The notes under the pieces were generated by a model. It made no database searches and was not told the DNA's origin. It worked only from the letters and a program-made list of their open reading frames with translations. DNA of 64,000 nucleotides, from positions 384,001-448,000 of the forward strand of contig CAVSBL010000002.1 in the NCBI GenBank assembly GCA_963726255.1, given 5' to 3'. A program made the translations under genes and the position numbers. Source of the stretch: Candidatus Bathyarchaeota archaeon (GTDB taxonomy: Archaea > Thermoproteota > Bathyarchaeia > 40CM-2-53-6). Positions 1 through 64,000 of the stretch are shown in pieces (within the stretch, counting starts at the first letter, position 1; each line of letters starts with the position of its first letter).

Positions 1-263
1 CCGTCATAGTACCAGGAGGCCACCATCGTTTCGAAAGCAGCGTGCTTCCCATTGATTTCCACTGGGATTGTTGGCTCCCAACAATAGTCGTTCACACGGA
101 CTTTTCTGCAATTTCGGGTGCCCCAAAGGATCATGAGCTGTTTCGGGAATTCGGGGGCATCAGGGTTTTCGAAAAAGTGAATCCACCACCACCAGTGCCA
201 CGTGCGGTTCTTGAGCATGTTTTCAGGATAGATTCTCCAGATATCATCGAAGACTTTGTGCAT
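1..263 (-). CDS. Hypothetical protein, 5' part only (runs off the window edge)
   Basis: Manual translation MHKVFDDIWRIYPENMLKNRTWHWWWWIHFFENPDAPEFPKQLMILWGTRNC... is open to position 1; not in the ORF track; start could be slightly upstream. Confidence 0.6.
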   Translation of the reverse strand, partial: MHKVFDDIWRIYPENMLKNRTWHWWWWIHFFENPDAPEFPKQLMILWGTRNCRKVRVNDYCWEPTIPVEINGKHAAFETMVASWYYD

Positions 264-445
264 GGAGGTCTGCAAATCAGACGGCCTCAGCGTTAATTGG
301 ATATGTGAACGTTTTGCGGATGTATCGGTTATCAATGGATAGTATGTTCAGTAAGGTGGATTCAGCCGTGTCAGATACCGGCGGACGAGCCTTCGTTTCG
401 TAGAATCTACTTAGCCCATATATGGGGGACCTGATCCGCAAGGCG

Positions 446-967
446 TTACCTCTGGAGTTCGAAAACGAATTCTTGGGCTCCCGCGAGAACAATCAACGCA
501 TGCATGGAGCCAGGCGTAGGCGATGAGACGCCTAGGAAAAGCGTAACGAACCCATTAGGCTGAATTGTGGGTAGGTTCCCGCCCCCGGTGAACATGTTCC
601 AGCGGTAACTAGCCGGGAACACAATATCGTTTGAAGTGATCGAAAGGTTTCCTTGTGGCTTAGCTCCGATAATTGTGGGATCCGTTGGCGATCCAACTGT
701 TCCTTTTGTGAGTTTCACATTGTCGAAGTAAATTGCAGTTATGTTCAGAGGGCTCGTACCTCTGTTCCATAGCGTGACTGAGACTTGCACGAGATCTCTG
801 TTGAAATTGTAGCCCACTAATTGCAGGCCCGAGACATCGGGCAACGAGGATTCGAGTGATGAGCGGTGGCTGGTGAGCCATACGGGCACGATCTGAGTTT
901 GTGTGAAGGCCACCATTATGACGAGGAGTATGAGCGGTGTAATTAGGGCTAAGTGTTTATCGTTCAT
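446..967 (-). CDS. Membrane-anchored extracellular beta-rich (Ig/pilin-like) protein
   Basis: Start MNDKHL at 967 overlaps the upstream stop (ATGA); N-terminal hydrophobic helix; VTLWNRGTSPLNITAIYFD resembles archaeal pilin/CARDB-like strands. Confidence 0.6.
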   Translation of the reverse strand: MNDKHLALITPLILLVIMVAFTQTQIVPVWLTSHRSSLESSLPDVSGLQLVGYNFNRDLVQVSVTLWNRGTSPLNITAIYFDNVKLTKGTVGSPTDPTIIGAKPQGNLSITSNDIVFPASYRWNMFTGGGNLPTIQPNGFVTLFLGVSSPTPGSMHALIVLAGAQEFVFELQR

Positions 968-1941
968 TTGTCTTCCTCCATCGTTTTGCCAGCCTTCCAA
1001 ACCCCCACTACTTCCTTCAAGACGAGTGCATATACGCACCACACAGATAGAACAACGATCAAACCCAATGTTACGATGATCAATGAATGGACGGGTAGGA
1101 TACCCGCGAGTCGAAGGTCGACGCTTGGTGCTTGTCCGTTGACGTAAGGGGTCTCAAGGGTTGGTTCGGTTTGCCAAGGCGGAGGATAGAACGAGGTTGA
1201 GGTCTGGCTCTGCAAGTATTGACCGCTGCCGGCAAAGTGTGCTGTCACAACGATTGCTCTAGGGGCAGTCAACGGAAAGGAAAGTTTGGCTGTTCCATCG
1301 GAGCCAGTCGTATTCTGGCCCATCTTCACTGGTCCAAAGTCGCTGCTTACAGAGAATTCCACGATTGCACCAGATATCGGGGCCCCGTTTTTGTTGGCAA
1401 GAAATACTGAGACGGTGATGACATTTCCACGTGCTGCGACATCTAACTGGCTAAGGTTAGTTGAGACGGGTGCTGTCCGCGTTGAAGCGCTCACGACGAG
1501 GAAGCCCTGCTGCAGGTTCTCCATGCCGAAGCATGGAATAATGCAATAAAACTGAAAACTCCCAACTTGACTTGCAGTAAAGTTCACTTCCTGCACCGGT
1601 ATCAGTTTATCAATATTGCCCGTCACAATATTGTATCCGCCAATTATCATCTTGTGAGGGTTATCGAAGGAGAGGTCTTGGTCGGCATAGAGGAACCGGA
1701 TATCGACTCGATCGCCCTGAGTTACCTGAAGGTAGAATGGGTTAGATGAGCCGTTAAACCCTGAGGAGCTGACGAGGACTGTGAAATACCTAACTCCTGT
1801 TTCGTTGCTGCTTGGCGTAAGGTTGAAGACCGTGAGGTTTCCGGAAATGTCCGTTGATAGACCCGGCGGTGCTGTTGCATTTGCGAATTGGAGGATTAAG
1901 AAAAATGTGACCAGCGCAACTAAAGCAACCGTGCCACGCAC
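964..1941 (-). CDS. Secreted cupredoxin-domain + Ig-like-domain membrane protein
   Basis: Signal peptide; cupredoxin-like segment (VTQGDRVDIRF...PH...GSFQFYCIIPCFGM); Big_1-like segment (GAPISGAIVEF...TGSDGTA); C-terminal TM helix. Confidence 0.7.
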   Translation of the reverse strand: MRGTVALVALVTFFLILQFANATAPPGLSTDISGNLTVFNLTPSSNETGVRYFTVLVSSSGFNGSSNPFYLQVTQGDRVDIRFLYADQDLSFDNPHKMIIGGYNIVTGNIDKLIPVQEVNFTASQVGSFQFYCIIPCFGMENLQQGFLVVSASTRTAPVSTNLSQLDVAARGNVITVSVFLANKNGAPISGAIVEFSVSSDFGPVKMGQNTTGSDGTAKLSFPLTAPRAIVVTAHFAGSGQYLQSQTSTSFYPPPWQTEPTLETPYVNGQAPSVDLRLAGILPVHSLIIVTLGLIVVLSVWCVYALVLKEVVGVWKAGKTMEEDK

Positions 1942-1942
1942 C

Positions 1943-3871
1943 TTAGAGCGCCTCCATCGATTCTGCGATCTTCATCATCTCGTTAATCGTGCTGTTAGCG
2001 AATATGGCATAACGGACCCCGTTTCTCCACCATTGAAGTTGGCCAGGCTCAATTACACCACCCGAGACTTGGCTTGGCTCTCTTGCGAAGCCAATGTTTC
2101 CCGCGACATTAACTCGTGTAAATTCAGATGGCAAATAGGCTGGAGAAGTGACATTAAGCGAGTCCTCCGCTTGGATGATGACGAATGCTACATCTTCACT
2201 GTACAGGGAAAGTGGCCTAGTCAACGGATTCTCGTAAATTAACGACACGATATGATCGTCTCCGGAAACCCTCACATCCTTCAGCTGGCTTCCTAGCGGA
2301 AATTCAATTGGCTTTGAAATTGAGAACCCGACAGTTTTCCTTGCTTCGGCGAGCGAGACACTTAGTCCGAGGTTCGACAAAGGCACTACAGGTATGGAAG
2401 AACGATTTCCGTTCGAGTTCAGTGATTTAATTGGAAGTTGTATTGGAGCAAATCCCAATGCGAAACCCGCGATTGCAAGTGATCCGTATTTCAGAAAGCT
2501 TCTCTTGGACACAGCGATTGACGATTTAGGCTTAGTTTGCAGTGCCAACCCAGTTGACTTTGCCGAGAAAGCTGTTGCACTTGTCTCACTTGGCTCTTGT
2601 GTTTCCCAGATTGAGATTACCGGGAACAGGTGACTGAAGGTGAGGTAGATGAGAGTGAAACCCGCGAAGGTGCCGGCGACAATCGAGAGTTCCACCCAAG
2701 TCGGTACGTACGATCCCGATGAGTAACTTAGCTGTGGAAGAGCTAGAGTTGGTACAATAATGTTGAAGCGTTCAATCCACATCCCAACGTCGACAAGCAG
2801 AGATGCGACGAGATATCCGGTTAGAGTTCTTGTGCGAGGTAGCCCTATCAGAAATGCTGGAATCACGAGTCCGCCGATGAGTTGAACCCAGAAGAATGTC
2901 GCGTACTGACCCCAGAGCAGGGACGCCATCCATTGTCCTTCAGGGCTTGATGAATCGAAGAACTTGTAACCGGGGACAAGATTCTCGTTTATCGTGAAGT
3001 AGATGACGATGATGTCAAGGGCTATCAGGAGTTTTCCGAGATTATCAAAGTGGCGTTTTGTTATATAGGCGTCTAAATGGTAGAACTTGGTGAGAAAAGC
3101 CATCACCAAAATTACGGTTGCTACGCCAGACAACAATGCTCCCGCCACGAAGTAGGGGCCGAATATTGTGCTGTTCCAACCCGTCCTGAACAGCATTGCA
3201 AAATCCCAAGATACGACCGTGTGTACCGAGATGGCGATGGGTATAATGATGATCGACATCATCTTAATCGCCTTCTCAAGGTGACTCCACTGGTCAGATG
3301 AACCGTTCCAGCCTAAGGAGAGCCTCCCGTAAAGCCACCTGCGAAACTTAGACGCGTCTTCCAATTTGTCCCTGCATGATGCGATGTCTGGAATCATAGG
3401 GAGATACAAGAAGATGGTGCTCCCGATCATGTAAGTCCCGATTGCCATAAAGTCCCAAGTTAACGGGGACTGAAGTCTAGCGAACACAATCGTGTTCAAC
3501 AATCTATCTGGCCTTCCGAGATCGGTTAGTGGCATCATGACCGCCATCATCAATGACGCGAAGGTGACTATTTCGGCAATCCTAGTGATTGGTTTCCTCC
3601 ATTCCGCGTTTGTGAGTCGAAGGATTGCGGACATCAAGGCGCCGACATGGCTTATGCCTATGAAGAAGACGAAGTTGATTATGTAGAACGCCCATGACAC
3701 GACGGACCTCATTCCCGTAACTCCCAGTCCAGTCGTCACCTGGACATAGTATGCGTAAACCCCCCACAGAGCAACGGCGAGAAGCGAGCTTCCTAGGGCA
3801 TAGGAGGACGAAGAGTGGTTCTTGACTGGTCCGAAAAGTATGTCGCTCTTCGAGGTCGAACTTGAGCTCAC
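1943..3871 (-). CDS. NrfD/PsrC-family (ActC/QrcD-like) quinol-interacting membrane subunit with C-terminal extra domain
   Basis: WAFYIINFVFFIGISH, DLGRPDR, SPLTWD, SVHTVVSWDF, STIFGPYFVAGA, WIERFNIIVP motifs; about 10 TM helices. Confidence 0.9.
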   Translation of the reverse strand: MSSSSTSKSDILFGPVKNHSSSSYALGSSLLAVALWGVYAYYVQVTTGLGVTGMRSVVSWAFYIINFVFFIGISHVGALMSAILRLTNAEWRKPITRIAEIVTFASLMMAVMMPLTDLGRPDRLLNTIVFARLQSPLTWDFMAIGTYMIGSTIFLYLPMIPDIASCRDKLEDASKFRRWLYGRLSLGWNGSSDQWSHLEKAIKMMSIIIIPIAISVHTVVSWDFAMLFRTGWNSTIFGPYFVAGALLSGVATVILVMAFLTKFYHLDAYITKRHFDNLGKLLIALDIIVIYFTINENLVPGYKFFDSSSPEGQWMASLLWGQYATFFWVQLIGGLVIPAFLIGLPRTRTLTGYLVASLLVDVGMWIERFNIIVPTLALPQLSYSSGSYVPTWVELSIVAGTFAGFTLIYLTFSHLFPVISIWETQEPSETSATAFSAKSTGLALQTKPKSSIAVSKRSFLKYGSLAIAGFALGFAPIQLPIKSLNSNGNRSSIPVVPLSNLGLSVSLAEARKTVGFSISKPIEFPLGSQLKDVRVSGDDHIVSLIYENPLTRPLSLYSEDVAFVIIQAEDSLNVTSPAYLPSEFTRVNVAGNIGFAREPSQVSGGVIEPGQLQWWRNGVRYAIFANSTINEMMKIAESMEAL

Positions 3872-4686
3872 GTACTTGTACCTCCTCTGGGTGGAAGGTA
3901 TAGGACGCTTGGGCTCGTGCCCAACTCATCTTTGAACCGGTAAGCCCCTCTTCCCTGAATCATGGTGCTCAATCTGGCAGTATCTACACCATTGCTCACA
4001 ACATCCTGAGCCGCATCACCGAACCAAAGCGCCTTCATTCCTGCCCTTGTGCAGGCTTCAACACAGGCAGGCACCATACCCATCTTGGTTCGATGTCTGC
4101 ACCAGACGCATTTTTCAGCAACGCCTCTCCTGTGAGGGATGTTGTAATCAGGCGAATATGGTATCTTCTTCTCCTCTTCGGTGACCGGAGGATCGTACCA
4201 GTTGAAGAATCTCCGCTCATAGGGACATGATGCTAGGCATATTCTGCAGCCTATGCATCTATTTTGATCTATCAGTACGATGTTGTCTTCGCTATAGTAA
4301 GTCGCCCCGACGGGGCAGACTTTTGTGCAGGGCGAATTCTGACAGTTCTGACAAGGAACTGGCATGTGGGTCCCGTCAGCGAGATCGAAGACTTGTATCC
4401 ATGGCTGCTTGCCCTCATAGTTTGGCTCTCCCCAAGCAGGTGGGACGTGCATCTCCGTGTGACAGCCTTCGGTGCATTTTCTACAGCCGTCACATTTGTC
4501 CAGGTCAATTACCCAGATGTATCGTCTTCCAGGTTCATTCCCTGTAGCCTCATTTCCCGGCGCTTGTGAACTGACGGGCTCGAACCCATTTAGAAGAGAA
4601 GAAAATACGAAACCGGCCGTAGCGATGGCCGTGCCCTTCAGCAATTGCCTACGCTCAACCTTCAATCGTTTCCTCGACATTATCAT
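3868..4686 (-). CDS. Tat-exported multi-4Fe-4S protein (NrfC/PsrB/QrcC/ActB2-like)
   Basis: ERRQLLK twin-Arg signal; CDGCRKCTEGC, CQNCQNSPCTKVC, CIGCRICLASC, CVWC...CVEAC. Confidence 0.92.
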   Translation of the reverse strand: MIMSRKRLKVERRQLLKGTAIATAGFVFSSLLNGFEPVSSQAPGNEATGNEPGRRYIWVIDLDKCDGCRKCTEGCHTEMHVPPAWGEPNYEGKQPWIQVFDLADGTHMPVPCQNCQNSPCTKVCPVGATYYSEDNIVLIDQNRCIGCRICLASCPYERRFFNWYDPPVTEEEKKIPYSPDYNIPHRRGVAEKCVWCRHRTKMGMVPACVEACTRAGMKALWFGDAAQDVVSNGVDTARLSTMIQGRGAYRFKDELGTSPSVLYLPPRGGTST

Positions 4687-4741
4687 TCCTCAAGGAAACA
4701 TGAGAGCGCGATCATAATTCTCTGACTTCATTGATCTGATG

Positions 4742-5376
4742 TTACCCGACAATTACGTATCCATTCATGTAACCTACGAGCCCCATTCCCGGTCCGCAAG
4801 GAGTCTCACACATGTACTCGTACACTCCTGGTACGATGAAGGTATACGTGAAGGTGACAATCGTGTCTGGAGGTATCGGGATGTCAATGTTGAGGCTGAG
4901 AACAGAGAATGTGTGGCTTATCTCAAGTGGAGAAATTGCTTGTCCTTGAGAGTAATGAGATACGACCTGTCCGCTATCGGTGTTATTGTAAATAGTGAAC
5001 TCTACCGAAGCGTTGCCTGTGTAGTTTTCGAGGACTGCGGTATCTAAGTTGGTAATTACGAATGTAACTGGGACACCCAACGGTATTGTTAGATTGTTGT
5101 TACTTGGTCCTGGACCGGATGCGTTCGTTCCTCGCGGGGTGCGGTACCATTTGCATACGAGGGGATTATGAATGCGTCGTAGCCGCCTCCACCCCAATCA
5201 GGAACGATATCAAGATTGACTACTTTCACGGGCGCGGATTCAACGGGTAGGCTTACACTCGTTGTCTGAGATGGGGTTTTAGCTCCGAATGAATTCATGC
5301 TTCCCCCAATCCAGCCCGCGGTAAGGCCCATCAACAGAATTCCGATAAACAGGACAGCCTCTAGTGAGCTCCTCAA
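4742..5376 (-). CDS. Membrane-anchored cupredoxin; reading frame broken at 5136-5139
   Basis: Two overlapping ORFs join if one base is added to the G4 run at 5136-5139; N-terminal TM; SHTF...PGVYEYMCETPCGPGMGLVGYM; start inferred at TTG 5376. Confidence 0.75.
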
Positions 5377-5450
5377 TCTGCTGTAACGCCTCTCGCTGCG
5401 GCAACCGAGAGTGAACCCTGCTGGAATCTGACTTATATGGGAGAGCACGT

Positions 5451-5479
5451 TTTCCAACAATGACTTCCAGGTTTGGAAA
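5451..5479. promoter_or_regulatory. Candidate operator: 7-bp inverted repeat between divergent genes
   Basis: TTTCCAA-N15-TTGGAAA just downstream of TATA-like TTATAT (~5433). Confidence 0.3.
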
Positions 5480-5491
5480 TCAGGTTTTCTC

Positions 5492-5854
5492 ATGCGAGTA
5501 GACGATGAGGATCACAAGAAGGCGGTGATCCGGACCTTGTTGGATGATCACTCAAGGCTAATACTGCTATCGTCTATGCTCGTTCCTAAATCGGTGGTTG
5601 ACATCACACGCGAGCATAGTATTCCAATGACATCCGCTTATAGGAAGGTTAAGGAGCTCAAAGAGTTCGGGTTGCTGAAAGTCGACCGCATTGTGTTGAC
5701 CGAGGATGGCAAGAAGTACGAGCTGCTAAAGAGCACGATACGATCGGCTAGTGTCCAATTCAGCAAGGGGATGTTGGACGTGGATGTAACGGCAAACGTC
5801 GAAGCAGACGAGAAACTCGTGAAACGGTTCTTTGCACTTAAAGAGGTGAAATGA
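5492..5854 (+). CDS. Winged-helix (ArsR-like) transcriptional regulator
   Basis: LLDDHSRLIL...PKSVVDI...IPMTSAYRKVKELKEFGLL...DGKKY archaeal wHTH pattern. Confidence 0.85.
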   Translation: MRVDDEDHKKAVIRTLLDDHSRLILLSSMLVPKSVVDITREHSIPMTSAYRKVKELKEFGLLKVDRIVLTEDGKKYELLKSTIRSASVQFSKGMLDVDVTANVEADEKLVKRFFALKEVK

Positions 5855-6132
5855 CGATGCAAGAAATCTACATACTTCGATCCTTCAAACTAGTAATAGT
5901 TCTTCTGGGCGCCGTCCTAATCTATTTGGGACTCAAGGGTTACCGTCGGAACCAAAGCCAGGAAATGATATTCTTAACGCTCGGATTCGCGCTGATTACC
6001 GCAGGCTCAGTCGCGGCAGGCGTGCTGTTCGAATTCCTTGGATTCCAACTGGTTGACGTAGAGATAGTGGAGTCTGCAATGGTCATCCTCGGGTTCGCTT
6101 CATTGATTTACTCAATTTATGGATTCGACTGA
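5851..6132 (+). CDS. Small 3-TM membrane protein of the type that follows archaeal wHTH genes
   Basis: YLGLKGYRRN..MIFLTLGFALIT...GFASLIYSIY; ATGA coupling to the wHTH gene. Confidence 0.75.
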   Translation: MTMQEIYILRSFKLVIVLLGAVLIYLGLKGYRRNQSQEMIFLTLGFALITAGSVAAGVLFEFLGFQLVDVEIVESAMVILGFASLIYSIYGFD

Positions 6133-6400
6133 CTTGACTGATCTCTTCGAATTTGCAAGCTTCCTTCTCATGCTCTACACAGCTGGAATTTCACTCTACA
6201 TTACCAAGCGAGCAACACGAGTGGGCTGGCGTTACCTCTTCCTCTCCTTTTTGTTGTCTTTGATGGTTCTTTTCCATGGCTTTCATCATCTCTTCGCCTT
6301 CATCGAGTACCCGTTCATGGAGCAAGCTTTCGAATTCGGTGCATCAGTTTCAGCGCTTTCCCTAGCGGTCGTCTACGTTTACGTGTGGAGCCATGGCTGA
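6119..6400 (+). CDS. Small 3-TM membrane protein with HGFHH motif
   Basis: Three hydrophobic segments; overlaps both neighbours. Confidence 0.7.
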   Translation: MDSTDLTDLFEFASFLLMLYTAGISLYITKRATRVGWRYLFLSFLLSLMVLFHGFHHLFAFIEYPFMEQAFEFGASVSALSLAVVYVYVWSHG

Positions 6401-6686
6401 AACAATGTCGCAGTTGATCGCTCAGGCCACATTAGTCATATTTACATTAGCTGCATTGGTCTTCGCATTCCAAGCTATTCGCCAAAGAAGAGCAAGGGAG
6501 CTTTCGCCATCGAGTTTCCCAACCCTTCTCCTTCTGATGATAGTTGGCTGGATAGCTACGGAAGGGGTCACTGACGCTAGCGGAACTTCACTTGGAGCAG
6601 CAGGAGAATGGGCACACCTAGCAGTGATGGCCCTATTTGCCGCAGCTATAACCTTGCAATTGAAGCGCTCCCGTAAGGAAACCTAA
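6393..6686 (+). CDS. Small 3-TM membrane protein
   Basis: Three hydrophobic segments; overlapping start. Confidence 0.7.
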   Translation: MAETMSQLIAQATLVIFTLAALVFAFQAIRQRRARELSPSSFPTLLLLMIVGWIATEGVTDASGTSLGAAGEWAHLAVMALFAAAITLQLKRSRKET

Positions 6687-6881
6687 ACAGTCTCAACTTT
6701 TGCGACGAAGTTGCATAAAGCGTGCACAAGACATGATTCTTGACCTACGAGACCTCACGGAGGCGTCCTAAAGGTTCCTTTTCGGTTGGGGAAGAGTATT
6801 CGCTAATGCTTCGTGTCGAGGGAGCTGGAAGTCAAGCACACGACTTATCTTCTGGTTGACCTCGACGTATCGCGGTTGACA

Positions 6882-7214
6882 TTGCACAAAGTGAACGTGA
6901 GTATTGTGCCCGATGCTCCTGTTACGGAGGAGGATTCTAAGGGAGCAAGGATAAAGTGGCTCATCAATGAGAAGGATGGAGCTCCGACCTTCCTAATGCG
7001 CCAGTTCACTGTTGAACCAGGAGGCTTCACTCCTTATCACAAGCACGACTGGGAGCACGAGGTGTATATCCTCGAAGGCCAAGGCAAGGTTCGATACGAA
7101 GGCCGCGAAGAGCGAATCCAACCGGGGGACGCCATCTTGATTCCGCCTGGCAAGACGCATCAATTCCAAGCTGGTGCAGAGACGTTGAAGTTCCTCTGCC
7201 TAGTGCCCAAATGA
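6882..7214 (+). CDS. Cupin-2 domain protein
   Basis: PGGFTPYHKHDWEHEVYILEG...PGDAILIPPGKTH; start inferred at TTG 6882. Confidence 0.9.
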   Translation: MHKVNVSIVPDAPVTEEDSKGARIKWLINEKDGAPTFLMRQFTVEPGGFTPYHKHDWEHEVYILEGQGKVRYEGREERIQPGDAILIPPGKTHQFQAGAETLKFLCLVPK

Positions 7215-7265
7215 ATGACGCAGGAAAATTGGTGCGAGTACTAACGTAGCTAGTTGATTTTTCGT

Positions 7266-9287
7266 TTACTGGCTCCTTAGAGTCATTGATTCGAGTGGGA
7301 TAGGTGTTTCGCGTAGTCTTTTCCCCACAATCTTCTCTATCGCCCGTATTGCCGCGGGTGGAACACCCATGGTCGGGCTCTCTCCTACTCCCTTCGCCCC
7401 GTGTGGAAGAGGGGATGGGATGTTGGCAAGTTTGACAACGACATTAGGCATTGTCAATGCACTTGGTATTCCTGCGTCTGCTATGGTAGCCGTTAGGAGC
7501 TGTCCATCTTCGTTGTACTTCGCCTCTTCAGTCAACGTTTGACCTATGCCCTGCGCAGATCCGCCAATGACTTGGCTCTCAATCATGGCCGGGTTAAGCG
7601 CTCGACCAACATCATAGTAAGCGATGCATTCTTTCAATCTCACAGTTCCAGACTTGTCTAGGTAGGCTGTTACGAGGTTCGCCCCGAACGCGTTCAGCTG
7701 ATCCTTCTGAGAAGTGAAAACTGTCACATCGAACTCGTGCCTCAACAGATCTTCAGGGGAGTACTTTCCAAGTCTCGTGGCGGCCTCATTCTTGATCTTC
7801 CGTGACGCTTCAACGAGCGCCGCTCCTCCTACAACTGTTGTTCTGCTCCCCCAGGTTCCCACACCTTCGTTCAGTTCGTCGGTATCAGACTTCTCGACTT
7901 CGATAACGGATTGAGGAACGCCCAGCTCCTCACTCACCAGGATTCGGGCGAACACGTCGTGCCTCTGCCCATGCGAGCTGCCTCCCATCCACACCTTGAC
8001 CCTCCCCTGCTTCACGGCGATTCTGGCGGATTCTCCAGGCTGCGCGGCTGGGATGAGTACGAAGCACGAGAAGCCAACACTCTCGCTTTCCCTTATGTCA
8101 TAATAACCCAGCTCCTTCACCGCAGATTCAAGAAATGGTTTGAAGGGATCAAGCTTCAGACCGAGCGGAGAAACAAACGAGTCGGCACTTGCATTTCTTA
8201 GCCTCACTTCCACGGGATCCATTTTCAATTCGTCGGCAACAAGGTCCATCATTCGTTCGATGAACATGGCCGCTTCGGGTCTTCCAGCCCCTCTGTAGGG
8301 ACCCAGCGGAACCTTGTTAGTGTACACCGATTTCGCGTCAACAAAAACGTTCTGAATCGCGTACGGTCCAGTTATCTGAAACCCTATCCACCTTGGAGCA
8401 AACTCCCCCATGCCATGAGCGTAAGCGCCTGCATCTATCAGCAGCTCAGTCTTCAGGCCGAGGACCTTCCCTGTCCTATCTGCGAAGATTCTCATCTTCG
8501 CTCGGGCGCCTCTACCTTGATTTGTCGCTGTCAAGTGTTCCATGCGAGTCTCAATCCACTTCACAGGTCTTCTCGTTTTCATAGAGGCGTGGCATGCGAT
8601 CACGTATTCTGGGTAGCTGTCTCCCTTGCTGCCAAATGCGCCCCCAGTGTCCATCTGAATGACTCTCACTGAACGCGGGCCTAGTCCCAGCGACTCGCAC
8701 AACCCCTCTTTCCATGAGTACACAGACTGGGTTGAAGCCCACACAGTAAGCCGCGAACCGTCATAGTGCACCACAATTCCTCGAGGTTCCAACGGGTTGG
8801 GGGATATTCTCCTATTCAACAACGTGTCTTCAAGAACGAGAGGCGCGTTGGGCAGATTGAATTCCTTCCCAAGTTGGAAGGCTGCGAGGATGTTCGAGTC
8901 CGTTCCCGGATGGATCGGGGGTGAGACGAGCGCTTCTTCCGGGTCGATTACAGGATTCAAAGGCTCGTAGTCTACTTCCACCTCGTCCATCGCATCGACG
9001 GCTTTGTACAAATCCTCCCCTAACACAGCTGCGACAGGTTGGCCAACGTAATTCACGTAATCCGCGGCAAGCACAGGCAGGATAGCTCCGGATCCCTCTG
9101 AGGCTCCCTCCCCCACCGAAGCCATAGTTGCCTTGAGTTCTGAATGATTGATTCCGCCCTTGACCTTGAGCAGTTTAGCTCGTGCGTGAGGACTGCGCAC
9201 AATCGCCAAATGTAACATGTGGGGCAAGCGGAGGTCGCTTACGAACTGCCCGCGCCCTTCGACAAGTTTCCTTGACGAGTCTTCCAT
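7266..9287 (-). CDS. Xanthine dehydrogenase-family molybdopterin-binding large subunit (CoxL form II / CutA-like)
   Basis: RSPHARA, GGAFGSK, PYRGAGRPEA, GTWGSR, GAKGVGE motifs; start inferred at 9287. Confidence 0.92.
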   Translation of the reverse strand: MEDSSRKLVEGRGQFVSDLRLPHMLHLAIVRSPHARAKLLKVKGGINHSELKATMASVGEGASEGSGAILPVLAADYVNYVGQPVAAVLGEDLYKAVDAMDEVEVDYEPLNPVIDPEEALVSPPIHPGTDSNILAAFQLGKEFNLPNAPLVLEDTLLNRRISPNPLEPRGIVVHYDGSRLTVWASTQSVYSWKEGLCESLGLGPRSVRVIQMDTGGAFGSKGDSYPEYVIACHASMKTRRPVKWIETRMEHLTATNQGRGARAKMRIFADRTGKVLGLKTELLIDAGAYAHGMGEFAPRWIGFQITGPYAIQNVFVDAKSVYTNKVPLGPYRGAGRPEAAMFIERMMDLVADELKMDPVEVRLRNASADSFVSPLGLKLDPFKPFLESAVKELGYYDIRESESVGFSCFVLIPAAQPGESARIAVKQGRVKVWMGGSSHGQRHDVFARILVSEELGVPQSVIEVEKSDTDELNEGVGTWGSRTTVVGGAALVEASRKIKNEAATRLGKYSPEDLLRHEFDVTVFTSQKDQLNAFGANLVTAYLDKSGTVRLKECIAYYDVGRALNPAMIESQVIGGSAQGIGQTLTEEAKYNEDGQLLTATIADAGIPSALTMPNVVVKLANIPSPLPHGAKGVGESPTMGVPPAAIRAIEKIVGKRLRETPIPLESMTLRSQ

Positions 9288-9384
9288 AGAGACCAGCTTG
9301 CCTGATGCTATCAATAACTCTTCGGCGGGTGCTCTATCCGACAAATCTTTAAAACGCTTCTTCGGTCTGCCCAGAAGAACAACT

Positions 9385-10257
9385 TTGCGTCCCAGGCCCT
9401 TCGAATACTACGCCCCATCCACCGTGAACGAAGCATTGACTCTTCTCTCCTCCAAAGAGGAAGCGAAGGTATTGGCAGGCGGGCAAAGTCTCGTCACCCT
9501 CATGAAGCTCCGTCTCGCAGCTCCCAAGGCTCTGATAGACATCAACGGAATCACGGAACTAGCGCACATACGTGAAGAAGGCGGAGTAATCGCTGTCGGT
9601 GCCCTGACTCGCTATGATCAACTTTCAGAGAGTAGCTTGATCCGTGAAAAGGTGCCCTTGCTCGCAGAGGCTGCGAGTATGGTTGCTGATCAGCAAGTCA
9701 GAAACCGAGGAACCATAGGAGGGTCACTGGCACACGCCGATCCAAGCGCTGATCTTCCAACGGCATGCACGGCCGCCGACGCGAAGATAGTCACAATGAG
9801 TCTCAATGGCTCGCGGTCGATAGAAATGTCAGATTTCTTCCGTGACTACTTCATAACCGCGCTTAGAGAGGACGAGATTGTCAAGGAAGTGAGAATTCCC
9901 ATTCCTCCTCAGCGATCAGGATCCGCATACCTGAAACTCACCAGGGGACACAACGATTTCGCAATCGTTTCCGTAGCGACTCAACTGACGGTCGACAACA
10001 ACCACCTGTGTCAAGCTGTGAATGTAGTCTTTGGAGGTGTTGCTCCCGCCCCCCTGCATGCGAAAGAGACTGAAATACTGCTGAAGAACCGCAAACCCGA
10101 CGAGAACTTGCTCAATGAGGCAGCTCAGGTCGCAGCAAACGGGTTGAGCCCAACTTCTGACATTAGGGCATCCGCCGACTACAAATTAGAGATGGCCAAG
10201 GTTCTGACGAAGAGGGCGCTCAAAACATCATTAGATCGGGCGATGGGAAGTGTTTGA
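9385..10257 (+). CDS. Xanthine dehydrogenase-family FAD subunit (CoxM/CutB-like)
   Basis: [33 protein letters not shown]; start inferred at TTG 9385. Confidence 0.93.
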
Positions 10258-10744
10258 CTTGACGAACGAATCGACGATTAGCGTGAGAGTGAATGGTAAG
10301 CAGTATCGGCGCAGAATCGAATCTCGTATGTTACTCGTCGACTTTCTTCGCGATGAGTTGGGTCTGACTGGTACTCACATTGGGTGTGACACAGGTCACT
10401 GCGGCGCCTGCACCGTTCTAATGAATGGCGTGACCGTCAAGTCATGTCTGCTACTCGCAGCCCAGGCCAACAATGCTGACATTCAGACAATCGAAGGTCT
10501 AGCAGTTGAAAATGAGTTGCATCCAATTCAGGAAGCGTTCCTTGAACATAATGCTTTGCAGTGTGGTTACTGTACGCCGGGAATGATACTCTCAAGCCTA
10601 TTCCTGCTCGAGAGAAACCCGAACCCGAGCGACGAAGAGATCAGGAGGGGTATCGACGGAAATCTCTGTCGATGCACGGGTTATCTGAACATCGTGGAAG
10701 CTGTCAAGGCTGCGGCTTTCAAGATGAAGCGAACCGGCACTTAA
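10250..10744 (+). CDS. Xanthine dehydrogenase-family 2Fe-2S subunit (CoxS/CutC-like)
   Basis: [29 protein letters not shown]. Confidence 0.95.
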
Positions 10745-10808
10745 GCCGTCTTTGTCTAAACTCTCGTAACGCACTGCGGGTTCAATCGCAAACTGGGCGA
10801 GCACGGGC

Positions 10809-11267
10809 TCATTCAAGCTGTATCTTCACGCACTCGAAGACTCCCGTCACGGTCTTATTCGCGGTATCCTTCATCATTCGTTGTCCGAGGCCAGCCATCA
10901 TACCGCCCACCTTTACGTCTGATTTGTAGGAAATCGCACTTCCTCCAGGAATTTCCTTAAGCTCAATCGTGGTGTCCAAATTGATGCTGCCCCCTGAACC
11001 GCTGCCGACCGCCTTGAGTCGTACATGACTTATTGGTTGCTTGTCCACAATTTCGATTCTGAATTTGAAGTCTGCCCTTATAGGCCCGACTCCGACGCGG
11101 ATGATCGCGGTAAACTCGTTCTCATTTTCGACGTCCAAACTCTTGAGATCGGGTAGGCACCTGCCCATTGTAGTAGGGTCAGTGATGAATTCCCATAGCT
11201 TTTCTCGCGGCGCAGTGAACTCATAGGTTCCTTCGGTAATCATGCCCAATCCTTCACGAGGCACCAT
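10809..11267 (-). CDS. coxG: CoxG / SRPBCC-family protein
   Basis: APREKLWEFITDP..CLP...VGVGPI...VGGMMAGLGQRMM. Confidence 0.85.
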   Translation of the reverse strand: MVPREGLGMITEGTYEFTAPREKLWEFITDPTTMGRCLPDLKSLDVENENEFTAIIRVGVGPIRADFKFRIEIVDKQPISHVRLKAVGSGSGGSINLDTTIELKEIPGGSAISYKSDVKVGGMMAGLGQRMMKDTANKTVTGVFECVKIQLE

Positions 11268-11378
11268 GACGCAATATTTGTTTCAGACTTGGACCTGTTG
11301 CCAGACAACGGGTCCGCCGGCGCACGTAATTGGTTTGTTGGGTGGTCTGCTTCAAGTCTAACGATGATGCTCTTGGTC

Positions 11379-11666
11379 TCATTTCAGTTCTTGGAGTCTG
11401 TCCTCCTCGAGCTTGCGGAGAATAGCTAAGCCGAGGGGAGTGAGGGAAAGGAATTTGTGGTCGCTTGAATTCGACTGTTCGACGAAGCCCTGGTTCGTGA
11501 GAGTCTGAATTGCCCCTGCGAGGTTTTGAGCCATCTCATTCGGCAATTCCGTTTGCAGACTGCTCTCGTCAACCCCGTTCTTTCCTATGCCCTTGAGTTT
11601 CCATATGGCTAGGAGTACTCGTTGCTCGAGGTCTGCGAGGCCGCTCGTTTCGGGCATGGGTGGCAT
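11379..11666 (-). CDS. Small winged-helix protein
   Basis: LTNQGFVE...LSLTPLGLAIL wing motif. Confidence 0.65.
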   Translation of the reverse strand: MPPMPETSGLADLEQRVLLAIWKLKGIGKNGVDESSLQTELPNEMAQNLAGAIQTLTNQGFVEQSNSSDHKFLSLTPLGLAILRKLEEDRLQELK

Positions 11667-11769
11667 GGGTAACTACCTCTGATTTATCCATCTTCCATAT
11701 GAAACTATAGTGTATGGAAAAGCGAACATTAATATACCAACCTCTTTCCCATAGCTACCTGAACAACCA

Positions 11770-12450
11770 ATGGCAGCCGACGAAGCTACAGCATTCATGG
11801 AAGTTCTATCGAAGAGCCCACAATTCAAAGTCCTCACTATACTCGCCCAACGGCCACAAGAGGAACTAACGAAGACCGAGATCGCACAGAAGGCCGGAAT
11901 CGGGCGAACGACACTCTACCGAGTGTGGAACGACCTCGAACGAATGAAAGCCATAGCGCCTTCACGCCACGTTGGCGCAGTAACCCTGTACCGAATGAAC
12001 TCGCAAAGCCCGGTCGTACAATCATTCCTTAGCATAACCAAGAGCCTCACGACGGTCACAGACGCGGTCTCGAGGATAGAGCAACTTCGCAAACTACAGG
12101 ACTCGGCTAGGTCCGAATTCGGAGAAACCGTGCCAGCTGGGCCGAGCCTATTAGTGAAGCTCCTCAGAGCGAACGCCGTCTCGGCCGAGAGTGCGAAGCC
12201 AAAAGTAGATCTGCAGTTATCTTCGAACGAGGCAGAGGCGGTACGCGGACTCGCCAGCGCTGGCTTAGTATTCGAAAACGGCGCAAGCTTCTACCTTAGT
12301 CAACTCGGAGCACAAACCGCTCAGGGCGCAGCTAAGATATGGGCCGCAGAGAGTTCAGAATCATTGGACCAAGCAATCTCAACTGCGCGAATAGCTTTGA
12401 ATCTCATAAACCAAGAGATTAGGAAACTCAAAACTCAAGTACCGAAGTAA
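11770..12450 (+). CDS. HTH/winged-helix protein with two wHTH-like segments
   Basis: LTKTEIAQKAGIGRTTLYRVWNDL; second segment LASAGLVFE...YLSQLG. Confidence 0.75.
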   Translation: MAADEATAFMEVLSKSPQFKVLTILAQRPQEELTKTEIAQKAGIGRTTLYRVWNDLERMKAIAPSRHVGAVTLYRMNSQSPVVQSFLSITKSLTTVTDAVSRIEQLRKLQDSARSEFGETVPAGPSLLVKLLRANAVSAESAKPKVDLQLSSNEAEAVRGLASAGLVFENGASFYLSQLGAQTAQGAAKIWAAESSESLDQAISTARIALNLINQEIRKLKTQVPK

Positions 12451-12542
12451 AGCAATCGGTTCGCGTCCTTCACCGTTTCTTCGAATTTTCTGTGATGTCT
12501 TATCGGAGAAACTTTAAGTTACACGATTGCTTCGTGTCAGTT

Positions 12543-14198
12543 ATGCCGACAGATACGAGGTACCTTTTCATCACCGGCGGCGTCATGTCCGGAATAGGCA
12601 AAGGCATAACCACCGCTTCAATCGCAAAACTTCTGCAACTCAGGGGCTTCAAAGTTTCTGCAATGAAGATCGACCCGTACCTGAATGTTGACGCCGGGAC
12701 AATGAATCCTGTAACCCATGGTGAAGTCTTTGTTACGGAGGACGGCGGCGAGATTGACATGGACTTGGGCACGTATGAGAGGTTCCTCGACATCAATCTA
12801 TCACGAAGCCACAACTCCACGACTGGCCAAATCTACACCACAGTCATAAACAAAGAACGACGTGGTGATTTTCTCGGCCAATGCGTCCAAATCATCCCTC
12901 ACATAACCGATGAAATCAAGTCAGTTGTCAGGGGCATCGCGGAGAAGGCGCGCCCGGACGTTCTTCTCGTAGAAGTAGGAGGCACCGTCGGAGACATTGA
13001 AAGCCTCCCCTACCTCGAGGCCGCACGCCAACTGAGACTCGAGGAGGGAAATCAGAAGGTCCTCTTCGCTCACGTCACACTCGTTCCAGTGCTAGACGTC
13101 GTAGGCGAACAGAAAACGAAACCGACACAACACAGCGTACAGGAGCTGCGAAGGATAGGTATTCAGCCCGACCTCATCGTGGCCCGAACCAAAGGGTCAC
13201 TTAACCCAAATCCTCGAAAGAAGATAGCTCTTTTCTGCAACGTCGAGGAGCGCGCAGTCTTCGCATCGCCAGACCTCTCAAGCATATATCAAACCCCAAT
13301 CGAACTTGACTCACAAGGTATGGGAGTTTTTCTAGCTGAGCGATTCGCTCTAGGCAAGCGCGAAGCCGATTGGACGCCGTGGAAGCGGGTCGTTGACAGG
13401 CTCTCAAACCCAGGTCAAGTTGTTCGCATTGCACTCTGCGGAAAATACGCTGAGCTGGCCGATTCCTATGTGAGCGTAAACGAGGCTTTGAAGCATGCTG
13501 GCGGAGCTTGCGACGCACGAGTCGAAATTGAGTGGATTGAAACCGAATTGTTCGAGAAGGATGCTTCCAATTGCTCAATACTCTCTCGCTTTAACGGAGT
13601 CCTAATACCCGGTGGATTCGGATCCCGCGGCACTGAAGGGAAGATAGCTGCACTGTCCTATGCGCGGGAGAGCAATATCCCCACACTCGGGATATGCTTC
13701 GGCTTCCAGCTAGCCGTTGTAGAATTCTGCAGGCACATCGGCCTTAAGAATGCGAACAGCGCCGAAATCGACCCCAAAACCCCTCACCCCGTCATCAATC
13801 TCATGCCTGAGCAGCTGGGTGTGGATTCGAAAGGTGCAACGATGCGGCTGGGTGCGCATGAAGTGCGCATCACACCGAACACTACTGCGAGCTTCCTATA
13901 CGGCCGCGAGATAGTATCGGAGAGGCACAGGCACAGGTGGGAGGTAAACCCTGACTATATTGACCGAATTGTAAGAGCGGGAGGAGTATTCTCAGGGCGG
14001 AGTATGGACGGGAGAAGGATGGAGATATTTGAGCTACCTGGCAAATTCTTTTACATGGGGACCCAATTCCACGCCGAATTCAAATCCAGGCCTGCCAGGC
14101 CTTCGCCGCCGTACTACGGCTTGATTAAGGCTGCGCTCGACAAGAAGTTAGGGAAGCCTTCACCGGAACTAGTGCCGTTAATCCGAGAAGCTGCCTAA
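12543..14198 (+). CDS. pyrG: CTP synthase
   Basis: [51 protein letters not shown]. Confidence 0.98.
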
Positions 14199-14211
14199 CT
14201 GAACCCGACAA

Positions 14212-15069
14212 TCATCCTTTGTCCAAGAACCCTAGTGCATAGTTAGCTTCCCGCCTGTCAATCCGAGGAATCTCTCCGAAGAACATGCGGTAACCATAAC
14301 TCATCGTTCGAAACCCATTCTTTCCGAGGAGGGCGAAGGCCGGGTGATGTTGAAAGCATGAAACTTCGACTGGTTTTCCGGTTGTCTTGGCTAGGGCTAG
14401 ACTAAGCATCTCTCTTGGCTGGCCGTTCGGCGGGTCAATGCAGATCCATGGCCCGAGCTCGAACATATCCTTGAATTTCTTGACTAGCAAGTAAGAGCCG
14501 GCATTGGGGCCGTTGGAACAGCCGAGGTACCATGCAGTCTTAGTTCGAAGCACCATTCGGATTAGTTTCGATCGGTCAGCGCCGAATGCTTTCTTGTCGC
14601 TGGCCAAGACCGAACGCAGGGGTAGCCTTTGGTAAGTGGCACTTGCACTTGCGGGGGGAGTGGAAGGGAATGGTTTCGGTTTTCGTCTCAGTCTGACGAA
14701 CGGGGCATCACTTACGAAGCCTAGCCTGCGATAGAAGGTGACGTTTTCGTTGAAGCAATAGAGAGCGATGTGTTCGGCCTTTGACCGATGCAGGTATTCT
14801 ACCGCTTTCTGGACCAAAGAGTGTCCGATGCGTTTTCCTCGGTGTTTTCTGTCCACAATTACGTTCCCAATCCAAGCAAGTTCTCTACCGTACCGCGTCG
14901 TTGTGATTAGGCCGATTCTGTGGGGGCCTTCGTTGGCAATGAAACTTCCCGCGGGATTCAGCTTCAGAATTCTGGTGAGGTCGCTACGTGTGACGCCCCA
15001 TTTTTCTTGGTCCGTCAGCCTAATGGCAAATGGAATGTCTTCGAAGCGCATCGTCCTGATTTGCAACAT
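14212..15069 (-). CDS. GNAT-family acetyltransferase (two-domain, YitH-like)
   Basis: WIGNVIVDRKHRGKRIG; FYRRLGF. Confidence 0.85.
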   Translation of the reverse strand: MLQIRTMRFEDIPFAIRLTDQEKWGVTRSDLTRILKLNPAGSFIANEGPHRIGLITTTRYGRELAWIGNVIVDRKHRGKRIGHSLVQKAVEYLHRSKAEHIALYCFNENVTFYRRLGFVSDAPFVRLRRKPKPFPSTPPASASATYQRLPLRSVLASDKKAFGADRSKLIRMVLRTKTAWYLGCSNGPNAGSYLLVKKFKDMFELGPWICIDPPNGQPREMLSLALAKTTGKPVEVSCFQHHPAFALLGKNGFRTMSYGYRMFFGEIPRIDRREANYALGFLDKG

Positions 15070-15089
15070 TGCCGGCAGCTTCGGTGGGG

Positions 15090-16406
15090 CTATGGATAGA
15101 TTCGGTTTATCAAACGTGGAAAGGCGATCGCGTCCCTGATGTGTTCTAGCTTACAAATCCAGGCGAGTGTTCTCTCGACCCCCATCCCGAAACCCGAGTG
15201 TGGGACGGTACCATAGCGCCGTAGGTCCACATACCACTTGTAGTCTTCAGCGCTCAGCCCTTCCTCTTTGATTCTTGAAAGGAGCTGTTTTAGGTCGTGG
15301 ATGCGTTGGCCCCCACCCGTGATCTCCCCGTACCCTTCGGGTGCGAGTAAGTCCGTCGAGAGTGTTACCTTGGGGTTCTTCGGGTCGGGCATGTGGTAGA
15401 ATGCTTTAACGCTTTTCGGGAAGTGGCTAACGAAGAATGGAAGGGCAAAGTGTTCGGTAAGCACTTTCTCTTCTTCGTAGGCTATGTCCGTTCCCCATTT
15501 GAAGCCGGATCTAGATTTTCCGATCAACTCAACGGCTTCGTCGTATGTTATTCTGGGAAACGGAGGTTTAACCTTCGCAAGTTCTTCAGGGTCGCGTCCG
15601 ATGGACTTTAGCTCCTCGGGCATCTTCTCTCGAATCTGTTGGCACATGTGGGTGACCAGTTCCTCTTCGAGGCGCATGAGGCCATCGAGCTCCATCCAAG
15701 GTGCTTCCACTTCAAGGTGCCAGTATTCAGTCAAGTGCCTTCTAGTTCTCGACTTCTCTGCACGGAATGATGGTGCGAGCGTGAAGATTTTTCCTACGCT
15801 AGAAATCATTGCTTCAGCGTACAGCTGCCAGCTTTGCGTTAGGTAGGCTTTCTCGTCGAAATACTTGACAGAGAAAAGTGTCGAACCACCTTCAACCGCC
15901 GCAGTTACCAGTATTGGAACTTGAACTTCTAGGTAACCGTGATCGATGAGCCATCTGCGCGCTTCATCAATAAGGCGCCCACGCACTCGCATAATCGCCT
16001 GCATCTTCTGGCTTCTCAACCATAGGTGCCTGTGGTCTAGAAGGAAATCTGGTCCATGAAGACGCCGACTCTTTTCGGCTGCAATCGGAAACCCTTCTTC
16101 CGCCGCGAAGGCCACCGTGACTTTCTCCACCTGGATCTCATAGCCACGAGGTGCACGCGGGTCTTTCTTGACTTCACCGGAAATTTCGATTGTACTCTCT
16201 ATGGGAGTGGCGCTTAACCGCTCGAATTCCGCGGCATCCACCTTATCCTTCTTCAAGGTGCACTGTATCACGCCAGTACCGTCCCGCAATTGAAGGAAGA
16301 GTATGCCGCCGCTACTTCGTATGTGGTGCAGCCACCCCTTGAACACAACATGTGCGCCGTCGAGCTTTCCTGAGAAAATATCCGTGATAGTAGGGACCTC
16401 ATCCAA
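15090..16406 (-). CDS. asnS: Asparagine--tRNA ligase
   Basis: OB-fold FLQLRDGTG; AYLTQSWQLY; FRAEKSRTRRHLTE; RYGTVPHSGFGMGVER. Confidence 0.95.
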   Translation of the reverse strand: MDEVPTITDIFSGKLDGAHVVFKGWLHHIRSSGGILFLQLRDGTGVIQCTLKKDKVDAAEFERLSATPIESTIEISGEVKKDPRAPRGYEIQVEKVTVAFAAEEGFPIAAEKSRRLHGPDFLLDHRHLWLRSQKMQAIMRVRGRLIDEARRWLIDHGYLEVQVPILVTAAVEGGSTLFSVKYFDEKAYLTQSWQLYAEAMISSVGKIFTLAPSFRAEKSRTRRHLTEYWHLEVEAPWMELDGLMRLEEELVTHMCQQIREKMPEELKSIGRDPEELAKVKPPFPRITYDEAVELIGKSRSGFKWGTDIAYEEEKVLTEHFALPFFVSHFPKSVKAFYHMPDPKNPKVTLSTDLLAPEGYGEITGGGQRIHDLKQLLSRIKEEGLSAEDYKWYVDLRRYGTVPHSGFGMGVERTLAWICKLEHIRDAIAFPRLINRIYP

Positions 16407-16588
16407 CGCATGAACCTCCTAGAGAAATTGTCGGTACCACGGAGTCTAATGTATGTAAACTACGGGCGAAGGTTTGACTGGTTAAAGCCGTCACCCATGG
16501 GTCGGGCACCGGCGCAAATCAACGCTCCCTTCGTATTTAAATCGATTCGAGGGGGCACCTTCCAGGGACTGATATCGACGCCAATCGG

Positions 16589-18474
16589 TTAGCGTCCTGC
16601 GGTTATGAATTTCTCTAACTCAGTTTCCGAGTTATCCGCGGTTATGAATATGGGGACATTCTCCATCCCAGTCGCGATATAGCTAGAAAGCAACCATTGG
16701 CCAGGAGCAAATTCTAGTGTCTTCTCAAGAATACTCTGATCAATTGTGAACGTGCTGCTCACTAGGCTTCGGTCATAAGGCCGCGGTAGGGGACCTACGA
16801 AGTATGTGTGCAATTGTTGCAAGGCGTTCGTGTTGAGGTACGCAATTCTCTGAGTTGCGACGCATCCACCCAACCCATACTTTCTTCCTTGTCTTAGTAA
16901 TGTCTCTATGCGCTGTGTGCAAGTCGAGTCTATCCCCCTCGCCTTCTCGTAGGCCGGAATGAACTCTTGAGCCTCATCAAAGACGAAGAGAACCTGTGGA
17001 TCGACCTGAAATTCGCGCTTCCTGTGCCGCAACATGTCGGAGGTCAGCGTGATGGCCAGCTGTTTAATTACACTGGGTTCCGCGATTGAAAGACACAAAA
17101 GCCTCACGTCGCCTTCGAGAAGCTGGGCTATTCTTTCACTCCCGAAAGATTTGTCATCTTTCACTTTCTCTTCGGGTTCAATGAGTGTTGCGAGTTCAGA
17201 TCGTGTTGAAGCCCACGCGTAGAGCCCACTGTTCTTCCACACCCTGAACCTGTCAAGAATGCTTAGCGCCTCAGTTTGCAAGTATTCAAGAAACGGCTGC
17301 GTTACGGTCTGTGAACGTTCCGCATGCTTGTCCTTGACCCATTGCAACACCTTAAGCCTGATCTGGTTAATCGCGTTTAGATTTACTGCCTTCTTTACAT
17401 CGTCCATGGCCAGGAGCTTGATTTCTTCAAGTATGTCTTCATAGGCTGGTGGATGTTCGCTTCCTTCCGCAAATGGCCCACACGCCCCATCGCGAGAATC
17501 GACTTCAAAGTCGGCGTGACGTCCGCTTTTTCGAACTTTCTTGGAGTCACGATGATCTTCCTGAAATGTTCAGCGTCCGCGATGGGGACCTCGGTAATTA
17601 TCTTGCTGCTAATCGACCTATCAGAAAAGACGTCCTGAAGCAGGAAAGGATACTCCATCGAGATGTCGAAGATGACAACTTTAGTTGTCTTCGTGTGGTA
17701 CATTATCCTTCGTAGGATGTTGGAGACTAGGTTGCTCTTTCCACCACCCGTGAAAGAGAAGATCCCGAAGTGATATCTGGCCAGCCTTTCGAAGCTGACG
17801 TAGATTGGAATCCGGTCCTTCTCCTCTTGGAACATTTTGATTACGCCAATCCTTGGGTCTTTACGGGCTTCAGCAATGGTTGAGATTCTATTCTCGTTCC
17901 AAGTTAGGCCAAGTTCTTCGAGCAGTCGTCGGTTGTACATCCTGTGAATGGTGTTCTTGCTTAGGATGAATACGCGTTCACCCACAATTGGATAGGTGAA
18001 GCCTTTCAGATACTCTTGGTCAAGGCCGGACAGAATCAAATCATAGTTGAGGGGAATGGCCGCTAGTTGGATCATCATGGTTGCCTTATCGTCTGTATCC
18101 CAGTCTGAGACACTCTGTTCGATTATCTCAAATTGGTAGGGGTAGTAGCTCTGGTCGGAGAGCCCTCTTAGTCCGAAGTGCTCTGGTCCGATGCGCGAAA
18201 TTTCGAGGAGCGTGAAGCGGTTGCCGTCGTGTTTCTTTGCTTTGAAGTTGCGCACCGCCAGCAGCATACCCTCTTCGAGAAGGCCCATCAAGTCTTTCTG
18301 GTACTGTGCTTTCACACGGCATTCGTATTTTGCTGAGAAGCCTGTCGTCTCAGCCGAAAGCTCAGCTCGTCTTATGGCCAAAACTGCCGATAATCTCGCA
18401 TCGAACCGATTGTCCAGGTCTGTGAAGTGGCGATTAAGCTCTTCTTGCACTTTCGACTTCGCTCCTTCTTGCAC
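16589..18474 (-). CDS. HerA-like (DUF87) ATPase; reading frame broken near 17451
   Basis: N-terminal HAS-like region, HFGIFSFTGGGKSN Walker A, VFDEAQEF Walker B, LRQGRKYGLG, ATQR; adding one base at GG 17451-17452 fuses the two ORFs (EANIPPAYEDILEEIK). Confidence 0.85.
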
Positions 18475-20290
18475 GAAAAGTGTTCATGTAGAATGAAAAC
18501 TTCCTAAGCTTTGGATGGGTTACCAGCCAGTGGCCAGTGGCTTTGACTATTTCTGCTGCGCGGTCCCTCTGCTCCTTGACGATCTTGTCAGCAATGTACA
18601 GGGGTTTGTTGTGCCCAAAGATCTCGGGGATGCTTTGTTGTGTCATCGCCTTCAGCGTTACCATGGCGAGCTCTTGGACATGATTCGCCAACAGTTTCGA
18701 GTCCCAGAGGACAGGGTGTATCTCCTCTGTGGTGCTTGCGTATTCATGCTTGAGTTTCAATGTGGGAGCGTTTTCGGTATCATGGTACAAACGGTCAATG
18801 AACAGGACGTTGCTTCTGAATTGGTCATCAGACTTGGCTTTGTCGAGTTGGATGTAGGATTTCACGAACCGTTGCTCAAGGATGATACGGTTGCTGATCG
18901 CTCCAGAAACGTAGGTCATTCTATGCTGAAAGTCAGGGACTATTGTCTGAAAGGCAGTGTCGTACTCAAGCGTAGCCCAAGGTATGGGTAACTCGTTGTG
19001 ATGAAACATGCTGATGGCCTGCAGCAGCATTCGGTCGGTCGTCGCCACATGCTTCACTCTTTGGGTCCAAATTCCCTGGTTAAGTGATACTGGAATGAGG
19101 TGGTTGATGAGATCCCTTGCTGTCGTGTCTTTCGTAATGCCGAGCAGCAGAATATGGTTTCCTTGCGATTCTTCTATCAGAAGGTTGAAAGCGAATAGGC
19201 AAAGGAACGCAAGGTCAAGCGTTGTCACCCACCGGGTTTCAGCGTCATTAGAGATCCGGAGTGGGTTTCCTGTGCTACTGGCAAAGAATCGGACGCCGAA
19301 CAGTTCGACCAGTTTTCGCAGGCGGTTCCATGTCTTGGAATATCGGGGGTTCGCGCTGTACTTTCCATCAGACTCTTGGAGGTAGCCCTCCTGAGTTGAC
19401 TTTTTGATGAAGCGGGTCAATCGGGTGATTTGATCTTTGGCATTGTAATTCAGTTCATTCGCAATCTCGGATACGCTCAGCGGTTTGTTGCTTTTCTGCA
19501 ACAGGAAGACAGTGGAATAGCGGAGGTAATCCCCTCGTGGTGGTAAGGAGTCGTCTAATTTTGGTGTGCGATATCTACTGTAGGCTAAGTCTTGCTCGTC
19601 AATTGGAACGTTATCAATCTCAAGACCGAAGATTGCGCATTGACGTTTCCACAGGGGACGCTTTGCAGTATCGTATATCAGGTTGCTCAAAGTTCCGGAG
19701 AGGGACCTGTCGAGAAGAATGATCTTGTACTCCTTTGTTTTCGCAAGCTGGTATGCGAGGTAGATTTCTGAGAATAGCATTATCCAATCTGCAATCGTCG
19801 AGTTGTCAACGGTCGACTCCTCCGTCATCGGTCCGGAAATAGTGACTTGCTGCCCCCCCTTCTGTGATGTTGATTGCGGGTCAACTTCGGGGAGTGCGTC
19901 GATGTAGATTGGGACACAGCTCGCTAGACCTTGACCCCTTTCGACGAAGCCTGTATCGTATTCCACCTCGGGCTTCTGATCCTTGTGAAAGGTGATTGAC
20001 CCTGTTGCGGCATAAGAGCCAGCCCAGAACACAGCCAGCCCTCCTAGCAATTTCTGGTCCTCCGATCCGTCCACCGCCGCGAATCGGACTTTGTCTGCGC
20101 TAAACATTTTCAGAGCAGTTTCATACGAGCGATCAAATCTGAACTCAGTAACCAGTAACTCGCGGATGAGGGGCCAATAGTTATCGCTTGCTGTTTGAAG
20201 CCGTCCCTCACTTTCTCCGACTTGGTCTTCGGCACCATCCTTGAGAATCTGTCCGAGTCTCTTGACGCTCATGCTGAGAGGGGAGGACAA
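18434..20290 (-). CDS. Long NurA-family nuclease with inserted wHTH
   Basis: FAAVDGS, IILLDRSL, GITKD, GHNKPLYIADK motifs; adjacent to HerA. Confidence 0.8.
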   Translation of the reverse strand: MSSPLSMSVKRLGQILKDGAEDQVGESEGRLQTASDNYWPLIRELLVTEFRFDRSYETALKMFSADKVRFAAVDGSEDQKLLGGLAVFWAGSYAATGSITFHKDQKPEVEYDTGFVERGQGLASCVPIYIDALPEVDPQSTSQKGGQQVTISGPMTEESTVDNSTIADWIMLFSEIYLAYQLAKTKEYKIILLDRSLSGTLSNLIYDTAKRPLWKRQCAIFGLEIDNVPIDEQDLAYSRYRTPKLDDSLPPRGDYLRYSTVFLLQKSNKPLSVSEIANELNYNAKDQITRLTRFIKKSTQEGYLQESDGKYSANPRYSKTWNRLRKLVELFGVRFFASSTGNPLRISNDAETRWVTTLDLAFLCLFAFNLLIEESQGNHILLLGITKDTTARDLINHLIPVSLNQGIWTQRVKHVATTDRMLLQAISMFHHNELPIPWATLEYDTAFQTIVPDFQHRMTYVSGAISNRIILEQRFVKSYIQLDKAKSDDQFRSNVLFIDRLYHDTENAPTLKLKHEYASTTEEIHPVLWDSKLLANHVQELAMVTLKAMTQQSIPEIFGHNKPLYIADKIVKEQRDRAAEIVKATGHWLVTHPKLRKFSFYMNTFRARRSEVESARRA

Positions 20291-20491
20291 TCTGAATCAA
20301 CCTAGGTTTGGTCAGTTTCACTAAAGTGGGTTATGTCTGATGCTACTCGTTGAGGAACAGGGGAGGAGAAAGTAAGTAATTGTGAGCAGCAAGGCTCACA
20401 GCAAAGACGGTGTTGCTTACAAATGAAGCCCTAGCCTATATGGGCGGCCTTTAATTCATGAAGCTACAAATAACTGGTCCGAAATGTATCG

Positions 20492-21073
20492 GTGGTTGTT
20501 TTGTCTTCGTCTGATCAACAATTAACCAAGAAACTCGCTGAAATGAAGACCTTCCTGGAGCGGCGCCTAAAGCAGCAGGAGGAGGAAGTAGGATACCTGC
20601 GCTCCTTCTTAGAAGTCGTAGATTCCCTCCTCGCAGAGAGAAGTTTCAGACCGGTTGAAATCGGCACACCAACTGAAACGACCGCGGTGAAACCAAAGGT
20701 CGTCGCTAGAACAGGGGATAGTGTTCCCATCATGACTGTTGATGGCGTGCGAATCGGGTCTATTCAGATTGAACAAGGCGCTCTACACGTAACCCCTGAG
20801 CCCAATGTTAGCTTGGATTCTGATTCGCCGCCCCTCCGGTCATTTCTGTTAGCCAAGGTTCTTGAACCTATGCAAGGGAAAGACAAGGAAGCGGCTTCCG
20901 CGGGGGTTATTCTACCGGATCGCATCCTCACTTACAACGTTGAGCAGGAAGACGGTCGACTGAAGGTCATTCATATACAGAATTACGGTGACGACCGCCG
21001 CCTCCTCGAACTGAAGAATGCGATAAGGTGGACCTTGCGAAGAATGTACGAGAAAACAGGCAGCAAGAAATGA
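20492..21073 (+). CDS. Hypothetical protein with N-terminal coiled coil
   Basis: Long open frame with an upstream AT-rich promoter-like region. Confidence 0.7.
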   Translation: MVVLSSSDQQLTKKLAEMKTFLERRLKQQEEEVGYLRSFLEVVDSLLAERSFRPVEIGTPTETTAVKPKVVARTGDSVPIMTVDGVRIGSIQIEQGALHVTPEPNVSLDSDSPPLRSFLLAKVLEPMQGKDKEAASAGVILPDRILTYNVEQEDGRLKVIHIQNYGDDRRLLELKNAIRWTLRRMYEKTGSKK

Positions 21074-21230
21074 ACAGTCTCATGCTGTCACTTGTGTGGA
21101 GCTGTTGACGCCCTCAACGTTTCGCTTTAGTAGAAATGTGGAACTTTCTCCCTTTTAGACTTCTTCTCCAAGCCCCGTTAAATACCTAGACGGCTAATCT
21201 ACTGCTGTTGATGTGTGGAGGTGAGTTGAG

Positions 21231-21317
21231 ATGGCGAAGAAACGCAAGGTCAAGATGAAGCTTGCTGAGAGTGGTCACGTTAAATCTGAGACGGGACAAA
21301 CTGAATACGTAGCTTAA
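21231..21317 (+). CDS. 28-aa basic small protein
   Basis: MAKKRKVKMKLAESGHVKSETGQTEYVA; GGAGGTGA SD motif, TTAAATA box upstream, T-rich tract downstream. Confidence 0.6.
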   Translation: MAKKRKVKMKLAESGHVKSETGQTEYVA

Positions 21318-21348
21318 GGCCGTCGAGCACGGCAGGCGTGCAGTCCCG

Positions 21349-21370
21349 TCTTTCTTCTTGTTTTTCTTAT
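21349..21370 (+). terminator. Pyrimidine/T-rich archaeal terminator candidate
   Basis: ctttcttcttgtttttcttat after the small ORF. Confidence 0.45.
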
Positions 21371-21383
21371 CTCGAAATCTGGT

Positions 21384-22931
21384 TCATGGGGCTCTGCTTC
21401 TTCTAGCTATGGCGGAGAGTGCTTCCGTGGTTTCCTTCTCAGCCTGTTTCTGGATGGCCTCAACCTTCGTTCGCACTCGTCCCCGGTAGTCCTCATCTTT
21501 TGTGCTAGCTAGGTTTATGGTGACGTTGGAGATCGCTCCCAGCGTGCTTGCGTGTGCGAGATAGATTGCGGTTTGCAGGTCGGAAAGCGCGTTCTCATTC
21601 GCAAATTCAGCTAGCTTGTTGGCGATGGAGAGTATCCTGGATGCTTGTTCAGCGGTCTTTAACGGGACGTCTGCGGCTCCTTTCAGTCGGTTTTGGATTT
21701 CCTCCGCCCTCTTACGCTTCTCCTGCTCGTTCTCCTTTGGAAGGCGGTAAGCTTGCATTAACGCTGTGAAGCTTTGCGAATCCTCATCGACTAGAAGCAG
21801 AAGACCCTTCTGTAGAGATTCGCTCTCCGCGAGCACCTCTCCGGCCATTTTCCAGTTCTTCTCTTGTTCGGGTTTCTTGAGTGTCAGGCGAGAGACCATA
21901 CTCACAAGGCTTGCCGCCAGGGACCCGACGAATGCTGATACGCTGCCGCCCCCGGGTACGGGTTTGTCTGACGCTACTTCACTACCGAAGGTTGCCAAAC
22001 TCAGATCGATTAGCCTGTTGCCTTGAGCCTCTCCTAGCCTTCTTTCAATTATCTGGCTCTTGTTGAAGCTCCGCAACCGTAGGTAGAATTCTGCAGCATC
22101 AGTCAGGGCTTCCATTGGCACGAGTCCGACGATTTCACTTTCGAGCACTCCAACGCCTTGCTGCTGTGCGAGGGCCTTCGTGAGTTCGAAGGCTTTGAAA
22201 AGTTGGCTAGCTTTGTAGTCAACCATATTCATGGAGACTTGAACGATACCCCGGTCCTTCAAGTCGAAACCTAGAGCCTTGACGGCTGATAGGCCGCCGT
22301 CCCTTCCGCGTACTTGTTTGGCTATCTTCTTAGCTACGTCAAGGTTGTTCGTCGCTAGGTTAACGTTGTAGGCTATGAGAATCTGTCTCGCCCCAATGGC
22401 TGTAGCCCCCGCGGTTGCATGAATCGCGTTTGGGCCAAAGTCCGGCTTCTTGTCTGGATTCTTTCCGATTTCATCCCTAAGCCCCTCGAACTCTCCCTTC
22501 CTTACGTCGGCTAGGTTCCGTCTATCTGGACGCGTCGCAGCTTCCTCGTAGAGGAATACTGGAACCTTGAAGCGTAATGCAAAATCGTTCGCGAACTCCT
22601 TCGCAAGCTGCACGCATTCGGCCATGGTGACATCGGAGATGGGAACGAAGGGTATGACGTCGACCGCGCCCATCCGTGGGTGTTGGCCCTGGTGCTTGTT
22701 TAAATCGATGAGCTCGATCGCCTTTGCGCTGACCGCCAGTGCGGCTTCCTCGACTGCTTCTGGTTCCCCGACAAATGTTAAGACGGATCGGTTGTGGTCT
22801 GCGTCGGATTCAATGTCGAGCACCTTCACGTTTCTTGATTTGGCTTCCCCAACAATCGAATCGATGGCCTCTTTTCTTCGGCCTTCACTGAAGTTCGGGA
22901 CACATTCAACGAGTTTCAAAATTACCAACAC
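21384..22931 (-). CDS. ftcD: Glutamate formiminotransferase / formiminotetrahydrofolate cyclodeaminase fusion
   Basis: LVECVPNFSEGR, DHNRSV, HPRMGAVDVIPF; C-terminal ASDKPVPGGGSVSA. Confidence 0.95.
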   Translation of the reverse strand: MLVILKLVECVPNFSEGRRKEAIDSIVGEAKSRNVKVLDIESDADHNRSVLTFVGEPEAVEEAALAVSAKAIELIDLNKHQGQHPRMGAVDVIPFVPISDVTMAECVQLAKEFANDFALRFKVPVFLYEEAATRPDRRNLADVRKGEFEGLRDEIGKNPDKKPDFGPNAIHATAGATAIGARQILIAYNVNLATNNLDVAKKIAKQVRGRDGGLSAVKALGFDLKDRGIVQVSMNMVDYKASQLFKAFELTKALAQQQGVGVLESEIVGLVPMEALTDAAEFYLRLRSFNKSQIIERRLGEAQGNRLIDLSLATFGSEVASDKPVPGGGSVSAFVGSLAASLVSMVSRLTLKKPEQEKNWKMAGEVLAESESLQKGLLLLVDEDSQSFTALMQAYRLPKENEQEKRKRAEEIQNRLKGAADVPLKTAEQASRILSIANKLAEFANENALSDLQTAIYLAHASTLGAISNVTINLASTKDEDYRGRVRTKVEAIQKQAEKETTEALSAIARRSRAP

Positions 22932-23035
22932 GAAAGTGACCCACCGGAGCTAATTTGGTTTCGGTTGATTTCCATCAGGTCTATCGTTCTTTAAGGCGGA
23001 ACAACATTATCCATTGTCACTTCGAGTTGACGAAT

Positions 23036-23938
23036 TTGCCTGGTAAAATGATGGACGGGCGCCCGGTGGCCCAACAGGTACGGTCAAAGGTCAAGGAGCA
23101 GATCAGCGTTCTAAGAAAGCAGCGAGTAGAACCTAATCTTGCGACCATTCTCGTTGGCGACAACCCCGCGTCCAAGGCGTACCTGAGGAACATACACGCC
23201 GCATGTCAGGAGGTCGGAATCAACTCTCATAGCACTGACCTCCCTGCGAGTTCCTCTCAGGAAGAGTTGGGAAAAGTCATCAGGAAACTGAACGAAGATC
23301 GGAAAGTGACAGGGGTGTTGCTTCAACTACCTCTTCCCAAAGGCCTAAACGAGCTCGCTGCCACCTCCGAGATACGTGTGGAGAAGGACGTAGACGGGTT
23401 GAACCCGCGCAACCTTGGCCTGCTGTTTCAGAAGGCACCGAGAATTGTTCCCTGCACGCCCAAAGGGGTTATGGTGATTCTGAGGTATTACGGTGTGAGA
23501 ACTGCGGGTAAACATGCGGTAATAATTAACCGAACCAAGCTGCTCGGAAGGCCACTGTCGCAGCTGCTGCTCAACGAAGACGCCACTGTAACCGTTTGCC
23601 ATTCGAAGACTGAAGGGCTTGGCGGAATTGCGAAACAGGCAGATCTTCTGTTTACGGGGATTGGCCGCCGTAAGGAATTCACAGTGGACGCGAATATGAT
23701 TAAACCGGGGGCAACTGTAGTTGACATCGGAACCACTGGCATAGACGGAAAATTGGTGGGCGATGTAGATTTTGATTCGGCCATTCGGGTTGCTTCCCTG
23801 GTTACTCCTGTACCGGGCGGGGTGGGACCTATGACAATTGCCATGCTTCTGTACAATGCATTGCTAACCGCCTGCTTGCAGAAGGATGTGCCATTAGCAT
23901 TCAACCCTGATGAGTTGGGCTCTCCTGCAGCCGTATGA
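23036..23938 (+). CDS. folD: Methylenetetrahydrofolate dehydrogenase/cyclohydrolase
   Basis: LQLPLP, KDVDG, PCTPKG, TVTVCHSKT, TPVPGGVGPMT. Confidence 0.96.
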   Translation: MPGKMMDGRPVAQQVRSKVKEQISVLRKQRVEPNLATILVGDNPASKAYLRNIHAACQEVGINSHSTDLPASSSQEELGKVIRKLNEDRKVTGVLLQLPLPKGLNELAATSEIRVEKDVDGLNPRNLGLLFQKAPRIVPCTPKGVMVILRYYGVRTAGKHAVIINRTKLLGRPLSQLLLNEDATVTVCHSKTEGLGGIAKQADLLFTGIGRRKEFTVDANMIKPGATVVDIGTTGIDGKLVGDVDFDSAIRVASLVTPVPGGVGPMTIAMLLYNALLTACLQKDVPLAFNPDELGSPAAV

Positions 23939-24521
23939 GAGAAAACGTCAACTACGAGCGCAGATGCTCGCCCTAAGGAATAGCCATCCTTCGTCCGAAC
24001 TAGATTCTCTAAGCTCCAAGATCGAGGCGAAGTTAATCGAACTTCCGGCCGTGAAGAATTGCAGAACGATATCGACCTATCTGCACATTGGAAGTGAAGT
24101 AAGGACCAACGGTGTTGTCCAGTGGTCGATCCTCAACGATAAGAGAGTGATTGTGCCTATTACCGACAGAACAAGCAAACGGCTAACCTTCTGCGAACTT
24201 AAGGACCCGGAACGAGAACTTGAGAAGGGAAATTACGGAATTCCAGAACCGAAACCAGAATTCCGCCGTCCAGTCCCTCTGGAAGAGGCGGATGTAGTTC
24301 TCGTTCCCGGCGTCGCATGGGACCTGCAAGGGTTCAGGATCGGTTATGGAGCCGGGTACTACGATCGAAGCATTAACTCATTGCACACGCCTGTCATTAA
24401 ACTGGGGCTAGCCTACGAATTCCAAATGCTCTCGAAAATCCCGAGATCTCCTTTCGACCGACGAGTCAACAAGATCGTGACGGAAGAGAGAATTATCGAC
24501 ACAGATCCCCGGCCTCTATGA
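23910..24521 (+). CDS. 5-formyltetrahydrofolate cyclo-ligase
   Basis: YGIPEP, VLVPGVAWD, RIGYGAGYYDR. Confidence 0.93.
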   Translation: MSWALLQPYERKRQLRAQMLALRNSHPSSELDSLSSKIEAKLIELPAVKNCRTISTYLHIGSEVRTNGVVQWSILNDKRVIVPITDRTSKRLTFCELKDPERELEKGNYGIPEPKPEFRRPVPLEEADVVLVPGVAWDLQGFRIGYGAGYYDRSINSLHTPVIKLGLAYEFQMLSKIPRSPFDRRVNKIVTEERIIDTDPRPL

Positions 24522-24876
24522 CGTAGGTGAGGTGTCTCCAGCGTTGCTGCTAACCTTCGCAATTAAGAGGGTGGATCCACCCGTCTTGGGGTGGTGCCAA
24601 ACGGTGCCAAGCGAAGGTAACCCTCGGCTTGTTTTACGTCTCAATCCCCCCATACGAAGCGGTCTACAGGCCCGGGCCATGTCGAGGATTCTACCCGTGC
24701 GTGCACAACGGTATTTGTAGACGGTTAGTCGCTGGTAACTAACTGTATCGTTGAAATGCCTGCCAGCTCCGATACCCCAGGTTCATGTCATTTGAGCATC
24801 GTATTTGTGACTGTCTTCATCGCTAACAGGCGGATTGGTTCTATGATAACGAATCCAATGAGTGTTTTGCAGCCGC

Positions 24877-25749
24877 TCAGCGTTTGGACTTCTTAACGGC
24901 ATATTCAGCTATTTTCTCGGCCGCATTTAGGCCGGTCGCCGCCAAGAGGCCGCGAAAGCCTGGTGAGGCATTGACCTCGATCACGTAAGGTTCCGCGTCG
25001 ACCGAAATGAGATCGACGCCCGCGATTTCAACGCCAACGGCCTCAGCCGCCCTGACCGCGGTTTCTGCCTCCGCCCTAGAGGGCTTGTGCGGGATGCCTT
25101 GACCGCCTATGTGGATGTTACTTCTCCACTCGTGTGGGGCTGCCTTACGCTTCATAGCCCCAACAATTTCCTTATCGATCACGAATACTCGAATATCTTC
25201 ACCCGGATTGGGCAGGAATTTTTGAAGGCAAATCATCTGGTCAAGCTCGGAGAGGGTATCGATTATGGGTCCTGCCTCCTTTGCGTCTCTTACACGCATT
25301 ACGCCAATCCCCTGAGTCCCGCTCAGGAGTTTCATCACGAGCGGGGGTGAAAGGTACTCTGTTGGTTCTTCACTCTTGTTCCGAGAAGCGATGAGAACGC
25401 TTTCAGGAATCTTCACTCCTGCCGCATGGAGAGCCTGAAGGGCTAGGTACTTGTTTCTGGCAGTCAGCAGGCCGTTCATCGAAAGTGTTGAGGGAATTTT
25501 CATCAATTCGAAATGTTTGAGAAGCATAATGCCCAGCTGTGTGAGGCTGCGCCCAATTCTAGGTATTACAGCGTCTAGGCGAGAGAGCGATTTCTTCTCG
25601 TAAATTGCATCAACTTTCGATCCTTCCAACATCAGGTGTATCTCCGGCGTCTTGACATAAACTGCTTCAGAGCCCTTTGCTTTGAGCGCCCTCATGATTT
25701 CCGTCGTTGCCCAGAACTCTGGGTTCTTTGATAAGACCCCAATTTTCAT
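24877..25749 (-). CDS. RimK-family ATP-grasp alpha-L-glutamate ligase
   Basis: DAVIPRIG, KLLSGTQGIGV, EDIRVFV, WRSNIHIGG, IEVNASPG. Confidence 0.92.
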   Translation of the reverse strand: MKIGVLSKNPEFWATTEIMRALKAKGSEAVYVKTPEIHLMLEGSKVDAIYEKKSLSRLDAVIPRIGRSLTQLGIMLLKHFELMKIPSTLSMNGLLTARNKYLALQALHAAGVKIPESVLIASRNKSEEPTEYLSPPLVMKLLSGTQGIGVMRVRDAKEAGPIIDTLSELDQMICLQKFLPNPGEDIRVFVIDKEIVGAMKRKAAPHEWRSNIHIGGQGIPHKPSRAEAETAVRAAEAVGVEIAGVDLISVDAEPYVIEVNASPGFRGLLAATGLNAAEKIAEYAVKKSKR

Positions 25750-25814
25750 AAAATTCTTCCACTTGTCGATGTGAGCTTAATACTTGGTTTGCTCATAAAG
25801 CGCTCGCCGCCGTA

Positions 25815-26225
25815 GTGGTTTCATTGAAGGCGAAGAACAAGATCATTATCGGCCCAATTGAGTATGTGAAAGTGATCGGACACCACGGCGAGGCTAGGGT
25901 CAAAGGGAAAGTCGACACGGGAGCGAGCAGAACTTCAGTGGACGTATGGCTGGCGGCAAACATAGGCCTAGGGCCCACAGTAGACGTCGCCAAGCTGAAA
26001 TCCGCGTTTCTAGACAAAGTACGCACCCGACCCTTAGTGCGCGGCATTGTAGAAATTGCAGGCGAAAGGTTCGCTCTGCCTGTTACGGTTAATGACAGGT
26101 CGGACATGAGGTACCCTGTCCTCATTGGAATGGACATCCTAAAGTCGGGGCGGTTCCTAATTGACCCGAAGAAGAAAGCACCCCCAAGATATCGGGGCGT
26201 CGTAAAGGCAAAGAACTCAACGTGA
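25815..26225 (+). CDS. RimK-associated retropepsin-like protease
   Basis: KVDTGASRTS...NDRSDMRYPVLIG. Confidence 0.85.
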   Translation: MVSLKAKNKIIIGPIEYVKVIGHHGEARVKGKVDTGASRTSVDVWLAANIGLGPTVDVAKLKSAFLDKVRTRPLVRGIVEIAGERFALPVTVNDRSDMRYPVLIGMDILKSGRFLIDPKKKAPPRYRGVVKAKNST

Positions 26226-26295
26226 CATTCGATGACGGAATTAGGCTATAGTGTTTTTCAGTAGCCCTTGAGCAAAACGCGGCAAGTGGTCCTAC

Positions 26296-27231
26296 TTGTT
26301 ATCTGGCAGAGACTTTCTTTCAATGAGCGACCTAACCGGCGCGGACACTCAGTGGCTATTAGATCTAGCGGTAAGGCTCAAATCAGATGCAAAGCAAGGA
26401 ACGCTCAAACCTTCATTATCCGGCAAAGTCATTGGATTACTCTTTGAGAAACCCTCCACCCGAACCAGGGCTAGCTTCGAGACGGCTGTTTACCAGCTAG
26501 GTGGCCAGGCAATGTACCTTCGCGCTGATGAGCTTCAGCTGACCCGAGGCGAACCTCTGAAAGATACCGCGAGAATTCTCGGGGCTTACCTGAGTGGGAT
26601 CGTCATCCGAACGTACGCCCATCAGAATTTGGTGGAGTTCGCTGAGTATGCACCGGTGCCCATCATTAACGCTCTCAGCGATCTCGAGCACCCAACCCAA
26701 ATCATCTCGGACATGTTAACAGTTCTCGAGGCCAAAGGTAAGTTATCGGGCCTAAAGTTCGTGTGGGTTGGAGACGGGAACAACGTATGCAATTCGTGGC
26801 TGCTGGGCGGCGCAAGCATGGGCATGAATCTGTTCGTTTCCTGCCCCAAGGGCTATGAGCCGGACAGGTCTGCGGTTGAAAGGGCTCGCAGGCTTGCAAA
26901 GGAGTCCGATGGGGTCGTCGAGCTTGTGGCGAACCCGCAGAAAGCCGCTGAAGACGCGGATGTCCTCTATACTGATGTTTGGGTTAGCATGGGTCAGGAG
27001 AAGGAAGCCAAGAAGAAGGAGTTGACGTTCAAGCCGTTTCAGGTTAACGCCAAGCTTGTTGCAAAAGCCAAAGATGATGTTGCAGTCATGCACTGCCTCC
27101 CCGCCCACAGGGGACTGGAGATAACTGACGATGTGTTGGAGGGGCCGCAAAGCGTCGTGTGGAAGCAGGCTGAGAACAAGTTGCACGGAGCTCGGGCCGT
27201 TTTAGCTGCTTTTCTCGGCGTCCCCGAGTAG
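26296..27231 (+). CDS. argF: Ornithine carbamoyltransferase
   Basis: FEKPSTRTR, HPTQ, GDGNNV, TDVWVSMG, MHCLPAHRG. Confidence 0.96.
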   Translation: MLSGRDFLSMSDLTGADTQWLLDLAVRLKSDAKQGTLKPSLSGKVIGLLFEKPSTRTRASFETAVYQLGGQAMYLRADELQLTRGEPLKDTARILGAYLSGIVIRTYAHQNLVEFAEYAPVPIINALSDLEHPTQIISDMLTVLEAKGKLSGLKFVWVGDGNNVCNSWLLGGASMGMNLFVSCPKGYEPDRSAVERARRLAKESDGVVELVANPQKAAEDADVLYTDVWVSMGQEKEAKKKELTFKPFQVNAKLVAKAKDDVAVMHCLPAHRGLEITDDVLEGPQSVVWKQAENKLHGARAVLAAFLGVPE

Positions 27232-27654
27232 CGGCTGCGCCTGTAACTTCTCTAAGTGCTCGTGCGCCTTCCGCAGGGTGTCCTTCGCGTTCTTGTAGGT
27301 CAATCGTTCGTAGGCCTTCTCATAGGACATCCAATCGAAGCCCACATGCTCTCTCGAAAGTCGCACTGTGTCCGTTTTAGATTGCAGGAGGTAGAAGACA
27401 ACTTCTTTGTAGACGGTCTCGCCTGCCCTTCTGTAATAGTAGCTTATTGGGTTGCGGTAACCCTCAATGAACTTTGGGTCCGTTATTCCTGCTTCTTCCT
27501 CTGTTTCGCGGAGAACGGTTTCCCTTTCAGTTTCGCTATTTTCCACATGCCCTTTGACGAAATCCCAGTGTCCGCCTTCATAGTGAAGAAGGAGGTACTT
27601 CCGAACTCCATTAGCTTTGAAGATCACAGCTCCGCATGACTTCTCTGAAGGCAT
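27202..27654 (-). CDS. Nudix hydrolase (Ap4A hydrolase-like)
   Basis: HWDFVKGHVE...RETEEEAG Nudix box. Confidence 0.9.
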   Translation of the reverse strand: MPSEKSCGAVIFKANGVRKYLLLHYEGGHWDFVKGHVENSETERETVLRETEEEAGITDPKFIEGYRNPISYYYRRAGETVYKEVVFYLLQSKTDTVRLSREHVGFDWMSYEKAYERLTYKNAKDTLRKAHEHLEKLQAQPLLGDAEKSS

Positions 27655-27752
27655 AGGCTTGCACTCGAGTGATTATGAACGGCGGTAGAACCTCAACAGA
27701 AACGCTCGGGTTAATCTTCCTTTGCCTTGAGGATAGTCCTCGTATTCTTGGC

Positions 27753-28691
27753 CTAAACTAGGCCGGCAAACAGGAATGCCAGAACTGCCCCTAAAAGCGG
27801 GGCAAGTGTCCAGCCGATTATTATTTCCCATATTAGGCGGTTATTGCGGACGACTATTTTGCGAGGAATAGCGGCACCAAATACGCCTCCTACCACCGCT
27901 TGGGAAACAGACACGGGAATTCCGGCCTCGGTGAATCCATGGACCGTCAAGGCTCCTCCCATCTGCGCCGCGAAGGATGCTGAAGGGCTCAAACCTACGA
28001 TATTTTCTGAGACGCTCCTAGTGGTAGCCTTGCTGAGCATAACCATCCCAAGAATTGTCGCTAACCCAAGCGCGATGGAGGTAAGAGGTTCAATGCCCGC
28101 TGAACTTACCATGCCAATAATGAGTCCCACTGTGTTTGCCCCGAGCGTGTAGGCTGCGTAGATTCCGCTGAAAATGGTTAGGTACGCGTAGAGCATGTTC
28201 AAAGTGAGTACTCGTCGAACTCGTTTCGTGATCGCTTTTGTGATGAGAGTTAAGCCGATGGCTAACGCCAACCCTGCCAATGGTGTCAAAAGCCAGGATG
28301 ATGCCACGAGCAGAGTGAACCTCCAATTGACTGGTATCCCCAAGGCGAATGCGGCGCCTACGGCAGCCCCAATTGCAACCTGTGACAGGCTGATTGGAAG
28401 CTTGCGGAAAGTCAAGAACGCCATTATGACAAAGCTCGAAGCGGCCACCGCGAGGGTGAACCGGGGATTCGTTGAGGAAACTATGCCCGATGTTATTGCG
28501 TGGGACAGTTTGGTTCCCTCGAGAAGAATTCCGGCGAGAAGTCCGATTGAGGCAAGTGCGAGCGCTTGTCGGTACCGCAGTGCACCGGCCCCGACAGATG
28601 TTCCGAGGCAAGTGGAGAGGTTGTTAGCACCGAGCATGACGCACAACGCAAACCCCGAAATCAGTTCAAGATAGAATGGCATACTAGTCAA
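27753..28691 (-). CDS. PiT-family inorganic phosphate transporter
   Basis: Duplicated GANN/GANT signature, PISLSQ / GIPVSVSQ. Confidence 0.88.
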   Translation of the reverse strand: MTSMPFYLELISGFALCVMLGANNLSTCLGTSVGAGALRYRQALALASIGLLAGILLEGTKLSHAITSGIVSSTNPRFTLAVAASSFVIMAFLTFRKLPISLSQVAIGAAVGAAFALGIPVNWRFTLLVASSWLLTPLAGLALAIGLTLITKAITKRVRRVLTLNMLYAYLTIFSGIYAAYTLGANTVGLIIGMVSSAGIEPLTSIALGLATILGMVMLSKATTRSVSENIVGLSPSASFAAQMGGALTVHGFTEAGIPVSVSQAVVGGVFGAAIPRKIVVRNNRLIWEIIIGWTLAPLLGAVLAFLFAGLV

Positions 28692-28739
28692 GTACGATTC
28701 CGGCGATACAACTTGCCGAAGAATAACCGTGCCCTAGGT

Positions 28740-28916
28740 TCAAGCTCTCTTGGCGATCTGGTCGACCTTGTCCTTCAGGTCAGTGTACTTGTTCATAACG
28801 CCATGCTGTCTGCAGAAGTAGAGAGTTTCTTGTCTAGGCGCTGGCAGCGATGGCGAGTCCGCGGCCGGGCTTTCGGTCATCCGAGTCATCTCTTTTCCGC
28901 AGAGCGGGCATTTCAA
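28740..28916 (-). CDS. Small zinc-finger protein (CPxCG...CxxH), 58 aa
   Basis: Manual translation MKCPLCGKEMTRM...TLYFCRQHGVMNKY...KRA; below the ORF track cutoff. Confidence 0.7.
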   Translation of the reverse strand: MKCPLCGKEMTRMTESPAADSPSLPAPRQETLYFCRQHGVMNKYTDLKDKVDQIAKRA

Positions 28917-29016
28917 AACAAGATCAAACCTTCAATGCACATGATTGGAGTCCTATCCGACATTTAGCGATACCTAAAACCCTTTTATTAAAACTCTTCA
29001 AACTGAAGCGCTCTGC

Positions 29017-29706
29017 CTAAGCTTCCGCTTTAGCTACCAACGATATCACTAGGTCGGAAGAATCCTCTGCGGCGTCCGCTATCTCATCGAGTTTGAGAAC
29101 AACATCGCGAAGCTGAAGGAGCGTCAGCACTTCAAGGTCTGATTTGTGTGCGAAGATACGCTTTAGCAGGTGGTCCTTCACTTCGTCTGCCTCCTCTTCG
29201 GCGCGCTCAACGAGAAGTGATTTGCTAACAGCAAGCTTTGAATCGCTTTCAAGCGCTGCTACTGATTCTCGTAATAGTCGCACCGTTGATTGGAGCAAGT
29301 TGAAGAGGTCGCTCAGGGTGGCTTTGGGTTCTTCATATAGAAGGAGGAAGGAGGGGGCATCGATTGGCGATTCAGCAAGTATTCTTCCAGCGTTGTGTGC
29401 TGCGTCGGCCACTTCGTCATTCTCCTCCATGAGCTCGAGGAAGTCATCCCTAGTCCCCGCGAAGAATGCACCTTGAGATATTGCGAGCACCGCGTCCCGG
29501 TGCAACCCATCAGCCAGCGTCTCGAACTCGCCAATTCTGTCGCTCATTTCTTCAACTCTCTTCCAGTCACCGCTCTTCGCGGCTTCCAGTAGGAGCGCCA
29601 ATCCTTGGATTGTCTTATCCACGATCTCCAAATGGTCGGAAATGAGTTCTAGGACACGCCTTTCCTTCCTTCCAACCAACCGAAAGCGTCCGAAGAATCC
29701 TTTCAT
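29017..29706 (-). CDS. DUF47 / PhoU-like phosphate transport regulator
   Basis: ETLADG...GAFF..RDDF...DEVADAA; repeated DEIADAAEDSSD; near PiT. Confidence 0.88.
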   Translation of the reverse strand: MKGFFGRFRLVGRKERRVLELISDHLEIVDKTIQGLALLLEAAKSGDWKRVEEMSDRIGEFETLADGLHRDAVLAISQGAFFAGTRDDFLELMEENDEVADAAHNAGRILAESPIDAPSFLLLYEEPKATLSDLFNLLQSTVRLLRESVAALESDSKLAVSKSLLVERAEEEADEVKDHLLKRIFAHKSDLEVLTLLQLRDVVLKLDEIADAAEDSSDLVISLVAKAEA

Positions 29707-29719
29707 TCTGACCCGCCAG

Positions 29720-30598
29720 TTATGGGGAAGACACGTATTGGTCAAGAGTTCCTGGGGGCGGCAACCCAGTCAATTCCCTGTCAATGTAATTCTGTAGCCG
29801 TTTCAGAGTTTTCAGATGGGTTGGAGTCGCTATGCCCAACATCTGCATGGTCTGAATGCAGTTCTCCGGCGCGTATCCGTGAAAGTGGTTGTTGAAAATT
29901 CCAAAAGTTTTCTTCGTGTTCTGCTGAACCTCTTTGACCTTAGGCGCCCACTCCTGAAGCTGCTGTTGCGTATAGCGATAATCGTACCATGGTCGTTCCC
30001 CGTGGCCGTGCCACCTGATGTATCCTATCGATGAAGTAACGTGAATCTCAGGTGGCAAGAGTGGTTCATCAACGATACAATAAGCGGCTTCGTATTTCGA
30101 TAGGATGCGCCATGTCGCATCATCCATCCATGACTTGTGCCGGAACTCAACAACGTAATCATAACGATGTGGGAGCGCGGCCAAGAAGTTCTCAAGCAAC
30201 TTGTCGTTCTTTTTGAGAGAGGGTGGGAGCTGGACGAGGAAACATCCTAACCGATCCTGAGTCAACAAAGGGTCGAAGAGTTGCACGAAACTTTCCAATT
30301 CCTCTTGAGAATCTTCGTTTAACTTAAGCCGCAATTCATGTGTAAACTTCTGGTTAACCTTCGCACTGAACATAAACCCCCTTTTAGTATACCGAGTTAG
30401 ACCGAGGATTGTTCCTTCATCAGGTTGCTTGTAAAAGGATGAATTGAGCTCTACAGTATCGAAAACGGAGGCATACTGTTGAAGCATGCTCTTGCCGGGG
30501 TCGTAGAGCGGCCCCTCCCATTCCTTGTATGACCAACCGGCACATCCGAAATACAATCGAGCAGGTGATACCGCCGTCTCGCTATGCCTCCGAAGCAT
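29720..30598 (-). CDS. DUF72 (YecE-like) protein
   Basis: GCAGWSYKEW, TVELNSSFY, LVQLPPS, VEFRHKSW, YIRWHG, FNNH. Confidence 0.92.
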   Translation of the reverse strand: MLRRHSETAVSPARLYFGCAGWSYKEWEGPLYDPGKSMLQQYASVFDTVELNSSFYKQPDEGTILGLTRYTKRGFMFSAKVNQKFTHELRLKLNEDSQEELESFVQLFDPLLTQDRLGCFLVQLPPSLKKNDKLLENFLAALPHRYDYVVEFRHKSWMDDATWRILSKYEAAYCIVDEPLLPPEIHVTSSIGYIRWHGHGERPWYDYRYTQQQLQEWAPKVKEVQQNTKKTFGIFNNHFHGYAPENCIQTMQMLGIATPTHLKTLKRLQNYIDRELTGLPPPGTLDQYVSSP

Positions 30599-30748
30599 CC
30601 TCGAATCCGTTCATGGGAAGCTACCATGTGCGGCTTTATTTCTCCATTGCGGGGAATGGCCGCCTCCATCACTCAAACTATTCCTGTGGGACCATGTCAC
30701 CGCCGCGTGAATGATAACCGCTAATAATTCGTCAGTGCTTTCAGTTCA

Positions 30749-32554
30749 ATGAGTGTAGAGTCAAAATCTCCAGATGTGGCGTCTTTGAAGTTCAGTGAGG
30801 TAGCCAACGTTTTCGAAAAGATAGAGGCTACCACGAAACGCTTGGAGATGACCAGCCTACTTGTGGATTTGATCAAGGAGACCCCGAAGGATGAGATTAG
30901 CAAAGTAGTCTACCTGATTCAAGGAAAGCTATACCCTGACTATGTTGGCGTCGAACTTGGCCTCGCCGAAAAGCTCCTGATCAAGGCTGCTGCAGAGGTA
31001 TCTGGCAAAACAGAGAGGTTGGTTGAGAGCGACTACAAGAAGACCGGCGACCTAGGGTTGACCGTAGAGAAGTTGCTCGAAAAGAAATCGCAAGCCTCCT
31101 TGGTCAAAAGGTCTCTAACTGTCAAGACGGTATACGAAACATTCGACAGGATCGCGAAGGCGACAGGGGCAGGTTCAGTTGAGACGAAGGTACGTCTACT
31201 GATAAGCCTCTTGAATGATGCTACGCCGCTAGAAGGGAAGTTCATCGCCAGGATGGCTGTGGGGAAGCTGAGGCTTGGCGTTGCCGATATGACCGTTCTA
31301 GATGGGCTTGCGATTGCGTACGGAGGCGACAAGGTTGCAAGGGAACCTGTCGAAAGGGCCTACAACCTTTCATCAGACCTAGGGTACGTTGCAGAAGTGA
31401 TCGTACACGAAGGCCTCGAAGGTATTAGGAAGTTCAAGATCACGGTCGGGCGTCCAATTAGGCCGATGCTCTGCGAGCGCTTACCTGCAGCCAAAGATAT
31501 TCTGGAGAAACTTGGAGGCGAGGGAGCTGCAGAATACAAGTACGACGGCCTCAGGATTCAAGCGCACCTAAGCTCGAGGCCAGTCCAACTCTTCTCACGT
31601 AGACTCGAGAACATTACTGACCAGTTCCCTGACGTCGCCAAACTACTGCAAAGTTGCATCAAGGCCAAAGAGGCGATCGTGGAGGGCGAATGTGTAGCCG
31701 TGGACACCAATACCGGTGATATGCTCCCTTTCCAAGTGATTTCTCAACGGCGCGGAAGGAGATACGAGATTCAACGAATGTCCGAAGAGATACCTGTAAC
31801 GGTCTTCCTTTTCGACACTCTCTTCCTAGACGGCCGCGACCTTACTCAGTCGCCGTACCTCGAGAGAAGAAAGGAGCTGGTGAAAATTACGAAACCGTCG
31901 GATCATGTTGTGATCGCTCAGCAATTCGTAACAAATGATCCGAAGAAGCTCGAACAACTGATGGACGAGGCAGTTGCCGCGGGATGTGAAGGCTTGGTTG
32001 TCAAAAGTATCTCGGAACAATCTACGTACCAGGCGGGGGCGCGTGGGTGGCTATGGATAAAGTACAAACGCTCGTACAAAGCCGAAGTCCAAGACACTTT
32101 TGACCTCGTCCCTGTAGGGGCATTCGCGGGAAGAGGAAGACGAGCGGGGAGCTATGGCGCACTCCTGATGGCTGCTTACAATCAGAAGAACGACGTTTTC
32201 GAAACGCTGTGCAAACTGGGCTCAGGTTTCACCGACCAAGACTTAGCTGACCTACCGAAGCTAACGGAGAAGAGTGTAATCAAACACAGGCATCCGCGTG
32301 TCAACTCGCTTATGGAGCCCGATGCGTGGTTCGAACCCTCGATTGTCTTGGAGGTGGCCGCGGACGAAATCACGTTATCCCCCCTTCACACGTGCGGCAG
32401 GGATGTGATAAGGCCGAACAGCGGCCTCGCGCTCAGATTCCCCAGGTTCACTGGTAAGTGGAGAAAAGACAAGTCGGCTGAGGACGCGACTACTTCACAA
32501 GAAGCGCTGGAAATGTACCAGAAGCAGCTCAAGAAAATAGAGAGCGAAACATAG
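30749..32554 (+). CDS. lig: ATP-dependent DNA ligase
   Basis: EYKYDGLRIQAH, EGE, EGLVVK, WIKYK, LRFPRF. Confidence 0.97.
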   Translation: MSVESKSPDVASLKFSEVANVFEKIEATTKRLEMTSLLVDLIKETPKDEISKVVYLIQGKLYPDYVGVELGLAEKLLIKAAAEVSGKTERLVESDYKKTGDLGLTVEKLLEKKSQASLVKRSLTVKTVYETFDRIAKATGAGSVETKVRLLISLLNDATPLEGKFIARMAVGKLRLGVADMTVLDGLAIAYGGDKVAREPVERAYNLSSDLGYVAEVIVHEGLEGIRKFKITVGRPIRPMLCERLPAAKDILEKLGGEGAAEYKYDGLRIQAHLSSRPVQLFSRRLENITDQFPDVAKLLQSCIKAKEAIVEGECVAVDTNTGDMLPFQVISQRRGRRYEIQRMSEEIPVTVFLFDTLFLDGRDLTQSPYLERRKELVKITKPSDHVVIAQQFVTNDPKKLEQLMDEAVAAGCEGLVVKSISEQSTYQAGARGWLWIKYKRSYKAEVQDTFDLVPVGAFAGRGRRAGSYGALLMAAYNQKNDVFETLCKLGSGFTDQDLADLPKLTEKSVIKHRHPRVNSLMEPDAWFEPSIVLEVAADEITLSPLHTCGRDVIRPNSGLALRFPRFTGKWRKDKSAEDATTSQEALEMYQKQLKKIESET

Positions 32555-32687
32555 CACGAATTCGCCAATTCCGGCTCAGAGGCTAGTTGATTGTTTGCTG
32601 GTCTATAGGTGAACGATTCGTCTGCGTTTGGGTGTCTTCATCTTCCAGAAGCCTGAGGCGTCCCTATAGTACTCTGCAGTCTCCAAT

Positions 32688-32781
32688 TGATGAGTCCTCA
32701 CGAGTACTAATTAGTATTCTTAGTATATTTAAGGCTTAGCAATGCTCATTAAGCCTATGGCGGCCTCGTGAGTACTCATCA
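32688..32781. repeat. 17-bp inverted repeat (1 mismatch) flanking a TATA box, with internal AGTACT-like units
   Basis: TGATGAGTCCTCACGAG (32688-32704) vs CTCGTGAGTACTCATCA (32765-32781). Confidence 0.8.
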
Positions 32782-32792
32782 GGCGTCAAAGG

Positions 32793-32957
32793 ATGTCCCA
32801 AAGCCTAGACATTGTGCGGCTTCAAGATTTTCGAGGGCAATATCGGATAACGATTCCCAAGGAGATGGTTGAGAAATTGAAGTGGGAAAAGGGCCAGCCC
32901 CTATTCATATCCCTTGAAGGCACAAAAATAATCGTAGAACCCGTGACTAAGCGCTAA
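32793..32957 (+). CDS. AbrB/MazE/SpoVT-family DNA-binding protein, 54 aa
   Basis: Manual translation ...GQYRITIPKEMVEKLKWEKGQPLFISLEGTKIIVEP. Confidence 0.85.
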   Translation: MSQSLDIVRLQDFRGQYRITIPKEMVEKLKWEKGQPLFISLEGTKIIVEPVTKR

Positions 32958-33020
32958 TCTACCACGACAATTTATCTTCGACCGTGACGAACTGACACTT
33001 CGGAGGAATAAGGTACGACT

Positions 33021-33827
33021 CTGTCATGTTCCTTTTGCGGCATCCACGAGAATGAACTTGTGCAAGTAACGAATGTAACCTATGCCGACGGAAGGGAAGC
33101 TCATTTTTGCTTGGGCTGTTTCGTGAGCGGGACGGTCAACGATGGCGCGATCTTACTGCTAGGCCCAGCCAAAGTTGGAAAAACGTCCTTCTGCAAAGCA
33201 TTTGCACGTGCCGCCCTTGAGGCGGGAAGGCCAGTTGTTTACCTGCCCTCGGATGAGACCGCCGGGGACTTGCGGGGAGAGATCAGCAAATCTTTCGCAA
33301 AGGGGTACGGTGAAGCGCCCGCTCTTGAGGAAGACGGTGAACTTCGAATACTTGACTGCTACAGTGCCCTCATGGGCAAGAAGCCTGAAACGAAATATGC
33401 ACTGACAAACCTCGCGAACCTCACCGACCTTAGCATCACACTGAAAGCCGCATGGGAGGGTCTAACAAAATCATGCCTGCTGGTCGACGACCTCACCTCA
33501 ATAGTCCAAGAGGCGGGGACCGACGTTACCCTGAAATTCCTGCGCCAACTGCTCGCGAAAATCAAAGGAACAGAGACGCTGGGATTGTTCTCATTGACGA
33601 CCGATATTCTTGAGCCACGCTTCCAAAATGCCCTCGTCTCGATGTACGACGGCGTTCTAGAAATGAAGATTCAGGAAGGCCCGGAGGGTTTAGAGAGATT
33701 TGTGCGAATATACTCGCTGCGCGGACAAAAACATTCGACTAAGTGGAATCGCTTCGACATAACGGATGAGGGCATCACCATGCTGCCCGAGATCCAACCA
33801 CTAGGGACCGGGGTCCCATCAGCCTAA
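33021..33827 (+). CDS. KaiC/RAD55-like RecA-fold ATPase with N-terminal C4 zinc finger
   Basis: GPAKVGKT, LLVDDL, DGVLEMK, RIYSLRGQKH; frame extends upstream to CSFC...CLGC (probable CTG start). Confidence 0.82.
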   Translation: MSCSFCGIHENELVQVTNVTYADGREAHFCLGCFVSGTVNDGAILLLGPAKVGKTSFCKAFARAALEAGRPVVYLPSDETAGDLRGEISKSFAKGYGEAPALEEDGELRILDCYSALMGKKPETKYALTNLANLTDLSITLKAAWEGLTKSCLLVDDLTSIVQEAGTDVTLKFLRQLLAKIKGTETLGLFSLTTDILEPRFQNALVSMYDGVLEMKIQEGPEGLERFVRIYSLRGQKHSTKWNRFDITDEGITMLPEIQPLGTGVPSA

Positions 33828-34280
33828 AATTCGAAGAGCCTCTAAGACCGTCTCGGGGTGCTTGTAGGATGTCGGCAGAAGCACAACAGGGAAAGTCTTG
33901 CGAATGACCCCCTGTTTGTCGATTATGAACGTTGTACGTTTCGCGAAGTAACCCCCGTAGCCTAGAACACCGTAGAGTCGTGAGATGGACCTGTCTTGGT
34001 CGCTCAGAAGGTTGAATGGAATCTTGTGGCGGGAAGCGAAGTCGGCGTGCGCTTCATCCGAGTCCACACTGATGCCCAGCAACTCTGTGTCTGCAGATCT
34101 GAATTTCTCGTAGCTATCTCTAAACGCGAAGGTTTCAGCTCGGCAACCCGGGCTGAGGTTCTTAGTGTAGAAGTAGAGTACCACGTTCTTTCCCGCAAGC
34201 CAGACAGCGTCACACTTGACCCATCATTGGCTTTTGCTGTGAAATCGGGTGCTGGTTGGCCCTCGGCTACATCTGGCGTT
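33819..34280 (-). CDS. bcp: BCP-type peroxiredoxin; frame broken at 34192-34194, start unclear
   Basis: GQPAPDFTAKANDGSSVTLS joins VVLYFY..SPGC..E..AFRD if one G is added (LRGKNVVLYFY). Confidence 0.75.
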
Positions 34281-34375
34281 CTTCGTCTAGCTTGGAAAGG
34301 ATTTGGCTCAGAAATATGTTTCGAGTGCAAGCAGGAGGGGGCCGGACATCTCTGGCAAACCAAGGTGCAGAGGTA

Positions 34376-34744
34376 TCAGGTGTTGGCCCGTATGGCTTCC
34401 AAGTTCCTGGCGAAGTCGTGAGCAATCTCAGTAAGGTCTGAGCCGGGTTGAACTGCTACCATGACCTGTTCGTTCTTGAGGGTGAAGACAAGCTGCGAAA
34501 GTGACCCTGCTTGCCCAACTAGGTAGGTGATGTCATCAAGGAGGTCGGTTACCAGGAATGAATCTGCTACCGCCATATTTGGTCTGGCGAAATCAACTTC
34601 ACTATCCTTGACTAGGTCGTCGAGCCGCTTCACTCCCGCGGGCTTTGCGGTTCGGAATATGACCACCGAACGAATCCTTGCATCAGCTCGGATCGACCGC
34701 AGAACTTCAGGCTCGATTGCTTGTTCTGTTATTGTTTGTTGCAT
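34376..34744 (-). CDS. Hypothetical protein
   Basis: MQQTITEQ... start preceded by GAGGTGA SD motif. Confidence 0.6.
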   Translation of the reverse strand: MQQTITEQAIEPEVLRSIRADARIRSVVIFRTAKPAGVKRLDDLVKDSEVDFARPNMAVADSFLVTDLLDDITYLVGQAGSLSQLVFTLKNEQVMVAVQPGSDLTEIAHDFARNLEAIRANT

Positions 34745-34749
34745 TGTTT

Positions 34750-34998
34750 TCACCTCGCAAAGGACTGCCGGCCCTGTATTTCGTTGAAGGCCCTTCGGGC
34801 CATCGTTTCTCTCTGGAATTCGTCGGAGCTCACAGTCGAAAGCCAATCTCGTTTCTGACGGAAATTCTTCCACAGCATTCCTTGAAGGCGTACGTTTAGA
34901 TTCGGAGCAAAGGATGTGATCTTCGGGCCTATCGCTGCAAGGACTCCCAGCTTGTCCAGCACGTTTGTGACGATGCTCATCCACATTACCTCCAGCAA
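34750..34998 (-). CDS. Small hypothetical protein
   Basis: Open frame ending 6 bp before the next gene; exact start uncertain. Confidence 0.5.
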   Translation of the reverse strand: MLEVMWMSIVTNVLDKLGVLAAIGPKITSFAPNLNVRLQGMLWKNFRQKRDWLSTVSSDEFQRETMARRAFNEIQGRQSFAR

Positions 34999-35143
34999 GT
35001 AATGATGTCGAACTGACGGTAGTGTCTTGTACCGTCGTGGGATGGTGAAATCGAGCCAGCGCCCGCTGAGTTAGCTGAGCCGTCTTGCGACGGCACATCC
35101 CTTATAGAGCCATAGGGGCTCAGTTAGGTCAGTTGATCATGCC

Positions 35144-35878
35144 ATGTTTGAAGTCTCGTTCAAAATGCAGCATGACTGCCCCTACACCCGTTTCACTCTG
35201 AAGAACCCCGAAGTGAGGGTCGTTCAGTGGTGTAACAACCAGATCCATGTCATGGAAGTTGACTGTCCCAACATCGAGACGTTCACGAGAATTGAGCCTG
35301 ACTTGAAAGAGCTTCTCCTCTGGAAGGGTGGCAGAGTCCTCAAGAAGAACTTCCTCGAAGGCAACCTCCAACTGATAGTGAAAACCTGCCGCTGCGGCAA
35401 GATCGTGCCAAACGTCTCAAACATAATTGAAGCGAATTCGTGCCTGCAAATGCAACCCGAAACCTACTACGGTGGGTGGGAGGAGTATAGAGTCATAGGA
35501 TTCCGCGAGAACGATTACAAGAGGATGTTCGAAGAACTCAGCCGCCTCGGCCCGCTTGAGATAGTTCAGAAGAAAGTGGTTCCGGAAAAGAGCATTCGAG
35601 AGGCTTTCGTGATATCGGTGAACAGCATTTTTTCAGAACTGACAGCCAAGCAGGTTAACTCGCTGATGGCGGCTTTGGAATACGGCTACTATCAAGTCCC
35701 GAAAAAAATGACTGCGGAAGAAATAGCTAGCAAGAACAAGGTGCCCCGCACAACCTTCGAGGAACACCTGCGCAAGGCGGAGAGCAAGATCCTACGTGCA
35801 ATGGCTCCCTATGTTAGGATGTACGCTTCCAAGCCCCAAAAGGCTCTCGAGAAACCACCGGAGGTCCCTGTCGACTAG
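35144..35878 (+). CDS. Bat-like HTH_10 transcriptional regulator
   Basis: HDCPY N-terminus; LTAKQ...ALEYGYYQVPKK...EEHLRKAESKIL. Confidence 0.9.
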   Translation: MFEVSFKMQHDCPYTRFTLKNPEVRVVQWCNNQIHVMEVDCPNIETFTRIEPDLKELLLWKGGRVLKKNFLEGNLQLIVKTCRCGKIVPNVSNIIEANSCLQMQPETYYGGWEEYRVIGFRENDYKRMFEELSRLGPLEIVQKKVVPEKSIREAFVISVNSIFSELTAKQVNSLMAALEYGYYQVPKKMTAEEIASKNKVPRTTFEEHLRKAESKILRAMAPYVRMYASKPQKALEKPPEVPVD

Positions 35879-35937
35879 CCGCATAGCCCTCTAAGCACAG
35901 TTAATACCCTCCCGCCCAATATTATCCCTCGATTTTC

Positions 35938-36372
35938 ATGTTCTCGAGGGTCCTTGTTGGCGTGGACGGTTCGCCATACGCTGAGAGAGCGTTGAGATGT
36001 GCAGTTGATTTGGCAAAGAAGTACGGCGCCAAACTGATCGTAGCACACGTCGTTCTCCGCCAATTCTACGCTGTAACACCATCAGAAGCAGGTGTTCTCG
36101 CGACCACGGTCTTCGTTAAGGAAATGGAAGCGGAGGGCAAAGAGATCATGAGCAAAGCTGAAGCCTATGCGAAAGCCCAGGGGGCGGATTACGAGTGCAA
36201 GTTGCTTCAGGGTGTGCCCGCCGAGGAAATCATCAAAGCCGCTCATTCCGAAAACGTCGACCTAATCGTGGTCGGTAGCAGGGGGCTCACTGAAGTTCGC
36301 GCGTTCCTGCTCGGTAGTGTGTCAGACAAAGTGAGCCATCACGCCAAATGCCCTACGCTAATCGTCAAATAG
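35938..36372 (+). CDS. Universal stress protein
   Basis: VLVGVDGS, DLIVVGSRG, LLGSVSDKV. Confidence 0.95.
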   Translation: MFSRVLVGVDGSPYAERALRCAVDLAKKYGAKLIVAHVVLRQFYAVTPSEAGVLATTVFVKEMEAEGKEIMSKAEAYAKAQGADYECKLLQGVPAEEIIKAAHSENVDLIVVGSRGLTEVRAFLLGSVSDKVSHHAKCPTLIVK

Positions 36373-36383
36373 GCGAAGTCACG

Positions 36384-37691
36384 TTACACCGAGATCATAA
36401 GGTACAGGTCGCCGACGTTCGTTCCCGTTGGTCCCGTAACTAAACCGTCATTAAGAGTTCGGAAGAATCGGTAGGAATCATTCCGAGCCAGGAATCTGTT
36501 CGTGTCCAGCCCCTTTCTTCTAGCCCGTAGGCTTGTCCTTCCATCCGTCAGTGCACCAGCCGCCTTACTATTACCGTCAATTCCATCAGTCCCTAGCGCG
36601 GCCACGACGGTGCCGTCGAGGCCTGCAATTCCTTCCGTGGCCCAGAGGACACTTTCCTGATTTCGACCACCTTTCCCTCCCCCGATGATCTCGACCGTTG
36701 TCTCTCCGCCCATGACGATCGCCCGAGAATACCCGTATGATTTTCCGTAGTCCTTAGTAGCCAAGTCCGCCAGCAGTCTTCCCATCTGTTTCGCTTCCAT
36801 TTCAGCTGAAGATGTTAGGATATTCGCGTGCACGCTGTTCGCTCTCAGCGCCCTTTTCGCTGCGGTGCATGCGGTTGTGCTGTCTGCGATTATGAAGTTT
36901 CGAACTCTGCTGAAGCTTGCGGTTCCCGGTTTGGGAGTTTCTGGGGCTTGACCGCGTACTCCTCGGGCCAGATGATCCTTGATTTGGCGCGGGATTTTGT
37001 TCCAAACTTTGTGCGTTTTTAGAACCTCTACGGCGTCTTGGTAAGTGGTCGGGTCCTCCGCCGTCAGCCCCGAAGCGATGTCCGGGAGGCAGTTTCCGGG
37101 AACATCTGACACGATTAAGGACAAGATAGTTGAAGCCCGACATTGTTCGACGAGTTGGCCGCCCTTCAGAGTTGAAAGGTGCCTTCGTACTGTGTTTATT
37201 TCATGAATCGTAGCCTTGCTCGTTAGCAGGCATTCTGTCAGACGTTTCTCTTCGCTCAGCCTGACCTCGGGCGGTGGCGAAGCCAACATGGCGGAAGCGC
37301 CGCCTGAAATCATGCAAAGGAGAAGTTCATCAGCCTTCATTCGCTGGACTGCTTTGAGAACTATCTTGCCAGCTCTGAGTCCCTCGCGGTCAGGTATCGG
37401 ATGGCCCGCGTTGAAGACTTGGATGCGTGGGTCATGAACTAGTGCCCGCTCGCCCCGTGGCGCTACGAGGATCCCCCGGATTTGCTGACTTCCGAGGATC
37501 TCAAAGGCGGCTCTCATCATGGGTGCGCCGGCCTTCCCGACGGCAAGCACGAGGGTCCTGCTGAATCGAGAGAGAGGAGTTGAGAAATGTGTTTTCGTTT
37601 GGAGTTGTCCGTCTTTCACCCGCAGAAATGAAAGAGTGCGCCGGTACGGGTCAATTGAATATAGTGCTTCTTCGAGTGCTTGCAGACACAA
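36384..37691 (-). CDS. Glycerate kinase (MOFRL family)
   Basis: AVGKAG, AGHPIPD, ISGGASA, GGETTV, GGRNQE, GTDGIDG, TGTNVGD. Confidence 0.93.
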   Translation of the reverse strand: MCLQALEEALYSIDPYRRTLSFLRVKDGQLQTKTHFSTPLSRFSRTLVLAVGKAGAPMMRAAFEILGSQQIRGILVAPRGERALVHDPRIQVFNAGHPIPDREGLRAGKIVLKAVQRMKADELLLCMISGGASAMLASPPPEVRLSEEKRLTECLLTSKATIHEINTVRRHLSTLKGGQLVEQCRASTILSLIVSDVPGNCLPDIASGLTAEDPTTYQDAVEVLKTHKVWNKIPRQIKDHLARGVRGQAPETPKPGTASFSRVRNFIIADSTTACTAAKRALRANSVHANILTSSAEMEAKQMGRLLADLATKDYGKSYGYSRAIVMGGETTVEIIGGGKGGRNQESVLWATEGIAGLDGTVVAALGTDGIDGNSKAAGALTDGRTSLRARRKGLDTNRFLARNDSYRFFRTLNDGLVTGPTGTNVGDLYLMISV

Positions 37692-37877
37692 CCGTCGAGC
37701 CGTACGATCTCGGGCAGACGTTCCGTTGTGAATCAGTTCGACTTTATTTCTGATGAAGTTGTTTTGCGGTTGTTTCGAGGGAAGTTCAGCCCGCCTTCAC
37801 TATCTTCGATAACTATTGTAGTTCAAAGTCGATGCCTACACGTATGCGTCGGCGAGAAATTGTTCGAGAGCCAGCTT

Positions 37878-38141
37878 CTACAGGTTGGTCGATTCGCCTT
37901 CCGAACTGCCAGAAGGCATCGGTTCATTTGAACGGGGTTGCTCAGCCGGAGTAGGTTCCACAGGTTGGGTTTCCAGCATTGGTTCCGGCATGGGTGGCTG
38001 TTCAACTGCTGGAGTTGGTGGGGGTGCTGCTTCGGCGGGCTTAGGTTTAGGAGGCATTCTCTTCTTTGGCTTGGCTTTCTTCTTCGCCGAACGCTTTGCT
38101 CTCTTTTTCATACCTTTCTTGGCCTTTCGTTTCTTAGCCAA
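37878..38141 (-). CDS. Lys/Ala-rich plus Pro/Glu-rich small protein (histone H1-like composition)
   Basis: MAKKRKAKKGMKKRAKRSAKKKAKPKKR...PAEAAPPPTP. Confidence 0.65.
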   Translation of the reverse strand: MAKKRKAKKGMKKRAKRSAKKKAKPKKRMPPKPKPAEAAPPPTPAVEQPPMPEPMLETQPVEPTPAEQPRSNEPMPSGSSEGESTNL

Positions 38142-38378
38142 ACAATGGCACCGCCCTATTGTCGAAGTTCGAATGGTAATAAGTCTTCTAGGAAATTTCC
38201 GTGCTCTAGTACATTTTCACGCTAAACGTTTCGGACTGTTAATTGAGTCGGTTTACCGGCTGGTGAAGCCGCTCACACGCTGTTCAATACTCTTTGAATC
38301 CTTGGAATTGCTCAGCACAGCTTAGCACTCTGCAAGCTTTAAGCCTCCAAAGGCCGATTTGGCCTCGAAGGCTCTATC

Positions 38379-39524
38379 GTGCGATTTTCTACGCGCGCAA
38401 TCCATGCAGGGGATGAGCTGGACAACCCGACTGGGACGGTTGTTGTTCCAATCTACCAAGTATCAACGTTCAACCAGACTCAGGCAGCCACGGGTGCTGG
38501 TTACGTGTATTCTAGGACTGGCAACCCGACGAGAACGGCTCCAGAGAAATGTCTTGCATCACTTGAAGAAGCGGAACATGGACTGGCATTTGCGTCCGGG
38601 ATGGCCGCCATAACCAACCTCCTCCTGGGCTTGCTCAGGGAAGGCGACAGCATTCTGGCCGTAGACGGTCTGTATGGAGGAACGCGGCGACTCTTCACCC
38701 GAATAATGCGAAACTTCGGTGTGGAATCCACGTACGTCGATGGAACCAATCTGAGTAATTTCGAGACCAAGCTGAGCCCTGGAACGAAGATCGTGTGGGT
38801 AGAGAGCCCGACAAACCCGCTCCTCAAGATCGTGGACATCGCGGGCGTTGCCAAGATTGCACACAGCCACAACGCGCTGCTGGTGGTGGATAACACATTC
38901 ATGAGCCCATATCTTCAGCACCCGCTCCGACTAGGGGCTGATATTGTGGTTCACAGCACGACTAAGTACCTAGGAGGACACAGTGACCTCATCGGGAGGG
39001 CCGTGGTTCTCAGCGACCCGAAGCTCTATGAGAAAGTGCAATTCGCACAGAACGCTGCAGGCGCTGTCCCTGGGCCGATGGATTGCTGGCTTGTTCTGCG
39101 AGGCATCAAAACCCTAGCTGTGAGGCTGGAACGCCACTGCAGCAATGCTCAGAAGGTCGCGGAATTCTTGGCCGCGCATACGAAGGCTTCGAAGGTCGTG
39201 TATCCTGGCTTAACCTCACATCCACAGCACGACCTAACCCGCAAACAAATGGATGGTTTTGGCGGGATGGTCAGCTTCCACTTGAAAGGTGGCACAGACG
39301 CCTGCCAGAAGCTATTGAAACATGTCAAGGTATTCACCCCGGCTGAGAGCCTAGGTGGCGTAGAATCGTTAATCGAACATCCCAGTTCAATGACGCATGC
39401 TTCAGTTCCCAAAGAGGAACGTGATAGAATCGGCGTGACAGACTCGTTGATCAGGGTATCCGTGGGTTTAGAGGACGCCGAAGATCTGATAACCGATTTA
39501 TCTACCGCCTTAGAGCACGTCTGA
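38379..39524 (+). CDS. Cystathionine gamma-synthase/lyase (Cys/Met PLP family)
   Basis: YSRTGNPT, FASGMAA, ESPTNP, VDNTF, HSTTKYLGGHSD, AESLGGVESL. Confidence 0.95.
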   Translation: MRFSTRAIHAGDELDNPTGTVVVPIYQVSTFNQTQAATGAGYVYSRTGNPTRTAPEKCLASLEEAEHGLAFASGMAAITNLLLGLLREGDSILAVDGLYGGTRRLFTRIMRNFGVESTYVDGTNLSNFETKLSPGTKIVWVESPTNPLLKIVDIAGVAKIAHSHNALLVVDNTFMSPYLQHPLRLGADIVVHSTTKYLGGHSDLIGRAVVLSDPKLYEKVQFAQNAAGAVPGPMDCWLVLRGIKTLAVRLERHCSNAQKVAEFLAAHTKASKVVYPGLTSHPQHDLTRKQMDGFGGMVSFHLKGGTDACQKLLKHVKVFTPAESLGGVESLIEHPSSMTHASVPKEERDRIGVTDSLIRVSVGLEDAEDLITDLSTALEHV

Positions 39525-39541
39525 TTGGACGAGGATAGGAC

Positions 39542-39886
39542 ATGAGCGATGATAAGAGCGTCGAGATTTCGTTTGAGGAGTTCAAGAAGATAGACGCTAG
39601 GGTAGGGATTATAACGCAGGTAGAGCGAGTTCCAAGAACTGAAAAACTCTACAGGATTCTCGTCGATCTCGGACCGCTAGGAGTCCGCCAGACCGTATCC
39701 AGCCTGGTTGGCTATTACGAGCCCGACCAGCTGAAGGGGAAGCGAGTTATCTTCCTCTACAATCTGAAGCCATCTAAATTTTCCGGCGAAGTCTCACAGG
39801 GAATGTTACTTGCGGCCGAGCAAGGCGACAAGCTAGCGTTGCTGACCACCGATAGCGAAGTACCTAACGGGTCGCGAATCACTTAG
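39542..39886 (+). CDS. Stand-alone tRNA-binding OB-fold protein (MetRS C-terminal / Trbp111 / CsaA-like)
   Basis: ISFEEFKKIDARVG, NLKP..SQGMLLAA. Confidence 0.88.
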   Translation: MSDDKSVEISFEEFKKIDARVGIITQVERVPRTEKLYRILVDLGPLGVRQTVSSLVGYYEPDQLKGKRVIFLYNLKPSKFSGEVSQGMLLAAEQGDKLALLTTDSEVPNGSRIT

Positions 39887-40020
39887 AAATCAACCGTTTC
39901 GGACGACAAAACCGGCGGCGGAACAATCAACTGCGGAAATGGTCTTCAACGTTTAAATGGAATGATGCCCATTCCCAATGTGATTCTGAATAAATCGTTT
40001 CATTTCTAGAAGGTTATTCG

Positions 40021-40398
40021 TTGCCGAGGAAAGGTCCAACAGAACAGGACGTGTTACGCATAGTCATGGAACTCGGCGACATGGGAATTCTGCAATCTGA
40101 GCTTTGGAGGAAACTAACAGCTGACAGCCGCGAAGGCTCAAGAGCTATACTCAGGCTTGAGAGGAAGGGGCTGATTGCTCGAAAGAAGGAACTTCACGAC
40201 GGCCGCTGGACCTACCGTGTTTTCGCAAAGCGTCGTTATGCTACAATTGACTCTATCCTAGACATCCCATGCGCCTTTTGCGACCTTGTCGGAAACTGCC
40301 CACAAGCCTGGATTTTGAATCCGAACAAGTGCGAGCATCTGACAAAGTGGATGCATGACATTGCGGACGCAGGTAAAGCGGTAGCCAAAAGTGCCTAG
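40021..40398 (+). CDS. Rpc34-like / TFE-beta transcription factor subunit
   Basis: wHTH (GILQSELWR...RLERKGLI) plus C-terminal PCxxC-x5-C...C Fe-S motif. Confidence 0.8.
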   Translation: MPRKGPTEQDVLRIVMELGDMGILQSELWRKLTADSREGSRAILRLERKGLIARKKELHDGRWTYRVFAKRRYATIDSILDIPCAFCDLVGNCPQAWILNPNKCEHLTKWMHDIADAGKAVAKSA

Positions 40399-41011
40399 TG
40401 AATGGTTACGGCAGCGGAAGAGAGACCATTTTCACCGCCTAGCGAAAGCGAGAGGTTTCCGTAGTAGGGCCTCTTTCAAACTACTCCAAGTGGCCAAACG
40501 ATATTCCTTCGTGAAACGGAGCGACCACGTGCTTGACATCGGTTGCGCGCCTGGGGGTTGGTTGCAGGCGGCTCACCAACTCGTGGGGGGGAAAGGCTTT
40601 GTCCTAGGCGTCGACCTGCAAACTACAACCCCTCTTCAATTCGAGAATGTTTCCACAATCAAGGCTGACATAACCAAAGAAGAGGTCGTTGACCAAATCA
40701 GAGCAACGGCCCCTGGAATGTTTGATGTGGTCCTCTCCGATCTTTCCCCAAACCTATCCGGCGTGTGGGAAGTCGACCACGCCCGCCAGATCGAACTAGC
40801 TAGATGCACGTTGAGGATTGCGCGTAGCATACTGAAACCTTCGGGCGACATGCTCGTCAAGGTCTTTCAAGGTCCGGAATTAAGGGAATTTCAGCTTGAA
40901 ATGAAATCATCATTTCATGTCCTCAGGATAGTGAAACCACCCGCGAGCCGGCCTGAAAGCGCTGAGTTATACTTCTTGGGCCTAGGCTTCCTACATCAAG
41001 TTACGCAATAG
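40391..41011 (+). CDS. rlmE: 23S rRNA U2552 2'-O-methyltransferase (FtsJ/RlmE)
   Basis: RSRASFKL, DIGCAPGGWLQ, DVVLSD, VKVFQG, KPPASRPESAE. Confidence 0.94.
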   Translation: MPSEWLRQRKRDHFHRLAKARGFRSRASFKLLQVAKRYSFVKRSDHVLDIGCAPGGWLQAAHQLVGGKGFVLGVDLQTTTPLQFENVSTIKADITKEEVVDQIRATAPGMFDVVLSDLSPNLSGVWEVDHARQIELARCTLRIARSILKPSGDMLVKVFQGPELREFQLEMKSSFHVLRIVKPPASRPESAELYFLGLGFLHQVTQ

Positions 41012-42061
41012 TGCCCTTAACTCATCGATTTTCATGTCGGTCCTGAATCCAATGGGATCGAAGTGTGTCCGACTAGCTTGGTAGCCGTTCTTGCGTAAGG
41101 CTTCTAGAATTCGTGCGGTTCCAGGGGGCTCTATCTTAAGTGACCGGGCGAAGGCGTCAGTCCTGTAATAGAAAGCTGAATTGTCTGCTTCCTCTATGAT
41201 GCGGGACAGAATCATCTGAATTTCGGAAAGGCGCATTGATGATAGAGTCGGAGTACGTTGGACCATTCTCTGAACCACCCGTCCATCCCATAGCCGGCCA
41301 AGCCAGATTGGGCCACCGATTTCAACTTGCGCTCCGCAACATTTGCACACCATCTCAATTGACCCCAACGAGCTGGCTGAATTACGCATCAGACATTTCG
41401 GGCAATATTCCAGGAAACCCAACTGTTTCGCTGACTGATTCGCGGAAGCCTTTCCCTTCCTCAATGCCGCGTAGATTCGGGCGTAGTGGTCAGAAGCGTG
41501 TGCAAACACAACCTCAACGCCCAGTTCCAGTCTACCTGCGATTGCCGCCAAGCAGCCTGCTAGGATTCTGACAGCCATCTCTTTCTCGAATTCCGTTCGA
41601 ATTGCCCTCGCACCGTATTTGCGAAAGCATGCCGCAGGCCTCGCACCCGTGAGCGGCCCCATATCAGTTGCGGTAGCCGCGAGAATGCCACCGTCCGCGA
41701 TCGCCCGCAAGGCAGATTCCAAATACGGAGCAGGGGAACCGAAGGGATCTAGGTCCACAAGGTCAAACCTATCCTGCATGTGCTCGAGCAGCAACAGGTT
41801 CGCGTCCGATTCAACAACGGCCACCTCCTTCTCCAAACCGTTGAGCCGGATTGTTCGCTTCGCCGCCTCCACTGCTTCCGGGCTCTTGTCGGCCGCAACA
41901 ACGCGCGCTACGTTGGGAGCCTCCAACACATAGCGTACCGCCCGAACGCCCGACCCTGTCATGGCGTCACAGACGCGAAGCCGCTTACCCTCGGGAAAGA
42001 ACGAGGCCGAAAACAGAACCGCAAAGTCTCGGCCTAGGTTCATTCTCGGGTTGTAGAACAC
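40991..42061 (-). CDS. trm1: tRNA (guanine26-N2)-dimethyltransferase
   Basis: FYNPRM, GSGVRAVRY, DLDPFGSP, TATD, GPIWLG, THF; N-terminus appears short. Confidence 0.92.
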   Translation of the reverse strand: MFYNPRMNLGRDFAVLFSASFFPEGKRLRVCDAMTGSGVRAVRYVLEAPNVARVVAADKSPEAVEAAKRTIRLNGLEKEVAVVESDANLLLLEHMQDRFDLVDLDPFGSPAPYLESALRAIADGGILAATATDMGPLTGARPAACFRKYGARAIRTEFEKEMAVRILAGCLAAIAGRLELGVEVVFAHASDHYARIYAALRKGKASANQSAKQLGFLEYCPKCLMRNSASSLGSIEMVCKCCGAQVEIGGPIWLGRLWDGRVVQRMVQRTPTLSSMRLSEIQMILSRIIEEADNSAFYYRTDAFARSLKIEPPGTARILEALRKNGYQASRTHFDPIGFRTDMKIDELRALLRNLM

Positions 42062-42151
42062 GCCCCGCGGGTGAGGGGTAACCTTGCCCTTCCTTCGCTA
42101 TGTTTACTCGGTGTGCCAGTCCTTTGGTGAGCCTGTAAGGCCGATTTCAAT

Positions 42152-42691
42152 CTACATCTGGCTCTCAATTCTTTCTGTTATCGACTTTGCCAACTCGTTG
42201 CGATTGCTCGCCGTTACTTCATGAATTTGGTATGCAGGGTTCGATTTGATTGCTGCGACTAGGTAATGTGAGGCGCGTTTGTGGATCGTCCCCACGAAGT
42301 GTTTTGGTGTCGCCAACGCCATCTCAACGGCAAGGATGAACGGCATAGAATGCAATTCCATAGGACCCAGCTCGTCAACCAATATCACGTCGGCGTCCTC
42401 GATAGCATGCTTGATTGCTGATACGGCAACTCGCTGAATATCCACCAAGCTCACGCGGTACTTACCCACAGTTGGGCCATCTGTCTGAGAAACGTGGGCA
42501 AGAATGCCGATTTCGTGTGTCAGTATATCCTCAAGGTTGAAACCGACTCGGACACTCCCTTCGCGAATCTCGCCCGATATGACTCCCCCCACTTTCCTTC
42601 CATGTGCAGCCAGGGTTTCGGAAATCTTCTTGATGGTAGTGGTTTTCCCACACCCAGGTTCGCCTGTCAAAAAGATGCGGGAGGGTGGCAT
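42152..42691 (-). CDS. NTPase (THEP1 family)
   Basis: TGEPGCGKTT, VGKYRV, LVDELGPME. Confidence 0.92.
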   Translation of the reverse strand: MPPSRIFLTGEPGCGKTTTIKKISETLAAHGRKVGGVISGEIREGSVRVGFNLEDILTHEIGILAHVSQTDGPTVGKYRVSLVDIQRVAVSAIKHAIEDADVILVDELGPMELHSMPFILAVEMALATPKHFVGTIHKRASHYLVAAIKSNPAYQIHEVTASNRNELAKSITERIESQM

Positions 42692-42754
42692 GGCGCTTGC
42701 AGAGAAGGTCGTAGCTTTTAACTCCTAAAGTCTCTGTTACCATAGGTCGATTAT

Positions 42755-43429
42755 ATGGCAGAGCTCATCGCGGGTGTGGATGATGCTGGGCGCGGCCCAA
42801 TCATAGGGCCGCTCGTGGTCGCAGGAATATTGTTGGGGGGAAATCGCGACTGCGAATTATTGACGATGGGCGTCAAAGATTCAAAGTTGCTGAGCCCTGA
42901 AGTACGTGCCCAGCTAGCCCCAAGAATTAGGGCGCTCGCCACGAAGGTTAGCGTCGCAGAAGTCCAACCAAAGGAGATCGACGACGTCGTGTTGCACGGT
43001 GGGAAGTTGAGGAAACTGAACTTCTTGGAAGCCCAGTTGATGGCTCAAGTGATAAGCGAACTCTCTCCGAGGGAAGCGTACGTTGATGCTTCAGACGTTA
43101 ACGAAAAACGGTATGGAGAAACAATTCGGGAATTCCTGCCCGCAGCCTTACGCGGCATCAGACTGGTGTCAGAGCACCATGCAGATAGGACCTATCCTGT
43201 AGTCTCAGCGGCCAGCATCATTGCGAAAGTGAGGAGGGACGAGGCCGTTGAGGCTTTGCGAGGTGAATACGGGAATTTCGGGTCCGGCTACATAACCGAT
43301 GAGAGGACGATGACCTTCCTCAGAGAGTGGAGGCGCACTCACGCCGAGTATCCACCAATCGTCCGTCTTTCTTGGAAGACCATAAAGGAGATTGAGCGCG
43401 ACCTAGGTCAGTCACGGCTTGGGGCGTAA
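42755..43429 (+). CDS. rnhB: Ribonuclease HII
   Basis: GVDDAGRGPIIGP, VKDSK, VSAASIIAK, FGSGY. Confidence 0.95.
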   Translation: MAELIAGVDDAGRGPIIGPLVVAGILLGGNRDCELLTMGVKDSKLLSPEVRAQLAPRIRALATKVSVAEVQPKEIDDVVLHGGKLRKLNFLEAQLMAQVISELSPREAYVDASDVNEKRYGETIREFLPAALRGIRLVSEHHADRTYPVVSAASIIAKVRRDEAVEALRGEYGNFGSGYITDERTMTFLREWRRTHAEYPPIVRLSWKTIKEIERDLGQSRLGA

Positions 43430-43902
43430 TCAAACAGTTCCTTTGGAATTCCGAAACCGATGACAATGAGGCTATGGAATTTTCGAAGCAGTTCCGTGAC
43501 CTGCGACCTGTACAGGAAAGTAGCCTCTTGATCCTTGTACATCTGGTAATAATCTAGGTTGGTAAGGCCTAGGATCTTCCTGACCGTAAATTCCTCAACA
43601 CGTTCACCTAAAATTGTGTAAATCGACCTGCCCAGCTCCATTCTTCTGAGGACAATAATCGGGAGTTTCACGTGGTCTTGATATTCGGCTGGAACCATCT
43701 TCGCTAGTTCCTCAAGGTCGGATTTTCTTAGTATGATGTCCGTACCGTCAGTGGCCTCGACGGTTGGGTCGTTCTCCTTCAGGAGTTCGCTTAGGCTGCG
43801 CCTTTGCTTTGGGAGGTGCGTGTTCAGTTTTCGAAGTTCATGGCCGAGAACAGCATCCATTGCCCGTTCCAATGTGCCCTTCGAATTGCACAATGAGGTC
43901 AT
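43408..43902 (-). CDS. DUF61-family protein
   Basis: LNTHLPKQRRSLSELL...LPII; context next to flpA. Confidence 0.75.
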   Translation of the reverse strand: MTSLCNSKGTLERAMDAVLGHELRKLNTHLPKQRRSLSELLKENDPTVEATDGTDIILRKSDLEELAKMVPAEYQDHVKLPIIVLRRMELGRSIYTILGERVEEFTVRKILGLTNLDYYQMYKDQEATFLYRSQVTELLRKFHSLIVIGFGIPKELFDYAPSRD

Positions 43903-44594
43903 GCCCGACTGGCCACTACCATAGCGTGGTCTTTCTCGTAGGGTTCCAAACGAACGGTCTGAAGGATGTCAAAATGCCTTGCGCGAAGTATTCCAGTTTC
44001 CTGTTTGAAAACATCAGCGGGCTCCATAGTTACATCGACGCTTCTCGACTTTATCGCAATCAACGCTGACCCTTGGGGTTTCAAGAATAGGTCAGCGTTG
44101 TCGGCCAGTATTTTCGCCTGCTCCGGTTGAGCTACATCGGAATAAATCACATCTACTCGATCCACCAATGCCTTGTATCTCTCTGGTAAACGCGCGTCTG
44201 CGAGGATCGGGTAAACATTGGAGCGATGATGACACACCGTGTCGATGAGTTCCCGCATGCTTCTTTGCGCGAATTCTACACAATACACTCGGCCGCGTTC
44301 TTCCACAATGTCACTGACATGGCTTGCTGTCGTGCCCGAAGCGGATCCTAAGTACAGCACGGCTTTACCTGGCTGAATGGGAAGGGAGTTAATGTCACGA
44401 AGAATAGCAGCAGCCAGTTTGCTCCTGTAAGCGTCCCATGTTCTGAATTCGGTGTCCTTGCTCTTGACGAGCAGTTCACCGTAGACGCTGACGCCCGGCG
44501 CTAAGTTCTTCGTTGCAAGGCGCCTGCTCCCGTCTTCGAGGGTTACCCAATAGACCCCCTCGAAAGGGTCATACGGCCTAACGTTTGCGGCCAA
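43899..44594 (-). CDS. flpA: Fibrillarin (box C/D 2'-O-methyltransferase)
   Basis: RSKLAAAI, VLYLGSASGTTASHVSD, DVAQPEQ, LEPYEKDH. Confidence 0.96.
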   Translation of the reverse strand: MAANVRPYDPFEGVYWVTLEDGSRRLATKNLAPGVSVYGELLVKSKDTEFRTWDAYRSKLAAAILRDINSLPIQPGKAVLYLGSASGTTASHVSDIVEERGRVYCVEFAQRSMRELIDTVCHHRSNVYPILADARLPERYKALVDRVDVIYSDVAQPEQAKILADNADLFLKPQGSALIAIKSRSVDVTMEPADVFKQETGILRARHFDILQTVRLEPYEKDHAMVVASRA

Positions 44595-45795
44595 ACTCTC
44601 TCTTCTTCGATGGAATAGGCGTCTTGTACCTTTCCTTTATCTCGTTGACTTTCCTGTCGACGTCATCCCTCAATTTCTGACCTAGGAATTCGCCGCCGAA
44701 GGCATCAATCCTGGCGGCGATGCTAAGCTTTCCTGATAGGGCTCTAGCGATTTTTCCTCTCTGCCAGCGGGGAGATTGATGAATCGCGGTGTGCTGGAAT
44801 ATTACGCCATGTTTCGGCGGCCTGGCGCCGGTCTTCAAGGAGCGGAAAAGTGCTTTCTCAGCACCGAGTACCTGCAGAGTGCTTGCGGGCATCTTGGCTA
44901 AATTGTCGAGGCTCCCAGCAATGGAGATCAACCTCGCGGAGAGTGGCGCTCCCACAATGGCTGTCATGTTCGGGGCTACCTCTTTGAGAACGTCCTCAAC
45001 GTACGCCTCACTCTTTCCCCTGAATTTGTAGAGGTCAAGCATGAGTTCACAAAACGATTGAAGCACCGCCAGGTCAGGCTCACTGATTTCAGCGCCCATA
45101 GACTTCCTTGCAGCGCCGCCGAGTTCCTCCGCCTTCTCCTTCGGAATACCCTCGGTTACAAGATTCTCGTACGTGAAATTCCTGCGGTTTCCAAGTTTCG
45201 CAACTAGCCGTGCATAGGTATCATGCTTTTCCACAATCCTATCCATCTCAGGAAAATGAAGGCCAAACCACTCACGGACGCGTCCTGCGAGCAAGTTCAG
45301 CACCTTGTCCAAATCATCCATCGCTCGAACGGCTTGTACAGCGCTGAGGTCGCGCCTTGCCGCCGCAACTGCAATCCCGGCCCGTGCAAGCTGCAAAGTG
45401 ACCTGCCGGGCAAAATCATTGTAGGCTTGGGGGGTCTTGAAAATGGGTGACTCAAGGGATTGCTTCTTCAACCAAGCGTTCCGCCCCTCCCACTCGGAGC
45501 CTAAGTGGAGGCGAAATTGCTCAGCAATCGGAGAGGATTTGACCGAGACCTTCAGTTTCTCTGCTTTCTCGACAGCTCTTGCAATTTGCTCATTCTCGAA
45601 CACTAACGGGCTATGTTTCTTGGCAGCCTGCTTTAGGCTATCAACAACCGCTCTTGAAAGAGTGCCGTCCTGTAAATCCTTCAGTTCGACTGCCGCGGCT
45701 TCCGGTTTAGGTGAAAACAAGACCTTCTCCAGAACGTTTGACTTTTCATCAAGTATGAAAAGGCCGGCGGGTGTCTCAACTACGTATGCTTCCAA
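44578..45795 (-). CDS. nop5: Nop5 (Nop56/58) box C/D RNP protein
   Basis: REWFGLHFPE, APN, PASTLQVLGAEKALF, PKHGVIF. Confidence 0.96.
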   Translation of the reverse strand: MEAYVVETPAGLFILDEKSNVLEKVLFSPKPEAAAVELKDLQDGTLSRAVVDSLKQAAKKHSPLVFENEQIARAVEKAEKLKVSVKSSPIAEQFRLHLGSEWEGRNAWLKKQSLESPIFKTPQAYNDFARQVTLQLARAGIAVAAARRDLSAVQAVRAMDDLDKVLNLLAGRVREWFGLHFPEMDRIVEKHDTYARLVAKLGNRRNFTYENLVTEGIPKEKAEELGGAARKSMGAEISEPDLAVLQSFCELMLDLYKFRGKSEAYVEDVLKEVAPNMTAIVGAPLSARLISIAGSLDNLAKMPASTLQVLGAEKALFRSLKTGARPPKHGVIFQHTAIHQSPRWQRGKIARALSGKLSIAARIDAFGGEFLGQKLRDDVDRKVNEIKERYKTPIPSKKREFGRKR

Positions 45796-46069
45796 ACCAA
45801 CAATCTCCCGTGCCAGTCAATGGGTGAAGCTTCAGCTTCGGGCACGGATAAACGGCCGCGAGTTGAATAAAGCTTTGTGAGTTTGTCGGGGTCTTCAGGT
45901 TGCGTCCGCGAAGTAGACGCTTGAGTAAGCGACTTGTGGTCTGTGAGCCGCTTACCGTGGCAATGCTCTGCTTTAGGCTCGCCTTTCAGCACGGTCCGGT
46001 TATTTGAGAAGCCATCCTCAAACGCCCACGTAGTCCCGTGTCGCTTTTTGTGGGACTGTCTGCGGCTCT

Positions 46070-46921
46070 TTAGCGATGATGGCTATCTGGGTCGTTGCAG
46101 CTGGTCTGGTAGTAGTGATGGTTGTAGTAATAGTAGTAGTAATTGTTACCGCTCTGATAGCCGCAATTGGCATAGTTACTTTGATAGCAGTATGATGGTT
46201 GGTCGTTGCAGTAGGTCATGCTAGGATAGCAGTAGGAAGTCTGGTAACAGTTACCGTAGCAGTTGTTGCCATAACAATTGTTACCATAATTGTTACCATA
46301 ACAGTTGTAATTTGGATAGCAGGATCCATTGCCGTTAGGGTAACCGTTCTGGTAGGTGAGGTTCACCTGTACCATTTGGCCTGTCGTTGCTAGGAGCGGT
46401 CCGTATCCGTTGCCGTAGCTGTTTTGGCCGCTATAGACTGACACTGTGATTCGTATTTGATGTCCCAGAATTGAGGGTGGAAGATTGAACAATAGTTGTC
46501 CGTTGAACGTACTGCCACCGTAAACAGAATTCAGCATTGTGTTCACTGAACCAAAGTCAACGTTAGCTGATGTGTCGAATGCATCTCCCGAGGCGTACAA
46601 TGGGCCGCCGACGTACGAACAGGATGTTGAGACGGGAACAATAATTCCAACATTCGAACCGTAATAGTACTGTGTCGAGGTGAGGCTGGAGTAACCCAGC
46701 GAAGCAGTGCACGATTGAGCAGCCACTAAGGGATAGTTCCCCGCGGCTGCGAACATTGCGGTTAACAGGAAACCCAACAGCAAAATTCCGCTATTGCGTT
46801 CGATCAAGAATACCTTGCTCCTTAACAATGCAAGAGGCACTAGAACTCTTAATCTTAGGTGGAATTCTTCTACAGTGAGCAGGCGATGCCTACAAAGTAG
46901 AAAAGTACTCAGCACCATCAA
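46070..46921 (-). CDS. Secreted protein with Tyr/Cys/Asn-rich C-terminal tail
   Basis: Signal-like hydrophobic segment; NCYGN repeats; true start probably downstream of the tracked one. Confidence 0.65.
   Translation of the reverse strand: MMVLSTFLLCRHRLLTVEEFHLRLRVLVPLALLRSKVFLIERNSGILLLGFLLTAMFAAAGNYPLVAAQSCTASLGYSSLTSTQYYYGSNVGIIVPVSTSCSYVGGPLYASGDAFDTSANVDFGSVNTMLNSVYGGSTFNGQLLFNLPPSILGHQIRITVSVYSGQNSYGNGYGPLLATTGQMVQVNLTYQNGYPNGNGSCYPNYNCYGNNYGNNCYGNNCYGNCYQTSYCYPSMTYCNDQPSYCYQSNYANCGYQSGNNYYYYYYNHHYYQTSCNDPDSHHR
46244..46310 (-). repeat. Degenerate 12-15 nt tandem repeat encoding NCYGN units
   Basis: Repeated ttgttaccata / cagttaccgta on the + strand. Confidence 0.6.
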
Positions 46922-46962
46922 TGGAAACTGGTTGATTCAGTAGCGCGTGCTCATGAGCGCCC

Positions 46963-48609
46963 TCAGTTTTCTTTCCCGTAAGCGATCTTACCGTCAACTA
47001 TCGTCCAAAGAACCCTAATTTTCGAAATCGTTGATGGGGCTACTTTTCGTGGATCCTTCTCGATGATTACTAGGTCCGCGAGTTTTCCAGGTGAGATTGT
47101 TCCTTTGATGTCTTCCTCGCATGAGGCGTAGGCCGCGTTGCGAGTGTAGAATTTGATGGCTTCTTCGACGGCCACAGCTTCTCCTCCCGTTCTGTTGACC
47201 GCTGCCTCAATCCCTGAGAGAGGCGTCAATGGTTCGACCGGACAGTCCGATCCCGCTACGACAGTGACTCCGGCGTGGACTAGGCTGCGAAATGGGTAGG
47301 CGAGCGAAGCTCGATTTGTACCCAGCCTCTGTTCGAGCCAAGAGTCCGAGACGATGAAGCGGGGTTGAACTGAGGCCACGAGCCCCAATTCGCCCATCCG
47401 CTTGATGAGGTCCGTGGTAAGAACTGAGGCGTGTTCAATTCTATGCCGAAGGTTCTTTTTCGGGGCCAATTCACGCGCCTTCGCAACTGCATGAAGCACC
47501 ATTGCGGCAGCCCTGTCTCCTATGGCGTGTGCGGCTACCTGAAAATCGGATCGATGGGCTTCTTCGATAAGAACGTCAAGTTCTTGTTGGCTGTGAATTG
47601 CAACGCCTTGATTCTTAGGGTCGTCGGCGTAGGGGACTTCGAGCGCTGCCGTTCGCGCTCCGAGAGACCCATCCGTGAAAATCTTGACGCCTCCGATGCG
47701 AACCCATTCATCGCCAAACCCAGAACGAAGGCCCAGCGCAACCGCTGCCTTCAACTGTTGGGTGGGAATGAGTAAGTAGAACCGAAGTGGAAGCAGGCCT
47801 TGCGCTTTCAGCTTGAGCAGCGCTTTCAGTTCCAACTCGGAACCAGTGATGCAATGAACTGTTGTTAATCCCGCCGCCAACGCATGCTGGCACGCGGTTT
47901 GCGCAGCCTGCGCATAGTCATCCTGTTCAAGCGGAGGGATTAATCTGCTTACTAGGTCAACCGCATTTTCGCGAAGTATACCCGTGGCTTCACCTGTTGA
48001 TTGACGGTCGATTATTCCTCCCATAGGGTTCGGTGTTTCGGCGGTTATTGTGGCCATTGCGAGAGCGGCCGAGTTTACCACACAGATGTGGCCGCAAATT
48101 CGCCTGAGAAGAACTGGTTTTTCGGGGGAAGCCTCATCAAGGTCTCTTCGGGTCGGATAGCGTTTTTCAGTAAACTTCTCTTGGTCCCAGCCGCGCCCCA
48201 AGACCCACGCGTTTGACCCGCGTGCCTGTACGGTGACTGATTCCTTAACCTCTTCGATGCTCTGGGCATCTCTCAGGTCGATATTTCTTAGGGAAAGGCC
48301 GTATTCGATTAGGTGAATGTGGCAATCGGTAAATCCTGGCAGGATGGTTGCGCGCTTCACGTCGATGATTCTAGTCTTCGGTCCTACAAGGGACTGTATC
48401 TCTTGGTTGTTTCCTACCCCAACGATTCTGCCCGCCAAGACTGCAATTGCTTGGGCTATTGGCCGGGCAGCGTCCATCGTGAGGACGTTGCCGTTCAAGA
48501 AAACTAATGTTGGGTTGAGGGAGGAGGTGTGCCTACTTCTGCTTCTTTTGGTTCTTACTCGACGCGTTCCATAACGTGATGACTGTTTGGATTTCTTTCG
48601 GCCACTCAA
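46963..48609 (-). CDS. Amidohydrolase_3 (YtcJ-like) metallohydrolase
   Basis: PGFTDCHIH, KIFTDGSLGARTA, HAIGDRA, HRIEHAS, GSDCP, GKLADLV; real start likely near 48520. Confidence 0.92.
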   Translation of the reverse strand: MSGRKKSKQSSRYGTRRVRTKRSRSRHTSSLNPTLVFLNGNVLTMDAARPIAQAIAVLAGRIVGVGNNQEIQSLVGPKTRIIDVKRATILPGFTDCHIHLIEYGLSLRNIDLRDAQSIEEVKESVTVQARGSNAWVLGRGWDQEKFTEKRYPTRRDLDEASPEKPVLLRRICGHICVVNSAALAMATITAETPNPMGGIIDRQSTGEATGILRENAVDLVSRLIPPLEQDDYAQAAQTACQHALAAGLTTVHCITGSELELKALLKLKAQGLLPLRFYLLIPTQQLKAAVALGLRSGFGDEWVRIGGVKIFTDGSLGARTAALEVPYADDPKNQGVAIHSQQELDVLIEEAHRSDFQVAAHAIGDRAAAMVLHAVAKARELAPKKNLRHRIEHASVLTTDLIKRMGELGLVASVQPRFIVSDSWLEQRLGTNRASLAYPFRSLVHAGVTVVAGSDCPVEPLTPLSGIEAAVNRTGGEAVAVEEAIKFYTRNAAYASCEEDIKGTISPGKLADLVIIEKDPRKVAPSTISKIRVLWTIVDGKIAYGKEN

Positions 48610-48739
48610 TTTGTCCGCCGCATTTGTCGCAGTATTTGGCCTGGAGAAAAACTTCCTGTTTACAGTTTTCGCAGAAGAACCTTTCTTGTTGTCCTGGTTT
48701 CTGAGTTGGTGGTCTTCGGATTTGAAGTTTCTCAGTCAG
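48533..48739 (-). CDS. Small zinc-ribbon protein (CxxC-x10-CxxC), probable CTG start
   Basis: Manual translation ...RFFCENCKQEVFLQAKYCDKCGGQIEWP... Confidence 0.65.
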   Translation of the reverse strand: MTEKLQIRRPPTQKPGQQERFFCENCKQEVFLQAKYCDKCGGQIEWPKEIQTVITLWNASSKNQKKQK

Positions 48740-49086
48740 TGTTATTGTTTGAACCCCCAGCCTTTCGAGATAGGGGATGGGTACTGATATGTTCCTTTAC
48801 GCCGTCTTAGGCTCAAAAACCGTCGAATTCGAGTTGGGAGCTACACAACAATATTGCAAAGGATATGGGTAAGCGCCCCATGGTCAAACATAGCCTTTCC
48901 TAGAGTAGAAACGTTGGGGGATCGAATTGATCTGTAGTGAATGTGGGGCCCTGATGAAGGATAAAACCGAGCTAGCACAACATAAGAAGGCTTGCCCGCG
49001 GGCAGTTCAAGGAAGATGTTAGCATTAACCGTTCGAGCGATAACAATTGGAAACTGCTAATTCCCCATCATGAGCTGTAATCCGCT

Positions 49087-49359
49087 ATGTCAGGTCTCAA
49101 AAAGTACAGGCGAGGAACGTTCGACAAACGTGTAGCTTATGGCCAAAGGGACCGGAAGCTCATGCTAGTTGCGAGGGGAATTTTGAAGGGTTTCGAGGTC
49201 AAATGTAGGACCGAGAACGCGGCCAGAAACCTAGCTTACTCGCTGCGAATTAGGGCGACACGAATCGCGGCGGAGGATTACGCAAGGTTCGGCCTTAAAG
49301 TGAGGTTGGAGGGTATGAAGGTCTACGTCCTCGGAATGCCCAAACACAAGACAAGCTAA
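49087..49359 (+). CDS. Small basic hypothetical protein
   Basis: ATG-initiated 90-aa Arg/Lys-rich frame. Confidence 0.5.
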   Translation: MSGLKKYRRGTFDKRVAYGQRDRKLMLVARGILKGFEVKCRTENAARNLAYSLRIRATRIAAEDYARFGLKVRLEGMKVYVLGMPKHKTS

Positions 49360-49442
49360 GTCTAGGGTGAAAAGGGGGATGCCGAAGCCTTGACCGAAAT
49401 TGATAAACCACTAACGACCCACATAGTTAGGATGGGTATTCT

Positions 49443-49634
49443 TTGCCTGATAATCTATGGTTGAGTGATTACGTGGCGCAGGAGGATTCTTGCCCCTTCG
49501 ACAAGAAGGTTTGTTTGGAGTGCGAGTTTGCAGAGCGCCTTGCCCTCACCGGTGTGCCTGTCGACTGTAAACGGGGCCACATTGAGAAAGTAAAATCGCT
49601 TTGGGACTACATGTTCAAAGGCTACAAGCGATAA
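49443..49634 (+). CDS. Small Cys-containing hypothetical protein
   Basis: CPFDKKVCLEC...DC pattern. Confidence 0.45.
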   Translation: MPDNLWLSDYVAQEDSCPFDKKVCLECEFAERLALTGVPVDCKRGHIEKVKSLWDYMFKGYKR

Positions 49635-49748
49635 AAGCGCCTGTCTTCGCGGCGCCAGCTTTGTGTTCTGTTCGGCTCCTACGGCGAGGCAGCGCGTAAA
49701 CGGAGAAAGGCATTTAAACAATAATCAGGTTTCTGTGGTTGAACAAAA

Positions 49749-49931
49749 ATGAGCACTAAAACAAAGTCCTATCTTGCGATATTGATGGGTATAATCATCA
49801 TCCTCGCGGACATATACTGGCTCATAGTCGGGAACAGCTACCAGTACGCACCCTGGCTCGCTGCAGGCATTGTGATCCTCATAGCCAGCGTCGTCTGGAT
49901 CATTCTCGACTACAGCCTAATGGAAAAGTGA
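49749..49931 (+). CDS. Small 2-TM membrane protein
   Basis: Two hydrophobic helices; TTTAAA box upstream, T-rich tract downstream. Confidence 0.7.
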   Translation: MSTKTKSYLAILMGIIIILADIYWLIVGNSYQYAPWLAAGIVILIASVVWIILDYSLMEK

Positions 49932-50076
49932 GCCTCTAGGCACTTAACGAAAGCCTAGGCCACGCCTCCTCATTCCTTTAGTTTCTTTTCTAGATTCGCA
50001 GTTGTTTCATGTCTTTGTAGCCGCGCCACCAGGATATGGAACCAAGTTAACGCGGTGCAAAGTGCGAGTAGCGCGA

Positions 50077-50574
50077 CTACGCGCCGCGTGTTTCTTGTGA
50101 ACCTATCCATGTCATTTCGGGTGGCTCGATGTTATGCTGCCACAGGAGCGCTATGATTTCGCCCAAGTGATGCGCCTGTTCCAATGTTACTTGCATAAGG
50201 GCATCCGCCAGACTGTGCTCCCTATCCATCCACTCCACCTTGATTGGCTGTACGAGCATGGAATCAGTAAGGCCTTCGAGCAGCTTATCGACAGTGGCCT
50301 CGACGTGTTTCACGTATTTCTTCATGTTCTCCATCGACTGATAGCATTCATCGAGTTCAGATTCGGGCACCCCGGATGACTCCCCCGCCCTGGCATGGTT
50401 CAGCCAGCCGTCATAAACGGTTAAAATGTGTGTGAAAATATCCTTCATCGAGTTATGGCTTGCCTCAAGGTTTGACGAAACCAGTTGCGACGGGAGTCCG
50501 TCGAGAAGGTCTAGAAAAGCGTGTAGGACAGACCAGTTGTACCTGAAAATTCCCCTGAAATCATCTGCGTTCAT
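50077..50574 (-). CDS. DinB-family protein
   Basis: YNW, HIL, EQAHHLGEI, PP motif. Confidence 0.85.
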   Translation of the reverse strand: MNADDFRGIFRYNWSVLHAFLDLLDGLPSQLVSSNLEASHNSMKDIFTHILTVYDGWLNHARAGESSGVPESELDECYQSMENMKKYVKHVEATVDKLLEGLTDSMLVQPIKVEWMDREHSLADALMQVTLEQAHHLGEIIALLWQHNIEPPEMTWIGSQETRGA

Positions 50575-50715
50575 TTGACTCGCGGGTAGGTCAGCTCTGG
50601 TGGCTATAAATTGATGGCGCGACATTCTCTGCTTGCTTTGGCTTTGGGAGAGTTAACCCATAATAAGCTGGTTGCCTAGCGTCATTGGTCTACATGGAGA
50701 AATCGGATTGTTTCT

Positions 50716-51126
50716 GTGTTGAGTGACTGGATCTTGTTGCCTTACGTAGGTTTTCTCGCATTGTTCTTGAGGGTTTGGGTGGGAGCCAACTTTGTTGGCC
50801 ACGGTTACCCCAAACTCGGTAAGAGTAGGCAACAGACTCTTCAGTGGACTAAGAGCCTCGGCGTGCCGTCAATCCTAACATACCTTGCGATAATTCTCGA
50901 ATTCTTCGGAGGCCTATCCCTAATCATAGGCTTCCTTGTCCCGCTAGTTGGGTTCTGCATCGCGCTCGAAATGGCTGGCGCTATAATCTTGAAGAAAACC
51001 AAAATGAAGGCCCCTTACATGGGACAGAACTCCTACGAGATTGACATAGTATACTTCATGCTCGGGATCGCGCTCGTGATTTTGGCCGCCGGCCCCCTCT
51101 CTATAGACGCCCTCCTACTTCACTAA
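50716..51126 (+). CDS. DoxX-family membrane protein
   Basis: LRVWVG..F..HGYPKL, EFFGG, GPLSID. Confidence 0.9.
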   Translation: MLSDWILLPYVGFLALFLRVWVGANFVGHGYPKLGKSRQQTLQWTKSLGVPSILTYLAIILEFFGGLSLIIGFLVPLVGFCIALEMAGAIILKKTKMKAPYMGQNSYEIDIVYFMLGIALVILAAGPLSIDALLLH

Positions 51127-51259
51127 GGCCACGTAGACTAGGAGAATGAAGGTGCGCTTATTGTTTCTCGGGCATAAACGGGGGAGACGGTAGTCGTCCA
51201 CAAATCTGATTGTAACCAGTTAGCAAAGTCGCGCTTTCAAAGTGGGTTAGAGTCCGAGG

Positions 51260-51883
51260 ATGAAGCTCTTCAAGTTTCAGTGGAAGGGCTGGAGACGTTT
51301 CATTTATGATTTTTTCGTTATTCAGGTTGGTTTTCTACTGTTTGGGTTATCGATCGATGTAATAGTTAATGCGAGTCTGGGCCTCGATTCTTGGGATGTG
51401 CTTCAAATGGCACTAACCTACCACATGCCAATAACTCTCGGGGAATCGAGTATTGGTGTCGCGGCTCTGATAGTGTTATTGGACATTATTCTGAAGGAGC
51501 CGTTAGGCTGGGGCACGATCGCGAACACGATTTTCATCGGCGTCTGGGTCGACATTCTCAAACCATACGTTCCTTCAATACCCCACCTGTTCTTACTGCA
51601 GGTCGGGTATCTTCTCCTTGGAACACTGATCATGGGATTTGCCACAGCGATCTACGTGGGCGTAGATGCGGGTGCGGGACCGCGAGATACCTTGATGCTA
51701 GCTCTGTCGAGGCTCGGGAGAACTAGCTTGCGGGTTGCACGGACATGCATAGAAATCACAGTGGTCGCGGTGGGCTGGCTCTTAGGGGGACCAGTGTGGC
51801 TTGGAACTCTAATTGCCGCATTAGCAATCGGACCAGCGGTTCAACTTGGATTCAAGATCCTAAGAGTCCGAACAACTTTCTGA
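51260..51883 (+). CDS. YczE/YitT-family membrane protein
   Basis: LGLDSWDV, GAGPRDTLM, GWLLGGPV.LGT. Confidence 0.88.
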   Translation: MKLFKFQWKGWRRFIYDFFVIQVGFLLFGLSIDVIVNASLGLDSWDVLQMALTYHMPITLGESSIGVAALIVLLDIILKEPLGWGTIANTIFIGVWVDILKPYVPSIPHLFLLQVGYLLLGTLIMGFATAIYVGVDAGAGPRDTLMLALSRLGRTSLRVARTCIEITVVAVGWLLGGPVWLGTLIAALAIGPAVQLGFKILRVRTTF

Positions 51884-51948
51884 GCCAAAATCGGAATGAG
51901 ATTACCTGCTTGAAACTTGAACAAAGGCAATGTTGGATTCCTGGATTC

Positions 51949-53544
51949 CTAAAGGGATGTGGGGGACGGAGGTCGCTGGCGACGTGTACTACGCAGAACT
52001 ATGCCGAGCACAAGAACAACAAAGACAAAGATGACTATCGCCGCGGAGACTAAAGTTAGGCTAGTTCCAATTGGGGTCGTTGAAGGTTGCGCTGTAATCT
52101 GGACTTGAACCATGCTCCAGATCGCAACTCTTCCTATATCAATTCCTAAACCGAGTGTGTAGTTACCTGGCTTTGTAGTTGTTGATATGAACAGTTCAGC
52201 CTGTGCGCTGGTACTAGTTGGGCCAGCCAGTGATGGATATTGAGATGAGAACGAGACAGAACCATCTAGCGGAGTGTATGAAGACCATGAGCTTCTCAGT
52301 GTCCCGTTGCCAACTATGTCCTCAGAGGTTTTTGTCAGGAGGGAAATGGTTGTTTCATCACCGGGACTTAGCCTAAGGTACTTTTCAGAGACGAGTATGG
52401 ACACTGGGATGGATAGATTAGATTGTACCACACCTATTTTGTTGGCGCTCCACTCGGTGAACCAGATATCGCCGTTAGGTGCCAGCGCTAACCAAAGACA
52501 GGTACTGAGCGGGCCTGTCGGTATCGGAAATTCAACCATCGCGTAGTCTTTCGTATTTAGGTATCCTACACTGTTGCCTCCATGTTCTGTAAACCAAACC
52601 TTCCCATTGGAATCAATCAACAGGTCGTTCACCAACGATATCGGGTAGATGTCCTCGGGCGGAAAGTGAGTCGGGTACTTCACGATGTCGTGTGTCGCTG
52701 GATTGAATTCGACTATCCAGTTGCCACCGTGATCGGCAACCCATACGTTGCTTTGACCATCTACCGCAAGCCCGACTGGGGAGGATACAATTTGAGATGC
52801 AGTTGGGTTTCCCAATGGGTATTCTGTGAAGCTTTGATTTTCAGGGAAGAATTCACCCAGATTTTTCGCATAAGTTTCCGTGAACCATAAGGCGCCGTTT
52901 CTGTCAAAGGTTAAGTCTGCGGGGCCAGACGCATTCGTTGGAACGAGGTATTCCGTTAACTGTTTCTTGTTTTGGTCATAGAATCCGATCTTATTTCCCA
53001 GAAGCTCTGTGAACCAAATCCTATTCTGATCATCAACGATAAGCCGCATAGGAAATGAGCCGACTGTAGGGACGTCCACGGATGTGAAATTGTTTCGGGT
53101 CGGGTCAAACCGGACAAGTCGCCCGTTGCCTCCGAATACAATTGATCCGCCAGGGCCCACCGAGCCTTGTCCAGAATACTGTGTTAACCAGACGTTGCCG
53201 TTGTGATCTAGAGTCACTCCCCACATATCCCCAACTCCTGGCACGGCATACTCGGCGAATGAGTTGGTTACGGGGTCGAACTTTGCTAGCTTGCTAGCGT
53301 TCGATTCAGTAAACCACACCAAGCCATTTGCATCGACCGTGATGGCTAAAGGTGCCGACGCGGCTGTGGGAACAGAATACTCATTGATATATTCCGGCAA
53401 TGCCGCGGAAGCGGCTAGGGGGTTTGATGCATAGGTCGGTAATATTAGCAGAAAAACCAGCAGGCCTATGCAGACCAAGGACAACAAATTGCTCTGGATA
53501 TTCTTTTGAGACAAGTATGAAACTTGCAAGGGACGAAGGCTCAA
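51949..53544 (-). CDS. Surface-anchored Vgb-like (streptogramin lyase fold) beta-propeller protein
   Basis: Repeated D..G.VWFTE...KIG blades; signal peptide; C-terminal TM with basic tail. Confidence 0.85.
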   Translation of the reverse strand: MSLRPLQVSYLSQKNIQSNLLSLVCIGLLVFLLILPTYASNPLAASAALPEYINEYSVPTAASAPLAITVDANGLVWFTESNASKLAKFDPVTNSFAEYAVPGVGDMWGVTLDHNGNVWLTQYSGQGSVGPGGSIVFGGNGRLVRFDPTRNNFTSVDVPTVGSFPMRLIVDDQNRIWFTELLGNKIGFYDQNKKQLTEYLVPTNASGPADLTFDRNGALWFTETYAKNLGEFFPENQSFTEYPLGNPTASQIVSSPVGLAVDGQSNVWVADHGGNWIVEFNPATHDIVKYPTHFPPEDIYPISLVNDLLIDSNGKVWFTEHGGNSVGYLNTKDYAMVEFPIPTGPLSTCLWLALAPNGDIWFTEWSANKIGVVQSNLSIPVSILVSEKYLRLSPGDETTISLLTKTSEDIVGNGTLRSSWSSYTPLDGSVSFSSQYPSLAGPTSTSAQAELFISTTTKPGNYTLGLGIDIGRVAIWSMVQVQITAQPSTTPIGTSLTLVSAAIVIFVFVVLVLGIVLRSTRRQRPPSPTSL

Positions 53545-53631
53545 CTACATAAACAAACCTAGCTTAGGCCGTTTGTAGCGTTGATTTAAGTTATAGAATT
53601 CGGACGCTGGATGCCGAGATGGGTCGTAGTC

Positions 53632-54423
53632 ATGAGTCAGATATTGAAGATCGTCCGGGAAAGACAATCGTCGAGGGTTCCCTTCGAACCGGAGCGCTCT
53701 GTAGCTAAACAAGACTTGAAGCAAATCCTCGAGGCGGCGCGCTGGGCACCCACTGCCCACAACATGCAGAACTTCGAGATCATCGTAGTGGACAGCAAGG
53801 AACTTCTGGAGAAGATAGGAAACATCAAGTCTCCGATCTCGGAAGCGTTCATCAGAGAGAATTATCAGCAGCTCTCCTTCTCGAAAGATGAGTTTCTTCA
53901 AAACAAAGTTGGAATCCTAGCCACTATGTTTCCTCCGGAATGGAGGGATCCCGCTAAGGTGGACGAAGTCCTTTGTGAAAGCAAGTCCTGGTTGCTGAGC
54001 GAAACCATGGAAGGTAGTCCAATCGTTCTGATCGTGATCTATGACCCTGGGAAGAGGGCACCCGCTTCAGAGGGGGATTTTCTGGGTATTATCAGCCTAG
54101 GTTGTGTTATGGAAAACATGTGGCTCGTTGCCCAGGACCTGAGAATCAGTTTTCACGTAATGAGTGTCTTCAGCACGGACCTTGTGGAAAACGAGTTGAA
54201 GCGACTTCTCAGTATCCCCCAATACATGAAGATTGCATTTGCCATCCGCTTGGGATACCCCGTCTCTACGTCAGCTAGATACCTGAGAGTGCGCCGTGAT
54301 CTTGAGACGTTCGTCCACGATAACAGGTTTGGAAATGAATGGCCTACGTCCTCTTACACGCCATCGTCCCTTAGTAAACGTGCGGCTTCTCACTCGAAGA
54401 AAAAACATTCAGTACGCAACTAA
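53632..54423 (+). CDS. Nitroreductase-family protein
   Basis: RQSSR, ILEAARWAPTAHNMQ, MENMWL, LGYP. Confidence 0.9.
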   Translation: MSQILKIVRERQSSRVPFEPERSVAKQDLKQILEAARWAPTAHNMQNFEIIVVDSKELLEKIGNIKSPISEAFIRENYQQLSFSKDEFLQNKVGILATMFPPEWRDPAKVDEVLCESKSWLLSETMEGSPIVLIVIYDPGKRAPASEGDFLGIISLGCVMENMWLVAQDLRISFHVMSVFSTDLVENELKRLLSIPQYMKIAFAIRLGYPVSTSARYLRVRRDLETFVHDNRFGNEWPTSSYTPSSLSKRAASHSKKKHSVRN

Positions 54424-54692
54424 GTCTGCTTCGCGTTAGTGGCGGTCGTCTGGTTTCTTGCTTCCTTAATCTCCGCCTTGACCCTTTCCCGCGTCAGTCC
54501 CGCTGACATAGCGCTCCTGAAAATCTCTCTTCTCAACTCGTTGCAGGAATCTCTCAGTGCAAGATAGCGCAGTGAGTTTTCGCCGTTGCCATTCTTAATT
54601 TCCTCGAACAGGCCGTCACACTCGTTTTCCTGTTCAGCTAAGCTATGGATTCTGTTGTCGAACTCATCAAAACCTGTCGTCATCGCAATCAC
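54420..54692 (-). CDS. Small helical hypothetical protein
   Basis: 90-aa open frame; TTTATA box upstream on the minus strand. Confidence 0.55.
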   Translation of the reverse strand: MIAMTTGFDEFDNRIHSLAEQENECDGLFEEIKNGNGENSLRYLALRDSCNELRREIFRSAMSAGLTRERVKAEIKEARNQTTATNAKQT

Positions 54693-54869
54693 AGCTCCAT
54701 CGGGGTGGTCGGTATAAAGTACTTAGGCCAACTAGAATCGCAGAAACAGGGGAATCATTGTTTCAGGTTGCCGTGAAAGCTGCTATCGGCCGTCATCTTT
54801 GCATCATTTCTTCCTGTTGATGCGTTGGCTGGCATTTTGGATGGTCTTTTCTCTCGGTCTGTATGAGTT

Positions 54870-54892
54870 TGCGCACCAGCCGACCCACACAC
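54870..54892 (-). repeat. Dispersed intergenic repeat, copy 1
   Basis: Minus strand GTGTGTGGGTCGGCTGGTGCGCA. Confidence 0.7.
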
Positions 54893-54917
54893 GAGCATAT
54901 CCATGAAACAAAGCTCG

Positions 54918-55514
54918 CTAATATGTTATCAGAATCTTCTCTTCAAGCGTTTCTTGAAGCTTCGCGACTGCTCGGTGAACCTCCCCCTCCTTCTTCGCAC
55001 CAGTGCAAACGAGTTTTCCACTGGCGAAAATCAGAATCACGGCCTTTGGGTCATCCATTCGATAGATCAGACCCGGAAACTGTTCAGGCTCATACATGGT
55101 GCGTTTCAGTGAGTAAGTTACCTTTTCCAAATCAATATGGCCGCCTAATCCTGCCGAAGCCACTATATTTTGAACCTGAATCTCAGGCTTACCCAGAATG
55201 ACGATCCCCATACGGTTGAGCTCGTCCACAACTTTCATAACGGCCTTGCGAGCCTGCCGCTCCGACTTCGCCCCAGTACATACCATTTTACCCGAGGTGA
55301 AGATCAACGTGGTGGCCTTCGGTTTTTTCAATCGATATACTAAGCCCGGAAATTGCTCAGGCCTATATTCTACGCCAGGGCACGCACGTACGATAGAGTT
55401 CAAATCAACATTCTGATGGAGAGTTCCTGTCGCGACCACGTTCTCGATGTTGATGAACGCTTTCCTTCCAGGCCGAGGTGCCACCACAGGTAAGCTCGCT
55501 ACATCAACGTTCAT
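54918..55514 (-). CDS. tbp: TATA-box-binding protein
   Basis: Two repeats of NVVA/NIVAS...Y.PEQFPGL.YR...LIF.SGK.VCTGAK. Confidence 0.97.
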   Translation of the reverse strand: MNVDVASLPVVAPRPGRKAFINIENVVATGTLHQNVDLNSIVRACPGVEYRPEQFPGLVYRLKKPKATTLIFTSGKMVCTGAKSERQARKAVMKVVDELNRMGIVILGKPEIQVQNIVASAGLGGHIDLEKVTYSLKRTMYEPEQFPGLIYRMDDPKAVILIFASGKLVCTGAKKEGEVHRAVAKLQETLEEKILITY

Positions 55515-55558
55515 GAAAACTTCAACTAGATATTCCCTACATCAATGTTCATGAGAAC
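55499..55558. repeat. 22-bp direct repeat (2 mismatches) at the tbp 5' end
   Basis: CTACATCAACGTTCATGAAAAC (55499-55520) and CTACATCAATGTTCATGAGAAC (55537-55558). Confidence 0.75.
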
Positions 55559-55660
55559 GAAAACCCTTGCAACACTCAACGCCAATCTATTGTACTCCAC
55601 CTTAAGTGAGTATCTACAAACATCCAGACTCAACGTGACAAGAACTCGTTGAACCGTGAG

Positions 55661-55687
55661 GTGTGTGTGGGCCTAGTGGTACACATG
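55661..55687 (+). repeat. Dispersed intergenic repeat, copy 2
   Basis: GTGTGTGTGGGCCTAGTGGTACACATG. Confidence 0.7.
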
Positions 55688-55740
55688 CTCTAAGGTTTCT
55701 TTATCTACGTTTTATAACACATTATCCAGTTGTTCTGCAT

Positions 55741-56913
55741 ATGAGACATGTTTTTGACATTACCATCGTAGGCGGCTCATTTGCCGGCATCAAGTCTGCG
55801 TGGGACTTACGGAACAAGATTCCTCGCCGCCACAGGATAACCCTGATTTCCGATAAGTCTAAGACGATAATTCGAGCCTCCTTCCCGCGAGTAGTCTTCG
55901 AGGATGTCCCTCTCGAAGAACTAGCGTTAGATTTGGCTAAGAATTTCAAAGGCACGGGCATCGAGTTTATCCATGATCGTCTTGTAAGGATTGATCAAAA
56001 CGATAACCAGATCATTACAGCTGAAGGCAAGCACAAGTTTGACTTTCTAGTCGTCGCCACAGGCGCGCGCCAAGCCTACGAACTTCTTCCCGGCAGTCAT
56101 GAATATGCCAGGTCCATATGCGACCCATCCCAAATTTTGGAGACAAAGAAGGCTATCCTGAATTTTCGAGAAGGCGATTTCTATTCTGGAGTAGGAGCAG
56201 GCTATACACCCTGCGACGGCCCTCCTCTAGAAATGCTCATGGGCCTGGATCACCGCTTACGCAAGCTGGGCTCCCGCGATAAAGCCCAACTCAACTTCAT
56301 CACAGACAAGGAGAAGGTTCTGCCACCAGGCGGACCGACAATTTGGGCGTACCTAGAAAACCTCTTCAAGAAACGACGGATCAATGCTCTGCTCGGCGTT
56401 GAGCTTACAAGGCTTGACGCCGATTATCTCTACTTTGCAGACGGCTCGAAGAAACCCTACGACCTCTGCTTACTAATACCGCCTTACCGCGGCGTTAAGG
56501 AAGTGGAGGACTCTGGCCTAACAGAAGAGCTAGGTTTCATTCCGGTCGAACAGAACACCATGCGTGCCCAAAAATCTGAAAACTCGAACATCTACGCCGT
56601 AGGAGATGCCGCCGCGATCCCTGGCCCCAAGCAGGGGCACCTCGCGCTCATGCAAGCAGGCGTCGCAGCAGCTCACATCGCTTGGCGCATCAACAAGAAG
56701 GGCGAGGTACCAAGCTACATACCTGAATTCAAGTGCGTCATGTATCTTGGCGGTGGAAAAAGCCTGCAATTATACTCGCAATGGATGTCCGACGGCGACG
56801 TTCAAATAGCAAAAGCCAGCCATCAAGCTGAACTTTCCAAAATCAAATTCGAAAAACTCTTCTTCAGCCGCCGCGGTAACATCGGTGAACTTCATAGAAA
56901 AATGATAAAGTAG
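55741..56913 (+). CDS. Sulfide:quinone oxidoreductase-like flavoprotein
   Basis: IVGGSFAG, LVVATGA, PCDGPPLE, IYAVGDA, PKQGHLA, FKCVM. Confidence 0.8.
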   Translation: MRHVFDITIVGGSFAGIKSAWDLRNKIPRRHRITLISDKSKTIIRASFPRVVFEDVPLEELALDLAKNFKGTGIEFIHDRLVRIDQNDNQIITAEGKHKFDFLVVATGARQAYELLPGSHEYARSICDPSQILETKKAILNFREGDFYSGVGAGYTPCDGPPLEMLMGLDHRLRKLGSRDKAQLNFITDKEKVLPPGGPTIWAYLENLFKKRRINALLGVELTRLDADYLYFADGSKKPYDLCLLIPPYRGVKEVEDSGLTEELGFIPVEQNTMRAQKSENSNIYAVGDAAAIPGPKQGHLALMQAGVAAAHIAWRINKKGEVPSYIPEFKCVMYLGGGKSLQLYSQWMSDGDVQIAKASHQAELSKIKFEKLFFSRRGNIGELHRKMIK

Positions 56914-56954
56914 AATCCGCAGTTACTCAGCCTCCAACCAATCGCGTTAATGAT

Positions 56955-58451
56955 ATGGCAGAACAAACGAGCAACGACCAGTGGCGTGGGAGTGGCCGAA
57001 CCTTAGCGAGTGATGTTGGGGCTTCGAATTACAAGTGGACTGTTCTTCTGATCACTACGATTGGGGCTTTCATGGCGCCGTTTGATGGCAGCGTAGTGAC
57101 AATCGCGATTCCCGCCATCGCCTCCTCGATCAGGCTGGGATTGGAGGCGGCGGTTTGGATTCAACTAGCCTACCTTCTCTTTTTGACAGTGCTTTTGATT
57201 AATGCGGGTAGGCTGGCCGACCTTCATGGAAGGAAACGGTTCTACACGCTCGGGTTCATCATCTTCACCGTCGGATCGGTGCTTTGCGCGCTGTCCACGA
57301 CAGATCTACAGCTAGTATCTTTCAGAGCCTTACAGGGGTTGGGGGCGGCGTTCATTTCCGCTAATAGTCCCGCAATCGTAACCGACACGTTTCCCCGGGA
57401 AGAACGCGGTAAAGCATTGGGCATCAACACGATGGCAGTATACACCGGGCTCATGGTTGGCCCTGTGCTCGGAGGTGTTCTGGTTCAGAATTATGGTTGG
57501 AGGTCGATCTTCTTCGTGAACGTCCCAATTGGGATCGTAGTAGTTGCGTTAACCACTCTCAAATTGAAAGAGAATATGCCTGACGAGAGGGGGACAGGAT
57601 TTGACCTTCCGGGCGCAGCAACGCTCTCCTTAGGATTAGCCTCGACGCTAGTTGTGCTGACGCTCGGTGGTGTGTTTGGTTGGGTTTCAGCACCCAGCAT
57701 CCTGCTAGCTGGGCTGAGCGTTGTCATGCTGCTGTTGTTCTGGCGAATTGAGACAGGGCTAGTCCGGTTTCCCACGTTGGATTTGTCGTTGTTTACGCGG
57801 AACCGGTTGTTTGCGGCAGCGAATGCGACCGCTTTTCTGAGTTATGTTGCGGTGAACGGGGTCACGTTGACGATGGCGATCTACTTGGAGAGTATCAAGG
57901 GCCTAGGCCCGCAGACTGCGGGCTTATTCCTGATTGCGCAGGCTACGCCAATGGCTTTGCTTTCCCCGTTGAGTGGTTGGCTCTCAGACCGGTTTGGGTC
58001 GAGAGTGCTGTCAACGTTGGGTATGGGCATTGTAAGTATGGGGTTGTTATTGTTTTCAGAGTTGAATGCGACGTCGTCGGCGTTGGATACGGTCTTGAGG
58101 CTTGTGGTGGTTGGGGTTGGGTTTGGCTTGTTCTCGTCCCCCAACACGAGTGCTGTGATGGGTTCTGTGAGGCAGGAGAAGTTGGGGGTAGCGGCTGGAA
58201 CATTGGGTACAATGCGTTTCATGGGCCAGTCGATAGGATTGGCATTGCTTGGGATGGTTATGGCGGCCACATTGCCGTCCCAGGCTTTGCTCGCGGTTTT
58301 CGCTGGGCTCACCTCACAAGGCGGCTTGACAGTTAGCGAGTTTGTTGTGGGGATGAGGGACTTCTTCCTGATAGCTGCTGGAATAGGAGCAATTGGAACG
58401 CTAGCGTCAACGACCAGAGGTCAAGAAAACACATCGAATGCGGAAGATTGA
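56955..58451 (+). CDS. MFS drug:H+ antiporter (DHA2, 14-TM)
   Basis: GRLADLHGRKR, FRALQGLG, ERGKALG, WRSIFFVNVPIG, FSSPNT. Confidence 0.93.
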   Translation: MAEQTSNDQWRGSGRTLASDVGASNYKWTVLLITTIGAFMAPFDGSVVTIAIPAIASSIRLGLEAAVWIQLAYLLFLTVLLINAGRLADLHGRKRFYTLGFIIFTVGSVLCALSTTDLQLVSFRALQGLGAAFISANSPAIVTDTFPREERGKALGINTMAVYTGLMVGPVLGGVLVQNYGWRSIFFVNVPIGIVVVALTTLKLKENMPDERGTGFDLPGAATLSLGLASTLVVLTLGGVFGWVSAPSILLAGLSVVMLLLFWRIETGLVRFPTLDLSLFTRNRLFAAANATAFLSYVAVNGVTLTMAIYLESIKGLGPQTAGLFLIAQATPMALLSPLSGWLSDRFGSRVLSTLGMGIVSMGLLLFSELNATSSALDTVLRLVVVGVGFGLFSSPNTSAVMGSVRQEKLGVAAGTLGTMRFMGQSIGLALLGMVMAATLPSQALLAVFAGLTSQGGLTVSEFVVGMRDFFLIAAGIGAIGTLASTTRGQENTSNAED

Positions 58452-58487
58452 AAGGCGATTCTACGGGGGAATCTGAGAATGCGTGAA

Positions 58488-58513
58488 TGCGAGCACCAGT
58501 TGTACCACGCACA
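58488..58513 (-). repeat. Dispersed intergenic repeat, degenerate copy 3
   Basis: Minus strand TGTGCGTGGTACAACTGGTGCTCGCA. Confidence 0.45.
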
Positions 58514-58559
58514 TATTTTTGACGGCGAATGACGACGGTTGGAACGGGAATTTGCCTGT

Positions 58560-58780
58560 AAGATGTCGTTCGGATTTCTAGTTCTATGTTTGATTAGTGC
58601 ATAGGCGATTGTCATGAAGACTGCGAGTAAGGGTAGACCGTAGGGATATTCGGGTATTGCATTATTGGTTGCCGTGAAATTCACGCATGAACTCTGTGGA
58701 ACAGATTCGGGTCCCTGATACGGGTAACTGTTGTCAAAGGCATAGACGCTGTACATGCCTGCAGGAAATGGTCTTCGCAT
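58560..58780 (-). pseudogene. 3' fragment of a surface-protein gene with a PEF-CTERM-like sorting signal
   Basis: IPEYPYGLPLLAVFMTIAYALIKHRTR tail with no signal peptide or N-terminal body; boundaries approximate. Confidence 0.55.
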
Positions 58781-58823
58781 GTGCGTATCAGTTGTACCTC
58801 ATCTTCGGTGACTGTCATCTTAT

Positions 58824-58850
58824 TGTGTGCGCACCATTAGACCCCGCACA
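58824..58850 (-). repeat. Dispersed intergenic repeat, copy 4
   Basis: Minus strand TGTGCGGGGTCTAATGGTGCGCACACA. Confidence 0.8.
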
Positions 58851-59114
58851 AAAATCCCGAATATACCTGAGAAACCTTAGCCTAAGAGTCAAGCGTGAGA
58901 ATGTAAGCCTGCTAGGGACGAGGCCCCTGACTTCGTTCGATCGAGATTGGGTTGAGGCGTGTTAACACTCATCATAATCCCGGAGATAACGCACGACCTC
59001 GAAATGAGGGCCTACATCATGCAGATGGCCCATCTCGGTATGGAACACGCACGTTCTATATGAGGTACATTGATATACCTACATCCATGCCATATACTAC
59101 TGAGAGTCGAAAAT

Positions 59115-60560
59115 ATGCAAAGAAAACAATTAGCATACACAGCCGCATTCATCCTACTTCTAGCCCTCCCATTTCTGTCAATTCCATCACTCACAGCGCC
59201 CCAGCAATCAAACCTCCAGTTCGAACCACTCATACTCTTAGCCCCCGACGACGCCCAATACCCAACCGTCGGCCCATTCGCGTGCACAACACCAATCCCA
59301 GTCCGCTACTCAACCTCGTTCCACTGCTACAACCCCGCCAACATAACCGAAGCATACGGCGTCGATAGCCTCCACGCAGCCGGAATTACAGGAGCAGGCG
59401 AAACAATAGTCATAGTCGACGCGTATGGCAGCCCAACCGCACAGAACGACCTAAACTTCTTCAGCACCACCTTCGGTCTCCCAAGCGCCAGCCTCACCAT
59501 CGTCTACCCCGACGGCACCCCAACCTGGAGTCCGTCTGCGATGAAAGGCGTCAAGGTCAACTGGGCCGTGGAAACAAGCCTTGACCTGCAATGGGCCCAC
59601 GCCATAGCCCCGGGCGCTAAACTAGTCCTCATCGCAACCAACCCAGCAGAGACACAAGGCGTGCAAGGATTCCCGAACATGTTCAAAGGGATCCAATACG
59701 CCATCAACAACTATCCAGGCTCAGTCGTAAGCCAGAGCTTTGCCGCTACCGAGCAATCGTTCCATTCAGCAGGCGACGCAATAATCCGACAATTCGACAA
59801 AGTATACCAACAAGCCGAAGCTAACTATGTGACCGTCATTGGGGCCTCAGGCGATAGCGGTACAGCGAACTCCATAGGCGGCCAAGGCGCGTCCACACCC
59901 AAACCACTCGCCTACCCAACAGTCAATTGGCCATCCTCCGACCCGCTAGTAACCTCCGCAGGCGGAACATGGCTTCAATACAACTGGACATGGACCCCAA
60001 CCTCGCCGACAGACCTAACCTACGCCACAACACCCGGCTCAAAGACTGAAGCCGTATGGAACGAACCATTCCTGCCCGCAGCGACCGGCGGCGGACTCAG
60101 TACACTATTCTCAAAGCCATCATTCCAATCAAGCATACCTTCCAGCCTATTGAACGGCCAACGCGGATTACCGGACCTATCATGGAACGCAGCAGTTGAC
60201 GGCGGAGTCCTAGTCTACACAAGCTTCCCAGGATTGGGAACCGGCTGGCACATAGTAGGTGGAACCAGCGCAGCCTCACCACAACTAGCAGGCCTAATCG
60301 CCCTCGCAAACCAGAAAGCTGACATACTCGGCAAGAGCCACCACGTCGGCTACCTCAACCCAATCCTTTACACATTGCCAGCCTCCGACTTCAACGACAT
60401 CATCCCACAAACCTTCGGCAGCGTAACAATAGACAACAATTCGCTATACGGCTCAGGCGTCGCAGGCTACTCAGTGACGGTAGGATACGACCTCGCCACT
60501 GGATTCGGAAGCCCGAACGCAGCCAACTTCGTCAACGACCTCGCCAACGCACTACCCTAG
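59115..60560 (+). CDS. Secreted S53 (sedolisin/kumamolisin-like) peptidase
   Basis: IVIVDAYG, ETSLD (ExxxD), ASGDSG, GGTSAASP, GYLNP, GYDLATGFGSP. Confidence 0.92.
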   Translation: MQRKQLAYTAAFILLLALPFLSIPSLTAPQQSNLQFEPLILLAPDDAQYPTVGPFACTTPIPVRYSTSFHCYNPANITEAYGVDSLHAAGITGAGETIVIVDAYGSPTAQNDLNFFSTTFGLPSASLTIVYPDGTPTWSPSAMKGVKVNWAVETSLDLQWAHAIAPGAKLVLIATNPAETQGVQGFPNMFKGIQYAINNYPGSVVSQSFAATEQSFHSAGDAIIRQFDKVYQQAEANYVTVIGASGDSGTANSIGGQGASTPKPLAYPTVNWPSSDPLVTSAGGTWLQYNWTWTPTSPTDLTYATTPGSKTEAVWNEPFLPAATGGGLSTLFSKPSFQSSIPSSLLNGQRGLPDLSWNAAVDGGVLVYTSFPGLGTGWHIVGGTSAASPQLAGLIALANQKADILGKSHHVGYLNPILYTLPASDFNDIIPQTFGSVTIDNNSLYGSGVAGYSVTVGYDLATGFGSPNAANFVNDLANALP

Positions 60561-60581
60561 CCTTGAAAAAAGGCCAGCAAC

Positions 60582-60606
60582 TCTCCCTTCCCTTTCTTTC
60601 TTTTCC
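60582..60606 (+). terminator. Pyrimidine-rich terminator candidate
   Basis: tctcccttccctttctttcttttcc after the S53 stop. Confidence 0.5.
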
Positions 60607-60688
60607 AGATCGCGATCTTAACCTCACGGTTGAATCGTACCTTCGCGGTGTATCTTGATTTGTATGATTGCTAGTATCTTTCGGAAAC

Positions 60689-61303
60689 TCACAGGGTCTT
60701 CTTCAGGGCCCGTATGTTGAATGTTGTATTGGCGCAACCATTCCTGATTAAAGGCACATTTTGACCTGGCAGCCCCGTCTTCTCTAGCAGCCTTTCAGCT
60801 AGCTTGATCTCCTCGCCGCAGGCGACGCCCACAAGTGCCTCATAACGGCCTTTTTGCAGAATCTGATGGATACATGACCCGCCCGGCAGAACATAAACAT
60901 CGTACCCTCTCTCCTCCCCAGCCAGTGTCGCTTGGTTTACCAAGCAATCGGGTGAACAGTGAGAGCAGCGGTATGATGGAATGTTGGAATCGAAGACGGC
61001 TTTACAGCGATTGTCCATATATTTCCTTGAGCAGTGAGGTAGCAGCAGCACTCGCCTGGAAGTTCTTACGAATCTTTCCCGGTTGTTGAAATTCTTAGTC
61101 TGGATATCTATCAAATCTTCGAGGAGCATTAGAGCTTGAGCAAAATCCAACCCTGTGATCTCCTGAACTCTGAATCGCTCAAGAAGACGCAGAGTTGCCT
61201 CACCAATTCTTCTGTGCAGCCTTCTCTTCTGGGCAGCCACCACAATTCCTGTGAAGAACGATTGAGATAGCCGTGTCAGGTCGAACTTGAATTGGTAAGG
61301 CAT
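60689..61303 (-). CDS. DUF116-family protein
   Basis: LLLPHC...C...C..C...C, YVLPGGS, VGVACGEE, GC. Confidence 0.88.
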   Translation of the reverse strand: MPYQFKFDLTRLSQSFFTGIVVAAQKRRLHRRIGEATLRLLERFRVQEITGLDFAQALMLLEDLIDIQTKNFNNRERFVRTSRRVLLLPHCSRKYMDNRCKAVFDSNIPSYRCSHCSPDCLVNQATLAGEERGYDVYVLPGGSCIHQILQKGRYEALVGVACGEEIKLAERLLEKTGLPGQNVPLIRNGCANTTFNIRALKKTL

Positions 61304-61371
61304 GAGTCTCGTATTACCGCCAGGAGCAATAAGCTCACAGGGCGAGTCCTGGTTTTGGTACTTTATCGGAA

Positions 61372-61404
61372 GTGCGTGCGCGCACCAGCAGACCCCATAC
61401 ACAC
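61372..61404 (-). repeat. Dispersed intergenic repeat, copy 5
   Basis: Minus strand GTGTGTATGGGGTCTGCTGGTGCGCGCACGCAC, directly abutting the YciI stop codon. Confidence 0.8.
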
Positions 61405-61701
61405 CTAATCGATATGTCCCAGCAGAATCTGCCAGGGCTCGATCTTAGCGATTCGGAGTATGCCCATCGACATCCAAGGATCGGCAGCAAGTCGTCTCTC
61501 AATCGCACTTTCTCTGTCAGCACTGACGATCAGCATTCTTGAATCATCGCCCAAAGGACCGCCGAGAAGTACAAAACGCTCGTCAACAAGGCTGTTCATA
61601 AATGCCGCATGTTTGGCCCACTCTTCTTGCTCCCGTATGGACCGCGAATGATTCCAGGCTGGGCCAAGCGCTTCAATTACCACGAAATACTTCATACTCA
61701 T
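61405..61701 (-). CDS. YciI-family protein
   Basis: HAAFM, LLGGPL, ADPW. Confidence 0.85.
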   Translation of the reverse strand: MSMKYFVVIEALGPAWNHSRSIREQEEWAKHAAFMNSLVDERFVLLGGPLGDDSRMLIVSADRESAIERRLAADPWMSMGILRIAKIEPWQILLGHID

Positions 61702-61782
61702 CCGTTCGAGATCTATACAGAGTTTGTCAAATTGCCGACAAACGCTTGTCACAAGGGCGGCTGAAGTTCAGGCATTTTCCTA

Positions 61783-61813
61783 TGTGTATGGGTCTAATGG
61801 TGCGCACACACAC
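61783..61813 (+). repeat. Dispersed intergenic repeat, copy 6
   Basis: TGTGTATGGGTCTAATGGTGCGCACACACAC. Confidence 0.85.
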
Positions 61814-61858
61814 TAAGAAAAGGGAAGCCTCAAAAACCATTCGAACTAATGGGAATGC

Positions 61859-62308
61859 ATGAATTCCGAGGTTCTTGATCTCGAACTGCTGATTCGTAAG
61901 CCACCAGATTCGGTTCGCGCCTGGTGGACGGAGTACCCGGACGACTACCGCGCGAAGGACCCACGAGAACAACCATACCGAATCCTGACCACTCGTCGGT
62001 TCCCGAACGGCCGAGAGGTTAGAACCTATTGGCGACTGCCCGATGGATCAACTCCGGAGTTGCAGGAGGTCCTCAACTTGAAACCCGACGGAACGTGGAC
62101 TTATGAACTTCCGTATCCAAATCCAACAGGCATCCATGTCTTCGATGAATTTCGCACTGAACCAACACCGATCGGAACCAGACTCTTGATACATAGTACG
62201 TTGACACCGCGAGACCCTGCCGCTACAGGCCGTGTTTCCGGGCTAAAGGAAATCATGATTTGGAGTTGGAAGCATGCAGCAGAGGTTTGTGAACATGACG
62301 CCCCTTGA
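61859..62308 (+). CDS. Hypothetical protein, SRPBCC-like
   Basis: IRKPPDSVRAWWT...PIGTRL...W pattern. Confidence 0.65.
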   Translation: MNSEVLDLELLIRKPPDSVRAWWTEYPDDYRAKDPREQPYRILTTRRFPNGREVRTYWRLPDGSTPELQEVLNLKPDGTWTYELPYPNPTGIHVFDEFRTEPTPIGTRLLIHSTLTPRDPAATGRVSGLKEIMIWSWKHAAEVCEHDAP

Positions 62309-62410
62309 TTAAGTCAGCCTACGGCAAAACCGAATCTCCCTCTGTGGTCTGTGGGTGTACTGCGTCATAATGGGCACAGGGAAAACATTCCGAATACGAC
62401 GCCTAGAATC

Positions 62411-63103
62411 TCAGAGACCAGCTTTCGCTTTCAACGCTGCCCATCTGTCTTCACCTAACGCTTCTTCTGCCATGCGTGCCAGGTTCTGGAAAACCGGCGC
62501 AGGCGCGCTCTTCTTCAATTCCATGAACATGCCAGTTAGTTCGTTAATGTTGAGCGATGGAAAGAGCCAACTATTCCATTGAGCAGCTCGTTCAGCCGTG
62601 AGGCTTTCAATCACGTTTGTTCGCATAGCAATAATCTGTTCATCAGTAAAATGTTTCCACATCGCAGGGACGAGTGTCGATTCTTCACCATTCAGATGTG
62701 TAAGGTAGAAGGCGAACAAATCATTCGCTGTGCGGTTCAGTTTATCGCCCATCTCAATCCTTTCTTCTCGATTCTTAAGCGTCTTTACTTCATCTGCAAT
62801 CTTCCACAGACCTGCTATCATTCTCACAACCTCTCTATGCTCCTTCAATAGTGTATCGACCATCTCGGGCTCAAACGCTCGAACATCCGGAAAGACATAC
62901 TGATCCTCGAGCCCTGCATGTTCATGAAGCAAGCAGAGAGTGCAAGCAGAACTAGCGGAGGCAAGATCCTGCTTCAACCTGGAGACCATTGCGTCGGTTG
63001 CGTGCTCATCGGTGAAGTCTGTTGCTTGAAGTTCCTTTGCCAGTTCGTAAATCATTGACCGAAGGGCTTTATGAATTGGCGTCAAAAAATCTGCGCGAGT
63101 CAA
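62411..63103 (-). CDS. Hemerythrin-like (HHE) domain protein
   Basis: IHKALR, HAGLEDQYVFP, EH, HLNGEE. Confidence 0.85.
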   Translation of the reverse strand: MTRADFLTPIHKALRSMIYELAKELQATDFTDEHATDAMVSRLKQDLASASSACTLCLLHEHAGLEDQYVFPDVRAFEPEMVDTLLKEHREVVRMIAGLWKIADEVKTLKNREERIEMGDKLNRTANDLFAFYLTHLNGEESTLVPAMWKHFTDEQIIAMRTNVIESLTAERAAQWNSWLFPSLNINELTGMFMELKKSAPAPVFQNLARMAEEALGEDRWAALKAKAGL

Positions 63104-63165
63104 GACTTGATCGTAGCGGGAGTATGATGCAGCGTTATTTGTTTCTTATCCTTGTTGGGGCGAGT

Positions 63166-63196
63166 TGTGTGTGGGTCTAGTGGTGCGCACACACAC
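63166..63196 (+). repeat. Dispersed intergenic repeat, copy 7
   Basis: TGTGTGTGGGTCTAGTGGTGCGCACACACAC. Confidence 0.85.
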
Positions 63197-63235
63197 TTCT
63201 AACCGACGTTCTGACGACGAGCATGCTGCTTTTTC

Positions 63236-63895
63236 TCAACGCTGTCCAGTCGGTACCTTTTCCGCATGCAAGAGGACGAAGGCCAGCACCGCCACCCATA
63301 GCATCCAACCATAGATGTTAACGCGTTCAGTGGCACCGAGCCATGGGGTCGGCAGGTTAGCGCTAATCGCAGGAACGTAAGAAAATCCAATAAAACCAAA
63401 CGCCAAGATTATCATGAACGACCCGACCGAGTAGTAGCGGAACCAATTTCGATATGCAACGGCTCCGAACACTATGGCCAACAGAATGGTGAAAACCCCC
63501 ACAGCGGTGAGAATCACGTGAAGCATACCGGCAGACTCTGCGCCGGTCACCCCGCGCATCGGTGCTGGGAAGTATACGGGCGTCACCAAACCATCGATCG
63601 CCTGGCCGAATACCATCAATGCTGTGACGCGCAAGGCGCGGTTGCGACCAGCTGACACCCAGACGCCCAAAGCGAACGCAAGCAAGAGCACGCCATACAC
63701 GGCGCCTAACCGAAGACCGAGTTGTCTAACAGGAGAGCTGGGGGAGAGCAGCTCGCTGAAGCCTTGAGATGCAAAACTGTAGCCCACATACAGTGTACCT
63801 GCGAGCGCGTCGATACTGGCATAAAGCAGCGAAGAGAAGATGCCGCAGAGGAGTAAGACCTGTCGTTTTTTCGTCAATGTCTGCGCAAGCCCCAC
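63236..63895 (-). CDS. DUF998-family membrane protein
   Basis: GYSFASQGFSEL, FPAPMRG, LH, WFRYYS, GATER. Confidence 0.82.
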   Translation of the reverse strand: MGLAQTLTKKRQVLLLCGIFSSLLYASIDALAGTLYVGYSFASQGFSELLSPSSPVRQLGLRLGAVYGVLLLAFALGVWVSAGRNRALRVTALMVFGQAIDGLVTPVYFPAPMRGVTGAESAGMLHVILTAVGVFTILLAIVFGAVAYRNWFRYYSVGSFMIILAFGFIGFSYVPAISANLPTPWLGATERVNIYGWMLWVAVLAFVLLHAEKVPTGQR

Positions 63896-64000
63896 CAGGC
63901 CCCTACATCCTGGCGGTCAAGTACGAGGTCATGATTTGTGGTTTCCGTTTCTTGCGCGTGTCCAAGATGACCAGGGTAACCATAGTCCGATTGGTTGTCC

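Follow-up and report, generated by a model that had tools for sequence, protein, structure and literature searches.

What electron exit serves an NrfC/NrfD module that is encoded between two cupredoxins? The known partners of NrfCD modules, as given in the portion of a 2021 review used here (PMC8076601), are molybdoenzymes, multiheme cytochromes or hydrogenase. We analysed a 64-kb stretch of a Bathyarchaeia genome (the window) that carries on its minus strand five co-directional, translationally coupled ORFs forming an operon (446..5376). In our judgement the chances are about even that this operon encodes a quinol:cupredoxin oxidoreductase, free of heme and Mo, with an NrfCD core of the ActB2/ActC type. 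Our literature search found no paper on archaea in which NrfD or ACIII-type modules are linked to cupredoxin subunits. Closest is a report on an aigarchaeon without a typical complex III and with membrane-bound blue copper proteins (PMC4681859, in the portion used here).

An earlier, sequence-only reading of this DNA had described a five-gene minus-strand run with tight junctions, and the ORFs are indeed found at that place, with overlaps and short spacers that could be measured (Table 1). A 55-nt gap separates cupredoxin-1 from NrfC, NrfD and cupredoxin-2 are one nucleotide apart, and the fifth gene overlaps cupredoxin-2 by ATGA. The genes for NrfC and NrfD overlap by GTGA, so that a four-cluster ferredoxin-type subunit adjoins an NrfD-family subunit, as in a CISM-type module. 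A scan of genome contigs returned two loci, namely an 18-kb locus with a relative of the operon at 90% identity (L001), which provides the direct neighbourhood evidence for the operon, and a locus with the nearest bacterial relative of NrfD (L002). Genes for an HTH regulator and a DUF7521 membrane protein (5492..6132, plus strand) are a candidate regulator pair for the operon, because the same pair adjoins it in L001. No tRNA or Rfam features were found in the 64-kb window.

Table 1. Positions of the operon genes, selected motifs and flanking genes within the window.
Feature	Position	Strand	Basis
Cupredoxin-1, N-terminal TM anchor and CuA-type (COX2-like) domain, frameshifted	4742..5376	-	frames, L001 orthologue, ba3 match
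Cupredoxin-1, first ORF (TM helix, first strand)	5089..5493	-	
Cupredoxin-1, second ORF (remainder)	4742..5197	-	
Cupredoxin-1, frame A, possible TTG start	5376 to ~5136	-	
Cupredoxin-1, frame B, to stop	~5135 to 4742	-	
Cupredoxin-1, 1-nt gap relative to L001, immediately after GCACCC	near 5135	-	
Cupredoxin-1, His codon (in SHTF)	4915-4917	-	
Cupredoxin-1, C-E-T-P-C	4796-4810	-	
Cupredoxin-1, following G-P-G-M and G-Y-M	down to ~4766	-	
NrfC-type four-cluster iron-sulfur protein, 272 aa, own twin-arginine signal	3868..4686	-	Pfam, NCBIfam, Cys motifs
NrfD-family membrane subunit, ActC-like core, residues 1 to ~430	2582..3871	-	solved-ActC scores, conservation
NrfD C-terminal extension, residues ~431-642	1943..2581	-	ORF translation, ~640-aa archaeal forms
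Cupredoxin-2, 325 aa, cupredoxin and Ig domains	964..1941	-	Pfam, AF2 model, Foldseek, alignment
Cupredoxin-2, putative ligand codon H96	1654-1656	-	
Cupredoxin-2, putative ligand codon C133	1543-1545	-	
Cupredoxin-2, putative ligand codon C137	1531-1533	-	
Cupredoxin-2, putative ligand codon M140	1522-1524	-	
Cupredoxin-2, putative ligand codon Q144	1510-1512	-	
Fifth gene, most likely 173 aa from M26	446..967	-	homologue lengths, ATGA overlap
HTH regulator, divergently transcribed	5492-5854	+	Pfam; adjoins operon in L001 too
DUF7521 membrane protein	5851-6132	+	Pfam; adjoins operon in L001 too

The membrane subunit belongs to the NrfD family (Pfam NrfD, 110.7 bits) and matches four solved ActC chains at 222, 215, 210 and 201 bits over ~420 residues, against 19-28 bits for ActF, while PsrC was not detected with this query at E < 0.01 in the PDB sequence search. 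The ActC-like motifs noticed earlier align with INFVWWIGIGH, SVHSIISLDF and TVFPPYFVAGA of R. castenholzii ActC, and by sequence NrfD is clearly ActC-like. It fits the ActC type, a subunit of 10 TM helices, and keeps the predicted P-side quinol pocket, whose equivalents, mapped from ActC residues given in the portion of PMC7439408 used here, are W60, I64, F67, H75, P114, D117, D140, H217, D223 and E367-R368. The exception is D117, which stands in place of ActC His141, the 'strictly conserved' quinol-site His. W60, F67, H75, D140, H217 and R368 are present in 32/32 relatives, in which the residues of the ActC pocket and proton path vary little or not at all. This placement of NrfD is based on PDB and NCBIfam scores, together with a quick tree of 32 relatives whose tree search was unfinished. 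Beyond the core, the protein continues for ~200 aa as a basic linker, one more hydrophobic helix (YGSLAIAGFALGFAPI) and a ~170-aa domain without a recognised fold, for which an extracellular location is predicted. Archaeal forms of ~640 aa conserve this extension. Its domain gave nothing significant in sequence or profile searches of the PDB, and a match of the extension to DUF4367 is weak (E 0.035; E <= 0.01 in 4/32 members).

The neighbouring iron-sulfur subunit had been read as a Tat 4Fe-4S protein, which is upheld by Pfam Fer4_11 (56.5 bits), by 16 Cys and by an RR signal, although the Tat-like N-terminus RRQLLKG is a weak Pfam match (14.8 bits vs a cutoff of 22.7). The 16 Cys fall into four complete motifs, and therefore four [4Fe-4S] clusters are expected, and not the [3Fe-4S] cluster of ACIII. 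NrfC carries the ActB/DsrO-type insertion FNWYDPP...EKC and matches PsrB at 92 bits and the FeS part of ActB at 71-89 bits; judged by these matches, it is ActB2/DsrO-like. Its own RR signal has no counterpart in the L002 homologue that adjoins a Mo subunit, and NrfC is predicted to be exported independently.

These affiliations also bear on the direction of electron flow. Under a reversed scheme, an external donor, for instance a periplasmic oxidoreductase, Fe(II) or reduced humics, would feed the cupredoxins, and NrfC would relay the electrons to NrfD for quinone reduction; QrcABCD works in this way with cytochrome c3. The four complete Cys motifs suggest [4Fe-4S] clusters of low potential, as in PsrB and DsrO, and among the NCBIfam models the NrfC/NrfD pair scores best with DsrO (173 bits) and DsrP (120 bits), then with QrcC (134 bits) and QrcD (54 bits). 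All four scores, however, are below the curated cutoffs (200, 350, 400 and 570, respectively), and neither DsrMKJ nor QrcAB neighbours are present in the window or L001. The Asp at the TMH2 position of NrfD is shared with DsrP and QrcD, but quinol-oxidising PsrC also has Asp or Glu there (both from the portion of PMC8076601 used here), so this residue gives no direction. In the structural model, a stalked outer cupredoxin-2 would suit contact with external partners. Copper centres, on the other hand, are usually high-potential, which would make quinone reduction by the cupredoxins uphill, and we regard reversed flow as rather unlikely.

The absence of both a CxxCH motif and a Mo subunit of the Mo-bisPGD type, first remarked for the operon, holds across the 64-kb window and the 18-kb L001 locus. 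CxxCH is missing from all five proteins and from every stop-to-stop frame of at least 80 aa in the window, and none of the 83 ORFs scanned in the window and L001 belongs to a Mo-bisPGD or cytochrome family. The sole Mo protein nearby is a cytoplasmic CoxL-type hydroxylase. The neighbouring CoxLMS/CoxG genes were rejected as a Mo partner, as they belong to the cytoplasmic xanthine-dehydrogenase family and are not adjacent in L001. No acceptor, quinone-biosynthesis gene or copper chaperone was found in the window.

A Mo-bisPGD enzyme or multiheme cytochrome might still be encoded elsewhere and dock on NrfC as a conventional catalytic partner, with the cupredoxins as accessories. The analysis covered 64 kb of this genome and 18 kb of L001, and in L002, whose NrfD is the closest bacterial relative (46% identity), a Mo-type subunit, a four-CxxCH cytochrome and an EB_dh heme domain surround the same NrfCD pair; therefore the NrfD clade is not intrinsically heme-free. 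Against a conventional partner stand the Tat signal of NrfC itself, unlike FeS subunits that are exported with a Mo subunit, and the cytoplasmic location of the only Mo protein nearby. The tight coupling of the five genes also points to encoded partners, and so does the way in which three of them (NrfD, cupredoxin-2, fifth gene) co-locate in relatives. Beyond L001, co-location was judged from genes on contigs of identical size in relatives. Such coincidences paired cupredoxin-2 with NrfD in 5 cases (0.26 expected) and with the fifth gene in 10 (0.16 expected), and the fifth gene with NrfD in 2 (0.17 expected), while cupredoxin-1 gave no co-location signal from the equal-size contigs. Among these contigs are some of 3.4-4.4 kb, which have room for both NrfD and cupredoxin-2 only if the two genes are adjacent. 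In relatives with identities down to ~40%, the fifth gene and those for NrfD and cupredoxin-2 appear to share a locus, and we consider a conventional partner encoded elsewhere improbable.

Both products described earlier as cupredoxins have the cupredoxin fold, but the gene for cupredoxin-1 carries a 1-nt frameshift in the window and is split over two frames, while its L001 orthologue is intact (230 aa). Either the gene is dispensable in the window's genome or the frameshift is an assembly error. Programmed frameshifting was ruled out, as a slippery heptamer is absent at the site and the orthologue occupies a single frame. The best PDB match of cupredoxin-1 is the CuA domain of ba3 oxidase subunit II (E 6.7e-7 by sequence, 4.8e-11 by family profile). 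His114, Cys149, Cys153 and Met160 of ba3 CuA align with their equivalents in cupredoxin-1, where the family alignment shows conservation of H174, C209, C213, M217 and M223, and ba3 His157 aligns with Met. This second CuA His is Met in 18/20 aligned relatives, the exceptions being P0054 and P0043, which has His and keeps the canonical CGPGHxxM motif.

The ba3-type subunit II architecture, together with this PDB match, lends itself to the explanation that cupredoxin-1 serves as subunit II in a heme-copper oxidase or NO reductase, with subunit I encoded elsewhere, in which case the hemes of an NrfCD-oxidase supercomplex would reside in the oxidase. Three of the 25 scanned relatives (P0041, P0042 and P0061) exceed the Pfam COX2 cutoff, and ACIII-oxidase association is known (PMC7439408, in the portion used here). 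However, the subunit I gene is absent from the window and L001, and the change from His to Met is nearly invariant in the cupredoxin-1 family. The family is also very small (23 representatives at E <= 1e-10 among 1.84 billion), unlike oxidase subunits, and we attach little probability to this explanation.

Cupredoxin-2 had been taken for a protein with cupredoxin and Ig domains, and it consists of a signal peptide, a cupredoxin domain (~50-151), a Big_1-type Ig domain (~161-251), a low-confidence linker and a C-terminal TM helix (283-324). The Big_1 match reaches 32.3 bits, slightly under the Pfam cutoff of 34.9; the AF2 model has two beta domains, and Foldseek matched it to cupredoxins. The best sequence-profile match of the cupredoxin domain is the N-terminal domain of Hyphomicrobium denitrificans nitrite reductase (2dv6, 6tfd; E 3e-7). 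H96, C133, P136, C137, G139, M140 and Q144 are invariant in 17/17 sequences with identity down to 37%, and so is the C-x3-C-x2-M-x3-Q loop as a whole (17/17).

The metal loops of the two proteins align with each other (92% hhalign probability), and on these alignments both cupredoxins are CuA-derived, with His, Cys-x3-Cys and Met kept and the second CuA His changed to Met. The fold and the H...C-x3-C portion of the canonical CuA set H-x(n)-C-x3-C-x3-H-x2-M are present, and the full set is not. The type 1 (blue) set His...Cys-x(n)-His-x(m)-Met is likewise incomplete, with the loop His absent and a second Cys in that region. Cupredoxin-domain scores in Pfam and NCBIfam are under cutoff for both proteins. 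Copper binding is something that we infer, since neither protein has the second His found in T1 and CuA sites. The putative copper sites may be binuclear or mononuclear. N-glycosylation sequons, of which cupredoxin-1 has 6 and cupredoxin-2 has 8, would fit a location outside the cell.

The Cys pair could also form a disulfide instead of serving as a copper ligand. Cys-x3-Cys would then be a redox dithiol/disulfide or persulfide site, and the complex a quinol-linked thiol, disulfide or sulfur oxidoreductase. This is favoured by the missing second His ligand and by Sco-type thiol-disulfide proteins, in which CxxxC together with His also serves as the motif for metal binding and redox activity. 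Sulfur metabolism, moreover, is a common role of NrfCD modules (Psr, Ttr, Sre and Dsr; portion of PMC8076601 used here). However, the pair lies exactly at the position of the bridging CuA Cys, and the His and Met that flank it are just as conserved, something for which a simple disulfide would have no need. P0043 retains the full CuA motif, and sulfur-metabolism genes are absent nearby, in the window and in L001. A thiol-based site seems to us quite doubtful.

The fifth protein most likely starts at M26 (coordinate 967), because 27 of 33 homologues are 173 aa long and the ATGA overlap fits this start. Its earlier description as Ig/pilin-like had to be abandoned: nothing matched in Pfam or NCBIfam, nor in the PDB by sequence, the profile search of the PDB gave a best E of 0.15, and hhalign against cupredoxin-2 a probability of 1.3%. 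The protein has an N-terminal TM helix and a ~140-aa domain without a family match, contains no Cys, and has invariant residues that include W30, W67, W123-N124-M125 and H156.

Of the original proposal of a quinol:cupredoxin oxidoreductase, the ActC-type NrfD, the NrfC with its Tat signal and the local absence of heme-c motifs and Mo-bisPGD subunits all stand; both cupredoxins keep a conserved ligand set of metal-binding type, and the putative copper sites turn out to be non-canonical. The scheme that we infer, comprising copper binding, complex formation, electron direction, proton translocation and acceptor, would be a membrane complex with all redox domains facing outward. The ActC-like NrfD would oxidise quinol in its P-side pocket, with Asp117 and Asp140 as proton acceptors, and electrons would enter the chain of four [4Fe-4S] clusters in NrfC. 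They would leave via the copper centres of the two tethered cupredoxins, predicted to be CuA-derived sites that retain His, Cys-x3-Cys and a distal Met/Gln, with Met for the second His. Cupredoxin-1 would sit near the membrane, held by its N-terminal helix like ActA or oxidase subunit II, and cupredoxin-2 further out, on its Ig-domain stalk and C-terminal anchor. The final acceptor, a terminal oxidase or an extracellular acceptor, would be encoded elsewhere.

An ActC-type core with two tethered cupredoxins in place of hemes suggests a heme-independent electron exit from the quinone pool. Bathyarchaeia are usually regarded as anaerobes, and such an exit, if real, would bear on their use of membrane quinones. 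It would also show that a heme wire can be replaced by copper, provide a natural CuA variant without one His on two small soluble domains, and extend ACIII-like quinol oxidation to Archaea; for ActC and ActF, the portion of the 2021 survey used here lists bacterial phyla only (PMC8076601). A more far-reaching version, which we offer tentatively as a possibility with the balance against it, is that TACK archaea possess a heme-independent 'complex III', a minimal proton-motive quinol oxidase of the ActB2/ActC type in which copper takes the place of all six hemes of bacterial ACIII. Its exit would be an undescribed CuA-derived centre, His/Cys2/Met2 (or Gln) and possibly binuclear, on two tethered cupredoxins.

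Among known systems, PsrABC and DsrOP/QrcCD share with the operon an NrfC-type subunit with four [4Fe-4S] clusters on an NrfD-type quinone-site subunit, as well as the acidic TMH2 residue. The operon differs from them in having no Mo subunit, DsrMKJ or QrcAB, and PsrC is undetectable by sequence. Cupredoxin-1 resembles subunit II of Thermus thermophilus ba3 oxidase, and also the NosZ CuA domain, in its single TM helix followed by a cupredoxin domain and in its H-x34-C-x3-C spacing. It departs from ba3 CuA in the change of His157 to Met and in three residues inserted before the distal Met, and it is adjacent to neither oxidase subunit I nor a NosZ propeller. In cupredoxin-2, the N-terminal His and the Cys align with the T1 domain of Hyphomicrobium denitrificans nitrite reductase, but the loop is C-x3-C-x2-M-x3-Q instead of C-x4-H-x4-M, and the protein continues into an Ig domain and a membrane anchor.

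The closest comparison is with the ACIII of Rhodothermus, Flavobacterium, Roseiflexus and Chloroflexus, whose ActC is the closest solved chain to NrfD from end to end. 'ACIII-like' is apt for the ActB2 and ActC core, as the ActB FeS-domain insertion is common to NrfC and the quinol-pocket and proton-path residues are largely kept in NrfD. It is not apt for the remainder. The multiheme ActA and monoheme ActE have no counterpart in an operon without CxxCH; the Mo-like ActB1 domain fused to B2 is missing from NrfC, which is B2-like only; a second NrfD-like subunit corresponding to ActF is absent, with a single NrfD-family ORF in the window or L001; and no match resembling ActD was seen with libraries that include no ActD model. 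The group III motif of ActB, CIGTRYC, which we take to be the position of the ACIII [3Fe-4S] cluster, reads CIGCRIC in NrfC, and therefore a [4Fe-4S] cluster is expected there. Unlike ActC, NrfD has an extra TM helix and an outer domain. With Asp for the quinol-site His and no [3Fe-4S] signature, the energetics of ACIII are not simply transferable to the operon. Photosynthetic ACIII nevertheless offers a functional precedent, as it likewise ends in a cupredoxin, auracyanin, which it reduces (PMC7439408, in the portion used here).

The five minus-strand genes of the operon were recovered by ORF calling (see the table below), and the tight coupling claimed in the sequence-only reading is borne out by their junctions. 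Cupredoxin-1 is followed by a 55-nt gap upstream of NrfC that contains GAGGA, NrfC and NrfD overlap in GTGA, a 1-nt spacer separates NrfD from cupredoxin-2, and cupredoxin-2 overlaps the fifth gene in ATGA. The closest genome locus, on contig JBEKFP010000001.1 of a Candidatus Bathyarchaeia MAG (L001; NrfD 90% identical), holds the same five genes in unchanged order and provides direct neighborhood evidence for conservation of the operon. In both genomes a regulator and a membrane protein are encoded divergently from it, possibly forming a metal-responsive regulatory unit. The window is archaeal in gene content (fibrillarin, Nop56/58, TBP and ATP-dependent DNA ligase), and no tRNA or Rfam features were found in its 64 kb. 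Elsewhere in it lie a tetrahydrofolate C1 cluster, noteworthy as unusual for an archaeon, and DoxX and Pyr_redox_2 genes, which suggest that the organism may have a membrane quinone pool.

Coordinates of the operon and of the genes discussed with it
Feature	Sequence	Position	Orientation	Remark
Five-ORF operon	window	446-5493	minus	ORF calling
Cupredoxin-1, two frames	window	5089..5493 and 4742..5197	minus	
HTH regulator and DUF7521 membrane protein	window	5492-6132 (5492-6686 with the two small membrane proteins below)	divergent from operon	
HTH regulator and DUF7521 membrane protein	L001	5712-6355	divergent from operon	
Two further small membrane proteins	window	6119-6400 and 6393-6686		beside HTH/DUF7521 pair; first with HGFHHLF stretch
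CoxL/CoxM/CoxS-type molybdenum hydroxylase (MoCoBD_1/2, FAD_binding_5, Fer2_2) with CoxG	window	7266-11267		1.9 kb from operon
Polytopic membrane protein (156 aa, without family); FrhB/FdhB-type F420-dependent subunit bearing ferredoxin domain	L001	11716-13794		downstream of operon
Unrelated ORF	window	3-335	minus	downstream counterpart, running off window start
Formiminotransferase-cyclodeaminase, FolD, 5-formyl-THF cyclo-ligase	window	21384-24521		tetrahydrofolate C1 cluster
DoxX-family membrane protein and Pyr_redox_2 flavoprotein (NDH-2/SQR-like)	window	50716-51126 and 55663-56913		
Mo-type subunit, signal-less NrfC, ActC-like NrfD, cytochrome with four CxxCH, EB_dh heme-domain protein	L002	3-5744		

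The membrane subunit matches the Pfam NrfD model at 110.7 bits, and when it was compared with all PDB chains the only strong matches were the four solved ActC subunits: 6lod_C (222 bits, E 1.3e-64, residues 9-428), 6f0k_C (215 bits), 6btm_C (210 bits) and 8k9e_C (201 bits). ActF scored 19-28 bits, and PsrC was absent among the matches at E <= 0.01. The three motifs that had been singled out as ActC-like each align with their ActC equivalent. Residue roles were transferred through the PDB-search alignment from Roseiflexus castenholzii ActC, following PMC7439408. The hydrophobic pocket is retained (ActC W84/I88/F91/P138/L168 correspond to W60/I64/F67/P114/L137), as are Asp171 (D140), Asp252 (D223), His246 (H217) and Glu393-Arg394 (E367-R368). 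The "strictly conserved" ActC residue His141 is replaced by Asp117. Of 32 aligned relatives, 25 have Asp at this position and 7 have His; W60, F67, H75, D140, H217 and R368 are invariant. Section 7 of the review PMC8076601 places an acidic residue at the same TMH2 position in PsrC, DsrP and QrcD. The protein runs about 200 residues past the end of ActC, through a basic linker and an additional hydrophobic helix into a domain of some 170 aa, which gave a weak DUF4367 signal and no match in the PDB search.

Among the best 120 database matches to NrfD, 68 have this long form (583-668 aa) and the other 52 are 393-477 aa in length. Named sources of the long form are Bathyarchaeia, 'Thaumarchaeota', Thermosphaera, Ca. 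Caldarchaeum and archaeon HR01; section 5 of the 2021 review (PMC8076601) reports ActC and ActF from bacterial phyla only. In a midpoint-rooted tree from a quick rather than a thorough topology search, the 26 sampled long forms make up one clade (SH-aLRT 92), within which the 7 His-bearing sequences fall into a single subclade. The latter represent a second Bathyarchaeia group of about 640 aa (P0168, P0171, P0174, P0179, P0190, P0192 and P0197), and their motif AHLGRPDRW has the ActC-type His where the window protein has Asp. The presence of this His subclade suggests that the family of about 640 aa may comprise two functional flavors.

NrfC (272 aa) begins with RRQLLKG and its 16 Cys form four complete motifs. 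Among curated models DsrO ranks first (173 bits against a cutoff of 200), followed by QrcC (134 against 400), and neither reaches its cutoff. In the PDB, NrfC is most similar to PsrB (92 bits) and to the iron-sulfur halves of ActB (71-89 bits). It shares with ActB an insertion between motifs three and four (FNW...EKC) that PsrB lacks, whereas its third motif, CIGCRIC, is complete like that of PsrB (CIACGAC) and differs from CIGTRYC or CVGTKYC of ActB. In four-cluster proteins such as NarH and DmsB, a missing Cys gives a [3Fe-4S] cluster beside the quinone site; by this precedent, the intact third motif of NrfC leads us to expect four [4Fe-4S] clusters. The archaeal protein has its own Tat signal, as expected if it is exported without a molybdenum partner, and a bacterial homolog located after a Mo-type subunit (L002, described below) has no signal peptide.

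Cupredoxin-1 was only partly as first read: the gene is present, and is intact in L001 as one 230-aa ORF, but is split over two frames in the window. The DNA alignment with L001 places a single-base gap in the window gene directly after GCACCC. We rejected a programmed frameshift, since a slippery site is absent and the L001 ortholog is single-frame; the lack of such a site indicates either an assembly indel in the C-run near 5135 or recent inactivation. The intact L001 protein, searched exhaustively against 1.84 billion representatives, had 111 matches at E <= 1e-3 and 23 at E <= 1e-10, so the family is small. Among solved structures it is closest to the CuA domains of subunit II of ba3 oxidase (E 6.7e-7 in the sequence search, 4.8e-11 with the family profile), and in the profile alignment His114, Cys149, Cys153 and Met160 of ba3 correspond to His, Cys, Cys and Met. 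The ba3 ligand His157, however, aligns with Met and is followed by a three-residue insertion. These similarities raise the less likely alternative that cupredoxin-1 is an oxidase subunit II; the Pfam COX2 cutoff was exceeded by 3 of 25 relatives scanned, and none of the 25 showed Pfam fusion to NrfC or NrfD. In an alignment of the L001 protein and 19 of the 111 matches, picked by length and rank (n=20), conservation is 90% or higher at H174, C209, C213, G214, G216, M217 and M223. Relative P0043 retains canonical CGPGHxxM and P0054 is without both Cys. Two others, P0038 and P0044, have about 90-130 extra residues (CGLRLxIKGS...VDC) ahead of the TM helix, in which Pfam found nothing and which may derive from fusion of an upstream gene or form a cytoplasmic domain.

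Homologs of cupredoxin-2 form 36 clusters (310-350 aa, 40-98% identity), and H96, C133, P136, C137, G139, M140 and Q144 are invariant in all 17 sequences aligned (the window protein and 16 of the 36 clusters). By family profile, the protein matches the type-1 copper domain that H. denitrificans nitrite reductase carries as an N-terminal extra (E 3e-7); His and the first Cys align, but the loop His of that domain is absent in cupredoxin-2. The AF2 model (mean pLDDT 73.5) comprises a signal helix and two beta domains (50-151 and 161-251), after which a disordered linker leads to a further helix (283-324), in agreement with the proposed cupredoxin and Ig architecture; Foldseek returned at least 500 matches at E <= 1e-3, with multicopper oxidases and copper nitrite reductases on top. 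Among them, 1fwx_A of NosZ, in which the CuA domain is C-terminal, superposes at 2.4 Å over 102 columns. Between the two cupredoxin families, the C-terminal loops can be aligned (CxxPCGxGM against CxxPCxGM, hhalign probability 92%). In the predicted ligand set, a His and a distal Met/Gln accompany two Cys that occupy the bridging positions of CuA, and Met takes the place of the second His. Such a set would allow a binuclear CuA-like or a mononuclear thiolate-rich site; a dithiol in place of copper is a less likely alternative that the paired Cys raise. N-x-S/T sequons number six in cupredoxin-1, eight in cupredoxin-2 and zero in NrfC.

For the fifth gene, M26 is the most probable start and gives 173 aa, the length found in 27 of 33 homolog clusters. 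The product has an N-terminal TM helix and a conserved domain of some 140 aa that contains no Cys. Its description as Ig/pilin-like is unsupported: Pfam, NCBIfam and PDB searches and comparison with cupredoxin-2 gave no significant similarity.

Co-location in further relatives was assessed indirectly, through exact matches, between hit tables, in the size of the longest contig on which each protein occurs, with chance expectation taken from near-misses within ±200 bp. Matches were well above chance for cupredoxin-2 and NrfD (5 among 4320 pairs, 0.26 expected), cupredoxin-2 and the fifth gene (10 among 1188, 0.16 expected) and the fifth gene and NrfD (2 among 3960, 0.17 expected); cupredoxin-1 was outside this comparison. 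Three NrfD/cupredoxin-2 matches involve contigs of 3.4-4.4 kb, on which the two genes must be adjacent, with cupredoxin-2 relatives 40-49% and NrfD relatives 57-69% identical. This indirect evidence indicates that NrfD, cupredoxin-2 and the fifth gene are kept together in relatives.

The bacterial locus L002, from a Deltaproteobacteria MAG, encodes an NrfD 46% identical to that of the window and even closer to ActC (253 bits). It lies behind the Mo-type subunit, within whose gene the contig ends, and NrfC, and is followed by the cytochrome and the EB_dh protein, an ACIII-related layout with split ActB. These heme and molybdenum partners show that a heme-free character is not intrinsic to the NrfD clade; in the archaeal branch the partners have been exchanged.

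The claim that the archaeal operon has neither CxxCH motif nor molybdenum subunit holds on both counts. CxxCH occurs neither in the five proteins nor in window stop-to-stop frames of at least 80 aa, and Pfam found no cytochrome c, c maturation protein, heme-copper oxidase or Mo-bisPGD protein among 67 window and 16 L001 ORFs. These negatives cover 64 kb of a contig of about 2.36 Mb plus the L001 ORFs; a molybdenum or heme partner encoded outside that coverage is a less likely alternative. The only molybdenum enzyme of the window is the CoxLMS/CoxG hydroxylase, a cytoplasmic member of the xanthine dehydrogenase family that does not adjoin the operon in L001 and could feed the quinone pool.

The most economical reading, which we hold with evenly balanced confidence, is that the operon encodes a quinol:cupredoxin oxidoreductase whose redox domains all lie outside. 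Oxidation of quinol would take place at the ActC-type pocket of NrfD, and electrons would pass through four iron-sulfur clusters to the copper centers; reverse, Qrc-like operation is a less likely alternative for the same components. Tether geometry suggests a division of labor: cupredoxin-1, with an N-terminal helix and short linker as in ActA, could sit near the membrane-proximal cluster, and cupredoxin-2, with its Ig stalk and flexible linker, could reach an external acceptor or the distal cluster, the docking place of the molybdenum subunit in Psr-type enzymes.

In the full-text literature searched, which includes few subscription journals, no account of an operon of this kind came up. Assignment to Psr, Dsr or Qrc was rejected, as all scores are below cutoff and the partner subunits are absent. 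The likeness to ACIII first proposed stands for the ActC-type NrfD and the ActB-like insertion of NrfC, but the operon lacks four of the six ACIII subunits, the B1 domain and the [3Fe-4S] signature and is not ACIII itself. It belongs with the NrfCD-type modules, in the ActC lineage, and its partner is of a new kind.

Follow-up and report, generated by a model that had tools for sequence, protein, structure and literature searches.

The window analysed here is a 64,000-nt stretch of the genome of a Bathyarchaeia archaeon (G000), in which accessory genes are interspersed with copies of a short repeat. Read on the strand opposite to that of the original prediction, the repeat has a 14-nt core, 5'-CGCACCA-NNN-GACC-3', flanked by ...GTGTGTG on the left and CACACAC... 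on the right, and often preceded by a tRNA-3'-end look-alike (the leader). In the first copy (54862..54896, +; core CGCACCAGCCGACC at 54872-54885, +), the left arm is poor and the right CACACAC terminus faces a single-gene unit encoding a TBP paralogue (54918..55514, -). The second copy (55657..55692, -; core TGTACCACTAGGCC at 55670-55683, -, 3 mismatches) is degenerate and inverted relative to the first, and its terminus, CACACACAC, also faces the tbp unit. Four tbp genes are present in the genome, three of them within 1 kb of a junction. Genes for a Pyr_redox_2 oxidoreductase (SQR-like) and an MFS transporter follow (55663..58451, +), matching different relatives on separate contigs (85% in G007, 88% in G012), and then a degenerate core, AGCACCAGTTGTAC, a 33-nt terminus-like sequence, CACGCACATATTTTTGACGGCGAATGACGACGG, and TTGGAAC (58492..58538, +; genome position 442506).

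The copy at 58820..58854 (+; core CGCACCATTAGACC at 58830-58843, +), with a GTGTG arm on the left and a degenerate right arm, precedes a gene for a secreted Peptidase_S8-like protease (59070..60560, +). The DUF116 unit (60655..61378, -) runs into the junction at 61369..61405 (+; core CGCACCAGCAGACC at 61381-61394, +), whose left arm, GTGCGTGCG, moves together with that unit and whose right arm, CCATACACAC, adjoins the stop codon (61405-61407) of a 115-aa ORF (61405..61752, -). Inverted cores lie on both sides of this ORF, the junction beyond it (61778..61814, -; core CGCACCATTAGACC at 61791-61804, -) being inverted relative to that at 61369..61405. A 149-aa ORF (61859..62308, +) and a hemerythrin-domain gene (62411..63103, -) come before the junction at 63161..63199 (-; core CGCACCACTAGACC at 63174-63187, -), and a DUF998 gene (63236..63895, -) comes after it. 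This is the only window core paired with an identical direct copy: the same 14-mer, with a leader, recurs 2.45 kb on, past the window end (genome position 449637, -), and the two bracket an insert holding the DUF998 gene and one further ORF.

The inserts of this genome, all enzyme-less, are short and comprise one to a few accessory genes; some measure only 20-50 nt. Pfam bears out the originally predicted identities of the tbp, MFS, DUF116, hemerythrin, DUF998 and Pyr_redox_2 genes, which do lie in mixed orientations; the protease had been assigned to S53 but matches Peptidase_S8, and the ORFs labelled YciI (115 aa) and SRPBCC (149 aa) have no Pfam match.

Copies and placement of the repeat

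The repeat is real, with five clear and two degenerate window copies rather than at least six clear and one degenerate as first counted, because the copies at 55669 (+; GT arm kept) and 58488 (core followed by a 33-nt CACGCAC...ACGACGG terminus) each carry 3 mismatches. The clear copies match GGGTC-NNN-TGGTGCGCA with 0-1 mismatch, at 54870 (-), 58828 (-), 61379 (-; 1 mismatch), 61790 (+) and 63173 (+). With up to 3 mismatches allowed, this pattern is found 10 times in the window vs 5.5 expected; thus only copies with 0-1 mismatch carry weight. Weaker candidates proposed near 49407, 62343 and 63888 are indistinguishable from chance, as 132 places in the window match the core with 3 or fewer mismatches. 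When at most 1 mismatch is allowed, the pattern has 20 occurrences genome-wide, and a reversed (read-backwards) control pattern is absent from all 41 genomes searched. An nhmmer search detects 47 copies in the genome (E<0.05), 33 of which are wholly outside ORFs (binomial P ~7e-20; ORFs of at least 80 aa, covering 87.6% of the contig), and the motif is present in 20 of the 22 other genomes of the genus.

Placement agrees with the original description: all window copies fall between ORFs, one abuts a stop codon, and no copy with 0-2 mismatches is found in the housekeeping part (window 1-54000). Genome-wide, copies are frequently 18-40 nt from stop codons and lie, in either orientation, between convergent, divergent and tandem genes. 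They are missing from syntenic core regions and restricted to inserted DNA, and the array units are single genes at at least 20 loci, away from tRNA genes. The arms can pair around the variable centre in some copies, as had been suggested, although pairing is weak: three of six window copies fold as DNA at z <= -2 relative to shuffles, one of these via a different small stem. Many copies lack one arm, and an Rfam search of the repeat matched no family. The hairpin as a functional unit was rejected, as the arms are interchangeable modules, one-armed copies are common and folding is weak.

Exchange of units between species

The repeat marks the boundaries of inserted, strain-variable and horizontally exchanged units, as the original prediction anticipated. 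A 2.3-kb junction-bounded block is missing at the syntenic site in 5/5 relatives, and units share 92-98% identity between species that are about 68-84% identical in core DNA. The DUF116 unit, for example, is 97% identical in G004 (core DNA 82-84%), 96% in G011 (68-73%) and 92% in G014 (about 80%). Synteny breakpoints also map to the motif, with homology between species ending at the core edge: that of the DUF116 unit stops inside the junction at 61369-61405, and an 87% match of the 149-aa ORF to G004 begins at 61807, a junction edge. The order of the same units differs in G004 and G015. The direct repeat around one small insert measures 47 nt (leader, core and terminus), more than a 14-bp duplication.

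Among adjacent same-orientation site pairs in G000, 4/54 have identical cores vs 0.21 expected (0/5000 shuffles reach 4), and one such pair has the rare variant CGCAACATTAGACC in common. In G034, from another family, 17 copies of one core carry two arm types in the combinations GT/AC (8), CGTC/GACG (2), GT/GACG (3), CGTC/AC (2) and partial (2). This mix, which includes non-complementary arm pairs, is what two element families inserting at a single target would produce.

The leader, GGTTCAAAT-N6-GCY-CGCACCA, stands before the core where an array begins, and in this form (the L form) it mimics the T-loop-to-CCA segment of a tRNA. Real tRNA genes of G000 encode CCA, some ending in ...CGCACCA, and the leader in G002 lies about 70 nt downstream of a real tRNA. 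The leader would appear to act as a target determinant needed by the enzyme beside the target.

Cas1 genes and other enzymes

The original prediction saw no recombinase in the window, and none is found there or in the whole genome. Tyrosine recombinases (PF00589; 14/14 controls positive), Y1 transposases (PF01797; 6 controls positive) and serine recombinases (PF00239; control genomes positive) are all missing from G000, and no recombinase was detected among 218 ORFs around its elements or 44 in G034. A linked tyrosine recombinase or HUH/TnpA(Y1) gene, which the original prediction named as something to look for, is absent from G000; three elements in relatives carry Cas1. PF00589 does not track the elements, being missing in G000, G006, G007, G012 and G034, which have them, whereas G009 and G022 have PF00589 but no elements.

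Identical 14-mers, in the manner of a target-site duplication, flank three casposase-bearing elements: 8,615 bp between CGCACCACTATACC copies in G014, and 17,481 bp in G002 and 10,965 bp in G015 between CGCACCAGCATACC copies. Core variants in common use are few, so that finding identical 14-mers around the large elements is less surprising than it would be for 14 random bases. Each element has a leader before its first core copy and holds a Cas1 ORF of 404-412 aa. All three have terminal inverted repeats, much shorter than published ones: the elements of G014 and G002 begin with CACACAC and end with GTGTG (repeats of 9-10 nt), and that of G015 has a third terminus type, CGCCCCCGCCGCC / GGCGGCGGCGGGGGCGG (about 17 nt). 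A looser terminal extension of about 33 nt ends in ACGACGACGG. One of 14 Cas1 ORFs was searched against solved structures, a 404-aa protein from a second G014 locus (contig C8), outside the 8,615-bp element; its best match is the M. mazei casposase (6OPM, E 4e-69), and the best CRISPR Cas1 structure reaches only E 4.5e-21.

Cas1 genes are multi-copy in relatives (11 matches in G018), and a junction lies no more than about 4 kb from 11 of 13 Cas1 loci, with a rough chance expectation of 16% per locus. No Cas2, Cas4 or CRISPR-associated families were found within about 4 kb of the Cas1 genes. The window and the whole of G000 lack a casposase gene such as the G014, G002 and G015 elements encode (no Pfam match to PF01867, no tblastn match with 14 relatives' Cas1 ORFs).

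Origin of the junctions

At the sequence level, the anatomy of the repeat matches published casposon integration sites. As described in PMC6977970 and PMC4779613, M. mazei casposons are flanked by a 14-bp duplication with an invariant 5'-CGCA and a variable centre, which extends over the final 4 bp of a tRNA gene; ~30 bp of tRNA sequence upstream is required for integration, tandem casposons have one shared duplication between them, and solo terminal repeats lie beside CGCA. The repeat is probably a transposon junction of this kind. A casposase (Cas1-family integrase) would attach both 3' ends of the element at positions staggered by 14 bp, the core would be the resulting target-site duplication, and the arms would be the termini of the left (...GTGTGTG) and right (CACACAC...) elements. 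Two tandem inserts with inverted-repeat ends sharing one duplication would thus have the appearance of an imperfect hairpin whose centre is asymmetric, and the hairpin would be incidental, because the repeat would be one element's end, the duplication and the next element's start. Most likely, casposons and enzyme-less gene-carrying derivatives, inserted in succession, build accessory-gene arrays that are exchanged among related sediment archaea. The G000 inserts were presumably moved in trans by relatives' casposases, or reshuffled by recombination between 30-60-nt junction repeats; the small inserts appear to have been made by casposase. A match to an IS end or tRNA remnant, which the original prediction had set against its cassette idea, is formally what was found, and it refines that idea rather than refuting it.

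Family 2 casposons (Methanosarcina mazei, Aciduliprofundum boonei) likewise have a 14-bp duplication with a 5'-CGCA start and variable centre, a target adjoining a tRNA 3' end, or something resembling one, as leader (a role only probable here), tandem elements separated by one shared duplication, solo termini beside CGCA, and a casposase like that of the relatives (~400 aa, best solved relative 6OPM, with HNH, HEAT and wHTH neighbours). However, their terminal repeats are 31 bp or more, their duplication has an AT-rich 3' part where GACC is found here, and their leader is a tRNA gene and not a pseudo-tRNA end; inverted cores, and enzyme-less one-to-few-gene inserts making up most copies at at least 20 loci per genome, are also peculiar to the present system. 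No family B polymerase was found among 38 ORFs (at least 100 aa) inside the three casposase-bearing elements (E <= 1e-5); the four casposon families described in the review PMC9939771 all have one.

Several observations count against the casposon reading. No polymerase family was found among 105 ORFs around 11 Cas1 loci (E <= 1e-5), G000 itself has no Cas1, and ten element-bearing genomes in all, among them G034, G011, G013 and G017, yield no Cas1 match. Rfam detects no tRNA in the leader, the terminal repeats are very short (7-17 nt, with the loose extension to about 33 nt), and 50/54 adjacent same-orientation pairs differ in core. Furthermore, inverted, not direct, cores flank several inserts (the tbp unit, ORF 61405-61752 and G034:C70). 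Inverted cores are impossible from one insertion; they require a subsequent inversion, or that the centre has flipped between its short arms. The 47-nt direct repeat around one small insert and the small number of common core variants also weigh against this reading.

Alternatively, the core could be where a reciprocal site-specific recombinase makes its crossover, with cassettes integrating, excising and inverting conservatively within the 14-16-nt core, as in integrons, and the arms serving as enzyme-binding inverted repeats. All four arm combinations in G034, the direct and inverted arrangement of cores, the precise homology break at the core edge, the 47-nt direct repeat and the frequent difference between neighbouring cores, as if each cassette brought its own site, agree with this. 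Integron arrays (attC/IntI) resemble the present ones in having single accessory genes between short imperfect palindromes, a breakpoint at the site edge, part of the site moving with the next cassette, and reshuffling between species. This explanation is nevertheless unlikely given the lack of recombinases in the genome and near the elements, the PF00589 distribution and the lack of a full core with arms at any of 30 integrase loci in relatives, and it leaves the match in CGCA, 14-nt length and leader, and the casposase linkage, unexplained. Moreover, attC sites have conserved outer cores, whereas the site here is ~32 nt with an asymmetric conserved centre, and the arrays differ from integrons in mixed gene orientation and scattering over many loci. 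Xer/dif sites (pdif; 11-6-11) differ in having a shorter centre than the 14-16 nt seen here. Thus, cassette building, as originally proposed, holds, and its analogies with integron attC and pdif fail for want of an IntI/Xer-type tyrosine recombinase, and that with REP elements for want of a Y1 transposase.

More doubtful still is that the sites are att sites of tRNA-targeting tyrosine-integrase elements, with L forms as attL/attR remnants and short forms as their decayed derivatives. The tRNA-like L form, the CCA-encoding tRNA genes and the 47-nt repeat would fit, and integrases of relatives lie beside real tRNA 3' ends at 8/30 loci and beside an L-like site at one. However, G000 and G034 have no integrase, the armed GGGTC-NNN core of the present arrays is absent from all 30 integrase loci in relatives, the units are single genes at many loci distant from tRNA genes, and the L forms are not tRNAs. 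Casposon targets and att sites overlap at the same tRNA end, as reported in PMC4779613, and this explains the resemblance.

Least probable is a functional host sequence (TF site, terminator or RNA-stabilising hairpin, REP-like) merely marking gene boundaries, with its repeats as passive homologous-recombination hot spots: intergenic placement near stop codons, conservation across the genus and arm pairing in some copies would suit it, but not the variety of regions and orientations, the many one-armed copies, the non-complementary arms in G034, the poor folding, the lack of an Rfam match or Y1 transposase, or the confinement to inserted DNA. REP elements with RAYT and MITEs are likewise short, clustered, intergenic palindromic repeats that behave as non-autonomous derivatives mobilised in trans; here, however, no Y1 (HUH) transposase is found, the palindrome arises where two neighbours meet rather than being a unit, and the inserts carry genes.

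Returning to the casposon reading, CRISPR arrays similarly have a leader beside a short repeat duplicated with each Cas1-family integration, in a repeat-insert-repeat order, and some inserts here are as short as 20-50 nt. In the present arrays, by contrast, the repeat measures 14-16 nt, genes or element termini irregular in length make up the inserts, and Cas2, effector genes and regular spacing are lacking. It is conceivable, if doubtful, that these elements represent a polymerase-less Bathyarchaeia casposon lineage whose enzyme-less derivatives form a gene-cassette system, with casposase acting in trans to place single genes or bare 20-50-nt termini beside a portable leader. Successive insertions beside the leader would yield leader-repeat-insert-repeat arrays, and since the termini seem to bring along a leader-plus-target copy of their own, each insertion would recreate a target. 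If so, the arrays would both be functionally analogous, in archaea, to integrons and offer a living model of the intermediate that has been proposed to link casposons with CRISPR arrays.

The repeat and its resemblance to tRNA ends

Five window copies match GGGTC-NNN-TGGTGCGCA with 0-1 mismatch (54870-, 58828-, 61379-, 61790+ and 63173+). A copy at 55669+ has 3 mismatches, and a seventh, at 58488, is degenerate, although backed by an adjoining 33-nt terminus-like stretch. The repeat is thus real, but the "at least six clear copies" of the original prediction come down to five. As 132 window positions fall within 3 mismatches of the core, the three weaker candidates listed with them are indistinguishable from chance. 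Every window copy lies between ORFs and one touches a stop codon, as had been claimed, and an Rfam scan of the window, proposed as a check for known elements, found no family above its threshold. Two short sequences in the housekeeping part of the window (~24542-24688 and ~21113-21363) belong to a separate repeat family, multi-copy in relatives, with dozens of 40-190-nt matches per genome at 75-95%.

In the 2.42-Mb assembly of G000, the genome holding the window, searching with an nhmmer profile (E<0.05) gives 47 copies, all on the main contig and in about 20 clusters; the cluster containing the window copies continues 10 kb beyond the window end. Thirty-three of the 47 are entirely outside ORFs (P ~7e-20, with ORFs of at least 80 aa covering 87.6% of the contig). 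They occur on both strands, in convergent, divergent and tandem intergenic contexts. Among 22 other members of the genus, 20 have the strict pattern (at most 1 mismatch), the richest with 27 copies; of 18 genomes outside the genus, one has it (G034, an AT-rich genome of another family). A backwards-read control pattern is found in 0 of 41 genomes. By the names of its thermosome relatives, the organism belongs to Candidatus Bathyarchaeia.

All copies have GTGTGTG-GGGTC-NNN-TGGTGCG in common, followed by CACACAC in the short form and by RGC-N6-AATTTGAAC in the long form. The reverse complement of the latter, GGTTCAAAT-N6-GCY-CGCACCA, corresponds to a tRNA T-loop and acceptor strand plus CCA, and the core on this strand is the 14-nt 5'-CGCACCA-NNN-GACC-3'. 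Real tRNA genes of G000 encode CCA, and some terminate in ...CGCACCA. The long forms were rejected as unrecognised tRNA genes, as the Rfam tRNA model gives no match at E<=1 in 55 kb and the ARAGORN genes lie elsewhere. ARAGORN predicts two standard intron-less tRNA genes in G000 (7 calls in total, 5 with undetermined anticodon) and 35 when introns are allowed, several implying "introns" of 566-2802 nt.

G034 carries one core, GGGTACCTTGGTGCGC, in 17 copies. The left arm is GTGTGTGT or CGTCGTCGTC and the right arm ACACACAC or GACGACGACG, in the combinations GT/AC (8), GT/GACG (3), CGTC/GACG (2), CGTC/AC (2) and partial (2). Therefore, the arms are modules of the neighbours, and the core is the part they share. 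A 648-nt SnoaL unit in this genome ends in GACG...CGTC and lies between two direct cores with outer arms GT and AC. A second arm type in G000 (CGTCGTCG) was discarded, its enrichment being too weak (left 6/53, right 7/53, against a 4.4% background).

Insertion and exchange of the units

Synteny with relatives holds to about window position 49,900 and fragments beyond. The 9.6-kb region is intact in none of the relatives, and its single genes match scattered contigs. Core DNA identity to G000 is 82-84% for G004, 77-80% for G015, ~80% for G014 and 68-73% for G011. The DUF116 unit is 97% identical in G004, 96% in G011 and 92% in G014; an MFS unit is 97-98% and a DUF3303/CBS unit 93-95% identical to the counterparts in G015 and G004, and a further unit shares 92% identity with G002, where the baseline is ~70%. 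A comparison of synteny breakpoints with the motif, one of the checks proposed, places the end of DUF116-unit homology within the repeat, where ...TGGTGCG gives way to the CAC arm. Two units 5.7 kb apart in G000 are joined directly in G004, and in G015 a single repeat lies between a CBS unit and an MFS unit, which are apart in G000. At another locus, a housekeeping pair adjacent in 5/5 relatives is split in G000 by 2.3 kb of repeat-bounded units. Sequence comparison thus indicates that these units are insertions, that they vary, and that species exchange them at near identity. The predicted strain-variable cassettes bounded by the motif are borne out, in that units are absent from syntenic sites, near-identical across species and reordered.

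The 2.3-kb insertion (G000:C2 870600-873100) apparently truncated a cobW-like gene at its 3' end, and a diverged remnant of the C-terminal coding part is found across the insertion. Joints at elements were examined in Logan contigs and rejected as evidence of excision. In nearly all, the match on one side is shorter than 36 letters, so that they may be mere repeat ambiguity, and those that would delete the 2.45-kb insert (L054, an extracted locus, 9196 to 11637-11659), seen in three runs, are among these short-match cases. A joint from 13527 to 6655 gives the G004 gene order, and its source may be a relative in the sample.

Three of the four tbp genes of G000 (C2 438921-439514, 121102-121677, 1773704-1774225 and 997411-997974) lie within 1 kb of a junction. 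In G034, TFB is found beside junctions (L076 and L077), making basal transcription factor paralogues recurrent cargo, like TBP in G000. A 90-aa ORF at window 54420-54805 has no Pfam match; relatives have several copies of it and its upstream region at 86-91% identity, with at least three in each of G015 and G011, and one G011 copy is ~0.7 kb away from a tbp paralogue. In G000:C2 1342001-1351000, a junction-rich array has a defence-like island (TIR, HEPN AbiV, YaaC-like, S8 protease) beside it. At the far end of the island that continues past the window (G000:C2 ~457200-459600; L025:10211-12604) are an HxlR-type regulator and a fragment resembling a terminase large subunit. A tRNA-like 3' end there, scored at 20 bits by the tmRNA model, falls inside a tRNA-Ala prediction whose "intron" measures 1115 nt, and the whole may be what is left of a provirus at a tRNA.

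Probable casposon junctions and alternative explanations

Two papers on Methanosarcina mazei casposons (PMC6977970; PMC4779613) describe a duplication of 14 bp in which 5'-CGCA is invariant and the centre varies. It overlaps the final 4 bp of a tRNA gene, of which ~30 bp upstream are required for integration. One duplication is common to tandem casposons, and solo termini adjoin CGCA. The present core resembles this duplication in being 14 nt, in starting with CGCA and in its variable centre, and a tRNA look-alike (putative leader) often lies upstream. The repeat would represent one duplication common to two tandem inserts with inverted-repeat ends, the putative casposase target being leader plus CGCACCANNNGACC and the element end the CACACAC terminus. 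Such sharing would by construction yield a palindrome that is imperfect and has no symmetry at its centre, and would thus account for weak and inconsistent folding, one-armed copies, the interchangeable arms of G034 and placement at unit boundaries. Of the 54 pairs of adjacent sites that have the same orientation in G000, 4 have identical cores (0.21 expected; 0/5000 shuffles reach 4), one of them with a rare variant, and the 63174 core recurs unchanged, with a leader, 2.45 kb further on. Termini frequently run on into a leader-like TTCAAAT stretch, so elements may carry their own copy of the target.

Of 22 genus members, 13 have Cas1 matches, frequently more than one (11 in G018); G000 and G034 have none. 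The ORFs are 401-414 aa long. One of 14 was compared with solved structures (404 aa, G014 contig C8); its best match is the M. mazei casposase (6OPM, E 4e-69), with CRISPR Cas1 structures at 4.5e-21 or worse. No Cas2, Cas4 or polymerase lies within ~4 kb of the Cas1 loci, whose neighbours include HNH, HEAT-repeat, wHTH, methylase, TIR and AIPR proteins, and 11 of 13 loci have the repeat within ~4 kb (one weak). A conserved longer element around the Cas1 gene was rejected, shared DNA between copies being confined to the ORF. Casposase-bearing elements were delimited in G014 (8,615 bp, 14-mer CGCACCACTATACC, ORF of 410 aa), G002 (17,481 bp, CGCACCAGCATACC, 412 aa) and G015 (10,965 bp, CGCACCAGCATACC, 404 aa), each with the leader before the first 14-mer copy. 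Termini are CACACAC.../...GTGTG in the first two and CGCCCCCGCCGCC.../...GGCGGCGGCGGGGGCGG in G015, a type also found in G000 at 455228. Enzyme-less elements of 5.6-8.0 kb stand in tandem behind the same 14-mer as casposase-bearing ones. The G002 element (G002:C38, L131 2376-19856) encodes an aldehyde:ferredoxin oxidoreductase, ferredoxin, M24 peptidase, amino-acid permease, luciferase-like monooxygenase, DNA methylase and ParB-N protein.

Several observations fit casposon junctions poorly. Casposase or its remnant is absent from G000, as from nine other element-bearing genomes, and no polymerase was found in the casposase-bearing elements or around Cas1 loci. Terminal repeats are very short, a 47-nt repeat flanks one unit, inverted cores flank several units including tbp and ORF 61405-61752, and cores are unlike in 50 of the 54 G000 pairs. 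This disorder could stem from inversions after insertion, from the centre flipping between the arms, or from homologous recombination that joins one 30-60-nt junction to another.

The main rival is a reciprocal recombinase, which would lie outside the known families searched. As originally noted, no recombinase is visible: Pfam finds none among 218 ORFs around repeats (20 in the window and 198 elsewhere in G000) or among 44 ORFs near elements in G034, and G000 as a whole has no tyrosine recombinase, Y1 transposase or serine recombinase family match, with control genomes positive. For tyrosine recombinases 14/14 controls are positive, so G000 also appears to lack a XerA-like gene. Tyrosine integrases, present in 19/22 genus members, can be set aside, as their distribution does not follow the repeats and 0/30 integrase loci of relatives carry an armed core; 8/30 adjoin real tRNA ends. 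G013:C16:1240-12959 has six tyrosine-recombinase matches within 12 kb. A regulatory RNA hairpin or protein-binding site, the alternatives first offered, is unlikely in view of position and folding.

Implications for casposons and accessory genes

Known casposons are large transposons that are rarely met and carry a polymerase, and CRISPR adaptation has been proposed to descend from them. In a 2023 review (PMC9939771), cas1-polB islands define all four families; the terms "autonomous" and "Bathyarch" are absent from it. Archaeal integrons are described as having IntI and canonical attC. A search of a literature library found no report of casposons in Bathyarchaeia or of non-autonomous or miniature casposons. 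Here the casposon-type signature extends across a genus of archaea abundant in sediments, with 20 or more loci in a genome, and in most cases surrounds enzyme-less units of one to few genes, such as transcription-factor paralogues, transporters and small redox/detoxification enzymes. If casposase moves these units, they would be the first non-autonomous casposon derivative found in that search, and Cas1 would drive one of the ways in which archaea capture accessory genes. They would also be a natural example of captured DNA separated by short repeats that Cas1 makes beside a leader, so that the casposon-to-CRISPR scenario could be tested with enzyme, end and target all defined.
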